From Macrostomum hystrix (Eukaryota; Animalia; Platyhelminthes): a DNA stretch of 64,000 bases. The stretch lies in contig CATNEN010000003.1 of NCBI GenBank assembly GCA_950097015.1, positions 11,656,001 through 11,720,000 of the forward strand, in the 5' to 3' direction. The notes beneath the pieces are model-generated. The model saw only the letters and a list, made by a program, of their open reading frames with translations. It made no database searches and was not told the DNA's origin. Shown here one piece after another: positions 1 through 64,000 of this stretch; the stretch's first letter is position 1; each line of letters starts with the position of its first letter. The position numbers were made by a program, and so were the translations under genes.

Positions 1-3000
1 GTTAGAGGATGGGTCAGTTAGAGATTGGGTCAGTTAGAGGATGGGTCAGTTAGAGATTGTATCAGTTAGAGATTGTATCAGTTAGAGATTGTATCAGTTA
101 GAGGATGGGTCAGTTAGAGGATGGGTCAGTTAGAGATTGTATCAGTTAGAGATTGTATCAGTTAGAGATTGTATCAGTTAGAGATTGAGTCAGTTAGAGA
201 TTGGGTCAGTTAGAGATTGGGTCAGTTAGAGATTGTATCAGTTAGAGATTGTATCAGTTAGAGATTGTATCAGTTAGAGATTGAGTCAGTTAGAGATTGG
301 GTCAGTTAGAGATTGGGTCAGTTAGAGATTGGGTCAGTTAGAGATTGTATCAGTTAGAGATTGAGTCAGTTAGAGATTGAGTCAGTTAGAGATTGGGTCA
401 GTTAGAGATTGAGTCAGTTAGAGATTGGGTCAGTTAGAGATTGGGTCAGTTAGAGATTGTATCAGTTAGAGATTGGGTCAGTTAGAGATTGGGTCAGTTA
501 GAGATTGTATCAGTTAGAGATTGGGTCAGTTAGAGATTGTATCAGTTAGAGATTGGGTCAGTTAGAGATTGGGTCAGTTAGAGATTGTATCAGTTAGAGA
601 TTGGGTCAGTTAGAGGATGGGTCAGTTAGAGATTGTATCAGTTAGAGATTGTATCAGTTAGAGATTGTATCAGTTAGAGATTGTATCAGTTAGAGATTGT
701 ATCAGTTAGAGATTGTATCAGTTAGAGATTGTATCAGTTAGAGATTGTATCAGTTAGAGATTGTATCAGTTAGAGATTGTATCAGTTAGAGATTGTATCA
801 GTTAGAGATTGTATCAGTTAGAGATTGTATCAGTTAGAGATTGTATCAGTTAGAGATTGTATCAGTTAGAGATTGTATCAGTTAGAGATTGGGTCAGTTA
901 GAGATTGTATCAGTTAGAGATTGTATCAGTTAGAGATTGTATCAGTTAGAGATTGGGTCAGTTAGAGATTGTATCAGTTAGAGATTGTATCAGTTAGAGA
1001 TTGTATCAGTTAGAGATTGTATCAGTTAGAGATTGTATCAGTTAGAGATTGGGTCAGTTAGAGATTGTATCAGTTAGAGATTGAGTCAGTTAGAGATTGG
1101 GTCAGTTAGAGATTGGGTCAGTTAGAGATTGGGTCAGTTAGAGATTGAGTCAGTTAGAGATTGTATCAGTTAGAGATTGTATCAGTTAGAGATTGTATCA
1201 GTTAGAGATTGGGTCAGTTAGAGATTGAGTCAGTTAGAGATTGTATCAGTTAGAGATTGTATCAGTTAGAGATTGTATCAGTTAGAGATTGGGTCAGTTA
1301 GAGATTGTATCAGTTAGAGATTGTATCAGTTAGAGATTGTATCAGTTAGAGATTGGGTCAGTTAGAGATTGTATCAGTTAGAGATTGTATCAGTTAGAGA
1401 TTGTATCAGTTAGAGATTGAGTCAGTTAGAGATTGTATCAGTTAGAGATTGGGTCAGTTAGAGATTGTATCAGTTAGAGATTGTATCAGTTAGAGATTGT
1501 ATCAGTTAGAGATTGGGTCAGTTAGAGATTGAGTCAGTTAGAGATTGGGTCAGTTAGAGATTGTATCAGTTAGAGATTGTATCAGTTAGAGATTGTATCA
1601 GTTAGAGATTGGGTCAGTTAGAGATTGTATCAGTTAGAGATTGTATCAGTTAGAGATTGTATCAGTTAGAGATTGGGTCAGTTAGAGATTGTATCAGTTA
1701 GAGATTGTATCAGTTAGAGATTGTATCAGTTAGAGATTGTATCAGTTAGAGATTGGGTCAGTTAGAGGATGGGTCAGTTAGAGATTGTATCAGTTAGAGA
1801 TTGTATCAGTTAGAGATTGGGTCAGTTAGACATTGGGTCAGTTAGAGATTGTATCAGTTAGAGATTGTATCAGTTAGAGATTGGGTCAGTTAGAGATTGG
1901 GTCAGTTAGAGATTGTATCAGTTAGAGATTGGGTCAGTTAGAGATTGGGTCAGTTAGAGATTGTATCAGTTAGTGATTGGGTCAGTTAGAGATTGGGTCA
2001 GTTAGAGATTGTATCAGTTAGAGATTGGGTCAGTTAGAGATTGGGTCAGTTAGAGATTGGGTCAGTTAGAGATTGTATCAGTTAGAGATTGGGTCAGTTA
2101 GAGATTGGGTCAGTTAGAGATTGGGTCAGTTAGAGTTTGAGTCAGTTAGAGTTTGAGTCAGTTAGAGATTGAGTCAGTTAGAGGATGGGTCAGTTAGAGA
2201 TTGTATCAGTTAGAGATTGGGTCAGTTAGAGATTGGGTCAGTTAGACATTGGGTCAGTTAGAGATTGTATCAGTTAGAGATTGTATCAGTTAGAGATTGG
2301 GTCAGTTAGAGATTGGGTCAGTTAGAGATTGTATCAGTTAGAGATTGGGTCAGTTAGAGATTGGGTCAGTTAGAGATTGTATCAGTTAGTGATTGGGTCA
2401 GTTAGAGATTGGGTCAGTTAGAGATTGGGTCAGTTAGAGATTGGGTCAGTTAGAGATTGGGTCAGTTAGAGATTGGGTCAGTTAGAGATTGTATCAGTTA
2501 GAGATTGGGTCAGTTAGAGATTGGGTCAGTTAGAGATTGGGTCAGTTAGAGTTTGAGTCAGTTAGAGTTTGAGTCAGTTAGAGATTGAGTCAGTTAGAGA
2601 TTGGGTCAGTTAGAGATTGGGTCAGTTAGAGATTGGGTCAGTTAGAGATTGGGTCAGTTAGAGATTGGGTCAGTTAGAGATTGAGTCAGTTAGAGATTGG
2701 GTCAGTTAGAGATTGGGTCAGTTAGAGATTGAGTCAGTTAGAGATTGGGTCAGTTAGAGATTGGGTCAGTTAGAGATTGGGTCAGTTAGAGATTGTATCA
2801 GTTAGAGATTGGGTCAGTTAGAGATTGGGTCAGTTAGAGATTGGGTCAGTTAGAGTTTGAGTCAGTTAGAGTTTGAGTCAGTTAGAGATTGAGTCAGTTA
2901 GAGATTGGGTCAGTTAGAGATTGGGTCAGTTAGAGATTGGGTCAGTTAGAGATTGGGTCAGTTAGAGATTGGGTCAGTTAGAGATTGAGTCAGTTAGAGA

Positions 3001-3123
3001 TTGGGTCAGTTAGAGATTGGGTCAGTTAGAGATTGAGTCAGTTAGAGATTGGGTCAGTTAGAGGATGGGTCAGTTAGAGATTCGGTCAGTTAGAGAATGG
3101 GTCAGTTAGAGATTGGGCCAGTT
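1..3123. repeat. 16-bp satellite (GTTAGAGATTGGGTCA / GTTAGAGATTGTATCA), intronic in SLC1A-like gene A
   Basis: Continuous 16-bp periodicity; ends ~35 bp from the GTGAGT donor at 3158 (-). Confidence 0.98.
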
Positions 3124-3158
3124 GCTTTTTTGGTCATTAGATTGCACCGAGTACTCAC

Positions 3159-6100
3159 CAAGTTATGACCCGCACCATCATGCAGCAAGTGTCGTTAATG
3201 GCAACCATCAGGTCAATCAGGTCTCGCGTCTGATTTGACAAGCGTTTAATCACCAAACCGAAGAAAATTGAGAAACTGACGCAAGCTGAATTTGGGGTTG
3301 GGTTGCGCCTTAGTGACAGGCCAATTATGAAACTGAGCACATAAGTAGACTTAAAACTTACCCAGCAAGTTCATATCCTCATATTTATTCGCGATCTGAA
3401 AGAAGTCCTTGGTTTTATCGCTGTATTTTACAGTATATTTTTCTTTGCGAAATGCTGTTTGAAGTAAACCATCTGGGAAAATGTTTCTGAAATGGGGCAC
3501 TTCATGCAGTGAGAATCAAATGATATTATAAGCTGTAAGTTAATCTATTCTTAGTCTACTCTATATTTTAAGCATCAAGGGATTTGAATTGCTAATCTAC
3601 TCCATGCAGAAGGTATCAAGGGATTTGGATTGCTAATCTACTCCATGCAGAAGGTATCAAGGGATTTGGATTGCTAATCTACTCCATGCAGAAGGTATCA
3701 AGGGATTTGGATTGCTAATCTACTCCATGCAGAAGGTATCAAGGGATTTGGATTGCTAATCTACTCCATGCAGAAGGTATCAAGGGATTTGAATTGCTAA
3801 TCTACTCCATGCAGAAGGTATCAAGGGATTTGGATTGCTAATCTACTCCATGCAGAAGGTATCAAGGGATTTGGATTGCTAATCTACTCCATGCAGAAGG
3901 TATCAAGGGATTTGAATTGCTAATCTACTCCATGCAGAAGGTATCAAGGGATTTGGATTGCTAATCTACTCCATGCAGAAGGTATCAAGGGATTTGGATT
4001 GCTAAGCTACTCCATGCAGAAGGTATCAAGGGATTTGAATTGCTAATCTACTCCATGCAGAAGGTATCAAGGGATTTGGATTGCTAATCTACTCCATGCA
4101 GAAGGTATCAAGGGATTTGGATTGCTAATCTACTCCATGCAGAAGGTATCAAGGGATTTGGATTGCTAATCTAATCCATGCAGAAGGTATCAAGGGACTT
4201 TAATTGCTTATCTACTCCATGCAGAAGGTATCAAGGGATTTGGATTGCTAATCTACTCCATGCAGAAGGTATCAAGGGATTTGGATTGCTAATCTACTCC
4301 ATGCAGAAGGTATCAAGTGACTTGGATTGCTAATCTACTCCATGCAGAAGGTCTCAAGGGACTTGGATTGCTAATCTACTCCATGCAGAAGGTCTCAAGG
4401 GACTTGGATTGCTAATCTACTCCATGCAGAAGGTATCAAGGGATTTGGATTGCTAATCTAATCCATGCAGAAGGTATCAAGGGATTTGGATTGCTAATCT
4501 AATCCATGCAGAAGGTATCAAGGGATTTGGATTGCTAATCTACTCCATGCATAGGGGAACAAGGGATTTGGATTGCTAATCTACTCCATGCAGAAGGTAT
4601 CAAGGGATTTGGATTGCTAATCTACTCCATGCAGAAGGTATCAAGGGACTTTAATTGCTTATCTACTTCATGCAGAAGGTATCAAGGGATTTGGATTGCT
4701 AATCTACTCCATGCAGAAGGTATCAAGGGACTTGAATTGCTTATCTACTTCATGCAGAAGGTATCAAGGGATTTGGATTGCTAATCTACTCCATGCAGAA
4801 GGTATCAAGGGATTTGGATTTCTGTTTATTCTAATTGCAGCGAGAATCATCCGATAGTTGGATATGATTTAGAATATATTCTTAACATCAATTTTATTTA
4901 GACAATTCGAAACGCACCGTATTAGGTCCAGCATAGTTTCAAGCGCTTTGCTGTTTTTGCTTTCATCGGTCTCGTAGCCGCTGTTCGGGACCAAATTCTT
5001 CAAGTAATTGTTATTGCCTGGCTGAATAATGACCGTTAGAATGATGCCGATTAACACAGCAGCCAAGCACGAGAAGAAGAAGTATAACAGCATAAAGACA
5101 TAAATCCGGTTCATAGATTTTATGTTCGGATTAGACAACCCTGGAGTTTAAATTTAAAGTGAAAGTGTTGTATCGTGACTTGACTTGAAGTGCGCAGTGT
5201 GGGGCTGCACCCCAATTGTTATTGGCGCTGAGTTTAGGACTGCTTGCTCTCTCCCCGCCTGCTCTGTCAGTCAATGTACGCTTATGCCTAACCGTCTAAT
5301 CTATTAGCTGATGCTTTACTCGTATCTGCATGTACATCTATGTGCAATGCCAACTATAATAAATAACAACCTCTCGCCCATTTGCGGCTCAAGTTTGGCT
5401 AGCCAGCCACGACACGACAATGGCATCGCAAGCAGCCAGTGAATTACCTCTCAGCCAGGCTGAGGCCTGGCTGCAAAGTTTTGAAGCACTGTGCAGGCAC
5501 AAAAAACTGCAATATACAAACGAAGAGAAGCAGGTGACAGACCTCTTCCTTGCTCGAGCAGGAATCAATGCAGTCCGATCCGTCTCTATCATGGCAAAGC
5601 CGAAAAACATTGAGGATATGACCTTCAAGGACATCAAGAAAATGATCATCGGGCGACTCCAGCCCAAAAAGAAACTGGTGATTGCAGAGCGCACAAGGTT
5701 CATGTCCCAGCGGCAGCTGTCAACAGAGTCGGCCCAGCAGTTCGCGGAGCGCTTGAGAGACGCGGCAAAGCACTGTGAGTTTGACAAGCTCAACGAACAA
5801 GGCTGCAAACAGTCAGCCGAGGATGACTTGATCCAAACACTGCTGATCAGCGGCTTATGCGACCGCAGCCAGCGGACCAAAACACTTGAGCACATTCAGA
5901 GCTCTGAGAATCCAGTGACTCTGGACACGTGTCTGCAGTACATCCAGCAGTTAGAGCTCATCCAGAGCTACAGCTCAAGCGACCGATCTGCTGAAGCCCG
6001 AGAGCCTAGCAGAAGCTCCGAGATGGCTGAGAGTTCGACACCAGTTGCCAGCATCGACAGGAACCGCAATAGCGGTGCTCAGTGCAGGTCGTGTGGTCTG

Positions 6101-9100
6101 CAGCACCAGCCAGGCAAATGCCCTGCATTCGGGAAGACTTGTAACAAATGCCACCGCAGGAACCACTTTGCTGCAGTCTGCAGGAGCAGCGCCAAGTCCA
6201 AGTCGGTTGCACATGCCCATGAAATCGACACGAGCGAGTGTGAGCAGGCAGGCATCTACACCATTGTCGGCAACGAGAGCGGCAGCGGCAGCATAAAAAC
6301 TGTGCTCATTGAAGTCAAGCCGTTCAAAATGCAGCTCGACTCTGGATCCGGTGCGAGCATCATTCCGATAAACTTCTGGAGGAGCCTCGGTGAGCCCAAG
6401 CTACGAAAGTCCAAGTTGAGACTGCGACAATTTGACGGAACTAGAACCAGAACTAGAGGATGCTTCACGGCGCTCATCGAAGTCGGGAGACAAATCGCCT
6501 GTGCGGACGTGACGGTCACTGAGTGCACAAAGGAGCACGGCCTCATCGGAACAGACGTGCTGGACTTCAAGCTGGACACAGCGACTGTCAATCAAGTGGA
6601 GCGCAGCAGCAAACCGCTAGGCAAGCTCAAAGGTTTCCGTGCTCGGGTCTTGCTCAGGGAGAATGCTCAGCCCAGCTTTTTCGATGCCCGGCCGCTCCCG
6701 ATTCATCTCAAGCCGCTGGTGGTGGCTAAGCTGCGGACGATGATCGACGCCGGGATCCTCGAGCCTGTGCCGCCAGGCGGCAGCAGGTGGGCATCGCCCA
6801 TTGTAGTGGTGCGCAAGGCCGACGGAGACCTGAGAATCTGCTCCGACTACAAGGTCGGGGTGAACCCGAAGATCTGCTCTGACGCCTACCCACTGCCCAA
6901 CATCGAGCAAGCCTTCAGTGCCCTGGCAGGTATGAAGCACTTCGCAATTGTAGACTTAACAAATGCCTACAACCAGATTGAGCTAGACGAGGCTTCCAGA
7001 GAAATACTCACCATCAAAACGCCCCTAGGCCTGCTCAGATGGACGCGCATGCCATTCGGGGTGAAGACGGCCAGTGCGCAGTTCCAGGCGGCCATGGAGG
7101 CAACGGTCGGCGGTGCGGTCAGCAACCTGGTGATCTACCAAGACGACATGTGCGTTGGCGCCACCACAGCGGACGAATTGGACAGCAAAGTCCGGGACCT
7201 GCTGAGAGCGCTTTCTGATGCCGGCATGTCGATCAACGAAAAAAAATGCGTTTTCCGCAGCACGGAAATCAGTTTCCTTGGCTACCGCATCGCGGCTGAC
7301 GGCGTGCGCCCTGATCGGAAGCTGGTGGAGAAAATACTCGGCGTGAGCACCCCGTCGAGCAAAAAGGAACTCGAATCGTTTCTAGGAATGACGGTGTACT
7401 ACTCGCGCTACATCAAGTCCTACTCGGAGAAGACCGAGCCGCTGACCGAGCTGCGGAGCAAGAAAGTCGCGTTCCATTGGGGACCTCGGCAGCAGAAAGC
7501 GTTTGACGAGCTCAAGCAGGCGCTTGCAGCTTCCCCAGTGGTCCGAATCTTCGATGCAAGAAAGCGCACAACTCTGACTACTGACGCCAGCGAGAAGGCC
7601 ATAGCAGCAATCCTCTCTCAGGACGAGCACCCAGTGATGTACCTGTCAAGGCGGCTGACACCGGCTGAGAGAAATTACTCGAATATCGAGCGAGAGGCCC
7701 TGGCTGTAGTGTGGGCCACTCAGAGAGCCAGACACTTTCTTCTCGGCAGCAAGTTTGTGCTCCAGTGCGATCATCAACCATTGGAGTTCATTTTTAGTCC
7801 GTCTCGGGAGCTTCCAAAGGTCACATAGGCAAGGATCATGCGCTGGGCTTTGCAGCTGTCGGCCTTCGACTACGAAATCTCGTACATCAAGGGCAGCTGC
7901 ATCCCGCATGTCGACGCGCTGTCTCGAATTGAATTCAAGGAGGAAGGCGATGGAGACGACTGCCAGGAAAGCTTCGTTCACTGGACAGAGACGGAGGTGC
8001 TCAAGCTGGAGCAGATCAGAGACGCCACTGACAATGACCCGGTGCTCGCCAGCGTCAAGCGCAGGATCCGCAGCAATGCGTGGAACAACTGCTCGGCAGC
8101 GGAGCGACCGTATAAAGCCGTCCGCCAGCAGCTCTCAGTGGAGAGTGGCGTCGTCTGCCTGAGAGACCTGGTGGTCCCGCCTAGCCGGCTGCGGCAAGAC
8201 GTGCTGCGAGCGGCTCACGGCGACTCGCACTGCGGTGCCCTAGCGACAAGAAATCGACTCAAGCTGGAAGCCTGGTGGCCGGGTCACTGCGAGGACGTCG
8301 AAAACTTCGTCAAGCAATGCCAGCGATGCGCGGAGATCCGTCCAATGCCTGCCAGAACGTGCCACACCTGGCCGGCGGAAAATGGTCCCTGGAGACGCGT
8401 GCACATGGACCATGCTCACGTTCCCGGCTTCGGCCTGCTGCTCATTGTGGTGGACGCCTTCTCCGGCTGGCCGGAAGCGGTGCCTGTGGCCGACAAGAGC
8501 GCGATGACGGTCATCAAGGTGCTCCGCTTGATTTTTTCCCGCCTGGGTGTGCCGCATACCTTGGTGGCGGACAATGCTCCGGAGTTCCGTGACCAGCAGC
8601 TGCACGAGTGGCTCAAGAAGATCGGCTGCTCGCCGATCCACTCGCCGCCGTATCATCCGCAGTCAAACGGGTGCGCCGAGCGCATGGTCCAGACCGTCAA
8701 GAAGGGGCTGCGGGCCTTCGCCGTGCACCAGGGCAGGTTCGACGCGTACCTCGCCAAGCTGCTGCTTAATTACCGGGCCACTCCGCGGGGCGACGGGCGT
8801 GGCAGTCCGTCTGCGCTTATGGGGCGACAGCTGCGAAGTCCGCTGACCCTCCAATTCGACACCGATGCGCCGCTCGTCTACCAGTCGCGACCGGGGGTGC
8901 CGGCTGAGACCGTCCGCTTTGTGGTACAGGCCGGCCACAACACGGCCGTGGTCACCCGGGACAAGGACGACAGGCCTGTGCTGGCACACCGGGATCAGCT
9001 GCGTTTGTGTCCGAGTCCAAGCCGGGCGGAAGTTACGGACAACACTGACGATGGCGGCCGGGATCCTGACGATGCCGGTCGGAGCCCTGACGACGGCGGC

Positions 9101-10495
9101 CGGAACCCTGCCGAAGGCGGCTGGAACCCGGAACCTGATATCCAGCGGCCAGACGCAGCGGCACCACCGCAGCAGACCGCTGAAGCTACACCGGAGCCCC
9201 GACGAAGCTGCAGGTCGACCAAGGGAGTCGCCCCAGACCGACTGTCTCCTCGTTGGTGATGAGGGGATGTTGTATCGTGACTTGACTTGAAGTGCGCAGT
9301 GTGGGGCTGCACCCCAATTGTTATTGGCGCTGAGTTTAGGACTGCTTGCTCTCTCCCCGCCTGCTCTGTCAGTCAATGTACGCTTATGCCTAACCGTCTA
9401 ATCTATTAGCTGATGCTTTACTCGTATCTGCATGTACATCTATGTGCAATGCCAACTATAATAAATAACAACCTCTCGCCCATTTGCGGCTCAAGTTTGG
9501 CTAGCCAGCCACGACACGACAGAAAGGTCTAGTTTAAACACTTATTTAGGCACTTTTACAGCGGTTTAAGGTCTCAATATTCAGCTCCTAACTCCTGGAT
9601 GCTTTATAACTGGCTGCAACAACCCCTGTCCTCAGGGAGTGTCTTCTCATACCTCTAACCCTGCTCATTTATAACTGGCTGCAACAACCCCTGTCCTCAG
9701 GGAGTGTCTTCTGTTACCTCTAACCCTGCTCATTTATAACTGGCTGCAACAACCCCTGTCCTCAGGGAGTGTCTTCTCTTACCTCTAACCCTGCTCATTT
9801 ATAACTGGCTGCAACAACCCCTGTCCTCAGGGAGTGTCTTCTCTTACCTCTAACCCTGCTCATTTATAACTGGCTGCATCAACCCCTGTCCTCAGGGAGT
9901 GTCTTCTACCACCTCCAAACCCAGCTCATTTATAATTGGCTGCAAAACCCCCACTTCCCAGTAAAAGTTTTCTCCCACTCCGAAAGCCTTCTGTTGTTCG
10001 ATTGCTTGCTCACTTACGTTCCGAGCTAAAAGTAAAAATGACCAAACAGAAAAGCACGAGCAAGCACGAACCGGACACTAGTGAGGAGAAAAGCAACGGA
10101 AAAACCACCAGGTTGAGCATGTTGATCAGCAATTCACCCGGTAAGCCGATAAGCTGGACAGTCAGTTCTCTGGGCTCTATTCGGCTAATCGAAAGACCAA
10201 CTGGCACAGCAAGAATCATTGACAACAGTGTGAGAGCTGACAAAATATTTTCTGGCTCTTTCAGGGCGCCAAGGCAAGTGAAGGAAAATTTCCGATTTTG
10301 CAACGAGCTCACTTTAGTTGTACAAGTACTTTCCGAGGTCTCCGAACGGCTCCTTGAACGGTTTTCTGGTAACTCAAGGTCCAGATAATAAATGGACGAT
10401 TTTTGCTTATTATACACCTTGGCAATTTTCTCCAGTTCCTGTGGTGTCCAGTTAGGAAGCACTTTATCTTCTTTGATTTCTTGGAATTGTCTCAT
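3159..10495 (-). CDS. SLC1A/EAAT-like (dicarboxylate/amino acid:cation symporter) gene A, copy 1, N-terminal exons 10072-10495, 4918-5140, 3362-3486, 3159-3285; continues off the left edge
   Basis: GT-AG introns with consistent phases join [45 protein letters not shown]|[12 protein letters not shown] and EDMNLL|[16 protein letters not shown], which match SLC1A TM2-TM5 motifs. Start Met (MRQFQ, 10495) is tentative. Confidence 0.85.
3574..4820. repeat. 41-bp minisatellite (ATCAAGGGATTTGGATTGCTAATCTACTCCATGCAGAAGGT), ~30 copies, intronic
   Basis: 41-bp period, located between exons 3362-3486 and 4918-5140. Confidence 0.97.
5166..5419 (+). repeat. 5' LTR of Gypsy copy 1
   Basis: TGTTGTATCG...CACGACA; contains TATAATAAA. 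Confidence 0.95.
5420..9259 (+). CDS. Gypsy gag-pol polyprotein interrupted by one in-frame TAG (7826-7828)
   Basis: Tandem zinc knuckles CRSCGLQH..C and [10 protein letters not shown]; protease LDSG; RT YQDD; RNase [16 protein letters not shown]; integrase [13 protein letters not shown] and [10 protein letters not shown]. ORFs 5420 and 7838 are in the same frame. Confidence 0.93.
9268..9521 (+). repeat. 3' LTR of Gypsy copy 1
   Basis: Matches the 5' LTR; followed by TSD GAAAG. Confidence 0.95.
9603..9945. repeat. 65-bp minisatellite, ~5 copies, intron 1 of gene A
   Basis: Unit TTATAACTGGCTGCAACAACCCCTGTCCTCAGGGAGTGTCTTCTCTTACCTCTAACCCTGCTCAT. Confidence 0.95.
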
Positions 10496-10917
10496 GTTGA
10501 AGTCCGCGTCAAGATCTGGTGCAAGCAATTTTAACAGAGCAGATTAAAATCTAAAATCCTATGGCCGTCTCTCGGAATGCTTCTAAATTACCATAGACAA
10601 GTGTCCCGGGCCGACTCGTTGTTTCGTTATTTTACATGTGACATCCCGTCATCCACTATTTCGTTTGAATTTCAATTTTAGATTTCAAATCCAAACATGT
10701 ATAAGTTTTGAAAGTAGCACAGAAGATGCGGCAGTTTTCAATTGTAGCCACATGCCTTGGTATTTTAAACAAGAAGGCATATTTAGCATCAAGTTTATTC
10801 ATACGTGTCAAATAAAAATGTGTTCTTTAAGACATCGCCAGCAATAGAACAAAATTTGTGTAGTAGCTTTGTCACTTCTTTAGCTTTTGCGGCTTGTTCT
10901 CGATCTGTAAAAAATAA

Positions 10918-13041
10918 AAGTACGAATGCAATCTCTGCATTGTTTGTTTAGAGGCGTCTTATTGTTGTTGCTAAGAGATGGAAGCACCAAGGGGCAATTA
11001 GCATAGCGAACGAACAGCAGGCGCATGAACAACTATCTCAAGGAGTAGAAGGACAGGAAACTAGGTTTCCTCGAAATTTTAGGACCCTAGAAATAGAACT
11101 ATTTATTTGTTGGAAAGCTATGGGAAAATTTGAGCCTGTATCAGTTTTTTTATGGCAATTCATTGAATATAATTAGAGGTACAGAAAAAACGGAGGGTAC
11201 TTAAATTATCCCCGTGGTTTTTCTACAGTTAACGACATGTTGACATACTAAAACTATCATAATATAAGCATAAAAGTCCTTTCTAATGCTTTTCTCACTC
11301 TTCCGCTTTTGATTTAGGCTTACAGCAGCCAATCAACAGCCAAGATTAGAAAGATGTCATTAGGCGGTAGGTCGACTGAAATCAGCACGGTTACCAAGGT
11401 GATTAGTCTAGCGCCATGCACACTAGTGGCTCCCATGGCCACCAAGGTGCTGTAGAGCTGCAGGTAAACCATTTTTGGGGGCGCGGATGCTAGTCTTATA
11501 TACTAAAATGCTGCAACTTGGCTATAAACTTTTCTAAATTTATCACACAAATGCACTTTGTTTGTTTGCTGGCCAACAGACAAGGGAACAAAATAAGCTA
11601 GCTAGAAAGCTATGGATGGTCAACCCACAACAAGCTGTTGACCAATACACGAAGCTGGAATTTACATAGCTGGGAGTGGACTTATTGACTGAGAGAACAA
11701 AGGCGTGATTGGGTGGAAGGTGGGAACTACCCACCCTCCCCAAGACGTCGATCAATACAAATATAGCCACAGCGAATGAAAGATCGAATCGTGGCACACT
11801 ACTCGTAAAAACCGAGTAAATGAGGTTCAGCGTTATTAGAGAGTGAATAAGTTTGCCGGATGTCACAGTGATCACAAAGAAAACCATGTTGCGCATTGTG
11901 GACATCAGGTCTTTGTCCTCCAGCAGCTTGGCGGTGATCAGAAAGTAAATGCCAATTGGCGTGTACCTGCAGGTCCACGAGAGCGTTAGTAACAATAATA
12001 ATTGCAAGGTGCCTGTGGTCGTACAACTGCAATGCACGCGGGTTGCACGCCGCCTTGACTTCAAGCACGAGTGACGCGTTCTGATTAACTTGTGGGTTTA
12101 CTGTCTGCCTCAAATGGGTCTAGGCTGGGGTGGGGGTTGTTAACGTGACTGACTATACTTGTATCTTAGTGCGCACAATTCCTTTTCAAACCTCCGTTTT
12201 TTACTTTCTGAATTACTACCGCTCTGTTCTTTCTTTGGCCGCGCTGCCTCAGCACAACTGGTACATCATTTGTGCGGCAGTAGACTCACAGCCAGAGAGA
12301 GGCAATACAGCCAATGCATTCCGCTGACTCCGCTGAGCACAGATTCTCATAGACCAACACCTGCCATGGCTTTTACATCACGTTAAGCAGTCCCATGCAG
12401 TGATCCTAATGGGCGTAAATTGCGCTACAAGCCCCTAAATTAATATGGCCACAACTGCGGATTAGAGCTCAGGGACATAGGTGCGAAAGTCGAACGCGTA
12501 AACCTAGCAAGCACTAACCATGATGAAGTGAGCTATGAAGTAGATAAGTAAACGATTTGAGTAAATAAGTAAGTAAGCAAGTAAGTAAACAGCTACATCT
12601 TAGAGCATGCACCTAGGTTAGTAAAAAGTGAGCTTGATTAAAAACTTACCAGATGACAGGATGTTCATAACAATTTCACAAGCCATTTCCGGCATATTTC
12701 TGAGAACGGCTCCGACAAATAATGAGACACTCAATAAACCTAAAGACAATGTTGCAAAGATACTGGCACTTTATAATCGCAATTAAAAATATTCAAAATA
12801 TATTCGTGTACTTAAAAATAAAAAGATATACATTTAAAATAAAGAAATTTGTAAACAAAATTATTTTACAATGGTAGCAAAATACCAACCAATTGCATTA
12901 ACACCTTCCACTTTTCTCGTTATGTATTCTTTGAGCAACATCCACGATTTGCCATCATCATAAGTTTGATGATTAGAGATGATGATCTTCGTTTTCTTGT
13001 GTTGAAAGCAGGTCGTCACTATATTGTCTGGAATGATGTTT
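10918..13041 (-). pseudogene. SLC1A-like paralogue B, copy 1 (exons 12890-13041, 12650-12739, ~11800-11966, 11324-11457, remnant 10918-10934)
   Basis: RNIIPDNIVTTCFQ..GVNAIG; YTPIGIYFLITAKLLE; VAMGATSV..LPPNDIFLILAVDWLL; DCIRT. The 90-nt exon 12650-12739 is out of phase with the next exon, the last exon is mostly deleted, and no HP1/NMDG exon was found. Confidence 0.8.
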
Positions 13042-13252
13042 CTGAAATTTTTTTCAATTTCTACACTTAATTTAGCATTACGTACAGCAATCCTCAATGG
13101 GCTAAGTGGAGTAGGTGAATGGGATATTTTGGGAAACTACACTTACAGTTGTACGCTGGGACGCAGCACTATTGATTATGCCATTGTGTCCATAGACAGT
13201 CTTGAATTCAAACAAACACATAAAACAAGGCACTCCCAAATCCTCCCAGAGC

Positions 13253-13686
13253 CTCACAATGACCTCCCCACTCACTCACCAACCACCCAGATCCTCACAA
13301 TGGCCTCTCCACTCACTCACCAACCACCCAGATCATCACAATGGCCTCTCTACTAACTCACCAACCACCCAGATCATCACAATGGCATCTCTACTCACTC
13401 ACCAACCACCCAGATCCTCACAATGGCATCTCTACTCACTCACCAACCACCCAGATCCTCACAATGGCCTCTCTACTCACTCACCAACCACCCAGATCCT
13501 CACAATGGCATCTCTACTCACTCACCAACCACCCAGATCCTCACAATGTCCTCTCTACTCACTCACCAACCACCCAGATCATCATAATGGCCTCTCTACT
13601 CACTCACCAACCACCCAGATCCTCACAATGGCATCTCTACTCACTCACCAACCACCCAGATCCTCACAATGGCCTCTCAACTCACT
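13253..13686. repeat. 41-bp minisatellite (CACTCACCAACCACCCAGATCCTCACAATGGCCTCTCTACT), ~10 copies
   Basis: 41-bp period. Confidence 0.95.
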
Positions 13687-13789
13687 TGTAGAGAGTAGTA
13701 AAATGTGCAATTTGTTCAACTCGCTGATTAAAGTTATATTACAAAGAATCCTAAGCCATAATTGTTTTTCTTTCGCTGGCCTGGAGTTC

Positions 13790-13931
13790 AATAGTCACTG
13801 GCCTGAAGTTCGATAGTCACTGGCCTGAAGTTCGATAGTCACTGGCCTGAAGTTCGATAGTCACTGGCCTGAAGTTCGATAGTCACTGGCCTGAAGTTCG
13901 ATAGTCACTGGCCTGAAGTTCGATAGTCACT
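13790..13931. repeat. 22-bp minisatellite (CTGGCCTGAAGTTCGATAGTCA), ~6 copies
   Basis: 22-bp period. Confidence 0.95.
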
Positions 13932-14405
13932 AGTATCGTTGTTGAAATGAACAAAGTTTACGAGAGCCACATATCGTTGATACATTTGAGAAAGCCTCCT
14001 TGTTTCCTAGGATACATTCCTAGAGGATTATTGATTGATTGATTTGAGTTATCCGTTATCTTTCAGAGGTCAGGAGTAAAGCGCAACAGACAGGATCGAC
14101 AAGCAGATGCCAAGAGACTAACATGCTACAAAGACTCAAGAAGTAATCGACCCAAAAATTCACGGTCGACCAACAACAACAATAAGAAGAAGAACCGCAT
14201 GCCCCTCTGCAATAACACTGACCACAACTGGCCACCAACGAAGAAGAACATGCAACAGGAAGTGTCACGTGACTTTTGTAAATTCCTCGGCCATTGTCCC
14301 CCATTGTCTAGAAGTGGGAGTTTTGTGAGTCTGATCAACACAACAAACTCTTCACACTCACAAGCCTCACAAATCCTCAAAATGGCCTCCCTACCCACTC
14401 ACCAG

Positions 14406-14592
14406 CCTCCCAGATCCCTCGACTGCCTCAACAATGGCCTCCCAGATCCATCGACTGCCTCAACAATGGCCTCCCAGATCCATCGACTGCCTCAACAATG
14501 GCCTCCCAGATCCCTCGACTGCCTCAACAATGGCCTCCCAGATCCATCGACTGCCTCAACAATGGCCTCCCTGATCCATCGACTGCCTCAAC
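14406..14592. repeat. 32-bp minisatellite (CCTCCCAGATCCATCGACTGCCTCAACAATGG)
   Basis: 32-bp period, ~6 copies. Confidence 0.93.
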
Positions 14593-15228
14593 AATTACCT
14601 ACCAAGCAGCTCAAACTCAAACAGATCTTTTCAAACTGAACTCGCTCTCTTGTGACGCGTGTCGCAAGGCTCAGCAGAAATTATTCATATTAATTTTAAC
14701 AAGAACGAAAAGACTGCTCAGAGCGCATAAATCAGTTGCTAACCAGATAACAGCATGGAAACGCATTTAAGCAAAAATGTACTCATTGTAAAGCCTCTCT
14801 ACTGCAAAGATAAGAAGGCATTGCATGCGCTGCTAGTAGCAGCAGGCAACAGACTGGACAGAATGAGCACAATGGCCTTCACAGTTAATCTAATCAGCTC
14901 ACAGTCACAGTGAGTGTCACCATGGCCTGGGTGCCATTGAAGCTATCCAACAGTGAAATCGGGTCTTATCTGATTGATTCGATCAACTTTTCTGCCTGTT
15001 TTTGTCAGTTCAGCAACAGTTAAGAAGGCCTTGCTCCCATTCGAAATAAAACAGTGAGATTTCAGCTGACAGAATTCAGTATGGAAGTATTCAACGGCTT
15101 CAGGGACATTGCGTGCAATCAGATCTGGCACTGAGCATGCGTGAATAAGCTGCAAATTGAGTAAATTCGTAAAACATTTAATATCTAACTGTGCTCATAG
15201 TAAAAATAATTAACAAATTATTAATGCC

Positions 15229-16591
15229 TGGCCTGAAGTTTGATGGTCACTGGCCTGTGGTTCGGTAGTCACTGTCCTGAAGTTCGAGGGTCACTGGCCT
15301 GAGCAGGTATGACTCACTCACAAAGAACGAGCCGGACTTCTTTGCTTTCTGGCCTGAAGTTCGATAGTCACTGGCCTGAAGTTCGATGGTCACTGGCCTG
15401 AAGATCGATAGTCACTGGCCTGAAGTTCGAGTGTCACTCACTCAAAAGGCACGAGGTAGGAGGTGGGACTCACTCACAAGGCACGAGCCTGAAGTTCGAT
15501 GGTCACTGACCGGAGGAGGTAAGACTCACTCAAAAGGCACGAGCCTGAAGTTCGATAGTCACTGGCCTGAAGTTTGATGGTCACTGGGGGAGGAGGTGGG
15601 ACTGACTCACAAAGCATGAGCCTGAAGTTCGATAGTCACTGGCCTGAAGTTCGATAGTCTCTGGCCTGAAGTTCGATAGTCACTGGCCTGAAGTTCGATA
15701 GTCACTGGCCTGAGGAGGTAGGACTCGGTCACAAAGCACGAGCCTGAAGTTGGATGGTCACTGGCCTGAGGAGGTAGGACTCACTCACAAAGCACGAGCA
15801 TGACTTCGATGGTCACTGGCCTGAAGTTCGATAGTCAGTGGCCTGAAGTTCGATAGTCACTGGCCTGAAGTTTGATGGTCACTTGGGGAGGAGGTGGGAC
15901 TCACTCACAAAGCACGAGCCTGACTTCGATGGTCACTGGCCTGAAGTTCGATAGTCAGTGGCCTGAAGTTCGATAGTCAGTGGCCTGAAGTTCGATAGTC
16001 AGTGGCCTGAAGTTCGATAGTCAGTGGCCTGAAGTTCGATGGTCACTCACTCAAAAGGCACGAGCCTGAAGTTCGATAGTCGCTGGCCTGAAGTTCGATA
16101 GTCGCTGGCCTGAAGTTTGATGGTCACTGGCCGGAGGAGGTGGGACTCACTCACAAAGCACGAGCCTGACTTCGATGGTCACTGGCCTGAAGTTCGATAG
16201 TCAGTGGCCTGAAGTTCGATAGTCACTGGCCTGAAGTTTGATGGTCACTTGGGGAGGAGGTGGGACTCACTCACAAAGCACGAGCCTGAAGTCACTGGCC
16301 TAAACTTCGATGGTCACTGGCCTGAAGATCGATAGTCACTGGCCTGAAGTTCGATAGTCACTGGCCTGAAGTTCGATGGTCACTGGCCTGAGGAGGTAGG
16401 ACTCAGTCATTCGTCTGAAGTTCGATAGTCATTCGTCTGAAGTTCGATAGTCATTCGTCTGAAGTTCGATAGTCATTCGTCTGAAGTTCGATAGTCATTC
16501 GTCTGAAGTTCAATGATCACTGGCCTGAGGAGGTACGACTCACTCAAAAGGCACGAGCCTGAAGTTCGATGGTCACGGGCCTGAAGTTCGA
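15229..16591. repeat. Composite satellite of the 22-bp unit interspersed with GAGGAGGTAGGACTCACTCACAAAGCACGAG blocks
   Basis: Irregular higher-order array of two motifs. Confidence 0.92.
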
Positions 16592-16906
16592 TTTTAAGTT
16601 TGCGCAAATAACGGATTGCGGCATCGGAGCTGCGGGATTTGAGGCCTTTAAGAGATTTGAAGAGATAAGATATTTCATAACTCTTTTTCGTCGCTTTACA
16701 GTCGATGATAGAATTACTGTAAAAGTGTATCTTCTGGTTTGCTTTTGCTTGAATTGTCTATTTGGTATCCAAGTTAGGGTCACAAACACACACAGCACCT
16801 GCGGCACTTTGATCCACAACAATTTTTTTTCTTGGAATACAGGTTGAATCTGACCCTCCTCAATTTGTATCCTCAATTGCGTATTCACCTTTTCTGCAAA
16901 ATCAAT

Positions 16907-17167
16907 CTAGTCCAATGATCACTTGATAGTCCAATGATCACTTGATAGTCCAATGATCACTTGATAGTCCAATGATCACTTGATAGTCCAATGATCACTT
17001 GATAGTCCAATGATCACTTGATAGTCCAATGATCACTTGATAGTCCAATGATCACTTGATAGTCCAATGATCACTTGATAGTCCAATGATCACTTGATAG
17101 TCCAATGATCACTTGATAGTCCAATGATCACTTGATAGTCCAATGATCACTTGATAGTCCAATGATT
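16907..17167. repeat. 19-bp minisatellite (GATAGTCCAATGATCACTT)
   Basis: Perfect 19-bp period immediately 3' of the cGLR stop codon. Confidence 0.96.
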
Positions 17168-17179
17168 ATATTTGGTGCT

Positions 17180-18788
17180 TTACTCGTTCGATTTTCGCTT
17201 TCTCTGCAGCCTTTTTGCCTTTTTCTGCGGCTGCTCCTCGCCAGGTCTCTCAATATCTTGGTCTTGGCGATCTTCACCTTGGTCTTGGCGATCTTCACCT
17301 TGGTCTTGGCGATCTTCACCTTGGTCTTGCCGATCTTCACCTTGGTCTTGCCGATCTTCACCTTGACTTCTCAGCCTCTCAATCTTCTGCTGCATCCACC
17401 CCGGCAGCCGGCACAGCTCGTGAGTGATTCTTCTGCGTAGCCGCCGCAGCAGCTCCAGATCGCCGCAGATCGCCGCAGCAACCAGCAGCTCCTGCTCATC
17501 CGCATCTTCCCTCTGAGCCACATCTCGTATCCAGTCCTGATCGCTCCCGTCTCCTGCTGCTGTCAGCTCATTGCGAAGAGCCCGCAGCAGAGCGTCAAAG
17601 TTCATGTATAAGTATGTGCCGTAGTTCTCCATCCGCAGCGGAAAGCAGTCGGCAAAGACTTCGTGCTCAATCGGCAGCTTCGGTCGCTCGTCAAACACAA
17701 AGCAGAATTTCCAGGCGGAGTCTCGGCTCCTCAGGTGCTGCCACACAAAGTCCGCAGTGGCCTCACTCGCCGACCTCTCAGCTCCCCAATCGATGCCTCT
17801 GCTCGCACTGAACGGCCCGCAGTCGCTCACAACTCTCGCTGCACTGAGTCGGTCGCCGAACTTCAGGCAGGCCAGCGCTCTGAGAGACTGCCGCGCTGAT
17901 CGGGCGCAGTCTGGCAGTTTGTTGATCAGCTCTGCGAGACTCTCTCGGGACTGCTGGCTGCGGTCTCCATCGGACAGACGAAGCACCGACTCTCTCACGA
18001 TGTCGTAGATCTCGTGGAACTCGCATGTCTTGGCTTCTGACACGGGTCTGTCATAGAGTAGAGGCAGGATGAGGAACGGGTGGAAGTGGAATCGGCCCGA
18101 TTTGGTGACGGGTCGCAGACTGTCCTCGAACTGCAGCAGCAGCTGAGGCAGCTCAGCCATGGCGTCTCTCAATGCACCGGCTGCCCGATTCAACGCTTCG
18201 CTCACTCCCTCAGCTGATGTGGGCGACTTCAAGCCTTTCAGGTACACAGCGGCATTGCTCAGGAAGAAGTGCTCCAGGATCCGACCGTCAGGTGTGTCTG
18301 ATCTGCAGCCGCTCTCCACACCGTCAAGCAGCATCTGCAGCGAGCGTCTCGTGAGACTCACGAGATTCTCCGGCTTCCACTGCTCAGCCGGTGTCTCCTC
18401 CAGCATTCGGAACGTGACGGTCTTTGCGTGATAGGACTTGAAGCCGACGTTTGAGATCTTCTTCTTCAGCAGCCACTTGAGTGTGACGAACAGCTGGCCT
18501 TGCAGAGTGCTGAGACTCCGCAGCAGTCGCCTCTCCAGGAAGCTGCTGCTCACTCGGAGCTGCTGGCCCCCATTTCGGGAGGAGCTGCGTGCACCACGTG
18601 ACAGGGCGATGAGGCAGAGGTGAGGTCTCGCTGGAGCGACTGCAGCACGGACTGGGGGATGTTGGAGTCGGAGACTCTTGATGGCTGCAGCGGCTCGATG
18701 GGAGGGTAGCGGCAGAGGCGGCGGGCGATGACTTCGTCCACAGCCGGTCTCAGGGTGGAGCCATCTTGAGTCTTGGCTGGTTTGTCGG
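17180..18788 (-). CDS. Mab-21/cGAS-like C-terminal exon, copy 1; frameshifted by a G5 versus G6 homopolymer
   Basis: 1609 nt against 1610 nt in copy 2: ATGGGGGCC versus ATGGGGGGCC. Ends in (QGEDRQD)5 and a basic tail [11 protein letters not shown]. Confidence 0.88.
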
Positions 18789-21700
18789 CTGGAAAAATGG
18801 GAAATGCGAGAAATATGGAAAATGCCATCAGATTTCAAGTTGATAGACACAAAATATTTCTCGATAATCTAAAAAGGAAAAAATGCAAAGATGGTTTGTA
18901 GCTGCGATTTAAGAAAATAGTGCAGACTAGAAACTTTTGCCCCCTACGGAGGGGAGCACGTGCACGATAATTTTCAATTCTTCCTTGCTTCTTTAGATTC
19001 TTATGGGTATTTTTCCTGAGCACTGTATACAGCTCTTCAGTCCATGTATTGGGGAGGTCACCAGCTCACTCAAATTTCTACTGTAACCTTCAGCTGGCTG
19101 AACTGAATAAATACGAGGTTATGATTCTAGCTCTTGGACAAGCATCGTTTCCTCAGGCTGAGATTCGAACTCCCGGCGTCTCTGCCAGAAGCTTCCAAGC
19201 TGTACTAATAATATTTATAGCATAAGAGTGGATGCATTCAACTTAGAAAGTGAAAGTTTACTTAAGAGGGACCACGAAAAATGATATAATTAAGTTAGAA
19301 CTCCTTGAGTGTCAAGTTACAATGTGACTATTGCAAAGCTGCAATCATTTGGTCAGTGTCGCAGAAATGGGCCGAATGGGTTAATCTTCAGATGTAGCCA
19401 ATCGGCGGGGTTTTCCTGCCAACTTAAAATAGGAAAATTTTCCTATCTACTGGATAACTAGCTTCTATATTGCTTGTAAGAATGGGCTGTTCGGAGTATT
19501 GTTGAAAATCAATGGACATGTACTGGCATAATTAAAGAATCACAGAGAAAGAATTTTGTAAAAACGGCAAAAGAATATAATAGATTAGAAATCACAGAAA
19601 TTTGCAATGACGCTTCCAAAAGCTGTGTACAACGGTTCAGTCCATGGACTGGGGAGGTCACCTCAGAAACTGTAATTTTAACTCGTATACGTTTGCTTCT
19701 ACCCGTTTTACTGGCTGCTGAATTGGAAACTTTCAGCTTTTAGGAACTTTCGTTTTGCCGTTCAAAGAGGAATTTCCCAAATCAGGTTCACAACTTATTA
19801 CTTTAATTTTACACACGTGACTGTGAAAGTATTGCGAGCCTAAGAAACAAAGACAAACTTTGCTTCTCTTCACTGAGTACACTGAGCGATGAGCGCTAAG
19901 CCTCTGTTTGGTTCGCAGAAGAAGTGAAATCGGCTATAAAAACAAACTTTATATTTTTGCTTTGAACTTTCTTGCTCTGGCTCTGGATTTCAAACCTGGA
20001 CTGAGCATTTGTTTGTTTTCCTTGTTTGTTGTTTGCTTTAGAAAGCCAAAGAGGATCAGCAGGCCAAACACATGCTCAATTCTTGTCCCAGCCATCCCGA
20101 CAGTCTCTGGCAGGAAATTCTCACCGAATCCGGAGCTCAGGATGTGGCCATTGCTGAGCTCCACTGTCTGAGCAGCCTCCACTCGGTCGCACTCGCACAC
20201 ATCTCTCGGGTGAATCGGCCTTCCTGGAATCAGCTGAATAACATCGATGTCAGAGTCGATGTCAGTTCCGCCATCCAGAGAGACCAGGCTGTTGCCCCAG
20301 GCCTCAGAGAAGCTGCCCACAGCGAACCAGCCGTCATCGTTCATTCTCTTCCTGAGAACATCCTGCAAGACGTCAGCCACAGCGATCTGCAAGGCGGCTC
20401 TGAAGTCCACGAATCCCGACTGAGAGAGCTTGGAGTGCAGCTGCTGGCTCAGCTCTGCGTCGCTGGGTGCGGCTCTGAAGGGTGAGAGGAGGCGGCAGTG
20501 CTGAGTTTCAGTGAGGCTGGGAGGCTCTGAAGGGTGAGAGGAGGCGGCAGTGCTGAGTTTCTGCACTGCAAAAGTGAAAAAAAAAATAAAATTAAATAAT
20601 TAAGAAAATTTTGAAAATATTTTGTAGGCTGTGCTTTTGCGAATGATACACTACGGAGTCAAAAGGTGTCACTTTCAAAAAACCCAAATCCATAATCCAA
20701 TATTTAATTCCTGCAATATATAATCCCAAATCTGTTTTTAAAAATACCAAACTTATAATATTGCATTCCAAACCTGTTCTATTGCATCCCAAAACTTTAA
20801 TATTGCTTCCCTGACATGTAATCTAGAATTCGACGCATGAAAAAATTGCATCCCAAGCTGTAATATTGTATCCCAAGCTGTAATATTGCATCCCAATCTG
20901 TAATATTGCATCCCAATCTGTAATATTGTATCCCAATCTGTAATATTGCATCCCAATCTGTAATATTGTATCACAAGCTGTAATATTGCATCCCAATCTG
21001 TAATATTGCATCCCAATCTGTAATATTGTATCCCAATCTGTAATATTGCATCCCAATCTGTAATATTGTATCACAAGCTGTAATATTGCATCCCAATCTG
21101 TAATATTGCATCCCAATCTGTAATATTGCATCCCAATCTGTAATATTGCATCCCAAGCTGTAATATTGCATCCCAAGCTGTAATATTGCATCCCAATCTG
21201 TAATATTGCATCCCAATCTGTAATATTGCATCCCAATCTGTAATATTGCATCCCAATCTGTAATATTGCATCCCAATCTGTAATATTGTATCACAAGCTG
21301 TAATATTGCATCCCAATCTGTAATATTGCATCCCAAGCTGTAATATTGCATCTCAAACCTGTAATATTGCATCCCAAGCTGTAATATTGCATCCCAAGGA
21401 ATAACATTGAATCTCTAACCAAGGACCACTGGAATACGTCGTTCTAGTATAGTAGTCCTTGTCCCTAACCTGTAGTATTACATCCCAAACCTGTAATTTT
21501 TTCCTCCAAAATCAAATCCCACATTCATAAACTGAGACTTAGGATAAATTCTTAAACTGGAGCCCATTCCGCTGTATTGGCAACTAAGCATGTTGAACAA
21601 GTTGAAAGATTATTAGCTCGTATTCAATTAAATAAAAACTGAAATTCTTTAAAAAATGTTTTTCACGAGGTTTTTACAGATTTTTACAAGGGGATAGCAG

Positions 21701-23851
21701 AGCACCTTTTTCTTCACGGATTTTGTGACTGTGTCCAACTGGAGGTGGATCAACTCAAGGCTTATCAAGGCTCATCTATTAGCATTAGTTTCCGTATTTC
21801 TTCGATTTCTTTCAAGCTGAATTTGTCAACATTCGATTCGACATTTTTCATTTTTCAATTCTGTAGCAAAAATATGTTAAGCTCTTGAGAACGAAACCGC
21901 TCGGAAATTAGACTTTTGTCTTCTTTGTTTAATAATCAAATTAATTAAATACATTAATAAAATAAGTTTCTTATATTTCTCTTTAGCCTTACGATTTATT
22001 TATCAGTACATACAACATACCCTGCTAATGTTACGAGTAATAATGGTACGCTCGTATGAAGATCAACTTTTCAGGACACAAGCTTATATAGTTCATAGCA
22101 GCAACATATGTAATAATACCAAAAGAAGAGCTTTGGATCTGCTTTAAATAAGAACGGTTACCATTAAAATTTTAGGGTGAAAAACTGAAGTGTATCTCCG
22201 TAGTGTATACATTTATTTTTAATCTACAATAACTGACTGACGCACAATCAGTTTGCAACATCGGTTCTCAGATTTCGAATCTAATAGCTCAGAGCACGCT
22301 GGCTGCGAATTGATTTTCAAAATGTCTCTGAAAACGGATTGCTCAGGTCAGTTTTACAGGAAACAGGAGCTCCTACCTGTTCTGCTTCTCAGGCAAAGGC
22401 GCGGAGGATCCACGGCTCAGCAGGTCAACCACTCGGTCATGGCCGACTTTCGTGGCGATTCGCAGAGCAGCTTCCAGCAAGTCCGGGCGCTGAACGACTT
22501 TCATGAGTGACTCGACAACACGGAGGTGGCCGTTCTGTGATGCAATGTAGAGAGGTGAGGAACCATCGAATGCTTGAAGATTGACGTCGGCTCGTGCTTT
22601 GATGAGTGAGTCGACCACCTCCTTATGGCCATTTTGTGATGCAATGTACAGAGGTGAGCAGCCATCGACTCCTTGAAGATTGACGTCGGCTCGTGCATTG
22701 ATGAGTGATTCGACCACCTCCTTATGGCCATTTTGTGATGCAATGTAGAGAGGTGAGGAGCCAGTTTTTCTTTGAAGATTGACGTCGGCTCGTGCTTTGA
22801 TGAGTGATTCGACCACCTCCTTATGGCCATTTTTTGATGCAATGTAGAGAGGTGAGCAGCCATCAAATGCTTGAAGATTGACGTCGGCTCGTGCTTTGAT
22901 GAGTGATTCGACCACCTCCTTATGGCCATTTTGTGATGCAATGTAGAGAGGTGAGGAGCCAGTTTTTCTTTGAAGATTGACGTCGGCTCGTGCTTTGATG
23001 AGTGATTCGACCACCTCCTTATGGCCATTTTGTGATGCAATGTAGAGAGGTGAGGAGCCAGTTTTTCTTTGAAGATTGACGTCGGCTCGTGCTTTGATGA
23101 GTGATTCGACCACCTCCTTATGGCCATTTTGTGATGCAATGTAGAGAGGTGAGGAGCCATCGACTTCTTGAAGATTGACTTTGGCTCGTGCATTGATGAG
23201 TGAGTCGACCACCTCCTTATGGCCATTTTGTGATGCAATGTAGAGAGGTGAGGAGCCAGTTTTTCTTTGAAGATTGACTTTGGCTCGTGCATTGATGAGT
23301 GAGTCGACCACCTCCTTATGGCCATTTTGTGATGCAATGTAGAGAGGTGAGGAGCCATCGACTTCTTGAAGATTGACTTTGGCTCCTGCATTGATGAGTG
23401 AGTCGACCACCTCCTTATGGCCTTGCTGTGATGCAATGTAGAGAGGTGAGGAGCCAGTATTTGTTCGAAGATTGACGTCGGCTCGTGCTTTGATGAGTGA
23501 TTTCACCAGTCGGTGGTGACCATATGCAGATGCAATCCACAATGCTGTCGCCCCTCTCCAGTTCTGCTTATCTACATCCGCATTGGCTCGGATGAGTCTC
23601 ACCAGAATTTCATGTCTTCCTAATCGGCAAGCGAGCATTGCTGGAGTATAAAATGAGTCTTCATAGGCGATGAAGGCATCGAGGCTCCCGCCGCTGACAA
23701 TGAAACGCTCAACGACCTCCACTCGGTCACCTCTGATGGCTGCCAGCAGCTCTTCGTCGGTGAGTTCTGCGTCTTCTTGCTGCTCTGAGGAATGAACTGA
23801 GTTCATCAGGTACACCAGGACAGCCGTGAGTATTCTCAGCAAGGGAAACAT
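17180..23851 (-). CDS. Predicted ankyrin-repeat + Mab-21/cGAS-like nucleotidyltransferase (cGLR) fusion, ~1158 aa; exons 22377-23851, 20125-20516, 17180-18788 (1-nt frameshift near 18570 in this copy)
   Basis: The ANK ORF ends exactly at the donor AG|GTAGG (phase 2). The acceptor CCTCCCAG|C at 20517 is in frame. Exon 2 carries AVGSFSE...DIDSDIDV and the donor G|GTGAG. Exon 3 starts after TTTTCCAG and carries [26 protein letters not shown] and LEHFFL, typical of Mab-21 domains. Confidence 0.75.
20125..20516 (-). CDS. cGLR nucleotidyltransferase catalytic exon
   Basis: [33 protein letters not shown] is a Pol-beta-superfamily GS...DhD motif. Confidence 0.85.
20845..21398. repeat. 20-bp minisatellite (TAATATTGCATCCCAATCTG), in the ANK-cGLR intron
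   Basis: 20-bp period. Confidence 0.96.
22373..23851 (-). CDS. Ankyrin-repeat exon (~13 repeats, 10 nearly identical at DNA level) with hydrophobic N-terminus
   Basis: 33-aa repeats [30 protein letters not shown]; 99-bp DNA period; N-terminus [21 protein letters not shown]. Confidence 0.95.
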   Translation of the reverse strand: MFPLLRILTAVLVYLMNSVHSSEQQEDAELTDEELLAAIRGDRVEVVERFIVSGGSLDAFIAYEDSFYTPAMLACRLGRHEILVRLIRANADVDKQNWRGATALWIASAYGHHRLVKSLIKARADVNLRTNTGSSPLYIASQQGHKEVVDSLINAGAKVNLQEVDGSSPLYIASQNGHKEVVDSLINARAKVNLQRKTGSSPLYIASQNGHKEVVDSLINARAKVNLQEVDGSSPLYIASQNGHKEVVESLIKARADVNLQRKTGSSPLYIASQNGHKEVVESLIKARADVNLQRKTGSSPLYIASQNGHKEVVESLIKARADVNLQAFDGCSPLYIASKNGHKEVVESLIKARADVNLQRKTGSSPLYIASQNGHKEVVESLINARADVNLQGVDGCSPLYIASQNGHKEVVDSLIKARADVNLQAFDGSSPLYIASQNGHLRVVESLMKVVQRPDLLEAALRIATKVGHDRVVDLLSRGSSAPLPEKQNR

Positions 23852-24002
23852 TTTGCAGGTGTCTGCTTGTGGGTTGGGAAAGTGGCAAATAAGGTCGAGT
23901 AGGTCAGCTCAGCCTTTGGCTTGAGACTTTGCTTTTGCTGTCCGCAGCAGCCAACCAGAAGCGTTCTTTGCTGCTGAAGTCTCATTGGGTGCTGAGCTGC
24001 TC

Positions 24003-25596
24003 AGAGAAGAGAAGACGAGAAGAGAAGAGGAGAAGAGAAGAGGAGAAGAGAAGAGAAGAGGAGAAGAGAAGATAAGAGAAGAGAAGAGAAGAGAAGAGAA
24101 GAGAAGAGAAGAGAAGAGAAGAGAAGAGAAGAGAAGAGAAGAGAAGAAGAGAAGAGAAGAGAAGAGGAGAAGAGGAGAGGAGAGAAGAGAAGAGAAGAGA
24201 ATAGAAGAAGAGAAGAGAAGAGAAGAGAAGAGAAAAGAAGAGAAGAGAAGAGAAGAGAAGAGAAGAAGAGAAGAGAAGAGAAGAGGAGAAGAGGAGAGGA
24301 GAGAAGAGAAGAGAAGAGAATAGAAGAAGAGAAGAGAAGAGAAGAGAAGAGAAGAGAAGAGAAGAGAAAAGAAAAGAAGAGAAGAGAAGAGAAGAGAAGA
24401 GAAGAAGAGAAGAGAAGAGAAGAGGAGAAGAGGAGAGGAGAGAAGAGAAGAGAAGAGAATAGAAGAAGAGAAGAGAAGAGAAGAGAAGAGAAGAGAAGAG
24501 AAGAGAAAAAAAAAGAAGAGGAGAAGAGAAAAGGAGAGAAGAGAAGAGAAGAGAAGAGAAGAGAAGAGAAGAGAAGAGAAGAGAAGAGAAAAGAAGAGAA
24601 GAGAAGAAGAGAAGAGAAGAGAAGAAGAGAAGAGAAGAGAAGAGAAGAGAAGAGAAGAGAAGAGAAGAGAAGAGAAGAGAAGAGAAAAGAAAAGAAGAGG
24701 AGAAGAGAAAAGGAGAGAAGAGGAGAGGAGAAGAGAAGAGGAGAAGAGAAGAGGAGAAGAGAAGAGGAGAGAAGAGGAGAAGAGAAGAGAAGAGGAGAAG
24801 AGGAGAAGAGAAGAGAAGACAAGAGAAAAGAAGAGAAGAGAAGAGAAGAGGAGAGAAGAGGAGAAGAGAAGAGAAGAGGAGAAGAGGAGAAGAGAAGAGA
24901 AGAGAAGAGAAGAAGAGAAGAGAAGAGAAGAGAAGAAGAGAAGAGGAGAGAAGAGAAGAAGAGAAGAGAAGAGGAGAAGAGAAGAGAAGAGAAGAGAAGA
25001 GAAGAAGAGAAGAGAAGAGAAGAGAAGAGAAGAGAAGAGAAGAGAAGAGAAGAGAAGAGAAGAGAAGAAGAGAAGAGAAGAGAAGAGAAGAAGAGAAGAG
25101 GAGAGAAGAGAAGAAGAGAAGAGAAGAGGAGAAGAGAAGAGAAGAGAAGAGAAGAGAAGAAGAGAAGAGAAGAGAAGAGAAGAGAAGAGAAGAGAAGAGA
25201 AGAGGAGAGGAGAGAAGAGAAGAGAAGAGAATAGAAGAAGAGAAGAGAAGAGAAGAGAAGAGAAGAGAAGAGAAGAGAAAAGAAAAGAAGAGAAGAGAAG
25301 AGAAGAGAAGAGAAGAAGAGAAGAGAAGAGAAGAGGAGAAGAGGAGAGGAGAGAAGAGAAGAGAAGAGAATAGAAGAAGAGAAGAGAAGAGAAGAGAAGA
25401 GAAGAGAAGAGAAGAGAAAAGAAAAGAAGAGGAGAAGAGAAAAGGAGAGAAGAGAAGAGAAGAGAAGAGAAGAGAAGAGAAGAGAAGAGAAGAGAAGAGA
25501 AAAGAAGAGAAGAGAAGAAGAGAAGAGAAGAGAAGAAGAGAAGAGAAGAGAAGAGAAGAGAAGAGAAGAGAAGAGAAGAGAAGAAGAGGAGAAGAG
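24003..25596. repeat. (AAGAG)n polypurine microsatellite, ~1.6 kb
   Basis: Almost exclusively A/G. Confidence 0.98.
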
Positions 25597-27049
25597 GAGT
25601 GATTCTTCTGCGCAGCCGCCGCAGCAGCTCCAGATCTCCGCAGATCGCCGCAGCAACCAGCAGCTCCTGCTTATCCGCATCCTCCGTCTGAGCCACATCC
25701 CGTATCCAGTCCTGATCGCTCCCGTCTCCTGCTGCTGTCAGATAATTGCGAAGAGCCCGCAGCAGAGCGTCAAAGTTCAGGTAGAAGTAGTTGCCGTAGT
25801 TCTTCATCTGAGACAGAAAGCAGCCGGCAAAGACTTCGTGTTCAATCGGCAGCTTCGGTCGCTTGTAAAACTCGAAGCAAAATTTCCAGGCGGAGTCTCG
25901 GCTCCTCAGGTGCTGCCACACAAAGTCCGCAGTGGCCTCACTTGCCGACCTCTCAGCCCCCCAATCGATGCCTCTGCTCGCACTGAACGGCCCGCAGTCG
26001 CTCACAACTCTCCGGCTTCCGAGATTCTCCGGCTTCCACTGCTCAGCCGGTGTCTCCTCCAGCATTCGGAACGTGACGGTCTTTGCGTGATAGGACTTGA
26101 AGCCGACGTTTGAGATCTTCTTCTTCAGCAGCCACTTGAGTGTGACGAACAGCTGGCCTTGCAGAGTGCTGAGACTCCGCAGCAGTCGCCTCTCCAGGAA
26201 GCTGCTGCTCACTCGGAGCTGCTGGCCCCCCATTCCGGGAGGAGCTGCGTGCACCACGTGACAGGGCGATGAGGCAGAGGTGAGGTCTCGCCTGAGCGAC
26301 TGCAGCACGGACTGGGGGATGTTGGAGTTGGAGACTCTTGGTGGCGGCGGGCGTCGACTCGGTCCACAGCCGGTCTCAGGGCCCAGCCTCTTTGAGTCCA
26401 GGCTGGGTTGGAGGCTGGAGAAATGGGAAATGCGAGAAACATTGCAAATTCCATCAGATTTCAATTAGAAACAAAACTAATTTTCAATTGTATTTCATGT
26501 CTGTTGTCTGATGTAAAGAAATAGAAATAAAACAAAATTTAGAAACTTTTGCCCTTTCTCAAAGAGGGACAAAGAGCAACTCGAATGAATCGTCTGGGCT
26601 CCCCGAAGATGGGCAACCATTGCTAGTTAAATAACAGTTTATAGCTAATGTGCAGGATTCATGCAAAGTGGCACGAGCAACAACTCCTGTCAATGAGTGA
26701 TTTAAGTGCAACAAAGAATATGATATTAGATTTTGGCGTATAAAAATCAATAAGTACAATGAATGAATATAGTATCATTATTCACTGAGTTCACTGAGCG
26801 ATGAGCACTAAGCCTCTGTTTGGTTCCCAGAGGAAGCGCGCCGAAAGAAAAATCACACTTTATTTGCGAAATTTCTTGCTCTGGCTCGGATTTTTAAATC
26901 TGGACTGAACATTTGCTTGTTTTCCTTGTTTGTTGTTTGCTTTAGAAAGCCAAAGAAGATGAGCAAGCCAAACATATGCTCAATTCTTGTCCCAGCCATC
27001 CCGACAGTCTCTGGCAGGAAATTCTCACCGAATCCGGAGCTCAGGATGT
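25597..27049 (-). pseudogene. Third, decayed cGLR copy (exon remnants 27025-27049 and 25597-26414)
   Basis: Homologous to 17430-18788 and to the 19870-20144 intron/exon junction. Has a frameshifting deletion after ARR, a ~0.5-kb deletion between KPENL and RVVSD, and a 3' end replaced by (AAGAG)n. Confidence 0.88.
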
Positions 27050-29201
27050 GTAAGGCGTAAAGTGCAGAGTATGTCACAATGTACCCGACACACAATGTAT
27101 TCAGTAATTCAGTGGTTTGCAAAATGTACTAATACTTTAAACATTGCTACAATAAGCCGAACAAGATATAAATGTCACAACTTTTTCCCAATTTTTTTAT
27201 TAAGCCATAGCTGTGCCAGTGGGATCAAAAAAACGAAATATTCTATATTTCATACATTCATATTTTATGTTTATCTTCTCGGCTCTAGCGTAGTTTGATC
27301 AAATTTTCTAATCGTTTTTATTGGCCTAGCAGCAGCGTCCAAATTTAGCTTTTTTGCGTCTCTGTTTTGGACGAGGCAAAGTTATTGCATTATCTAATTA
27401 CTCGTAGTCGCCAATTCGTGGCTTAGAATGTCAGGAGAACACGGATTTTATAAAAATAAGGTAACCACATTGCGATCTAATACAAATTATCAATACTGGT
27501 CCCGTTGAAAGTGACAGCCTTTTGTTGCTATATTTAGAAAATGGCGGGGACCCCTTTTCAAACCACTCGAGCCACATTGCGCGTGAACTAATGTAGCCAA
27601 TGAAATTTTGACAAAATTTTAGCCAACTGACAATACTCGCCCTCGCCCTGTCCATCGACTAGACGCGTCGCGATTCGCCGTCGCCGCCTAGGGCCGCGCC
27701 GCCGCAGCCGGCAGCTGCCACCGTCGCCGCTGTCGCCTTCGAAGACGCCGGCTACGACTACGCTGACGGCTACAGCTACGGCCAGACAGACGGTGGCGTT
27801 TCTCAACCCGGCCGCGGCGGGCAAACCGCTGCCCATCAGCCGAGAGACCACCGCGCGCGAACTGGCCCGCCGTGCCTACATGCGGGGCCTGAATCCGTCT
27901 CACCATGGCGTTGCTATGGAAAATTATGAGGACGAAATGGCGTCAGCTGAGCTGGTTGCTAGGCATCCAGGTGTGCGGCCGGGGGTTAAAATTTCACTAT
28001 AGGGAATATATCGAGTTTCTTGCATTTAAACTATTTACCCTGGGCCCAGACTCGAACTTCAGACCTCTGGGCTTACGAGTTCGAGGCTATGGCCAGTGAA
28101 CTTGTGAAACATGTTGTGTGCGGTGAAAATATGCTTACTACTTCAATCCTTGAAGGTTGCTACTCTCGTCTTATGAAGTTATCTTTGATTATCTACTTTG
28201 CTCTAATCAAATTCCTCATAAATTGCTTCCCAGGACCCCATATTTCATCCGGGACTGGTGAAGGACTCGCCGACTGGCTATGAAAAAGTTGCTCTAGCTC
28301 TGAAAAGCAGAACTTTACGCTCATGTGACTGCAGTTTCCCTTCATTATTTTCGTAAGTTTTTAGAAACCACGACACGCGAGCTCATTAACTCTTTTCAGT
28401 GGCAAAAGTAATATGAATTTTTATTTACCACCTCTAAACAGTATGAAATTTGTTTTCTAAGCTTTTTAATACATATTATCTTCATGAACATTCCACTATT
28501 TTATTTTACGTGCAGTGCTTTTGTTAAAAATGTCTAACTAAATTACGTAAATTTCAAGCGAAGGCACTAAATATAATTAGGAGTTTGCTAATCGTCTGTC
28601 CTAGTAAAATTACTAAATTAAAAGGCTATAATTATCAATGAAAATCATGTAACTATATTTTTAGTGCATGCGCTTTAATGCTACTCATTAAAATTGTAGG
28701 TAGAGTGTTGCGCAAATATTCTACCTTGTTGACTTCAGTTTTTGGTGCTGTCAAGTATGGGACGTATATTACATAATAGGTATTTAGTTTTTTTCTTGAA
28801 AATTGAATGGAAATATTTATAATTGTGATTATGATAAGAATATTGACGACAAGCAAGAAAAAGTGTCGAGAATGCTTTGTGCTCGAGCATTTTGTGTATT
28901 TCACAGAGAATTAAAATGAAAGCGGCAAATATACGTATTAAAAACTACAGACATTTTCGCAAAAACCACAGTATCATCTCTGTTTTGGTGACTCTAAATG
29001 TCATTTCCACGCGGTGATTGACCAGTGGGATCTGAAAAGGTAATAGCAGGGGTTAAATGAAAGCATCAAAAAAAGTAAATAACTCTCGCTTCTCGAAATT
29101 AAATGTTTCTGATGTATTAAAAACTAATTGCTTAACTATTCTGCCAGACGAATAGTTAGATGAGACACATGTATAGTTTAATCTTATAAAAGATCCAAAG
29201 A

Positions 29202-32200
29202 CTACACGATTTGCAAGAAGCTGTTAACTAATACTCTTATTTGAAAAGTACTCTTCCTTGTTAACTTACCTTCGTCGATTTCTTTCAACCCTTCAGATAT
29301 GCCGCTGTTGGGAATCTCCGAGGGGCTCTCTTCTTCAAATTTGCAAATGTGCTGCAGAATCGCTGCACAAAATACATTGCCCATGACATTGACGACTGTG
29401 CCGAATCTATCTCTGCAATTTTGGGGGTTATAATTTGTGTAGACACGGTATAATTTACTCGATAGTCAGCTTTTGAGGTACGTGATTGTAGTGACCGCTT
29501 GTTACTAACACTGCAAGACAGATACCTACCAGTTGGACAGAGATTTTATCCATTCAGATTCGCTGAGATCCACGAGTTAGAAAATAAATGCTACATTGCA
29601 TAGATTGTCTATGCGTTAGAGCTAGGGTACTTAGAGGGTACTACGATAAGGAGGAAATTCATCTTATGAGACGTCGATCCGGGCTCTTCGCAGCAGCTGT
29701 CACAATCCAAGGAAAGAATGTTCTGTTTACAGGCGATTGCGGCCGCCCACTGCGCCCACTGCTGGTCAGAGACTGTCAGCTGCATGGCCACTCTTGAAGC
29801 GTTCAATCCAGCCATAAATGGCCCTCAGTTTAAGACCACTGTCTCCATGTTGCTCTTGAAGATGATCAGCAATCCAACTGGCATTCCAGCCTGCAGTCCA
29901 CATTGCAAAAATCTGGCTGCGTTGGCTCTCGACGCTGTGCACTGAGCTCATCTTGGCAACAAGAGTGCAAAACTTCAGCGAAAACTTTGAAAACCCAGGT
30001 GCTCAAGTGGGCTCATGACGTGGGCTCTGCCAAACGAAGGACGCCATTTTCACCATAGACAAAAAGAGATACTGCATGTAACTGATAACTGATGTAAGCT
30101 TTTGCCATTCAATCTCAGTGTTTTGTCATTCATACTCAGCCCCCATAGAATTAATCCAGCCAGTTGGCGCAGTTTGGCCCATAGACTATCGCTCTGTGCC
30201 ATTCAATCTCGGGTTTTGTTATTCATACTCAGGCTTTATAAGCTCGGTCTCTCAAACGCAGTCCTCCCAAAGACAGCTAAATTACAAATTTCTTCCATTG
30301 CATTTGCTTACATGGCCCAACTTACATGGGCCATATGCTTACATGCATGGAGCGCCTGGGCCACGTTGCACTGGACACTCTGACGCCTCTGAAGGCCGCA
30401 AACTGGGAGATTGCCTGCAGCCGACTGTATCCACGGTGCATTATGCAAATTCCTTTTCTCTGAGTCACTGTTCTGATCCAAGACATTAACAATTCCGCTC
30501 AAATCCGTATGTTCCTCACCATGATGCTAGAGGTGTTTGACTTGTAATGTGTATGAACTGCATTATGTTTAACAAGTTTAACAAGTCTGTTTTTCGGTCC
30601 TGTGTTACATGAGCCCAGCTGAGGAATAATAACCTGTTCATTCCTTATCCACATTCCTTCTCCACATTAAAGCCTGAGTTTGAATGACAAAACACTGAGA
30701 TTGAATGGCAAAAGCTATACTATAAAGTATCCTTTTCGCTTCATTTCTTCTAAACATAAAAAACTATAACGATCCTTAAACACCAGTTTTCTACAAAGCA
30801 AAACTGTAGAAAGCGACTCAAGTAAGAGCTCCCTTTCAGGAAAATCATAATGAAACTAATCTCGGTCCTGGTCAAACACTGACGTTTACATACAACGGTT
30901 GGTCGTCTCTGGTTAGCGTGCATAGTCTGAAGAGCGACTTCTGTCTGACGTTTCAGTTCAAAACAAAAGGTGGGGCGCGGATGATGCTCGTGCTGTCTTA
31001 ATGACTTCACTGGCTGGTCAAGCTTTATTCTTTAATAGTACACCGTTGAAGCACAGGAAGCTCCGTCTGCCTTTATACCAGCTACTTACGTAGAAAGTTT
31101 TATTAAAGAGAAATGCTACACTCACATTAGCCAGTCAACTGGCCAAATCCAATTCCAGATCCAAAAAACGCGAACAGAATGCAAGCCGAAAGCAGAGGCC
31201 ACAATTCCTATTGTAGATGCAACGCCACCAGGTACGCAAGGCGTGCTAACAGAAGCAATCATTGCTAGAAAGCTGCGGATTGATATAGCGATATTTTGCT
31301 GGCTTAAACTGAGTAAGAGTAAGTTCATTCTAAATACATTTTTAAACAATGTTTGCATTGAAATCGTCACTTCAGTCTAACAGGTGACACTCCAGTCTAA
31401 CAGGTTACACTCCAGTCTAACAGGTGACACTCCAGTCTAACAGGTGACTTTTGACTTAGCTGCAGGGGGCATCTTCCGGATGCAGCGGGGAGGCGTTGCC
31501 GCCCATTCCGCTAGCCCCTGGCGACCACGGGCAACTAGAGCTGCGGTGTCGCGCAGGGGGATCCGGTGGTGCCGGCGTCCGCAGCGCGGTCCTCCTCCGG
31601 AGTGTCCAGGAGGTGGAGGGTTGCTCGCCCGGTGGCCCTCAGGTATCGGACGAGCTGGCAGATGTTCTCAGGCCTGAAAACGTCGGGGAGATCCGGGTTT
31701 GGGCCGAGATAGGTGAGCCGGTCCTGAGTGAAGGCGGGGCAGTCGCAAATAAAATGCTCTGCATCCTCAACATAGGAGAGGCAGAAGGGGCATTCCTCAC
31801 TGCGGATTTTGCCTTGCAGGAAGCGGTGCCTGGCGAAACAGCCATGGCCAGAGAGGGCCATGGTGACTGCCCTGATGTCCTTGCGGTTCAGTCCAAGCAA
31901 GGCTTTGCGAAGGGCAGTGGAGGGACAAGGGACAGCAGCGCGAGACTGCCGACAATCGGCGGTGTTGATCCATCTGTCCTTGTGCTTTGAGGTCACCCAC
32001 TGGTTAATCCGAGTGTTGACGACGGCGGTAGGGGTGGAGACCGCAGGCACAGGGCCAAAAAGCGAGCCCGTCGAACCGGCCTTGGCGAGGCTGTCGGCCA
32101 ATTCGTTACCAGGGTGGCCAGAGTGCCCTGGAATCCACCTTAGGGACACCTTGTTGTGGGTCCCTAAGCGGTTGAGTTGCGCGACGCAGTCGAGGACTGT

Positions 32201-35200
32201 GCGCGAGCAGGTGTGCGTGCGTCCAAGGGCATGGATCGCCGCCTGGCTGTCCGAGTGGAGGAAGATTTCTGCTCCATGGACGTTTTGGTAGATCAGCTCC
32301 AGGGCGCAGGAGCTGATGGCCAGAACTTCGTTCTGGAAAACAGTAGAGTTTATGCCGGTGTGCTGGGAGAAGGTCGCCACAGTTTTCCCTCCGGACATAA
32401 TGCAGTAGCCGAAACCAGAGACCGAGTTGATTTGCGATCCGTCGGTGAAGCAGTGAATTTCACGGGGTTGGCCGTGGTCACGTACTTCCTGGCGAGGCGG
32501 AATGCTGGTTTTGAATTTTTGCGGTGGGCACAGCGTCGACGGGATTCCGTCGGAGAGAATTTTGAGACCTCCTGCTGCGTCCAGGTCCCGTAGGCTGAGG
32601 TCGCCATGGGGCTGGAGGTTCCGCTTGCTGAAGGCAAGTTGCTTCCGGATGGAGATACCCGCGTCCAGAAGACGACGAGCCGTCTTCATCGCCTCCCCCT
32701 TGATAAAAAGATCTAAAGGGGGAAGGTCCAGGAAGGCATTCATGCCAGCGAAGGGAGTGGAGGGTGCCGCACTCATGATGGCTCGACAAGCACGGCCCTG
32801 CACCTTGTTTAGGGCCTCCAGGACCCCTTTGGTCTCCAGGGCACTATTCCAAATGAAGCCGGCAAAAGAGATGGCCGGTCTTACAATGGTAGTGTAAATC
32901 CACCAGAGACGGCGGGGGGTGAGGCCCCAGGTGGCGCCGAAGGCTCTGCGAATCTGCGCGAGCGTCGCAAGAGCTTTACGGGTTTTGAATTTGACGTGAG
33001 GTGTCCAGCTCAACCTGTGGTCGAGGATGACACCTAAGCATCTGGTTTGCTTCTCCATGGCGATTGGTTTGTCATAGAGAAGGAGAGGCTCAATCCTCCA
33101 GTTTCGTTTGCTGGTGAACATAATGGCGACGGTCTTGGACTCAGAGAGTTTGAGGCCGCAGCCATTGGCCCAGCGTTCGGCACGGTGGATGAAAGCTTGC
33201 AGAAGGTCTCTAAGGACCGGGGGAGACGGTCCGGCCACGGTGGCGGTGACGTCGTCAGCATAGCCGATTTTTTGGACCGGGTCCGGGTCAGGGCTGCAGA
33301 GCAGTTCGTCCATGACAAGGTTCCAAAGGATCGGACTGAGAACGCCACCCTGCGGGCCTCCCTTCTGGACATTCACAGAACGGGAGTGTCCAAGCAGGTG
33401 CGAGGTGGCAGTTCGGTGAGAGATCATATACATGATCCAGCGGGTGAGGTGCTCGTGCGTAGCCCGGCGTTCCAGGGCTCGCCTAAAGGCTCCGAAGAGC
33501 ACATTGTCGAAGGCACCATCAATGTCGAGGAAAAGCGAGAGAGCAAAACCGGTGCCAAGCACGGCGCGCTCCAGCTTGTCGACGATGGTATGCAGAGCAC
33601 TTTCGATGGAACGTCCGGATCGAAAGGCGTGCTGGTTGGCGGAGAGCGGGGAGTTCCTCAGCTCAACGTGAAGGAGGCGCCAAAGAACAAGCCTTTCAAG
33701 CAGCTTAAGAAAGAAAGATGTTAAGCTGATGGGGCGGAAGGCTTTGGCGGAGTGGTAGTCTCCCTTCCCAGGTTTGGGGATGAAGACGATAGTGGCTTCC
33801 TGCCAAGACCTGGGTACGTACCCGAGGGTGATACAGGCCTTGAACAGGTTGCAAAGGAGGCCGAGGAACCTGTCATTTTTAACCGCTTCATGTAGGAAGG
33901 CGGGGTAAATGTTGTCAGGTCCAGGCGACTTAAAAGGCGAGAAGGAGTTAGCAGCGCGAGCTGTCCGTTCTCTAGTGATAATAGTTGTCGCAAGGATGTG
34001 CCCACCCGGAGTGTGGTCCGGCGGGTCCTGAAGCGGCGCAGTCTGGGGGAAGGCGCTGGCGAGCATGATGTCCAGCGATTCGCCAGGATTCTCAGCAAGC
34101 CGGCCGTCCGGTCTTTTGATCACTGAGAGCTTCGACATTTTGTCAAGAGTGAGCGCTTTTACAACGCGAGAAGTTGGGCGGGCGCCCTCCAGCTCGGAGC
34201 AGTATTGGCGCCACTTTTCGGACTTCGCTTTCCTGGTGTCACGCTTAAAATCACGAATCGCATTCTGGTAGGCGGTCAGGTCAGCTGGGTCCTTGCTTTT
34301 CCGCGCAATCCGCTGGAGGGATTTGGCCTTTCGCCGGAGGGTTCCAAGCGCTGGGTTCCACCAGGGAGCGGATTTTTTGCCTTTGTAGGCTTTAAGAGGG
34401 CAAGAGGTTTCATGAGCTGTCAAGATGGTCATGCTGAGTAGATCAGCCAGATCGTCCACTTCTTGACAGGTGGCAGGAACAACGGATTTTGACTGGTTGG
34501 TCTGGCGCTTCACGGATTCCGCAAAGGCCGTCCAGTCAGTATTCCGGGCGTTCCTTTTCCACAGAATACCAGGCTTGGAGTAGGAGCTTAGCAACCGGAA
34601 ACGAATGAAGCGATGGTCAGACAGAGATTCCTCTTCGTCCCACACCTGCCAGTTCCTAATCAGAGGGATCAGGCCCTGAGAGGCGAGGGTGGCGTCAAGG
34701 ACCTCCGTCCATCGTCCATTGTCAAAGGTGGGTGTGCCACCCGAGTTGCAGAACTCAATATTGGTGGTGCAGATGTAGGCAAGGAGATCCTCGCCTCTGC
34801 AGTTGGAGGTAACACTGCCCCAGTGGGTGTGGTGGGCATTTATGTCGCCTGCCACCAGCAGCTCAAAGTCGCGGTCTGAGCAGTAGTCCACGAGGGAAGT
34901 GAGACTGGGCGGAACCGCAGGACCGTCGCCAGGAATGTATATAGAGGCGATGATGACGGTGCGGTTCGGGAGAATGTGGTTGGTTTGGATGACACAGAGG
35001 TCTTTGTCAGAGAGATCTGGTCTATACCAAGCTTTTAGATCGGTAGTCGCGAACACAGCAGCCCTGGGGTTTTGGGGCATGAAAAAACAGTCAAAACCAG
35101 CAGGAATGTTCGGAATCTTACCTTTCTTCGTCCAGGGCTCTTGGAGGAGGATGATGCCCGGTTTTTCGAAGTCCACCACACGCGCCAGGTTGGTCGAGGC

Positions 35201-38200
35201 CGCGATGCAGTGGTGCAGGTTCAGCTGCAGGAAGCTCACCCCAGGAGGGGCGGTCCGTGCGGCTATCTGCTGGCCTACGGCGAGTTGTTCAGGAGCGATT
35301 CCTCGTCCTCGCCGGTGTTTTGCCCGAGCTCCATCGGTTCCTCCTGAATCGGATCCAGAGTTGAGGCCGGGGCTGCCGCAACAGCGGCGTCCGTGTCCTC
35401 AACCCGGTTTTCCGCCGGGGGTTCCGATGAAGTATTGGGCCGGGTGGTGCTGCGGTGGCGTCCACTGTTGGGGTCCGACAGCTGTCTGGCGCGCTGAGTC
35501 AAGCCAGCACGGATGGTGTTACGGGCGGGTTTCCGGCCCTTACCACGTCCGCCTGTCGTTGCGGCTCGCGCGGCTTTGCCCCTGATAGGGTCCGCATCCT
35601 CGGAGTGGTCGTGACGATCAGGAGTCTGTGTTCCAGGGCGCAGGGGCCCGGCAGAGCTCTGGTTCGTCCGTTTCCGCTTTTCCGGGGGCGGCGGGCGAGT
35701 GGCGTCGGACTCGAAGCTGAAAATCTGCATTCGAGTGAGGCCTGCACTGATGTAGGACATGTCTGGGCAGCGGAGCATCCAGCTGTCCGACAATCCTAGG
35801 ATGGCCGTGAAACCGTCTCCACCAGGTCTGGTGATGGTTTCATGAACCACGACACCGTTTGCTGGCAGATCCGGGTGGATTGCCAACAGCAGGCGGCGCA
35901 GTTCTCCGGCGTTGGTGATGGCGCTGCGAGCTGGAATCCAAACACGATGACGGTGTGTCTGGGGGCGCTCGTCCTCCCTGTAGATAAACAGGTTGCCCAT
36001 TTCCGTGCCCCAGTCGAAGGATTTCAGCATCTCGAGGAGTTGCTGTCCGGACTGGTTGTCGGCAGGCTGGACAATGAGGGCTTGGTCCTGGATGTCGGTC
36101 TTCAGGACGTGCAGTACAGTGCCGCTCAGTGCCAGTTTGACCAGATGGGAGTCCAATCTGCGCCAGATCTGGTCGAGTTGCGCTGTTGTGAGGGGCGTCT
36201 CCTGGCCTCGGATAACCAAGGCCGGCTGCCTCTTTGCCATAGCAGCGTAAGTGCGCTTTGGCCTTGTGGTTTGGCCGGCGCCTCCCGCAACGGGCCCCCC
36301 AGCAGTCGTCGGAGTTTCCGGATGACTGTGAGAGGTTCCGCCGCGAGAGGAACCGGATGCCCCAGAGGCCTGGGCGGCACTTTTCCGCGCTTCCGGGTTT
36401 CCCGGACGGCGCGAGGAGTCCGCCTCCTTGTTGGGTGCCGGTTCCTCCGCGATGTTCGCAGAGTTGCCGGCCCCCTCCTCGGAGGCGGTGGTTGGCGCGG
36501 ATTTCGCAGCCAACCGTACTTCCTGTTTTCGCCGCCGGAATTCCTGGAGGCGGGCGAGGCTGCGGGCTTGCGTGGAAGGGGAGCGTTTGCTCTTTGATCC
36601 AGCCGCTCTGGTGTTTTCCTGAGTGGCGGAGGAGCAGGATGAATTTTGGGCGCCGGTGGAACCGGTGTCGCCCTGGCGCTGGTCCTGAGGATCTGCGTCG
36701 CCGGCCGGGGTCGGCGTTTCAGCAGGGTCCTGGGACGTGCTGGAGCTGTAGTGGGACTCCATAGGTCGCTGGAAAAAGAGAAAGAAGAGAATAAAAATAA
36801 AAACCGCTAATGGCCGGATAGACTCCCCGGACCTTTCAGCCCCTCAGCGCGGTGAGACCTTAGGCATAAGAGGACACCTAAAGCAGTGCCAGGCCCGCAG
36901 ACTGGCTGCGTACCCTGTTGAGGTCGAAGGGTGACACCTGTCCCTCAGAGCCGTAGCCAGAGGTACCTGATCACGCACAGGTGCACGAGCGCTGCGGACT
37001 GGCCGCATACCCTGTTAAGGTCAAAGGGTGACACCCTTCCCTCAGAGCCGTAGCCAGAGGTACCTGATCACGCACAGGTGCGCGAGACGCTGCGGACTGG
37101 CCGCATACCCTGTTAAGGTCAAAGGGTGACACCTTTCCCTCAGAGCCGTAGCCAGAGGTACCTGATCACGCACAGGTGCACGAAAACTGCGGACTGGCCG
37201 CATACCCTGTTAAGGTCAAAGGGTGACACCTTTCCCTCAGAGCCGTAGCCAGAGGTACCTGATCACGCACAGGTGCGCGAGACGCTGCGGACTGGCCGCA
37301 TACCCTGTCAAGGTCAAAGGGTAAACACCTCTCCCTCAGAGCCGTAGCCAGAGGTACCTGATCACGCACAGGTGCGCGAGACGCTGCGGACTGGCCGCAT
37401 ACCCTGTCAAGGTCAAAGGGTAACACCTCTCCCTCAGAGCCGTAGCCAGAGGTACCTGATCACGCACAGGTGCACGAAAGCTGCGGACTCGCCGCATACC
37501 CTGTTAAGGTCAAAGGGTGACACCTTTCCCTCCAGCCAGGGCTAGAGGTACCCAGTTTGGCCAGAGGCCCTGGATGGGTCATCCAGCGCTGTAGCCCATT
37601 CTAACAGGTGACACTCCAGTCTAACAGGTGACACTCCAGTCTAACAGGTGACACTCCAGTCTAACAGGTGACACTCCAGTCTAACGGGCGACACTCTGGT
37701 CTAACAGGTGACACCCTCATCTAATAAGTGACACTCTCGTCTAGCAGGTGACACCCTCGTCTAACAGGTGACACCCTCGTCTAACAGGTGACACCCTCGT
37801 CTAGCAGGTGACACCCTCGTCTAACAGGTGACACCCTCGTCTAACAGGTGACACCCTCGTCTAACAGGTGACACCCTCGTCTAACAGGTGAAACCCTCGT
37901 CTAACAGGTGACACTTTAGTCTAACAGGTGACACTTTAGTCTAACAGGTAACACTCTGGTCTAGCAGTGACACTGCTCAATGGTTTCTTGCTCAATTTCT
38001 CAATTTCCAATGTAGTTTTTATCAGTAACGAGAACACCCCAACCGGTGTGTACCTTGGTTTAGTGAGGTGAGAGGTTAGATCGAAGTTTAAATAGCAACC
38101 TTTGAAAACGTTGCATTAAAATATGATAAGCTTGAAATGAATTTTTCTACGACTCATACGCTTGAGTCAGTTGTGGTTTAGGTTGGTTATGTATGAGTTC

Positions 38201-41200
38201 GAGATTGGGTCAGTTAGACATTGGGTCAGTTAGAGATTGAGTCAGTTAGACATTGGGTCAGTTAGAGATTGAGTCAGTTAGAGATTGAGTCAGTTAGACA
38301 TTGGGTCAGTTAGAGATTGAGTCAGTTAGACATTGGGTCAGTTAGAGATTGAGTCAGTTAGAGATTGGGTCAGTTAGAGATTTGGTCAGTTCGAGATTGG
38401 GTCAGTTAGACATTGGGTCAGTTAGAGATTGAGTCAGTTAGAGATTGGGTCAGTTAGAGATTTGGTCAGTTCGAGATTGGGTCAGTTAGACATTGGGTCA
38501 GTTAGAGATTTGGTCAGTTAGATATTGAGTCAGTTAGAGTTTGAGTCAGTTAGAGATTGGGTCAGTTAGAGATTGGGTCAGTTAGAGATTGGGTCAGTTA
38601 GAGATTGGGTCAGTTAGAGATTTGGTCAGTTCGAGATTGGGTCAGTTAGACATTGGGTCAGTTAGAGATTTGGTCAGTTAGATATTGAGTCAGTTAGAGT
38701 TTGAGTCAGTTAGAGATTGGGTCAGTTAGAGATTGGGTCAGTTAGAGATTGGGTCAGTTAGAGATTGGGTCAGTTAGAGATTGGGTCAGTTAGAGATTGG
38801 GTCAGTTAGAGATTGGGTCAGTTAGAGATTGGGTCAGTTAGACATTGGGTCAGTTAGAGATTTGGTCAGTTAGATATTGAGTCAGTTAGAGTTTGAGTCA
38901 GTTAGAGATTGGGTCAGTTAGAGATTGGGTCAGTTAGAGATTGGGTCAGTTAGAGATTGGGTCAGTTAGAGATTGGGTCAGTTAGACATTGGGTCAGTTA
39001 GAGATTGGGTCAGTTTTAGATTGGGTCAGTTAGAGATTGGGTCAGTTAGAGATTGGGTCAGTTAGAGATTGGGTCAGTTAGAGAATGGGTCAGTTAGAGA
39101 TTGGGTTAGTTAGAGATTGGGTCAGTTAGAGATTGGGTCAGTTAGAGAATGGGTCAGTTAGAGATTGGGTCAGTTAGAGAATGGGTCAGTTAGAGAATTG
39201 GTCAGTTAGAGATTGGGTCAGTTAGAGATTGGGTCAGTTAGAGATTGGGTCAGTTTTAGATTGGGTCAGTTAGAGATTGGGTCAGTTAGAGATTGGGTCA
39301 GTTAGAGATAGGGTCAGTTAGAGAATGGGTCAGTTAGAGAATTGGTCAGTTAGAGATTGGGTCAGTTAGAGATTGGGTCAGTTAGAGAATGGGTCAGTTA
39401 GAGAATTGGTCAGTTAGAGATTGGGTCAGTTAGAGATTGGATCAGTTAGAGATTGGGTCAGTTAGAGTTTGAGTCAGTTAGAGATTGGGTCAGTTAGAGA
39501 TTGGGTCAGTTAGAGTTTGAGTCAGTTAGAGATTGCGTCAGTTAGAGATTGGGTCAGTTAGAGATTGGGTCAGTTAGATTTTGAGTCAGTTAGAGTTTGA
39601 GTCAGTTAGAGATTGGGTCAGTTAGAGAATGGGTCAGTTAGAGATTGGGTCAGTTAGAGATTGGGTCAGTTAGAGATTGGGTCAGTTAGAGAATGGGTCA
39701 GTTAGAGATTGGGTCAGTTAGAGAATGGGTCAGTTAGAGAATTGGTCAGTTAGAGATTGGGTCAGTTAGAGATTGGGTCAGTTAGAGATTGGGTCAGTTA
39801 GAGATTGGGTCAGTTAGAGAATGGGTCAGTTAGAGAATTGGTCAGTTAGAGATTGGGTCAGTTAGAGATTAGGTCAGTTAGAGAATGGGTCAGATAGAGA
39901 ATTGGTCAGTTAGAGATTGGGTCAGTTAGAGATTGGATCAGTTAGAGATTGGGTCAGTTAGAGATTGGGTCAGTTAGAGTTTGAGTCAGTTAGAGATTGG
40001 GTCAGTTAGAGATTGGGTCAGTTAGAGTTTGAGTCAGTTAGAGATTGGGTCAGTTAGAGATTGGGTCAGTTAGATATTGGGTCAGTTAGATTTTGAGTCA
40101 GTTAGAGTTTGAGTCAGTTAGAGATTGGGTCAGTTAGATATTGGGTCAGTTAGATTTTGAGTCAGTTAGAGTTTGAGTCAGTTAGAGATTGGGTCAGTTA
40201 GAGATTGAGTCAGTTAGAGTTTGAGTCAGTTAGAGATTGGGTCAGTTAGAGATTGGGTCAGTTAGAGATTGGGTCAGTTAGAGAATGGGTCAGTTAGAGA
40301 ATTGGTCAGTTAGAGATTGGGTCAGTTAGAGATTGGGTCAGTTAGAGAATGGGTCAGTTAGAGAATTGGTCAGTTAGAGATTGGGTCAGTTAGAGATTGG
40401 ATCAGTTAGAGATTGGGTCAGTTAGAGATTGGGTCAGTTAGAGTTTGAGTCAGTTAGAGATTGGGTCAGTTAGAGATTGGGTCAGTTAGAGTTTGAGTCA
40501 GTTAGAGATTGGGTCAGTTAGATATTGGGTCAGTTAGATTTTGAGTCAGTTAGAGTTTGAGTCAGTTAGAGATTGAGTCAGTTAGAGTTTGAGTCAGTTA
40601 GAGATTGGGTCAGTTAGAGATTGGGTCAGTTAGAGATTGGATCAGTTAGAGATTGGGTCAGTTAGAGATTGGGTCAGTTAGAGTTTGAGTCAGTTAGAGA
40701 TTGGGTCAGTTAGAGATTGGGTCAGTTAGAGTTTGAGTCAGTTAGAGATTGGGTCAGTTAGATATTGGGTCAGTTAGAGTTTGAGTCAGTTAGAGATTGA
40801 GTCAGTTTGAGTTTGAGTCAGTTAGAGATTGAGACAGTTAGAGTTTGGGTCAGTTAGAGATTGGGTCAGTTAGAGATTGAGTCAGTTAGAGTTTGAGTCA
40901 GTTAGAGATTGGGTCAGTTAGAGATTGGGTCAGTTAGAGTTTGAGTCAGTTAGAGTTTGAGTCAGTTAGAGATTTGGTCAGTTAGAGATTGGGTCAGTTA
41001 GAGATTGGGTCAGTTAGAGATTGGGTCAGTTAGAGATTGGGTCAGTTAGAGATTGGGTCAGTTTTAGATTGGGTCAGTTGGAGATTGGGTCAGTTAGAGA
41101 TTGGGTCAGTTAGAGATTGGGTCAGTTAGAGAATGGGTCAGACAGAGATTGGGTCAGTTAGAGAATGTGTCAGTTTGAGAATGGGTCAGTTTGAGATTGG

Positions 41201-44200
41201 GTCAGTTAGAGAATGCGTCAGTTAGAGATTGGGTCAGTTTGAGTTTGAGTCAGTTAGAGATTGAGACAGTTAGAGTTTGGGTCAGTTAGAGATTGGGTCA
41301 GTTAGAGATTGAGTCAGTTAGAGTTTGAGTCAGTTAGAGATTGGGTCAGTTAGAGATTGGGTCAGTTAGAGTTTGAGTCAGTTAGAGTTTGAGTCAGTTA
41401 GAGAATTGGTCAGTTAGAGATTGGGTCAGTTAGAGATTAGGTCAGTTAGAGAATGGGTCAGTTAGAGAATTGGTCAGTTAGAGATTGGGTCAGTTAGAGA
41501 TTGGATCAGTTAGAGATTGGGTCAGTTAGAGATTGGGTCAGTTAGAGTTTGAGTCAGTTAGAGATTGGGTCAGTTAGAGATTGGGTCAGTTAGAGTTTGA
41601 GTCAGTTAGAGATTGGGTCAGTTAGAGATTGGGTCAGTTAGATATTGGGTCAGTTAGATTTTGAGTCAGTTAGAGTTTGAGTCAGTTAGAGATTGGGTCA
41701 GTTAGATATTGGGTCAGTTAGATTTTGAGTCAGTTAGAGTTTGAGTCAGTTAGAGATTGGGTCAGTTAGAGATTGAGTCAGTTAGAGTTTGAGTCAGTTA
41801 GAGATTGGGTCAGTTAGAGATTGGGTCAGTTAGAGATTGGGTCAGTTAGAGATTGGGTCAGTTAGAGATTGGGTCAGTTAGAGATTGGGTCAGTTAGAGA
41901 TTGGGTCAGTTTTAGATTGGGTCAGTTAGAGATTGGGTCAGTTAGAGATTGGGTCAGTTAGAGATTGGGTCAGTTAGAGAATGGGTCAGTTAGAGAATTG
42001 GTCAGTTAGAGATTGGGTCAGTTAGAGATTGGGTCAGTTAGAGAATGGGTCAGTTAGAGAATTGGTCAGTTAGAGATTGGGTCAGTTAGAGATTGGATCA
42101 GTTAGAGATTGGGTCAGTTAGAGATTGGGTCAGTTAGAGTTTGAGTCAGTTAGAGATTAGGTCAGTTAGAGATTGGGTCAGTTAGAGTTTGAGTCAGTTA
42201 GAGATTGGGTCAGTTAGATATTGGGTCAGTTAGATTTTGAGTCAGTTAGAGTTTGAGTCAGTTAGAGATTGAGTCAGTTTGAGTTTGAGTCAGTTAGAGA
42301 TTGAGACAGTTAGAGTTTGGGTCAGTTAGAGATTGGGTCAGTTAGAGATTGAGTCAGTTAGAGTTTGAGTCAGTTAGAGATTGGGTCAGTTAGAGATTGG
42401 GTCAGTTAGAGTTTGAGTCAGTTAGAGTTTGAGTCAGTTAGAGATTTGGTCAGTTAGAGATTGGGTCAGTTAGAGATTGGGTCAGTTAGAGATTGGGTCA
42501 GTTAGAGATTGGGTCAGTTTTAGATTGGGTCAGTTAGAGATTGGGTCAGTTAGAGATTGGGTCAGTTAGAGATTGGGTCAGTTAGAGATTGGGTCAGTTA
42601 GAGAATGGGTCAGACAGAGATTGGGTCAGTTAGAGAATGTGTCAGTTTGAGAATGGGTCAGTTTGAGATTGGGTCAGTTAGAGAATGCGTCAGTTAGAGA
42701 TTGGGTCAGTTAGAGATTGGGTCAGTTAGAGATTGGGTCAGTTAGAGAATGGGTCAGTTAGAGATTGGGTCAGTTAGAGTTTGAGTCAGTTAGAGATTGG
42801 GTCAGTTAGAGATTGGGTCAGTTAGAGATTGGGTCAGTTTTAGATTGGGTCAGTTAGAGATTGGGTCAGTTAGAGATTGGGTCAGTTTTAGATTGGGTCA
42901 GTTAGAGATTGGGTCAGTTAGAGATTGGGTCAGTTAGAGATTGGGTCAGTTAGAGATTGGGTCAGTTAGAGAATGGGTCAGTTAGAGATTGGGTCAGTTA
43001 GAGAATGGGTCAGTTAGAGAATTGGTCAGTTAGAGATTGGGTCAGTTAGAGATTGGGTCAGTTAGAGATTGGATCAGTTAGAGATTGGGTCAGTTAGAGA
43101 TTGGGTCAGTTAGAGATTGGGTCAGTTAGAGTTTGAGTCAGTTAGAGATTGGGTCAGTTAGAGATTGGGTCAGTTAGATATTGGGTCAGTTAGATTTTGA
43201 GTCAGTTAGAGATTGGATCAGTTAGAGATTGGGTCAGTTAGAGAATTGGTCAGTTAGAGATTGGGTCAGTTAGAGATTGGATCAGTTAGAGATTGGGTCA
43301 GTTAGAGATTGGGCCAGTTGCTTTTTTGGTCATTAGATTGCACCGAGTACTCACCAAGTTATGACCCGCACCATCATGCAGCAAGTGTCGTTAATGGCAA
43401 CCATCAGGTCAATCAGGTCTCGCGTCTGATTTGACAAGCGTTTAATCACCAAACCGAAGAAAATTGAGAAACTGACGCAAGCTGAATTTGGGGTTGGGTT
43501 GCGCCTTAGTGACAGGCCAATTATGAAACTGAGCACATAAGTAGACTTAAAACTTACCCAGCAAGTTCATATCCTCATATTTATTCGCGTTCTGAAAGAA
43601 GTCCTTTGTTTTATCGCTGTATTTTACAGTATATTTTTCTTTGCGAAATGCTGTTTGAAGTAAACCATCTGGGAAAATGTTTCTGAAATGGGGCACTTCA
43701 TGCAGTGAGAATCAAATGATATTATAAGTTGTAAGTTAATCTATTCTTAGTCTACTCTATATTTTAAGCATCAAGGGATTTGAATTGCTAATCTACTCCA
43801 TGCAGAAGGTATCAAGGGATTTGGATTGCTAATCTACTCCATGCAGAAGGTATCAAGGGATTTGGATTGCTAATCTACTCCATGCAGAAGGTATCAAGGG
43901 ATTTGGATTGCTAATCTACTCCATGCAGAAGGTCTCAAGGGATTTGGATTGCTAATCTACTCCATGCAGAAGGTCTCAAGGGACTTGGATTGCTAATCTA
44001 CTCCATGCAGAAGGTATCAAGGGATTTGGATTGCTAATCTACTCCATGCAGAAGGTCTCAAGGGATTTGGATTGCTAATCTACTCCATGCAGAAGGTCTC
44101 AAGGGATTTGGATTGCTAATCTACTCCATGCAGAAGGTATCAAGGGATTTGGATTGCTAATCTATTCCATGCAGAAGGTATCAAGTGACTTGGATTGCTA

Positions 44201-47200
44201 ATCTACTCCATGCAGAAGGTCTCAAGGGACTTGGATTGCTAATCTACTCCATGCAGAAGGTATCAAGGGATTTGGATTGCTAATCTAATCCATGCAGAAG
44301 GTATCAAGGGATTTGGATTGCTAATCTACTCCATGCATAGGGGAACAAGGGATTTGGATTGCTAATCTACTCCATGCAGAAGGTATCAAGGGACTTTAAT
44401 TGCTTATCTACTTCATGCAGAAGGTATCAAGGGATTTGGATTGCTAATCTACTCCATGCAGAAGGTATCAAGGGACTTGAATTGCTTATCTACTTCATGC
44501 AGAAGGTATCAAGGGATTTGGATTGCTAATCTACTCCATGCAGAAGGTATCAAGGGATTTGGATTGCTAATCTACTCCATGCAGAGGGTATCAAGGGATT
44601 TGGATTGCTAATCTACTCCATGCAGAAGGTATCAAGGGATTTGGATTTCTGTTTATTCTAATTGCAGCGAGAATCATCCGATAGTTGGATATGATTTAGA
44701 ATATATTCTTAACATCAATTTTATTTAGACAATTCGAAACGCACCGTATTAGGTCCAGCATAGTTTCAAGCGCTTTGCTGTTTTTGCTTTCATCGGTCTC
44801 GTAGCCGCTGTTCGGGACCAAATTCTTCAAGTAATTGTTATTGCCTGGCTGAATAATGACCGTTAGAATGATGCCGATTAACACAGCAGCCAAGCACGAG
44901 AAGAAGAAGTATAACAGCATAAAGACATAAATCCGGTTCATAGATTTTATGTTCGGATTAGACAACCCTGGAGTTTAAATTTAAAGTGAAAGTGTTGTAT
45001 CGTGACTTGACTTGAAGTGCGCAGTGTGGGGCTGCACCCCAATTGTTATTGGCGCTGAGTTTAGGACTGCTTGCTCTCTCCCCGCCTGCTCTGTCAGTCA
45101 ATGTACGCTTATGCCTAACCGTCTAATCTATTAGCTGATGCTTTACTCGTATCTGCATGTACATCTATGTGCAATGCCAACTATAATAAATAACAACCTC
45201 TCGCCCATTTGCGGCTCAAGTTTGGCTAGCCAGCCACGACACGACAATGGCATCGCAAGCAGCCAGTGAATTACCTCTCAGCCAGGCTGAGGCCTGGCTG
45301 CAAAGTTTTGAAGCACTGTGCAGGCACAAAAAACTGCAATATACAAACGAAGAGAAGCAGGTGACAGACCTCTTCCTTGCTCGAGCAGGAATCAATGCAG
45401 TCCGATCCGTCTCTATCATGGCAAAGCCGAAAAACATTGAGGATATGACCTTCAAGGACATCAAGAAAATGATCATCGGGCGACTCCAGCCCAAAAAGAA
45501 ACTGGTGATTGCAGAGCGCACAAGGTTCATGTCCCAGCGGCAGCTGTCAACAGAGTCGGCCCAGCAGTTCGCGGAGCGCTTGAGAGACGCGGCAAAGCAC
45601 TGTGAGTTTGACAAGCTCAACGAACAAGGCTGCAAACAGTCAGCCGAGGATGACTTGATCCAAACACTGCTGATCAGCGGCTTATGCGACCGCAGCCAGC
45701 GGACCAAAACACTTGAGCACATTCAGAGCTCTGAGAATCCAGTGACTCTGGACACGTGTCTGCAGTACATCCAGCAGTTAGAGCTCATCCAGAGCTACAG
45801 CTCAAGCGACCGATCTGCTGAAGCCCGAGAGCCTAGCAGAAGCTCCGAGATGGCTGAGAGTTCGACACCAGTTGCCAGCATCGACAGGAACCGCAATAGC
45901 GGTGCTCAGTGCAGGTCGTGTGGTCTGCAGCACCAGCCAGGCAAATGCCCTGCATTCGGGAAGACTTGTAACAAATGCCACCGCAGGAACCACTTTGCTG
46001 CAGTCTGCAGGAGCAGCGCCAAGTCCAAGTCGGTTGCACATGCCCATGAAATCGACACGAGCGAGTGTGAGCAGGCAGGCATCTACACCATTGTCGGCAA
46101 CGAGAGCGGCAGCGGCAGCATAAAAACTGTGCTCATTGAAGTCAAGCCGTTCAAAATGCAGCTCGACTCTGGATCCGGTGCGAGCATCATTCCGATAAAC
46201 TTCTGGAGGAGCCTCGGTGAGCCCAAGCTACGAAAGTCCAAGTTGAGACTGCGACAATTTGACGGAACTAGAACCAGAACTAGAGGATGCTTCACGGCGC
46301 TCATCGAAGTCGGGAGACAAATCGCCTGTGCGGACGTGACGGTCACTGAGTGCACAAAGGAGCACGGCCTCATCGGAACAGACGTGCTGGACTTCAAGCT
46401 GGACACAGCGACTGTCAATCAAGTGGAGCGCAGCAGCAAACCGCTAGGCAAGCTCAAAGGTTTCCGTGCTCGGGTCTTGCTCAGGGAGAATGCTCAGCCC
46501 AGCTTTTTCGATGCCCGGCCGCTCCCGATTCATCTCAAGCCGCTGGTGGTGGCTAAGCTGCGGACGATGATCGACGCCGGGATCCTCGAGCCTGTGCCGC
46601 CAGGCGGCAGCAGGTGGGCATCGCCCATTGTAGTGGTGCGCAAGGCCGACGGAGACCTGAGAATCTGCTCCGACTACAAGGTCGGGGTGAACCCGAAGAT
46701 CTGCTCTGACGCCTACCCACTGCCCAACATCGAGCAAGCCTTCAGTGCCCTGGCAGGTATGAAGCACTTCGCAATTGTAGACTTAACAAATGCCTACAAC
46801 CAGATTGAGCTAGACGAGGCTTCCAGAGAAATACTCACCATCAAAACGCCCCTAGGCCTGCTCAGATGGACGCGCATGCCATTCGGGGTGAAGACGGCCA
46901 GTGCGCAGTTCCAGGCGGCCATGGAGGCAACGGTCGGCGGTGCGGTCAGCAACCTGGTGATCTACCAAGACGACATGTGCGTTGGCGCCACCACAGCGGA
47001 CGAATTGGACAGCAAAGTCCGGGACCTGCTGAGAGCGCTTTCTGATGCCGGCATGTCGATCAACGAAAAAAAATGCGTTTTCCGCAGCACGGAAATCAGT
47101 TTCCTTGGCTACCGCATCGCGGCTGACGGCGTGCGCCCTGATCGGAAGCTGGTGGAGAAAATACTCGGCGTGAGCACCCCGGCGAGCAAAAAGGAACTCG

Positions 47201-50200
47201 AATCGTTTCTAGGAATGACGGTGTACTACTCGCGCTACATCAAGTCCTACTCGGAGAAGACCGAGCCGCTGACCGAGCTGCGGAGCAAGAAAGTCGCGTT
47301 CCATTGGGGACCTCGGCAGCAGAAAGCGTTTGACGAGCTCAAGCAGGCGCTTGCAGCTTCCCCAGTGGTCCGAATCTTCGATGCAAGAAAGCGCACAACT
47401 CTGACTACTGACGCCAGCGAGAAGGCCATAGCAGCAATCCTCTCTCAGGACGAGCACCCAGTGATGTACCTGTCAAGGCGGCTGACACCGGCTGAGAGAA
47501 ATTACTCGAATATCGAGCGAGAGGCCCTGGCTGTAGTGTGGGCCACTCAGAGAGCCAGACACTTTCTTCTCGGCAGCAAGTTTGTGCTCCAGTGCGATCA
47601 TCAACCATTGGAGTTCATTTTTAGTCCGTCTCGGGAGCTTCCAAAGGTCACATAGGCAAGGATCATGCGCTGGGCTTTGCAGCTGTCGGCCTTCGACTAC
47701 GAAATCTCGTACATCAAGGGCAGCTGCATCCCGCATGTCGACGCGCTGTCTAGAATTGAATTCAAGGAGGAAGGCGATGGAGACGACTGCCAGGAAAGCT
47801 TCGTTCACTGGACAGAGACGGAGGTGCTCAAGCTGGAGCAGATCAGAGACGCCACTGACAATGACCCGGTGCTCGCCAGCGTCAAGCGCAGGATCCGCAG
47901 CAATGCGTGGAACAACTGCTCGGCAGCGGAGCGACCGTATAAAACCGTCCGCCAGCAGCTCTCAGTGGAGAGTGGCGTCGTCTGCCTGAGAGACCTGGTG
48001 GTCCCGCCTAGCCGGCTGCGGCAAGACGTGCTGCGAGCGGCTCACGGCGACTCGCACTGCGGTGCCCTAGCGACAAGAAATCGACTCAAGCTGGAAGCCT
48101 GGTGGCCGGGTCACTGCGAGGACGTCGAAAACTTCGTCAAGCAATGCCAGCGATGCGCGGAGATCCGTCCAATGCCTGCCAGAACGTGCCACACCTGGCC
48201 GGCGGAAAATGGTCCCTGGAGACGCGTGCACATGGACCATGCTCACGTTCCCGGCTTCGGCCTGCTGCTCATTGTGGTGGACGCCTTCTCCGGCTGGCCG
48301 GAAGCGGTGCCTGTGGCCGACAAGAGCGCGATGACGGTCATCAAGGTGCTCCGCTTGATTTTTTCCCGCCTGGGTGTGCCGCATACCTTGGTGGCGGACA
48401 ATGCTCCGGAGTTCCGTGACCAGCAGCTGCACGAGTGGCTCAAGAAGATCGGCTGCTCGCCGATCCACTCGCCGCCGTATCATCCGCAGTCAAACGGGTG
48501 CGCCGAGCGCATGGTCCAGACCGTCAAGAAGGGGCTGCGGGCCTTCGCCGTGCACCAGGGCAGGTTCGACGCGTACCTCGCCAAGCTGCTGCTTAATTAC
48601 CGGGCCACTCCGCGGGGCGACGGGCGTGGCAGTCCGTCTGCGCTTATGGGGCGACAGCTGCGAAGTCCGCTGACCCTCCAATTCGACACCGATGCGCCGC
48701 TCGTCTACCAGTCGCGACCGGGGGTGCCGGCTGAGACCGTCCGCTTTGTGGTACAGGCCGGCCACAACACGGCCGTGGTCACCCGGGACAAGGACGACAG
48801 GCCGGTGCTGGCACACCGGGATCAGCTGCGTTTGTGTCCGAGTCCAAGCCGGGCGGAAGTTACGGACAGCACTGACGATGGCGGCCGGGATCCTGACGAA
48901 GCCGGTCGGAGCCCTGACGACAGCGGCCGGAACCCTGCCGAAGGCGGCTGGAACCCGGAACCTGATATCCAGCGGCCAGACGCAGCGGCACCACCGCAGC
49001 AGACCGCTGAAGCTACACCGGAGCCCCGACGAAGCTGCAGGTCGACCAAGGGAGTCGCCCCAGACCGACTGTCTCCTCGTTGGTGATGAGGGGATGTTGT
49101 ATCGTGACTTGACTTGAAGTGCGCAGTGTGGGGCTGCACCCCAATTGTTATTGGCGCTGAGTTTAGGACTGCTTGCTCTCTCCCCGCCTGCTCTGTCAGT
49201 CAATGTACGCTTATGCCTAACCGTCTAATCTATTAGCTGATGCTTTACTCGTATCTGCATGTACATCTATGTGCAATGCCAACTATAATAAATAACAACC
49301 TCTCGCCCATTTGCGGCTCAAGTTTGGCTAGCCAGCCACGACACGACAGAAAGGTCTAGTTTAAACACTTATTTAGGCACTTTTACAGCGGTTTAAGGTC
49401 TCAATATTCAGCTCCTAACTCCTGGATGCTTTATAACTGGCTGCAACAACCCCTGTCCTCAGGGAGTGTCTTCTCATACCTCTAACCCTGCTCATTTATA
49501 ACTGGCTGCAACAACCCCTGTCCTCAGGGAGTGTCTTCTGTTACCTCTAACCCTGCTCATTTATAATTGGCTGCAACAACCCCTGTCCTCAGGGAGTGTC
49601 TTCTCTTACCTCTAACCCTGCTCATTTATAACTGGCTGCAACAACCCCTGTCCTCAGGGAGTGTCTTCTGTTACCTCTAACCCTGCTCATTTATAACTGG
49701 CTGCAACAACCCCTGTCCTCAGGGAGTGTCTTCTCTTACCTCTAACCCTGCTCATTTATAACTGGCTGCAACAACCCCTGTCCTCAGGGAGTGTCTTCTC
49801 TTACCTCTAACCCTGCTCATTTATAATTGGCTGCAACAACCCCTGTCCTCAGGGAGTGTCTTCTGTTACCTCTAACCCTGCTCATTTATAACTGGCTGCA
49901 ACAACCCCTGTCCTCAGGGAGTGTCTTCTCTTACCTCTAACCCTGCTCATTTATAATTGGCTGCAACAACCCCTGTCCTCAGGGAGTGTCTTCTCTTACC
50001 TCTAACCCTGCTCATTTATAATTGGCTGCATCAACCCCTGTCCTCAGGGAGTGTCTTCTCTTACCTCTAACCCTGCTCATTTATAACTGGCTGCATCAAC
50101 CCCTGTCCTCAGGGAGTGTCTTCTGTTACCTCTAACCCTGCTCATTTATTATTGGCTGCAACAACCCCTGTCCTCAGGGAGTGTCTTCTGTTACCTCTAA

Positions 50201-51362
50201 CCCTGCTCATTTATTATTGGCTGCAACAACCCCTGTCCTCAGGGAGTGTCTTCTGTTACCTCTAACCCTGCTCATTTATAACTGGCTGCAACAACCCCTG
50301 TCCTCAGGGAGTGTCTTCTGTTACCTCTAACCCTGCTCATTTATAATTGGCTGCAACAACCCCTGTCCTCAGGGAGTGTCTTCTGTTACCTCTAACCCTG
50401 CTCATTTATAACTGGCTGCAACAACCCCTGTCCTCAGGGAGTGTCTTCTCTTACCTCTAACCCTGCTCATTTATAATTGGCTGCAACAACCCCTGTCCTC
50501 AGGGAGTGTCTTCTCTTACCTCTAACCCTGCTCATTTATAATTGGCTGCATCAACCCCTGTCCTCAGGGAGTGTCTTCTCTTACCTCTAACCCTGCTCAT
50601 TTATAACTGGCTGCATCAACCCCTGTCCTCAGGGAGTGTCTTCTCTTACCTCTAACCCTGCTCATTTATAATTGGCTGCATCAACCCCTGTCCTCAGGGA
50701 GTGTCTTCTCTTACCTCTAACCCTGCTCATTTATAACTGGCTGCATCAACCCCTGTCCTCAGGGAGTGTCTTCTACCACCTCCAAACCCAGCTCATTTAT
50801 TATTGGCTGCAAAACCCCCACTTCCCAGTAAAAGTTTTCTCCCACTCCGAAAGCCTTCTGTTGTTCGATTGCTTGCTCACTTACGTTCCGAGCTAAAAGT
50901 AAAAATGACCAAACAGAAAAGCACGAGCAAGCACGAACCGGACACTAGTGAGGAGAAAAGCAACGGAAAAACCACCAGGTTGAGCATGTTGATCAGCAAT
51001 TCACCCGGTAAGCCGATAAGCTGGACAGTCAGTTCTCTGGGCTCTATTCGGCTAATCGAAAGACCAACTGGCACAGCAAGAATCATTGACAACAGTGTGA
51101 GAGCTGACAAAATATTTTCTGGCTCTTTCAGGGCGCCAAGGCAAGTGAAGGAAAATTTCCGATTTTGCAACGAGCTCACTTTAGTTGTACAAGTACTTTC
51201 CGAGGTCTCCGAACGGCTCCTTGAACGGTTTTCTGGTAACTCAAGGTCCAGATAATAAATGGACGATTTTTGCTTATTATACACCTTGGCAATTTTCTTC
51301 AGTTCCTGTGGTGTCCAGTTAGGAAGCACTTTATCTTCTTTGATTTCTTGGAATTGTCTCAT
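29202..51362 (-). CDS. SLC1A/EAAT-like gene A, copy 2; exons 50939-51362, 44745-44967, 43558-43682, 43355-43481, ~37992-38053, 31126-31272, 29202-29412; TM6-HP1-TM7 exons not found, so possibly a pseudogene
   Basis: N-terminal exons as in copy 1, then W|[35 protein letters not shown] and I|[21 protein letters not shown]. Canonical splice sites and phases fit, except for the uncertain donor of the 38053 exon. Confidence 0.75.
30097..30716. mobile_element. MITE-like non-autonomous DNA element (~620 bp)
   Basis: ~40-bp terminal inverted repeats AGCTTTTGCCATTCAATCTCAGTGTTTTGTCATTCA / TGAATGACAAAACACTGAGATTGAATGGCAAAAGCT; an internal degenerate TIR copy at ~30197; TSD unclear. Confidence 0.75.
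31367..31448. repeat. 20-bp minisatellite (TCCAGTCTAACAGGTGACAC), left of LINE
   Basis: ~4 copies; the same array resumes at 37600. Confidence 0.92.
31535..35239 (-). CDS. LINE ORF2: AP endonuclease, reverse transcriptase, RNase H, C-terminal zinc finger
   Basis: LQEPW, GDINAHH, SLSDH; [18 protein letters not shown]; [33 protein letters not shown]; CPFC..H..C. Confidence 0.95.
35275..36762 (-). CDS. LINE ORF1 (gag-like, low-complexity flanks)
   Basis: 495-aa ORF directly upstream of ORF2, with TYAAMAK preceding a globular core. Confidence 0.85.
36893..37553 (-). repeat. ~98-bp tandem repeats (~7) in LINE 5' UTR, predicted structured RNA
   Basis: GGACT anchors at 36996, 37094, 37191, 37289, 37388 and 37485; several hairpins per unit. 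Confidence 0.9.
37600..37975. repeat. 20-bp minisatellite, right of LINE
   Basis: CTAACAGGTGACAC(TCCAGT/CCTCGT) repeats. Confidence 0.95.
38197..43319. repeat. 16-bp satellite, copy 2 (~5.1 kb, intronic)
   Basis: GTTAGAGATTGGGTCA period. Confidence 0.98.
43770..44648. repeat. 41-bp minisatellite, copy 2 (~21 copies)
   Basis: Same unit as 3574-4820. Confidence 0.96.
44993..49348 (+). mobile_element. Ty3/Gypsy LTR retrotransposon, copy 2 (duplicated with its flanks)
   Basis: LTRs 44993-45246 and 49095-49348; same GAAAG TSD and flanks as copy 1. Confidence 0.97.
45247..49086 (+). CDS. Gypsy gag-pol, copy 2, same in-frame TAG (47653-47655)
   Basis: Five amino-acid differences from copy 1 by comparing the ORF track. 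Confidence 0.93.
49430..50812. repeat. 65-bp minisatellite, copy 2 (~21 copies)
   Basis: Same unit as 9603-9945. Confidence 0.96.
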
Positions 51363-51799
51363 GTTGAAGTCCGCGTCAAGATCTGGTGCAAGCAATTTTA
51401 ACAGAGCAGATTCGCTACAGAGGAGCACGAGTACTATGGCCGTCTCTCGGAATGCTTCTAAATTACCATAGACAAGTGTCCCGGGCCGACTCGTTATTTC
51501 GTTATTTTACATGTGACATCCCGTCATCCACTATTTCGTTTGAATTTCAATTTTAGATTTCAAATCCAAAAATGTACAAGTTTTGAAAGTAGCACAGAAG
51601 ATGCGGCAGTTTTCAATTGTAGCCACATGCCTTGGTATTTTAAACAAGAAGGCATATTTAGCATCAAGTTTATTCATACGTGTCAAATAAAAATGTGTTC
51701 TTTAAGACATCGCCAGCAATAGAACAAAATTTGTGTAGTAGCTTTGTCACTTCTTTAGCTTTTGCGGCTTGTTCTCGATCTGTAAAAAATATTTCAGAG

Positions 51800-53988
51800 T
51801 CACCGAATGGTGTTCAAAGTTGTGCTATCGTCATTATCTAACGGTGGAGCTTCAATTTCGGAAGCAGTGGCTTTGAAGATTGCGGCGTCGGTCGAATAGT
51901 TTAGCGGGTTGGCGTCCTCTTTCACCTGTTCGCTGCACAAGTGAGTCACAATGCAGGCTCCAACTGCGTCGCCGAGTACATTGATCGAAGTACGAATGCA
52001 ATCTCTGCATTGTTTGTTTAGAGGCGTCTTATTGTTGTTGCTAAGAGATGGAAGCACCAAGGGGCAATTAGCATAGCGAACGAACAGCAGGCGCATGAAC
52101 AACTATCTCAAGGAGTAGAAGGACAGGAAACTAGGTTTCCTCGAAATTTTAGGACCCTAGAAATAGAATTATTTTTTTGTTGGAAAGCTATGGGAAAATT
52201 TGAGCCTGTATCAGTTTTTTTATGGCAATTCATTGAATATAATTAGAGGTACAGAAAAAACGGAGGGTACTTAAATTATCCCCGTGGTTTTTCTACAGTT
52301 AACGACATGTTGACATACTAAAATTATCATAATATAAGCATAAAAGTCCTTTCTAATGCTTTTCTCACTCTTCCGCTTATGATTTAGGCTTACAGCAGCC
52401 AATCAACAGCCAAGATTAGAAAGATGTCATTAGGCGGTAGGTCGACTGAAATCAGCACGGTTACCAAGGTGATTAGTCTAGCGCCATGCACACTAGTGGC
52501 TCCCATGGCCACCAAGGTGCTGTAGAGCTGCAGGTAAACCATTTTTGGGGGCGCGGATGCTAGTCTTATATACTAAAATGCTGCAACTTGGCTATAAACT
52601 TTTCTAAATTTATCACACAAATGCACTTTGTTTGTTTGCTGGCCAACAGACAAGGGAACAAAATAAGCTAGCTAGAAAGCTATGGATGGTCAACCCACAA
52701 CAAGCTGTTGACCAATACACGAAGCTGGAATTTACATAGCTGGGAGTGGACTTATTGACTGAGAGAACAAAGGCGTGATTGCGTGGAAGGTGGGAACTAC
52801 CCACCCTCCCCAAGACGTCGATCAATACAAATATAGCCACAGCGAATGAAAGATCGAATCGTGGCACACTACTCGTAAAAACCGAGTAAATGAGGTTCAG
52901 CGTTATTAGAGAGTGAATAAGTTTGCCGGATGTCACAGTGATCACAAAGAAAACCATGTTGCGCATTGTGGACATCAGGTCTTTGTCCTCCAGCAGCTTG
53001 GCGGTGATCAGAAAGTAAATGCCAATTGGCGTGTACCTGCAGGTCCACGAGAGCGTTAGTAACAATAATAATTGCAAGGTGCCTGTGGTCGTACAACTGC
53101 AATGCACGCGGGTTGCACGCCGCCTTGACTTCAAGCACGAGTGACGCGTTCTGATTAACTTGTGGGTTTACTGTCTGCCTCAAATGGGTCTAGGCTGGGG
53201 TGGGGGTTGTTAACGTGACTGACTATACTTGTATCTTAGTGCGCACAATTCCTTTTCAAACCTCCGTTTTTTACTTTCTGAATTACTACCGCTCTGTTCT
53301 TTCTTTGGCCGCGCTGCCTCAGCACAACTGGTACATCATTTGTGCGGCAGTAGACTCACAGCCAGAGAGAGGCAATACAGCCAATGCATTCCGCTGACTC
53401 CGCTGAGCACAGATTCTCATAGACCAACACCTGCCATGGCTTTTACATCACGTTAAGCAGTCCCATGCAGTGATCCTAATGGGCGTAAATTGCGCTACAA
53501 GCCCCTAAATTAATATGGCCACAACTGCGGATTAGAGCTCAGGGACATAGGTGCGAAAGTCGAACGCGTAAACCTAGCAAGCACTAACCATGATGAAGTG
53601 AGCTATGAAGTAGATAAGTAAACGATTTGAGTAAATAAGTAAGTAAGCAAGTAAGTAAACAGCTACATCTTAGAGCATGCATCTAGGTTAGTAAAAAGTG
53701 CGCTTGATTAAAAACTTACCAGATGACAGGATGTTCATAACAATTTCACAAGCCATTTCCGGCATATTTCTGAGAACGGCTCCGACAAATAATGAGACAC
53801 TCAATAAACCTAAAGACAATGTTGCAAAGATACTGGCACTTTATAATCGCAATTAAAAATATTCAAAATATATTCGTGTACTTAAAAATAAAAAGATATA
53901 CATTTAAAATAAAGAAATTTGTAAACTAAATTATTTTACAATGGTAGCAAAATACCAACCAATTGCACTAACACCTTCCACTTTTCTC
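51800..53988 (-). pseudogene. SLC1A-like paralogue B, copy 2 (exons 51800-52004, 52394-52527, ~52870-53036, 53720-53809, remnant 53960-53988)
   Basis: Intact last exon DCIRTSINVLGDAVGACIVTHL, but the RNIIPDN exon is largely deleted and the same out-of-phase 90-nt exon is present. Confidence 0.8.
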
Positions 53989-54097
53989 TTACAGTTGTAC
54001 GCTGGGACGCAGCACTATTGATTATGCCATTGTGTCCATAGACAGTTTTTAATTCAAACAAACACATAAAACAAGGCACTCCCAAATCCTCCCAGAG

Positions 54098-56417
54098 CCT
54101 CACAATGACCTCCCCACTCACTCACCAACCACCCAGATCCTCACAATGGCCTCTCAACTCACTCACCAACCACCCAGATCCTCACAATGGCCTCTCTACT
54201 CACTCACCAACCACCCAGATCCTCACAATGGCCTCTCTACTCACTCACCAACCACCCAGATCATCACAATGGCCTCTCTACTCACTCACCAACCACCCAG
54301 ATCCTCACAATGGCCTCTCTACTCACTCACCAACCACCCAGATCCTCACAATGGCCTCTCTACTCACTCACCAACCACCCAGATCCTCACAATGGCCTCT
54401 CTACTCACTCACCAACCACCCAGATCCTCACAATGGCCTCTCTACTCACTCACCAACCACCCAGATCCTCACAATGGCCTCTCAACTCACTCACCAACCA
54501 CCCAGATCCTCACAATGGCCTCTCTACTCACTCACCAACCACCCAGATCCTCACAATGGCCTCTCTACTCACTCACCAACCACCCAGATCATCACAATGG
54601 CCTCTCTACTCACTCACCAACCACCCAGATCCTCACAATGGCCTCTCTGCTCACTCACCAACCACCCAGATCCTCACAATGGCCTCTCTACTCACTCACC
54701 AACCACCCAGATCCTCACAATGGCCTCTCTACTCACTCACCAACCACCCAGATCCTCACAATGGCCTCTCTACTCACTCACCAACCACCCAGATCCTCAC
54801 AATGGCCTCTCTACTCACTCACCAACCACCCAGATCATCACAATGGCCTCTCTACTCACTCACCAACCACCCAGATCCTCACAATGGCATCTCAACTCAC
54901 TCACCAACCACCCAGATCCTCACAATGGCCTCTCTACTCACTCAACAACCACCCAGATCCTCACAATGGCATCTCTACTCACTCACCAACCACCCAGATC
55001 CTCACAATGGCCTCTCTACTCACTCACCAACCACCCAGATCCTCACAATGTCCTCTCTACTCACTCAACAACCACCCAGATCCTCACAATGGCATCTCTA
55101 CTCACTCACCAACCACCCAGATCATCACAATGGCATCTCTACTCACTCACCAACCACCCAGATCATCACAATGGCCTCTCTACTCACTCACCAACCACCC
55201 AGATCATCACAATGGCCTCTCAACTCACTCACCAACCACCCAGATCATCACAATGGCATCTCTACTCACTCACCAACCACCCAGATCCTCACAATGGCCT
55301 CTCTACTCACTCACCAACCACCCAGATCCTCACAATGTCCTCTCTACTCACTCAACAACCACCCAGATCCTCACAATGGCATCTCTACTCACTCACCAAC
55401 CACCCAGATCATCACAATGGCATCTCTACTCACTCACCAACCACCCAGATCATCACAATGGCCTCTCTACTCACTCACCAACCACCCAGATCATCACAAT
55501 GGCCTCTCTACTCACTCACCAACCACCCAGATCCTCACAATGGCATCTCTACTCACTCACCAACCACCCAGATCATCACAATGGCCTCTCTACTCACTCA
55601 CCAACCACCCAGATCCTCACAATGGCATCTCTACTCACTCACCAACCACCCAGATCATCACAATGGCATCTCTACTCACTCACCAACCACCCAGATCATC
55701 ACAATGGCATCTCTACTCACTCACCAACCACCCAGATCCTCACAATGGCATCTCTACTCACTCACCAACCACCCAGATCCTCACAATGGCCTCTCTACTC
55801 ACTCACCAACCACCCAGATCCTCACAATGGCATCTCTACTCACTCACCAACCACCCAGATCATCACAATGGCATCTCTACTCACTCACCAACCACCCAGA
55901 TCATCACAATGGCATCTCTACTCACTCACCAACCACCCAGATCCTCACAATGGCATCTCTACTCACTCACCAACCACCCAGATCCTCACAATGGCCTCTC
56001 TACTCACTCACCAACCACCCAGATCATCACAATGGCATCTCTACTCACTCACCAACCACCCAGATCCTCACAATGGCATCTCTACTCACTCACCAACCAC
56101 CCAGATCATCACAATGGCCTCTCTACTCACTCACCAACCACCCAGATCCTCACAATGGCCTCTCTACTCACTCACCAACCACCCAGATCCTCACAATGGC
56201 CTCTCTACTCACTCACCAACCACCCAGATCCTCACAATGGCCTCTCTACTCACTCACCAACCACCCAGATCCTCACAATGGCATCTCTACTCACTCACCA
56301 ACCACCCAGATCCTCACAATGTCCTCTCTACTCACTCACCAACCACCCAGATCCTCACAATGGCATCTCTACTCACTCACCAACCACCCAGATCATAATA
56401 ATGGCCTCCCAACTCAC
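54098..56417. repeat. 41-bp minisatellite B, copy 2 (~56 copies)
   Basis: Same unit as 13253-13686; produces three spurious ~750-aa ORFs. Confidence 0.97.
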
Positions 56418-56511
56418 TTGTAGAGAGTAGTAAAATGTGCAATTTGTTCAACTCGCTGATTAAAGTTATATTACAAAGAATCCTAAGACATAATTGTTTT
56501 TCTTTCGCTGG

Positions 56512-56729
56512 CCTGGAGTTCAATAGTCACTGGCCTGAAGTTCGATAGTCACTGGCCTGAAGTTCGATAGTCACTGGCCTGAAGTTCGATAGTCACTGGC
56601 CTGAAGTTCGATAGTCACTGGCCTGAAGTTCGATAGTCACTGGCCTGAAGTTCGATAGTCACTGGCCTGAAGTTCGATAGTCACTGGCCTGAAGTTCGAT
56701 AGTCACTGGCCTGAAGTTCGATAGTCACT
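56512..56729. repeat. 22-bp minisatellite, copy 2
   Basis: ~10 copies. Confidence 0.95.
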
Positions 56730-57203
56730 AGTATCGTTGTTGAAATGAACAAAGTTTACGAGAGCCACATATCGTTGATACATTTGAGAAAGCCTCCTTG
56801 TTTCCTAGGATACATTCCTAGAGGATTATTGATTGATTGATTTGAGTTATCCGTTATCTTTCAGAGGTCAGGAGTAAAGCGCAACAGACAGGATCGACAA
56901 GCAGATGCCAAGAGACTAACACGCTACAAAGACTCAAGAAGTAATCGACCCAAAAGTTCACGGTCGACCAACAACAACAATGAGAAGAAGAACTGCATGC
57001 CCCTCTGCAATAACACTGACCACAACTGGCCACCAACGAAGAAGAACATGCAACAGGAAGTGTCACGTGACTTTTGTAAATTCCTCGGCCATTGTCCTCC
57101 ATTGTCTAGAAGTGGGAGTTTTGTGAGTCTGATCAACACAACAAACTCTTCACACTCACAAGCCTCACAAATCCTCAAAATGGCCTCCCTACCCACTCAC
57201 CAG

Positions 57204-57390
57204 CCTCCCAGATCCCTCGACTGCCTCAACAATGGCCTCCCAGATCCATCGACTGCCTCAACAATGGCCTCCCAGATCCATCGACTGCCTCAACAATGGC
57301 CTCCCAGATCCATCGACTGCCTCAACAATGGCCTCCCAGATCCATCGACTGCCTCAACAATGGCCTACCAGATCCATCGACTGCCTCAAC
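57204..57390. repeat. 32-bp minisatellite, copy 2
   Basis: Same unit as 14406-14592. Confidence 0.92.
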
Positions 57391-57899
57391 AATTGCCTAC
57401 CAAGCAGCTCAAACTCAAACAGATCTTTTCAAACTGAACTCGCTCTCTTGTGACTCATTGTAAAGCCTCTCTACTGCAAAGATAAGAAGGCATTGCATGC
57501 GCTGCTAGTAGCAGCAGGCAACAGACTGGACAGAATGAGCACAATGGCCTTCACAGTTAATCTAATCAGCTCACAGTCACAGTGAGTGTCACCATGGCCT
57601 GGGTGCCATTGAAGCTATCTAACAGTGAAATCGGGTCTTATCTGATTGATTCGATCAACTTTTCTGCCTGTTTTTGTCAGTTCAGCAACAGTTAAGAAGG
57701 CCTTGCTTCCATACGAAATAAAACAGTGAGATTTCAGCTGACAGAATTCAGTATGGAAGTATTCAACGGCTTCAGGGACATTGCGTGCAATCAGATCTGG
57801 CACTGAGCATGCGTGAATAAGCTGCAAATTGAGTAAATTCGTAAAACATTTAATATCTAACTGTGCTCATAGTAACAATAATTAACAAATTATTAATGC

Positions 57900-60800
57900 C
57901 TGGCCTGAAGTTTGATGGTCACTGGCCTGTGGTTCGGTAGTCACTGTCCTGAAGTTCGAGGGTCACTGGCCTGAGCAGGTATGACTCACTCACAAAGAAC
58001 GAGCCGGACTTCTTTGCTTTCTGGCCTGAAGTTCTATAGTCATTCGTCTGAAGTTCGATAGTCACTGGCCTGAGGTTCGAATGTCACTGGCCTGAGGAGA
58101 TAGGACTCACTGACAAAGAAAGAGCCTGAAGTTCGTTAGTCTCTGGCCTGAAGTTCGATAGTCACTGGCCTGACGTTCGATGGTCACTGGCCGGAGGAGG
58201 TAAAACTCACTTACATGGCACGAGCCTGAAGTTCGATAGTCACTGGCCTGACGTTCGATGGTCACTGGTTTAAAGTTTGATCGTCACTGGCCTGAAGTTC
58301 GATGGTCACTGGCCTAAATTTCGATGGTCACTGGCCTGAAGATCGATAGTCACTGGCCTGAAGTTCGATAGTCACTCACTCAAAAGGCACGAGGTAGGAG
58401 GTAGGACTCACTCACAAGGCACGAGCCTGAAGTTCGATGGTCACTGACCGGAGGAGGTAAGACTCACTCAAAAGGCACGAGCCTGAAGTTCGATAGTCGC
58501 TGGCCTGAAGTTCGATAGTCACTGGCCTGAAGTTTGATGGTCACTGGAGGAGGAGGTGGGACTCACTCACAAAGCATGAGCCTGAAGTTCGATAGTCACT
58601 GGCCTGAAGTTCGATAGTCTCTGGCCTGAAGTTCGATAGTCACTGGCCTGAAGTTCGATGGTCACTGGCCTGAGGAGGTAGGACTCACTCACAAAGCACG
58701 AGCATGACTTCGATGGTCACTGGCCTGAAGTTCGATGGTCACTGGCCTGAAGTTCGATAGTCAGTGGCCTGAAGTTCGATAGTCACTGTCCTGAAGTTCG
58801 AGGGTCACTGGCCTGAGCAGGTATGACTCACTCACAAAGAACGAGCCGGACTTCTTTGCTTTCTGGCCTGAAGTTCGATAGTCATTCGTCTGAAGTTCGA
58901 TAGTCACTGGCCTGAGGTTCGAATGTCACTGGCCTGAGGAGATAGGACTCACTGACAAAGAAAGAGCCTGAAGTTCGTTAGTCTCTGGCCTGAAGTTCGA
59001 TAGTCACTGGCCTGACGTTCGATGGTCACTGGCCGGAGGAGGTAAAACTCACTTACATGGCACGAGCCTGAAGTTCGATAGTCACTGGCCTGACGTTCGA
59101 TGGTCACTGGTTTAAAGTTTGATCGTCACTGGCCTGAAGTTCGATGGTCACTGGCCTAAATTTCGATGGTCACTGGCCTGAAGATCGATAGTCACTGGCC
59201 TGAAGTTCGATAGTCACTCACTCAAAAGGCACGAGGTAGGAGGTAGGACTCACTCACAAGGCACGAGCCTGAAGTTCGATGGTCACTGACCGGAGGAGGT
59301 AAGACTCACTCAAAAGGCACGAGCCTGAAGTTCGATAGTCGCTGGCCTGAAGTTCGATAGTCACTGGCCTGAAGTTTGATGGTCACTGGAGGAGGAGGTG
59401 GGACTCACTCACAAAGCATGAGCCTGAAGTTCGATAGTCACTGGCCTGAAGTTCGATAGTCAGTGGCCTGAAGTTCGATAGTCACTGGCCTGAAGTTTGA
59501 TGGTCACTGGGGGAGGAGGTGGGACTCACTCACAAAGCACGAGCCTGAAGTCACTGGCCTAAACTTCGATGGTCACTGGCCTGAAGATCGATAGTCACTG
59601 GCCTGAAGTTCGATGGTCACTGGCCTGAAGTTCGATGGTCACTGGCCTGAGGAGTTAGGACTCAGTCATTCGTCTGAAGTTCGATAGTCATTCGTCTGAA
59701 GTTCGATAGTCATTAGTCTGAAGTTCGATAGTCACTGGCCTAAACTTCGATGGTCACTGGCCTGAAGATCGATAGTCACTGGCCTGAAGTTCGATGGTCA
59801 CTGGCCTGAAGTTCGATGGTCACTGGCCTGAGGAGTTAGGACTCAGTCATTCGTCTGAAGTTCGATAGTCATTCGTCTGAAGTTCGATAGTCATTCGTCT
59901 GAAGTTCAATGATCACTGGCCTCAGGAGGTACGACTCACTCAAAAGGCACGAGCCTGAAGTTCGATAGTCGCTGGCCTTAAATTCGATAGTCACTGGCCT
60001 GTGGTTCGGTAGTCACTGTCTTGAAGTTCGATAGTCACTGGCCTGAAGTTCGATAGTCACTGGCCTGAAGTTCGATAGTCACTGGCCTGAAGTTCGATAG
60101 TCACTGTCTTGAAGTTCGATAGTCACTGGCCTGAAGTTCGGTAGTCACTGTCTTGAAGTTCGATAGTCACTGGCCTGAAGTTCGATGGTCACTGGCCGGA
60201 GGAGGTAGGACTCACTCACAAAGCTCGAGCTTGACTTCTATGCTTTCTGGCCTGAAGTTCGATGGTCACTCACTCAAAAGGCACGAGGTAGGAGTTAGGA
60301 CTCACTCACAAGGCACGAGCCTGAAGTTCGATGGTCACTGGCCTGAGGAGGTAGGACTCACTCACAAAGCACGAGCCTGAAGTTCGATGGTCACTGGCCT
60401 AAAGTTCGATAGTCACTGGCCTGAAGATCGATGGTCACTGGCCTAAATTTCGATGGTCACTGGCCTGAAGATCGATAGTCACTGGCCTGAAGTTCGATAG
60501 TCACTGGCCTGAAGTTCGATAGGCACTGGCCTGAAGTTCGATTGTCATTGGCCTGAGGAGGTAAGACTCACTCAAAAGGCACGAGCCTGAAGTTCGATAG
60601 TCGCTTGCCTGAAGTTCGATGGTCACTGGCCTTAGGAGGTATGACTCACTCAAAAGGCACGAGGTAGGAGTTAGGACTCACTCACAAGGCACGAGCCTGA
60701 AGTTCGATGGTCACTGGCCTGAGGAGGTAGGACTCACTCACAAAGCACGAGCCTGAAGTTCGATGGTCACTGGCCTAAAGTTCGATAGTCACTGGCCTGA

Positions 60801-61331
60801 AGATCGATGGTCACTGGCCTAAATTTCGATGGTCACTGGCCTGAAGATCGATAGTCACTGGCCTGAAGTTCGATAGTCACTGGCCTGAAGTTCGATAGGC
60901 ACTGGCCTGAAGTTCGATTGTCATTGGCCTGAGGAGGTAAGACTCACTCAAAAGGCACGAGCCTGAAGTTCGATAGTCGCTTGCCTGAAGTTCGATGGTC
61001 ACTGGCCTTAGGAGGTATGACTCACTCACAAAGCACGAGCCAGACTTCTATGGCCACTGGCCTAAACTTCGATGGTCACTGGCCTGAAAATCGATAGTCA
61101 CTGGCCTGAAGTTCGATAGTCACTGGCCTGAAGTTCGATGGTCACTGGCCTGAGGAGGTAGGACTCAGTCATTCGTCTGAAGTTCGATAGTCATTCGTCT
61201 GAAATTCGATAGTCATTCGTCTGAAGTTCGATAGTCATTCGTCTGAAGTTCAATGATCACTGGCCTGAGGAGGTACGACTCACTCAAAAGGCACGAGCCT
61301 GAAGTTCGATGGTCACGGGCCTGAAGTTCGA
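57900..61331. repeat. Composite 22-bp satellite, copy 2, expanded with higher-order duplications
   Basis: A ~0.84-kb block is repeated (about 57940 and 58780), and a ~0.38-kb block is repeated near 60270 and 60650. Confidence 0.92.
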
Positions 61332-61646
61332 TTTTAAGTTTGCGCAAATAACGGATTGCGGCATCGGAGCTGCGGGATTTGAGGCCTTTAAGAGATTTGA
61401 AGAGATAAGATATTTCATAACTCTTTTTCGTCGCTTTACAGTCGATGATAGAATTACTGTAAAAATGTATCTTCTGGTTTGCTTTTGCTTGAATTGTCTA
61501 TTTGGTATCCAAGTTAGGGTCACAAACACACACAGCACCTGCGGCACTTTGATCCACAACAAGTTTTTCTTGGAATACAGGTTGAATCTGACCCTCCTCA
61601 ATTTGTATCCTCAATTGCGTATTCACCTTTTCTGCAAAATCAATCT

Positions 61647-61828
61647 AGTCCAATGATCACTTGATAGTCCAATGATCACTTGATAGTCCAATGATCACTT
61701 AATAGTCCAATGATCACTTGATATTTCAATGATCACTTGATAGTCCAATGATCACTTGATAGTCCAATGATCACTTGATAGTCCAATGATCACTTGATAG
61801 TCCAAGGCTCACTTGATAGTCCAATGAT
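61647..61828. repeat. 19-bp minisatellite, copy 2
   Basis: Same unit as 16907-17167. Confidence 0.94.
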
Positions 61829-61841
61829 TATATTCAGTGCT

Positions 61842-63451
61842 TTACTCGTTCGATTTTCGCTTTCTCTGCAGCCTTTTTGCCTTTTTCTGCGGCTGCTCCT
61901 CGCCAGGTCTCTCAATATCTTGGTCTTGGCGATCTTCACCTTGGTCTTGGCGATCTTCACCTTGGTCTTGGCGATCTTCACCTTGGTCTTGGCGATCTTC
62001 ACCTTGGTCTTGCCGATCTTCACCTTGACTTCTCAGCCTCTCAATCTTCTGCTGCATCCACCCCGGCAGCCGGCACAGCTCGTGAGTGATTCTTCTGCGT
62101 AGCCGCCGCAGCAGCTCCAGATCGCCGCAGATCGCCGCAGCAACCAGCAGCTCCTGCTCATCCGCATCTTCCCTCTGAGCCACATCTCGTATCCAGTCCT
62201 GATCGCTCCCGTCTCCTGCACCTGTCAGCTCATTGCGAAGAGCCCGCAGCAGAGCGTCAAAGTTCATGTATAAGTATGTGCCGTAGTTCTCCATCCGCAG
62301 CGGAAAGCAGTCGGCAAAGACTTCGTGCTCAATCGGCAGCTTCGGTCGCTCGTCAAACACAAAGCAGAATTTCCAGGCGGAGTCTCGGCTCCTCAGGTGC
62401 TGCCACACAAAGTCCGCAGTGGCCTCACTCGCCGACCTCTCAACTCCCCAATCGATGCCTCTGCTCGCACTGAACGGCCCGCAGTCGCTCACAACTCTCG
62501 CTGCAGTGAGTCGGTCGCCAAACTTCAGGCAGGCCAGCGCTCTGAGAGACTGCCGCGCTGATCGGGCGCAGTCTGGCAGTTTGTTGATCAGCTCTGCGAG
62601 ACTCTCTCGGGACTGCTGGCTGCGGTCTCCATCGGACAGACGACGCACCGACTCTCTCACAATGTCATAGATCTCGTGGAACTCGCATGTCTTGGCTTTT
62701 GACACGGGTCGGTCAATTAGAGTCGGCAGGATGAGGAACGGGTGGAAGTGGAATCGGCCCGAGTCGGTGACGGGTCGCAGACTGTCCTCGAACTGCAACA
62801 GCAGCTGAGGCAGCTCAGCCATGGCGCCTCTCAATGCACCGGCTGCCCGATTCAACGCTTCGCTCACTCTCTTAGCTGATGTGGGCGACTTCAAGCCTTT
62901 CAGGTACACAGCAGCATCGCTCAGGAAGAAGTGCTCCAGGATCCGACCGTCAGGTGTGTCTGATCTGCAGCCGCTCTCCACACCGTCAAGCAGCATCTGC
63001 AGCGAGTGTCTCGTGAGACTCACGAGATTCTCCGGCTTCCACTGCTCAGCCGGTGTCTCCTCCAGCATTCGGAACGTGACGGTCTTTGCGTGATAGGACT
63101 TGAAGCCGACGTTTGAGATCTTCTTCTTCAGCAGCCACTTGAGTGTGACGAACAGCTGGCCTTGCAGAGTGCTGAGACTCCGCAGCAGTCGCCTCTCCAG
63201 GAAGCTGCTGCTCACTCGGAGCTGCTGGCCCCCCATTCCGGGAGGAGCTGCGTGCACCACGTGACAGGGCGATGAGGCAGAGGTGAGGTCTCGCTGGAGT
63301 GACTGCAGCACGGACTGGGGGATGTTGGACTTGGAGACTCTTGGTGGCTGCAGCGGCGCGATGGGAGGGTAGCGACAGAGGCGACGGGCGGTGACTCGGT
63401 CCACAGCCGGTCTCAGGGTGGAGCCATTCAGAGTGTAGGCTGGGTTGGAGG
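61842..63451 (-). CDS. Mab-21/cGAS-like C-terminal exon, copy 2 (open frame; upstream exons beyond the window)
   Basis: Acceptor TTTCTCCAG|CC at 63452; uninterrupted frame with [24 protein letters not shown] and LEHFFL. Confidence 0.9.
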
Positions 63452-64000
63452 CTGGAGAAATTGGAAATGCGAGAAATATGGAAAATGCCATCAGATTTCA
63501 AGTTGATAGACACAAAATATTTCTCGATAATCTAAACAGGAAAAAATAGAGCAAAGATGGTTTGTAGCTGCGATTTATGAAAATTTAGTGCAGACTAGAA
63601 ACTTTTGCCCCCTACGGAGGGGAGCAGGTGCACGATTATTTTCAATTCTTCCTTGCTTCTTTAGATTCTTATGGGTATTTTTCCTGAGCACTGTATACAG
63701 CTCTTCAGTCCATGTATTGGGGAGGTCACCAGCTCACTCAAATTTCTACTGTAGCCTTCAGCTGGCTGAACTGAATAAATACGAGGTTATGATTCTAGCT
63801 CTTGGACAAGCATCGTTTCCTCAGGCTGAGATTCGAACTCCCGGCGTCTCTGCCAGAAGCTTCCAAGCTGTACTAAAAATATTTATTGCATAAGAGTGGA
63901 TTCATTCAACTTAGAAAGTGAAATTTTACTTAAGAGGGACCACGAAAAATGATATAAATAAGTTAGAACTCCTTGAGTGTCAAGTTACAATGTGACTATT

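Follow-up and report, generated by a model that had tools for sequence, protein, structure and literature searches.

The stretch examined here likely holds a single member of a lineage-specific flatworm gene family that has undergone massive expansion. Genes of this family have three exons, which encode an ankyrin-repeat (ANK) array, a cGAS-like receptor (cGLR) and a C-terminal domain; as assembled, the member described here carries a frameshift. Among the pattern-recognition receptors of animals, cGLRs have been recognised as a class only recently, and most of them are still orphans. The DNA analysed (hereafter the window) comprises 64,000 nucleotides of Macrostomum hystrix (assembly GCA_950097015.1, contig CATNEN010000003.1, positions 11,656,001 to 11,720,000). 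A fusion of an ANK array to a cGAS-like nucleotidyltransferase (NTase) is the right architecture for the family and is predicted from the splice sites for this copy. We base the fusion architecture on conserved intron phases, a paralogue that lacks the intervening intron, transcript-based gene models of Macrostomum lignano and a structural model with a cGAS fold.

Gene organization

The gene is located on the reverse strand and consists of one exon for the ANK array and two exons for the cGAS-like enzyme (Table 1). Exon 1 encodes a conserved N-terminal hydrophobic helix, followed by 11 regular ankyrin repeats in an exact 33-aa register and capping helices. Its ORF scores beyond the threshold for ankyrin-repeat proteins in Pfam (Ank_2, E = 4.4e-115; Ank, E = 7e-96). 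As the exon ends in phase 2 at AG/GTAGG, the TAG stop codon of the ANK ORF falls within the donor site. Exon 2 encodes a linker, the spine helix, strand β1 with the GS motif and strand β2 with D-I-D. The first part of exon 3 contributes the third catalytic Asp, and its second part (exon 3b) supplies the Mab-21 helical domain along with a C-terminal domain of ~250 aa that is specific to the family. When exon 2 or the first part of exon 3 was searched alone against Pfam, no match was obtained.

All four splice sites of the original prediction were recovered at the bases claimed (AG/GTAGG, last exon base 22377; CCCAG/C, first exon base 20516; G/GTGAG, last exon base 20125; TTCCAG/CC, first exon base 18788), with junction 1 in phase 2 and junction 2 in phase 1. 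The ANK array, GS, D-I-D, AVD, (QGEDRQD)5 and the basic tail were likewise all located in the sequence. Stronger-looking acceptors are present just upstream of exon 2, none of which is in phase with the donor of exon 1. Intron 1 is long in this copy (1860 nt) compared to most paralogues, in which it measures just 64-330 nt.

Table 1. Positions of gene parts, motifs and neighbouring copies within the window
Feature	Position	Strand	Remarks
Coding exon 1	22377..23851	(-)	ATG at 23851; phase-2 end at AG/GTAGG
ANK ORF	22373-23851	(-)	TAG stop at 22373-22375
Intron 1	20517..22376	(-)	1860 nt; phase 2; tandem repeat block at ~20753-21372
Coding exon 2	20125..20516	(-)	1 + 390 + 1 nt
GS motif	20312-20317		strand β1
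D-I-D motif	20243-20251		strand β2; Asp codons 20249-20251 and 20243-20245
Intron 2	18789..20124	(-)	phase 1; GTGAG...CAG
Exon 3, first part (frame A)	18568..18788	(-)	hypervariable loop, strand of the third catalytic Asp, segment of 10 protein letters (not shown)
Third catalytic Asp (AVD)	18736-18738		frame A
92-aa ORF	18550-18828		frame past junction 2
G5 run, -1 frameshift site	18567-18571	(-)	G6 in 10/11 near paralogues
TGA	18550-18552	(-)	ends the exon 1-2-3 frame as assembled
Exon 3, second part (frame B)	17183..18565	(-)	461 open codons; stop at 17180-17182
556-aa ORF	17180-18850		holds the Mab-21 part
(QGEDRQD)5	17261-17365		frame B
Basic tail	17183-17260		frame B; with 14 protein letters (not shown)
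Degraded partial exon 3 copy	25634..26335	(-)	internal deletions; then long microsatellite at ~23985-25700
Exon 3 of next tandem unit (L001)	61845..63446	(-)	97% protein identity; in frame; G6

A frameshift within exon 3 as assembled

The frame that enters exon 3 past junction 2 corresponds to a 92-aa ORF that is homologous to all relatives, and the Mab-21 part is found in a 556-aa ORF that is offset by one base from this incoming frame. The exons add up to 1475 + 392 + 1606 = 3473 nt, which is not divisible by 3. All 21 other copies (20 loci) are in frame, with whole codons between both parts of exon 3, where this copy has 2 nt. The three ORFs had been proposed to join as a single protein of ~1158 aa; owing to the -1 frameshift and the stop codon behind it, such a protein is not encoded as assembled, and an intact reading frame across both enzyme lobes is lacking. 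The product would therefore be shortened to ~701 aa, comprising the ANK array and the N-terminal half of the enzyme without the helical lobe. A reading in which frame B is extended through 18566-18787 was rejected because the resulting sequence has no homology to any relative.

With a G-run of just five, a small number for a homopolymer error in a consensus sequence, with 21 of the 21 other copies from the same assembly in frame at this site, and with gene death being common in a cluster of which other members are visibly degraded, we lean towards this copy being a very young pseudogene. It is nevertheless quite possible, if short of probable, that we are dealing with an intact gene for the complete ANK-cGLR of 1158 aa, the G5 run then being a homopolymer assembly error for a true G6. 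The difference amounts to one base within a homopolymer, and single-base homopolymer changes are a typical residual error in long-read assemblies. Moreover, the 461 codons past the shift are wholly open and share 97% identity with the sister copy that is in frame, and this part shows no sign of decay given its dN/dS of ~0.5 against the paralogues (excluding exon 3b of L009 and L011, for which an indel in the ungapped comparison gave artefact values).

Enzyme fold, active site and STING-domain genes

Structural analyses were performed on the M. lignano homologue P0007, used as a stand-in for this copy, with whose three pieces it shares 50-65% identity. Its AF2 model (pLDDT 89.3, pTM 0.90) displays the bilobed cGAS-type nucleotidyltransferase fold. 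The top Foldseek matches were all cGAS (probability 1.0), and VIA aligned residues 1-322 with cGAS 163-521 (Z 18.4, rmsd 3.4 Å, 255 aligned residues), with further scores of Z 18.1 to Cv-cGLR1 and 17.7 to MB21D2. In the model, GS is located at the end of β1, D-I-D at the start of β2 and AVD in the strand 119-128. The fold of the homologue as a whole matches cGAS, and the acidic residues are placed on equivalent strands, an assignment made at the level of strands. Judged from this model, the enzyme part is cGAS-like.

At the level of profiles, the family matched only cGLR1, cGAS and MAB21L1 among the PDB sequences (best cGLR1, E = 5.7e-5); the profile used was rebuilt without ANK proteins, the first version having been swamped by ankyrin matches. 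The Mab-21 profile PF03281, put forward as a check on the helical domain, gave no match on this copy. Exon 3b reached 19.1 bits on Mab-21_C (PF20266), below the cut-off of 24.1 bits that is exceeded by two relatives, P0004 (25.0 bits) and P0023 (28.1 bits). A search of the ESM Atlas with the C-terminal domain returned scores of ~0.8 to other Mab-21_C clusters and no usable lead.

The active-site motif of cGLRs reportedly consists of h-G-S, 8-20 residues, [DE]-h-[DE]-h, 50-90 residues and h-[DE]-h. This copy matches the motif with V-G-S, 20 residues, D-I-D-V (exon 2) and then A-V-D-E (exon 3a, the first part of exon 3).

The suggested genome search for STING homologues yielded ~12 putative, diverged STING-domain paralogues elsewhere in this genome, with a cluster on C2 at 8.97-9.10 Mb. 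On the Pfam profile STING_LBD (PF15009), the candidate examined is sub-threshold (25 bits vs a cut-off of 27). The profile of this candidate matched STING only among the PDB sequences (E ~1e-3), and its low-confidence model (pLDDT 56) gave a Foldseek top 50 that was all STING (TM 0.5-0.6). A protein homologue search with the candidate returned no match.

These data bear on whether the family is enzymatic at all. It could instead be a non-enzymatic Mab21-type scaffold, in which the NTase fold would be kept for sensing a ligand or as an adaptor, with signalling via protein-protein contact and not via a nucleotide messenger. We consider this unlikely: this copy retains GS, D-x-D and the third Asp, as do 10 of the 11 near paralogues, the distant paralogues L012, L016 and L017 and the aligned M. 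lignano homologues, and the STING-domain family is co-expanded in the same genome. In at least one paralogue (L002), the third Asp is replaced by Asn. The 15 active enzymes described by Li et al. 2023 (10.1101/2023.02.22.529553 / PMC9980059) originate from insects, anemones, molluscs, hydras and corals and include no flatworm enzyme; the constructs listed there, however, begin at the NTase and were combined with nucleic-acid ligands only.

Family expansion and conservation of the fusion

A local cluster of at least three copies had been anticipated and is borne out: copies of exon 3 are found on the same contig at 11630317, 11673183 (this copy) and 11717845, with a spacing of 43-45 kb. Exon 2 and the ANK exon of the next tandem unit fall past the end of the window. 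Searching the 220-Mb genome for paralogues, as had also been proposed, revealed at least 97 matches to exon 3 and at least 143 to exon 2. All 22 copies compared, the most distant at 53% identity, share the position of intron 2 and its phase 1; in most distant copies this intron measures 71-116 nt. The intron 1 donor is kept in the near paralogues, and the phase-2 pattern with the stop codon inside the donor is found in most distant paralogues. In paralogue L013, the ANK array and the NTase part of exon 2 are encoded within one ORF.

Among 1.84 billion representatives, 114 matches to the family were found, many of them 1100-1200 aa long with the NTase match at ~residues 500-1100, and an N-terminal ANK array was detected in 8 of the 9 relatives scanned. 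The named family members are all from M. lignano, as are the closest database relatives. A protein homologue search with exon 3b returned M. lignano proteins only and none from M. hystrix itself, and no M. lignano protein exceeds 68% identity to this copy. The M. lignano gene models derive from RNA-seq transcript assemblies; their proteins run uninterrupted across the position of intron 2, and many of the ORFs continue from ANK into NTase. Because ANK is absent from the models P0007 (598 aa), P0013 and P0014, ANK-less isoforms or genes also exist. A search among sequencing runs for RNA of M. hystrix returned none; it gave two metatranscriptome runs (share 0.05-0.06) and four runs without a stated kind (~0.3).

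That ANK and NTase are separate products and the fusion merely a conserved neighbourhood, with an ANK mRNA that ends at ~22373 or an NTase mRNA that is SL trans-spliced upstream of exon 2, is improbable given the phase-2 donor over the ANK stop and the phase-matched acceptor that are kept down to 53% identity, the single ORF of L013 and the many M. lignano ORFs that cross the boundary, even though many Macrostomum mRNAs are trans-spliced and polycistronic precursors are known, the exon 2 acceptor CCCAG/C has a weak pyrimidine tract, and the NTase-only M. lignano models (P0126 in addition to the three above) even share a cluster with an ANK-bearing member of 1082 aa.

Proposed function and significance

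In intact paralogues, the ANK array and the hypervariable loops on the enzyme core would bind a ligand or partner, probably not a nucleic acid, and this binding may control the NTase. The latter would then make a cyclic oligonucleotide, for which the diverged STING-domain proteins from other loci of the genome might act as readers. Second-messenger synthesis and a protein ligand were both overstated in the original prediction; we infer them in these weaker terms.

A more far-reaching scheme, which we offer as speculation and regard as doubtful, is that the germline of Macrostomum holds over 100 ANK-cGLR sensors, whose specificities would differ through their ankyrin hairpin 'codes', the number of repeats and a few hypervariable loops on the enzyme core. 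These sensors would recognize proteins or other non-nucleic-acid ligands, their alternative C-terminal tails (poly-Cys/CaaX or basic, NLS-like) would direct paralogues to different compartments, and a co-expanded, soluble set of diverged STING-domain proteins would read their signal. If true, a phylum that is said to have mostly lost cGLR-STING would possess a complete, if unconventional, immune system of this type.

With ~100 or more ANK-fused copies, localised hypervariability and a co-expanded STING-like family, the family provides a good system for finding non-nucleic-acid ligands of cGLRs. It is especially suited to the ligand question because the constructs listed for the published screen start after the ANK arrays. 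This copy in itself adds little, since a catalogue of 2023 already covers both the architecture and M. lignano members, and since its reading frame is broken as assembled. A practical lesson is that the frame integrity of ANK-cGLR copies should be checked prior to counting or expressing them.

Comparison with known systems

The ANK-cGLR design had been described before: Li et al. 2023 (PMC9980059) list it as an architecture class (Fig. 1C/S2A, Table S2) with ANK-cGLRs of Stylophora pistillata and the M. lignano proteins PAA86972.1, PAA68676.1, PAA67649.1 and PAA58690.1, which carry Ank_2, and five M. lignano members were cloned for their biochemical screen. Within the accessible supplements, the accessions of the M. 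lignano proteins closest to this copy are absent and other family members are present. The listed ANK-cGLRs have an N-terminal Ank_2 array followed by the cGLR, belong to the same family and share the motifs GSF[SA]E[AG]WGNSL, D-x-D, LR[VF]S.SFLER and QGQ.F. They differ in that they originate from other species (at most 68% identity of this copy to any M. lignano protein) and that the present copy is frameshifted. For ANK-cGLRs, that work reports neither gene structures nor an analysis of copy number, nor a function for ANK.

Vertebrate cGAS (4K98, 7FTR) resembles the flatworm family in the bilobed NTase and Mab-21 helical fold (Z 18.4 over the catalytic domain) and in the GS activation-loop motif and three catalytic acidic residues on equivalent strands, whereas the sequence identity is only ~15-20%. 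The distance from D-x-D to the third Asp is ~55 residues in the flatworm family and ~90 in cGAS, and no zinc-thumb as in cGAS was identified in the family. The net charge of the flatworm enzyme part is near-neutral to acidic, in contrast to the basic cGAS. Furthermore, the flatworm family has an extra C-terminal domain of ~250 aa, and an ANK array takes the place of the disordered basic tail of cGAS. Cv-cGLR1 (8GJW), Drosophila-type cGLR1 (8GJY) and human MB21D2 (7LT1) show a comparable structural likeness (Z 18.1 and 17.7 for the first and last), but are single-domain proteins with dsRNA or dsDNA as ligands where known.

The ANK array itself is best compared to DARPins and ankyrin-1. Unlike in DARPins, the binding positions of helix 1 (DARPin 13 and 14) do not vary in this copy, in which only four turn 'codes' occur (EVD, RKT, AFD and GVD). 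Common to these systems are the near-identical 33-aa repeats and the variation at the β-turn before the conserved Gly, which corresponds to DARPin positions 1-3 and 5.

Exon structure and reading frame

An ORF survey of the window places three coding blocks of the ANK-cGLR gene (ankyrin repeats, ANK, fused to a cGAS-like receptor, cGLR) on the minus strand. The ankyrin array comprises 11 repeats in an exact 33-aa register. All four splice sites of the original prediction were found at exactly the predicted bases, and the exons and splice sites of this copy are real and well supported; we infer splicing of the three exons into one transcript.

Coordinates of features in the window and of related loci in the Macrostomum hystrix genome
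Feature	Position	Strand	Remark
N-terminal helix	23800-23851	-	ahead of ANK array
492-codon ORF	22373-23851	-	ankyrin array, Pfam Ank_2 E=4e-115
Exon 1 end	22377	-	phase 2
205-codon ORF	19949-20566	-
Exon 2	20516-20125	-	1 + 390 + 1 nt
GS motif	20312-20317
Catalytic Asp codons of D-I-D	20249-20251; 20243-20245
Exon 3 start	18788	-
Third catalytic Asp codon	18736-18738
92-codon ORF	18550-18828	-	terminates at TGA 18550-18552
G run	18567-18571		G5
556-codon ORF	17180-18850	-	contains Mab-21 helical part
Basic tail	17183-17260
Hypervariable columns	20329-20338; 18763-18774		same columns in L001-L011
Repeat blocks	1-3120; 38196-43340; 49430-50818; 54077-56418; 20753-21372; 23985-25700
Exon 3 copies of the tandem array	C3:11630317; 11673183; 11717845
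L002 (near paralogue)	G000:C3:11166100-11176099
L013 (paralogue)	G000:C11:3664400-3674399		continuous ORF at oriented 5528-6884
L019 (diverged paralogues)	G000:C1:23580300-23590299		two genes
Candidate STING-domain cluster	G000:C2:8967261-9105035		L021-L026
Other candidate STING-domain loci	C39:4228060-4254083; C39:19157985-19158617; C38:7495203-7495865; C7:13141615-13142574

The frame that enters exon 3 after the second junction is that of the 92-codon ORF rather than of the long third one. For its first 73 codons, exon 3 codes in this short frame, which has homology to every paralogue and to proteins of Macrostomum lignano and contains the third catalytic Asp. The Mab-21 helical part lies out of register by one base, the switch falling within a G run that counts five bases here and six in the adjoining degraded copy and in 10 of the 11 near paralogues. 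The two parts of exon 3 are spaced by a whole number of codons in 21/21 other copies (20 loci) and by 2 nt in this one. The exons (1475 + 392 + 1606 nt) sum to 3473 nt, which is not divisible by three, and with the TGA of the short frame the predicted product as assembled is therefore ~701 aa, consisting of the ANK array and the first half of the enzyme. The exons and splice sites originally proposed stand, but the single ~1158-aa protein from three joined ORFs is broken by a frameshift that had been missed.

The 461 codons downstream of the shift are open throughout. A homopolymer error of the assembly would also yield a G5 run where nearly all near paralogues have G6, and we consider it a substantial possibility; on balance we lean towards a real lesion.

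A hydrophobic/amphipathic helix (18 residues, with variants) precedes the array. It recurs at the ANK ORF starts of many, though not all, family members (L004-L012, L014, L020 and the M. lignano proteins P0006 and P0022) and may act as a membrane anchor, as a signal-like segment or as a capping element. The next tandem unit, past the window end, carries a sister copy (L001) that is 97% identical and in frame at the G run. Its ANK exon alignment begins only at residue 18 of exon 1 of this copy, so that the N-terminal hydrophobic segment of L001 is possibly changed or missing.

Fusion architecture across the family

The three-exon fusion model holds for the family. Intron 2 (phase 1, GTGAG...CAG) occupies the same codon position in 22/22 copies compared (20 fetched loci and the window), down to 53% identity, and shrinks to 71-116 nt in most of the distant copies. 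Intron 1 of the near paralogues is in phase 2 and has the same donor and acceptor throughout; its sequence diverges right up to the acceptor in L001 and L010. In most of the distant paralogues a consensus GT donor (G|TAA, G|TGA, G|TAG) contains the stop codon of the ANK ORF, and the short intron behind it ends at an acceptor of matching phase. DNA-level proof of the ANK-NTase (nucleotidyltransferase) fusion is given by L013, where intron 1 has been lost and a single continuous ORF spans the ANK repeats together with exon 2 of the NTase.

Database relatives come from M. lignano alone (114 protein matches among 1.84 billion representatives, ≤68% identity); many are 1100-1200 aa long, with the NTase placed behind an N-terminal ANK part. 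M. lignano gene models were built from RNA-seq transcript assemblies (StringTie/TACO/TBONE/TransDecoder; PMC5730564).

Enzyme fold and catalytic residues

The proposed Mab-21 assignment found no above-threshold Pfam match when the exons of this copy were searched one by one: exon 3b (the part of exon 3 after the G run) matched Mab-21_C only, at 19.1 bits (cut-off 24.1). Structure was predicted for P0007, a natural M. lignano homologue of 598 aa sharing 50-65% identity with this copy's three pieces. The AF2 model (pLDDT 89.3, pTM 0.90) gave only cGAS among its top Foldseek matches (probability 1.0), and its residues 1-322 aligned with the whole cGAS catalytic domain (VIA-align Z 18.4, rmsd 3.4 Å, 255 aligned residues). 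The Z-scores to oyster Cv-cGLR1 and human MB21D2 were 18.1 and 17.7, respectively. An ANK-free family profile retrieved only cGLR1, cGAS and MAB21L1 from PDB sequences (best E=5.7e-5). The ~250 residues beyond the cGAS-like domain make up a C-terminal domain specific to the family, for which the searches gave no assignment.

In the model, GS lies at the end of strand β1, D-I-D at the start of β2 and A-V-D in the core strand that follows. This copy conserves all three motifs, including the proposed third Asp. The enzyme's net charge is near-neutral to acidic (-8.9, -0.1 and ~+4 for the three pieces), and nucleic-acid-sensing cGLRs have a pI >8.5 (Li et al. 2023, PMC9980059). The messenger synthesis and the possible protein ligand of the original prediction are inferences.

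In the near paralogue L002, Asn replaces the third catalytic Asp (AVN for AVD), and the 4 kb upstream showed no ANK exon; L002 is probably inactive or in decay.

Copy number and variation

In the 220-Mb genome, exon 3b has at least 97 matches and exon 2 at least 143. The local cluster of at least three copies was borne out, as this copy belongs to a tandem array on C3 with three exon 3 copies in units of 43-45 kb, each unit also containing a degraded fragment. The units hold large blocks of satellite or tandem repeats (a G-rich array shifted in ~16-nt steps, arrays of 65-nt and 41-nt period, a tandem repeat within an intron and a long purine/pyrimidine microsatellite), which cause the strong GC-skew steps of the composition profile. 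Elsewhere, the 10-kb locus L019 contains two diverged ANK-cGLR genes on opposite strands, arranged head to head.

The enzyme core hardly varies across 12 near copies, bar a few hypervariable columns with 4-8 different residues: exon 2 residues 60 and 62, just ahead of β1 (up to 6); residues 5, 7 and 8 of exon 3a (the part of exon 3 before the G run), which lie in the loop that follows 'SNPA' (up to 8); and the position directly following the catalytic Asp (up to 8). Compared with four near copies free of alignment problems, this copy has a dN/dS above 1 in exon 3a, and also in exon 2 in those three comparisons that include a synonymous change, both over few sites. In exon 3b the value is ~0.5. 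ANK arrays vary in repeat number (ORFs of 427-658 aa in near copies keeping the family N-terminus), and the repeats within this copy vary mainly at the three residues ahead of the conserved Gly.

The C-terminal tails of near-identical paralogues are of two kinds: Cys-rich in L008 and L009, ending in CCRCCVCL and resembling a CaaX or palmitoylation signal, versus basic and NLS-like (12 residues, then N or V, then E) in this copy, L001-L004 and L006. The difference hints at distinct subcellular targeting. Paralogues also differ in how many QGEDRQD repeats they carry.

Candidate STING-domain genes

In the originally proposed search for STING homologues, Pfam STING_LBD gave one near-threshold match in the genome (25 bits, cut-off 27), a candidate downstream receptor. 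It belongs to ~12 very diverged paralogues, of which eight form a cluster at 8.97-9.10 Mb of C2. When the candidate was compared with the PDB by sequence and by profile, only STING was matched, and the top 50 Foldseek matches of its low-confidence model (pLDDT 56) were all STING ligand-binding domains.

Relation to known cGLRs

Our literature search found no paper discussing Macrostomum cGLRs in its text. cGLRs across animals were defined by Li et al. 2023 (bioRxiv 10.1101/2023.02.22.529553 / PMC9980059), who report that most platyhelminths lack them, that the 15 active enzymes described come from other phyla, and that many cGLRs seem inactive because the right ligand is missing. Their Table S2 includes M. 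lignano proteins with N-terminal Ank_2, and their 140-protein screen includes five M. lignano members; the sequences listed for these five are plainly of the ANK-cGLR family and begin at the NTase domain. ANK-cGLR is itself a domain architecture listed in that study. The label given in the original prediction is right, but the design was already known: it was catalogued in 2023, and this copy is another member.

Follow-up and report, generated by a model that had tools for sequence, protein, structure and literature searches.

An ankyrin repeat array with variation at binding-face positions, upstream of a putative Mab21/cGAS-like enzyme part, in the flatworm Macrostomum hystrix

In fungi, NLR proteins are known whose ANK, TPR or WD repeats show high internal conservation (Paoletti 2007; Chevanne 2010; Dyrka et al. 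2014, PMC4986451), which is defined as more than 85% repeat identity over at least 100 residues (Dyrka et al. 2014). Such highly conserved repeats are found in only 0.8% of metazoan repeat proteins (Dyrka et al., PMC4986451). Het-type NLRs of fungi with similar repeats govern the incompatibility between strains (PMC4986451; PMC12222747). Fusions of ankyrin repeats to cGLRs have also been described; they make up a minor architecture, one host of which is the coral Stylophora pistillata (Li et al. 2023, bioRxiv 10.1101/2023.02.22.529553; PMC9980059), and they are given in that survey as a domain architecture only, near-identical or hypervariable repeats not being mentioned. Among engineered proteins, the DARPins have a fixed consensus framework with diversity limited to a few surface positions, and the internal repeats of a solved DARPin chain differ at positions 2, 3, 5, 13, 14 and 33. 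TAL effectors are also built from tandem units of about 33-34 residues with near-identity at the DNA level and a short hypervariable patch (the repeat-variable di-residues); these repeats read DNA at one base per repeat, and their fold and variable positions differ from those of ankyrin. The cGAS-like receptors are known as nucleic acid sensors; we know of no ligands for most of these receptors in animals, and for the ankyrin-fused cGLR forms we know of neither activity nor ligand.

In our study, a stretch of 64,000 nucleotides of Macrostomum hystrix (assembly GCA_950097015.1, contig CATNEN010000003.1, positions 11,656,001 to 11,720,000 of the forward strand), hereafter the window, was analysed, and positions are counted from its first letter. 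The open frame at 22373-23851 on the minus strand (492 codons) was found to hold ten in-phase 99-bp ankyrin units, occupying 22484-23473 (residues 127-456), and Tandem Repeats Finder gave a period of 99 bp with 9.9 copies and 91% matches over 22527-23502. The ten near-identical 99-bp units proposed in the first-pass annotation were thereby borne out, in coding phase from 23473 down to 22484. On the basis of the open reading frame list, Pfam, the donor sequence and the paralogue endings, the frame is taken to be exon 1 (22377..23851, minus strand) of a predicted ankyrin/cGAS-like gene, which starts with the ATG at 23851 and ends at the splice donor AAC AG/GTAGGA. The stop TAG of the open frame falls within this donor site and is only apparent. 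The paralogues share an exon 1 frame ending in ...PLPEKQNR and the stop, and M. lignano gene models, P0001 among them, run on from the ankyrin part into a Mab21-like part.

The exon 1 product begins with a hydrophobic segment (residues 1-22, 23786..23851, minus strand, from the sequence and the paralogue comparison) which resembles a signal peptide or membrane anchor. Residues 2-19 were modelled as a helix, and the segment is kept in the paralogues, with a similar start in M. lignano P0001 and P0028. A segment of this kind is not expected of a cytosolic sensor. An N-terminal cap region with two divergent ankyrin repeats (residues 23-126, 23474..23785, minus strand) precedes the ten units and finishes with a conserved KQNWRG...ALWIAS unit, and a C-terminal capping repeat with a short linker (residues 457-491, 22377..22483, minus strand), for which the AlphaFold model gives helices at 456-469 and 472-481, follows them; the units were delimited by the unit table and both caps by the unit table together with the paralogue comparison. 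In the AlphaFold model every unit contains a helix pair, and the hairpin triplet, which forms codons 4-6 of every unit from 23456-23464 (unit 1) to 22565-22573 (unit 10) at a step of -99 bases, lies in the loop joining the units. An ankyrin repeat (PF00023 / PF12796) was recognised as 33 residues forming a helix-turn-helix and beta-hairpin with G-x-(T/S)-P-L-(H/Y) and G-H signatures and a score that exceeds the curated Pfam thresholds; exon 1 scored 376.9 bits with Pfam Ank_2 (cut-off 27.3, E = 4.5e-115) and 309.1 bits with Pfam Ank in 11 stretches. Further, phmmer matched the array to DARPins and ankyrin-1 with E = 1e-113 to 1e-126.

The triplets after NL(Q/R) read TNT, EVD, RKT, EVD, RKT, RKT, AFD, RKT, GVD and AFD, exactly as listed in the first-pass annotation, and the minor S/C and Q/K changes mentioned there are also seen in the unit table. 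Among units 1-9, variation was seen in 7 of the 9 nucleotide columns of the triplet as against 11 of the 90 other columns (Fisher p = 6e-5), and the triplet has a mean pairwise difference per site of 0.472, which is 11x that of the rest of the unit (0.043). The framework nucleotide identity inside the window's array is 0.957 and the framework third codon positions differ by only 0.076, which indicates that the homogenisation claimed at the DNA level extends to the synonymous sites. The other varying codons of the array are D/E at position 21, N/K at position 25 and K/D at position 29, and these change blockwise along the array and not per unit. Recombination is implied by the triplets EVD and RKT, either of which occurs on the D-N-K as well as on the E-K-D framework haplotype. 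The supposed alternation of basic and acidic triplets did not differ significantly from chance, with 6 acid-base neighbour pairs in the window's array against 4.0 expected (p = 0.13), and over all arrays of the family it was rejected (28 pairs against 31 expected, p = 0.81).

The variability of the ankyrin positions was explored in 148 internal units from 14 close paralogous arrays, and 19 arrays were also profiled singly. The register of the variable positions was fixed by the phmmer alignment to DARPins and ankyrin-1, and in the numbering of the solved DARPin chain the triplet corresponds to positions 1-3, the S/C change to position 5, and the Q/K and N/Q changes to positions 13 and 14. These positions, i.e. 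1-3, 5, 13 and 14, form the hypervariable set of the 148 units, and the DARPin alignment agrees with the proposal that the variable residues occupy ankyrin binding-face positions. Position 5 is the most variable site family-wide with an entropy of 2.8 bits, followed by the triplet (2.26, 1.68 and 1.17 bits) and positions 13 and 14 (1.46 and 1.31 bits), whereas most framework sites have 0-0.3 bits in the same units. In nearly all of the 19 arrays, including those of subfamilies about 60% identical, positions 5, 13 and 14 are among the top variable framework sites and the hairpin is variable too; the window's array is an exception, its top framework positions being 21, 25 and 29. The hairpin comes in length variants of 3 or 4 residues, and the units measure 99 or 102 bp. 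Hence, the triplet is hypervariable as proposed, but a three-residue 'code' is too narrow a description since positions 5, 13 and 14 also vary across the family. The likeness to TAL repeats is the sense in which a 'code' had been spoken of, and a correspondence of one ankyrin unit to one element of a linear ligand finds no support here.

The flatworm set (1, 2, 3, 5, 13 and 14) and the positions randomised in DARPins are essentially the same, as had been suggested, with the difference that in the flatworm position 33 is nearly fixed, position 1 is variable and the hairpin has a length of 3 or 4. DARPins have 2-3 internal repeats whereas up to 50 are found here, and the flatworm array is natural, germline-encoded and attached to a putative enzyme.

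The comparison of the related arrays has shown that the framework distance is about 0.023 (0.022-0.024) within genes and about 0.056 (0.054-0.058) between genes, whether or not the hairpin is shared. The framework similarity thus tracks the gene and not the hairpin type, which amounts to concerted evolution. Distinct units number only 101 out of 148, and in 13 cases a group of identical units is shared by two or more genes. On contig C18, three copies, whose 5' coding parts share 98.7-99.7% and whose 3' parts share 100% identity, carry 6, 10 and 9 units and differ by whole-unit insertions and deletions, so that repeat number and order are not fixed among the paralogues; between other copies the flanks agree to 97-98%, yet the arrays are entirely unlike each other. 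The repeat number across the related arrays ranges from 6 to 50 units. The long arrays contain internal duplicated blocks of 7, 8-9 and 15 units, as measured by lag analysis, Tandem Repeats Finder being blind to periods above 500 bp. Moreover, there are 74 distinct binding-face 'words' against 118 expected under free combination, which suggests that whole cassettes are reused. The shuffling of repeats that had been postulated is reflected in the whole-unit insertions and deletions between near-identical paralogues, in the block duplications and in the haplotype recombination of the window's array.

These properties make the earlier comparison with fungal NLR repeats an apt one (PMC4986451). 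Units 1-9 differ at few of 33 residues over about 300 residues and so lie above the 85% identity of Dyrka et al. (2014), and the sites that appear as selected by a counting method, positions 1-3, 5, 13 and 14 in the DARPin register, fall on the concave face. In both systems the repeats are near-identical in DNA and evolve in concert through exchange within and between family members, their number varies (here among the paralogues), a few positively selected sites lie on the concave side of the ankyrin domain, in the inner helix and the beta-hairpin, and the families of presumed non-self receptors are large and fast-turning. On the other hand, polymorphism between individuals has been shown for the fungal NLRs, whereas the repeat variation described here is that among paralogues. 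The repeats are C-terminal in the fungal proteins and N-terminal here, the host here is an animal, and in place of a NACHT or NB-ARC NTPase there would be a Mab21/cGAS-like nucleotidyltransferase. When exon 1, the two open frames downstream of it and the full-length M. lignano P0001 were scanned with Pfam, no NACHT or NB-ARC domain was found. With a Mab21/cGAS-like part instead of these domains the gene would work like an NLR, yet it is not an NLR. The layout, ankyrin repeats with a cGLR nucleotidyltransferase core, would be the same as that of the ankyrin-cGLR fusions of Li et al. (2023).

Downstream of exon 1, an intron is predicted from the donor and acceptor sequences at 20475..22376 (minus strand), and a 20-bp minisatellite was located inside it by Tandem Repeats Finder at 20756-21397. 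The predicted exon 2 (20125..20474, minus strand), placed by tblastn of M. lignano P0001, splice sites and reading phase, has the acceptor CCCTTCAG/ and the donor TTCG/GTGAGA, a further acceptor at 20526 being taken as a decoy; in a local tblastn, P0001 residues 261-387 aligned onto 20527-20123 with 60% identity. The product of this exon would be a linker together with the beginning of the nucleotidyltransferase core, in which GSFSEAWGN...DIDSDIDV is read. The catalytic motif sought was G-S followed by [DE]-h-[DE]-h and a third acidic residue, and the G-S motif and the acidic pairs are present in exon 2, in a region that no solved-cGAS alignment spans; the Pfam scan of this exon found no family. 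The predicted exon 3 (17180..18788, minus strand), placed by tblastn of P0001, would supply what remains of the Mab21/cGAS-like domain, with a long extension at the C-terminus. Its matches to P0001 are split between two frames (residues 387-457 and residues 461-854) with only 8 bases between them, and a 1-base deletion in the G run at 18567-18571 (G5 as against G6 in a paralogous fragment) shifts the frame. The reading frame of the enzyme is thus not intact in the window's copy, which was either recently disabled or carries a homopolymer error of the assembly, and with the exon 3 frame broken this copy may make no enzyme.

The identity of the enzyme part as Mab21/cGAS-like is a putative one with weak statistics behind it. 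The exons were searched one at a time, and in such a search exon 3 scored 18.6 bits with Pfam Mab-21_C, below the cut-off of 24.1. When same-species proteins were sought in a large protein database for allelic variants, the specific relatives of the cGAS-like exon, 24 in number, were all from M. lignano, several with Pfam Mab-21_C and others named in UniRef as Mab-21 domain proteins. The ankyrin query returned from the same type of database generic ankyrin arrays only, at no more than 56% identity, the closest being also from M. lignano. The PDB matches of an enzyme profile built from nine relatives were cGAS chains only (E = 7e-4 to 2e-3, about 60 residues). For the enzyme part, modelling on an alignment of nine sequences gave a poor structure (pLDDT 52), which had no Foldseek match at E <= 0.001; the rows of highest probability (0.6-0.92), none of them significant, were cGAS, Sp-cGLR1 (a coral cGLR), MAB21L1 and MiD51. 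In the genome, at least 97 matches to the cGAS-like exon were scored, the number of first-look candidates being 1443. For each of the 22 related arrays that were examined, a cGAS-like exon follows downstream on the same strand at 1.1-15.6 kb. A search of the genome for the STING ligand-binding domain gave only a sub-threshold candidate at C2:9104529-9104996, with 25 bits against a cut-off of 27.

As judged from these sequence comparisons, the array is probably the shuffled and diversifying recognition domain of a member of a very large macrostomid ankyrin/cGAS-like family, the inferred parts of this reading being the splicing of the window's copy, the binding of a ligand, the enzyme activity and the immune role. 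In the proposed scheme, the ankyrin array of exon 1 would be spliced to the Mab21/cGAS-like nucleotidyltransferase of exons 2-3, in the window's copy as in its relatives. Unequal crossing-over or gene conversion would duplicate, remove and swap, in register, whole units of 99 or 102 bp as well as blocks of units, and such in-register exchange would keep the framework near-identical within a gene, synonymous sites included, while repeat number and order change fast. Point substitutions would be retained by diversifying selection at the concave face, i.e. in the hairpin at positions 1-3, at position 5 and at the end of helix 1 at positions 13-14. The ligand of the concave groove would be variable, probably a protein, and would come from a pathogen or some other source that is non-self, and its binding would control the attached cGAS-like enzyme, whose presumed activity makes a nucleotide signal in what may be an immune role. 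The first-pass annotation had pictured a combinatorial receptor that gains new binding specificities by unequal crossover of its repeats; from that interpretation the binding-face variation, the concerted evolution and the rearrangement of units among paralogues are kept in our reading, and the three-residue code is not. That germline cGAS-like receptors recognise protein or other non-nucleic-acid ligands directly, via a DARPin-like hypervariable groove shuffled as cassettes, is a tentative extension of this reading; in a more extreme version, an extended ligand would be read modularly, one segment by the binding-face 'word' of each unit.

The array may instead be a target and not a sensor, with a regulatory function (autoinhibition, oligomerisation or localisation) and an exposed face that escapes pathogen-encoded inhibitors. 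Diversifying selection on an exposed face and rapid turnover are equally expected under this explanation, and cGAS-like receptors sense nucleic acids via the enzyme domain, most of them having no extra domain (bioRxiv 10.1101/2023.02.22.529553). However, a range of 6 to 50 units is hard to square with a fixed regulatory contact, and the escape from inhibitors gives no obvious reason for hundreds of copies with reshuffled arrays, so we regard the explanation as unlikely. It is also conceivable, at a lower probability, that conspecifics are recognised instead of pathogens, as in allorecognition or in the sexual or sperm-related conflict of hermaphroditic worms. The fungal NLRs with highly conserved repeats do include allorecognition genes (PMC4986451; PMC12222747), and concerted evolution with hypervariable sites is the same pattern as in those fungal genes, but the type of output domain is known from antiviral and antibacterial signalling, and we consider this explanation quite unlikely.

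The selection analysis bears on the recognition reading and on a neutral origin of the pattern. Within genes, the variable-codon pN is 0.338 and the framework pS is 0.034, a ratio of 10 (bootstrap interval 6.1-16.4), and in the window's array alone the values are 0.341 and 0.011; these and the framework pN/pS of 0.7 are Nei-Gojobori-type counts on recombining repeats and not estimates from a codon model allowing for recombination. Five of the six variable codons use essentially one codon per amino acid, and pairs with the same residue differ in codon in 0-3% of cases, so the variation is almost purely non-synonymous. From this excess of non-synonymous change we infer that the substitutions at the face positions are kept by diversifying selection. 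The Nei-Gojobori pS at the variable codons is 0.22, and old lineages or a mutation hotspot, as this value might suggest, were rejected after a direct count, which traced it mostly to path averaging and to a CAA/CAG split at position 13; the use of one codon per residue at the other five variable codons argues against targeted hypermutation. The M. lignano proteins P0001 and P0002 share 95% identity, and over residues 1-260 just two residues set them apart, both in hairpins.

A neutral by-product of recent tandem amplification, with tolerant surface sites and many copies decaying as pseudogenes, would agree with the exon 3 frameshift of the window's copy, with the stop codons that some cGAS-like exons of the genome contain and with the rather high framework pN/pS. 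It is nevertheless very unlikely, because neutral change cannot outpace the synonymous rate and the variable-site pN is ten times the framework pS, with almost no synonymous variation at the variable codons; moreover, none of the ankyrin matches in the genome at about 50% identity or more has a stop, and the framework and the hairpin types RNT and EKVx are retained in M. lignano. An assembly artefact, with repeats collapsed or mis-joined from several paralogues and an unreal unit order, is scarcely credible: the units are 95-96% identical over 1 kb in a genome holding many paralogues and the G-run difference of exon 3 is possibly a homopolymer error, but the frame stays open from one cap through the ten units to the other, the array shows units peculiar to itself together with orderly framework blocks, arrays of 1-5 kb are well inside long-read lengths in an assembly of 42 contigs, and 63% of the sampled words of a 6.7-kb stretch are present in a public DNA run, possibly the assembly's source run.

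The recognition reading has a number of consequences for the family as a whole, to which the window's locus itself adds less, being one further and possibly disabled member. A published survey has found most platyhelminths to be without cGAS-like receptors except Mab21-like proteins, and it is for this reason that the size of the family is notable. Since the positions at which the arrays vary nearly coincide with those selected by engineers for DARPins, nature can be said to have run its own experiment here in the design of ankyrin binders. The presence of a diversifying, protein-binding-like front domain on a putative cGAS-like enzyme suggests a second, protein-directed mode of recognition. 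If this is true, near-identical repeats with hypervariable contacts, which are documented mainly in fungal NLRs, would have arisen in animals too, and the family would represent an animal counterpart of the fungal NLR repeat receptors and would bring a new ligand class to the cGAS-like receptors.

The 99-bp tandem array (22527-23502, 9.9 copies, 91% matches) lies within a minus-strand open frame of 492 codons (22373-23851), to which Pfam has assigned ankyrin families with E = 4.5e-115 over 11 repeat stretches. When cut in coding phase, it was resolved into ten ankyrin units (23473 down to 22484, minus strand, residues 127-456), and the hairpin triplets following NL(Q/R) were found to be TNT, EVD, RKT, EVD, RKT, RKT, AFD, RKT, GVD and AFD, as read in the first-pass annotation. 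Among units 1-9, 7 of the 9 nucleotide columns in the triplet are variable as compared to 11 of 90 elsewhere (Fisher p = 6e-5). The mean pairwise difference in these units is 0.472 in the triplet against 0.043 elsewhere, which bears out the claim of homogenisation at the DNA level with variation confined mostly to the triplet; it is only 0.076 at framework third codon positions, and therefore the repeats are homogenised at synonymous sites too. Further variable codons of this array (D/E at position 21, N/K at position 25 and K/D at position 29) sit on helix 2 and the following loop and switch in blocks along the array, not per unit. The alternation of acidic and basic triplets that had also been proposed is not significant, as the window array has 6 neighbouring acid-base pairs against 4.0 expected (p = 0.13) and all arrays together have 28 against 31 expected (p = 0.81).

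Macrostomum hystrix, a relative of M. lignano, has an assembly of 42 contigs totalling 220 Mb. In this genome, at least 119 scored matches were found for the ankyrin exon (1223 first-look candidates) and at least 97 for the cGAS-like exon (1443 first-look candidates). Twenty-two arrays of 6 to 50 units each were segmented, and in 22/22 a cGAS-like exon is present on the same strand 1.1-15.6 kb downstream, which makes the array a standard component of this gene family rather than an independent gene. A fragment of another cGAS-like exon (23909-26464) immediately precedes the ankyrin exon; its protein is 87-99% identical to exon 3, and an (AGAGA)n tract of 1.6 kb (24003-25596) breaks it. It is probably the remnant of an adjacent family member, and the upstream paralogue shows a like arrangement (C3:11640508-11641143).

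The variability across the family was analysed in 148 internal units of the 14 closest arrays. The entropy is highest at position 5, the residue after the hairpin glycine (2.8 bits), followed by hairpin residues 1, 2 and 3 (2.26, 1.68 and 1.17 bits) and positions 13 and 14 at the end of helix 1 (1.46 and 1.31 bits), whereas most framework sites show 0-0.3 bits. The hairpin also varies in length, with three residues (RNT, TNT, EVD, RKT) or four (EKVH, EKVY and others). Of the 19 arrays that were profiled individually, nearly all, including subfamilies only about 60% identical to the window array, have a variable hairpin and show positions 5, 13 and 14 among the top-varying framework sites; an exception is the window's own array, whose framework variability peaks at positions 21, 25 and 29. 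The register was fixed by alignment to a solved DARPin chain, which places the triplet at positions 1-3, the S/C change at position 5 and the Q/K and N/Q changes at positions 13 and 14. The internal repeats of this engineered chain vary at positions 2, 3, 5, 13, 14 and 33, so that the sites varying in nature almost coincide with the engineered paratope. In an AlphaFold model built from a single sequence (pLDDT 67), each unit forms the expected helix pair, the triplet lies in the loop between units, and helix 1 closes with positions 13-14 as its final two residues.

Between units of the same gene the framework nucleotide distance is 0.022-0.024, and between units of different genes it is 0.054-0.058, irrespective of a shared hairpin; identical hairpin types recur across different genes. 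As this distance tracks the gene and not the hairpin type, the framework is evolving in concert. In the window array, each of the two framework haplotypes (D-N-K and E-K-D) is found together with EVD and also with RKT, which requires recombination between the hairpin and helix 2. Within genes, the six variable codons show a non-synonymous divergence of 0.338 against a framework synonymous divergence of 0.034, a ratio of 10 (bootstrap interval over genes 6.1-16.4) obtained by counting methods applied to recombining sequences; the corresponding values for the window array are 0.341 and 0.011. Essentially one codon per amino acid is used family-wide at 5/6 variable codons (AGA, ACA, GAA, ATA, GCA, GGA and AAA at hairpin position 1). 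Because the changes in the variable codons thus fall almost purely at codon positions one and two, this pattern speaks for selection and against both a local mutation hotspot and relaxed constraint. In the M. lignano relatives P0001 and P0002, paralogues which are 95% identical, residues 1-260 hold two differences only, both at hairpin positions.

Comparison of paralogues also bears on the shuffling of units. In three gene copies on one contig (C18), identity is 98.7-99.7% over the 5' coding parts and 100% over the 3' parts; these copies carry 6, 10 and 9 units, being separated by whole-unit gains and losses. Unit order is almost wholly unshared between copies with 97-98% identical flanks. The long arrays contain block duplications in register: at a lag of 8 units, 8/18 unit pairs of one array are at least 99% identical, as are 13/33 at a lag of 15 units in another, and in a third array the lag is 7 units. 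When the hairpin, position 5 and positions 13-14 are read together as a binding-face word, 74 words are found against about 118 under free combination; whole cassettes are therefore reused. Cys at position 5 accompanies acidic hairpins in 16/22 cases.

The gene is predicted to extend beyond the ankyrin frame, whose apparent stop codon falls within a good splice donor (AAC AG/GTAGGA); the ending of the frame, PLPEKQNR followed by the stop, is common to the paralogous arrays. Local tblastn of P0001 (871 aa) onto the window placed three putative minus-strand exons with consistent phases: exon 1 at 23851-22377, exon 2 at 20474-20125 and exon 3 at 18788-17183, with the stop codon at 17182-17180. 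Exon 2 encodes GSFSEAWGN...DIDSDIDV, a G-S plus acidic-pair motif of the nucleotidyltransferase kind. The three exons sum to 3431 coding bases, a multiple of three minus one, and the missing base falls in a G run of exon 3 (18567-18571, minus strand) that has five G's as compared to six in a paralogous fragment within the window, so that the reading frame of the cGAS-like exon is displaced. Given the shorter run and the missing base, this copy would be either freshly disabled by a real deletion or affected by a homopolymer error in the assembly.

Other features of the gene were also noted. A 52-base direct duplication (20474-20564, minus strand) doubles the exon 2 acceptor (CCCTTCAG/); from the upstream copy (first exon base 20526) a stop would come after six codons, and the one that keeps the frame is the downstream copy at 20474. 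Intron 1 carries a 20-bp minisatellite (20756-21397, about 27 copies, 93% matches) giving long spurious minus-strand open frames, and the C-terminal tail of exon 3 (about 17230-17340, minus strand) has the heptad GEDRQDQ five times in tandem before a lysine-rich end. The N-terminus (23786-23851, residues 1-22) is hydrophobic and is followed by an acidic stretch; it is kept in the paralogues, with a similar start in the M. lignano relatives. This segment looks like a signal peptide or a membrane anchor, which is unexpected in a cytosolic sensor.

The gene family's surroundings are repeat-rich, recently rearranged DNA. In the window, two copies of an LTR-type retroelement (3943-9951 and 43770-49778, 99.1% identical) encode protease, reverse transcriptase, RNase H and integrase, and the interval 31535-36762 holds a LINE-like element with endonuclease, reverse transcriptase and RNase H. 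At 1-4451 and about 38400-44650 a satellite with strong G skew (GC skew 0.43-0.69) is present, the two occurrences sharing about 90% identity. Three overlapping plus-strand open frames of about 750-770 codons at 54105-56430, in a strongly C-skewed stretch (GC skew -0.70), are probably low-complexity repeat DNA; their sole Pfam match, BcsE, includes no stretch that passes and is apparently spurious.

The attached domain can be assigned as cGAS-like weakly. In a large protein database the downstream open frame matched 24 proteins, all from M. lignano with identity up to 68%, and many of these combine ankyrin repeats with a domain named Mab-21 by the sources. The Pfam Mab-21_C score is under the cut-off, a nine-relative profile searched against PDB retrieved cGAS chains only (E about 1e-3), and the structure model of the enzyme part is poor with no significant fold match, the most probable rows below significance being cGAS, a coral cGLR and MAB21L1. 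Elsewhere in the genome, a STING ligand-binding-domain candidate, the sole one, lies at C2:9104529-9104996 (minus strand) in locus L031 (G000:C2:9103029-9106496); its score is 25 bits, with the Pfam cut-off at 27, and the match spans positions 3-145 of the 182-position profile within an open frame of 337 codons. This locus is possibly a candidate divergent receptor for products of the ankyrin/cGAS-like enzyme family.

Ankyrin-cGLR fusions are already known as a minor architecture (Li et al., bioRxiv 10.1101/2023.02.22.529553). That survey was the only paper on ankyrin repeats joined to cGLRs found in our literature search, which returned no published description of hypervariable ankyrin repeats on cGAS-like receptors. 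The arrays are closely analogous to the repeats of fungal NLRs; however, an NLR has a NACHT or NB-ARC domain, and because neither was found in the Pfam scans the gene is not an NLR. The evolutionary half of the first-pass proposal, in which recombination homogenises the repeats, binding-face variation is kept and units are shuffled by unequal exchange, is well supported by the paralogue comparison. That such shuffling may generate new binding specificities, in the manner of a combinatorial receptor, gains plausibility from the cGAS-like domain to which the array is joined and from the close analogy with the fungal NLR repeats.
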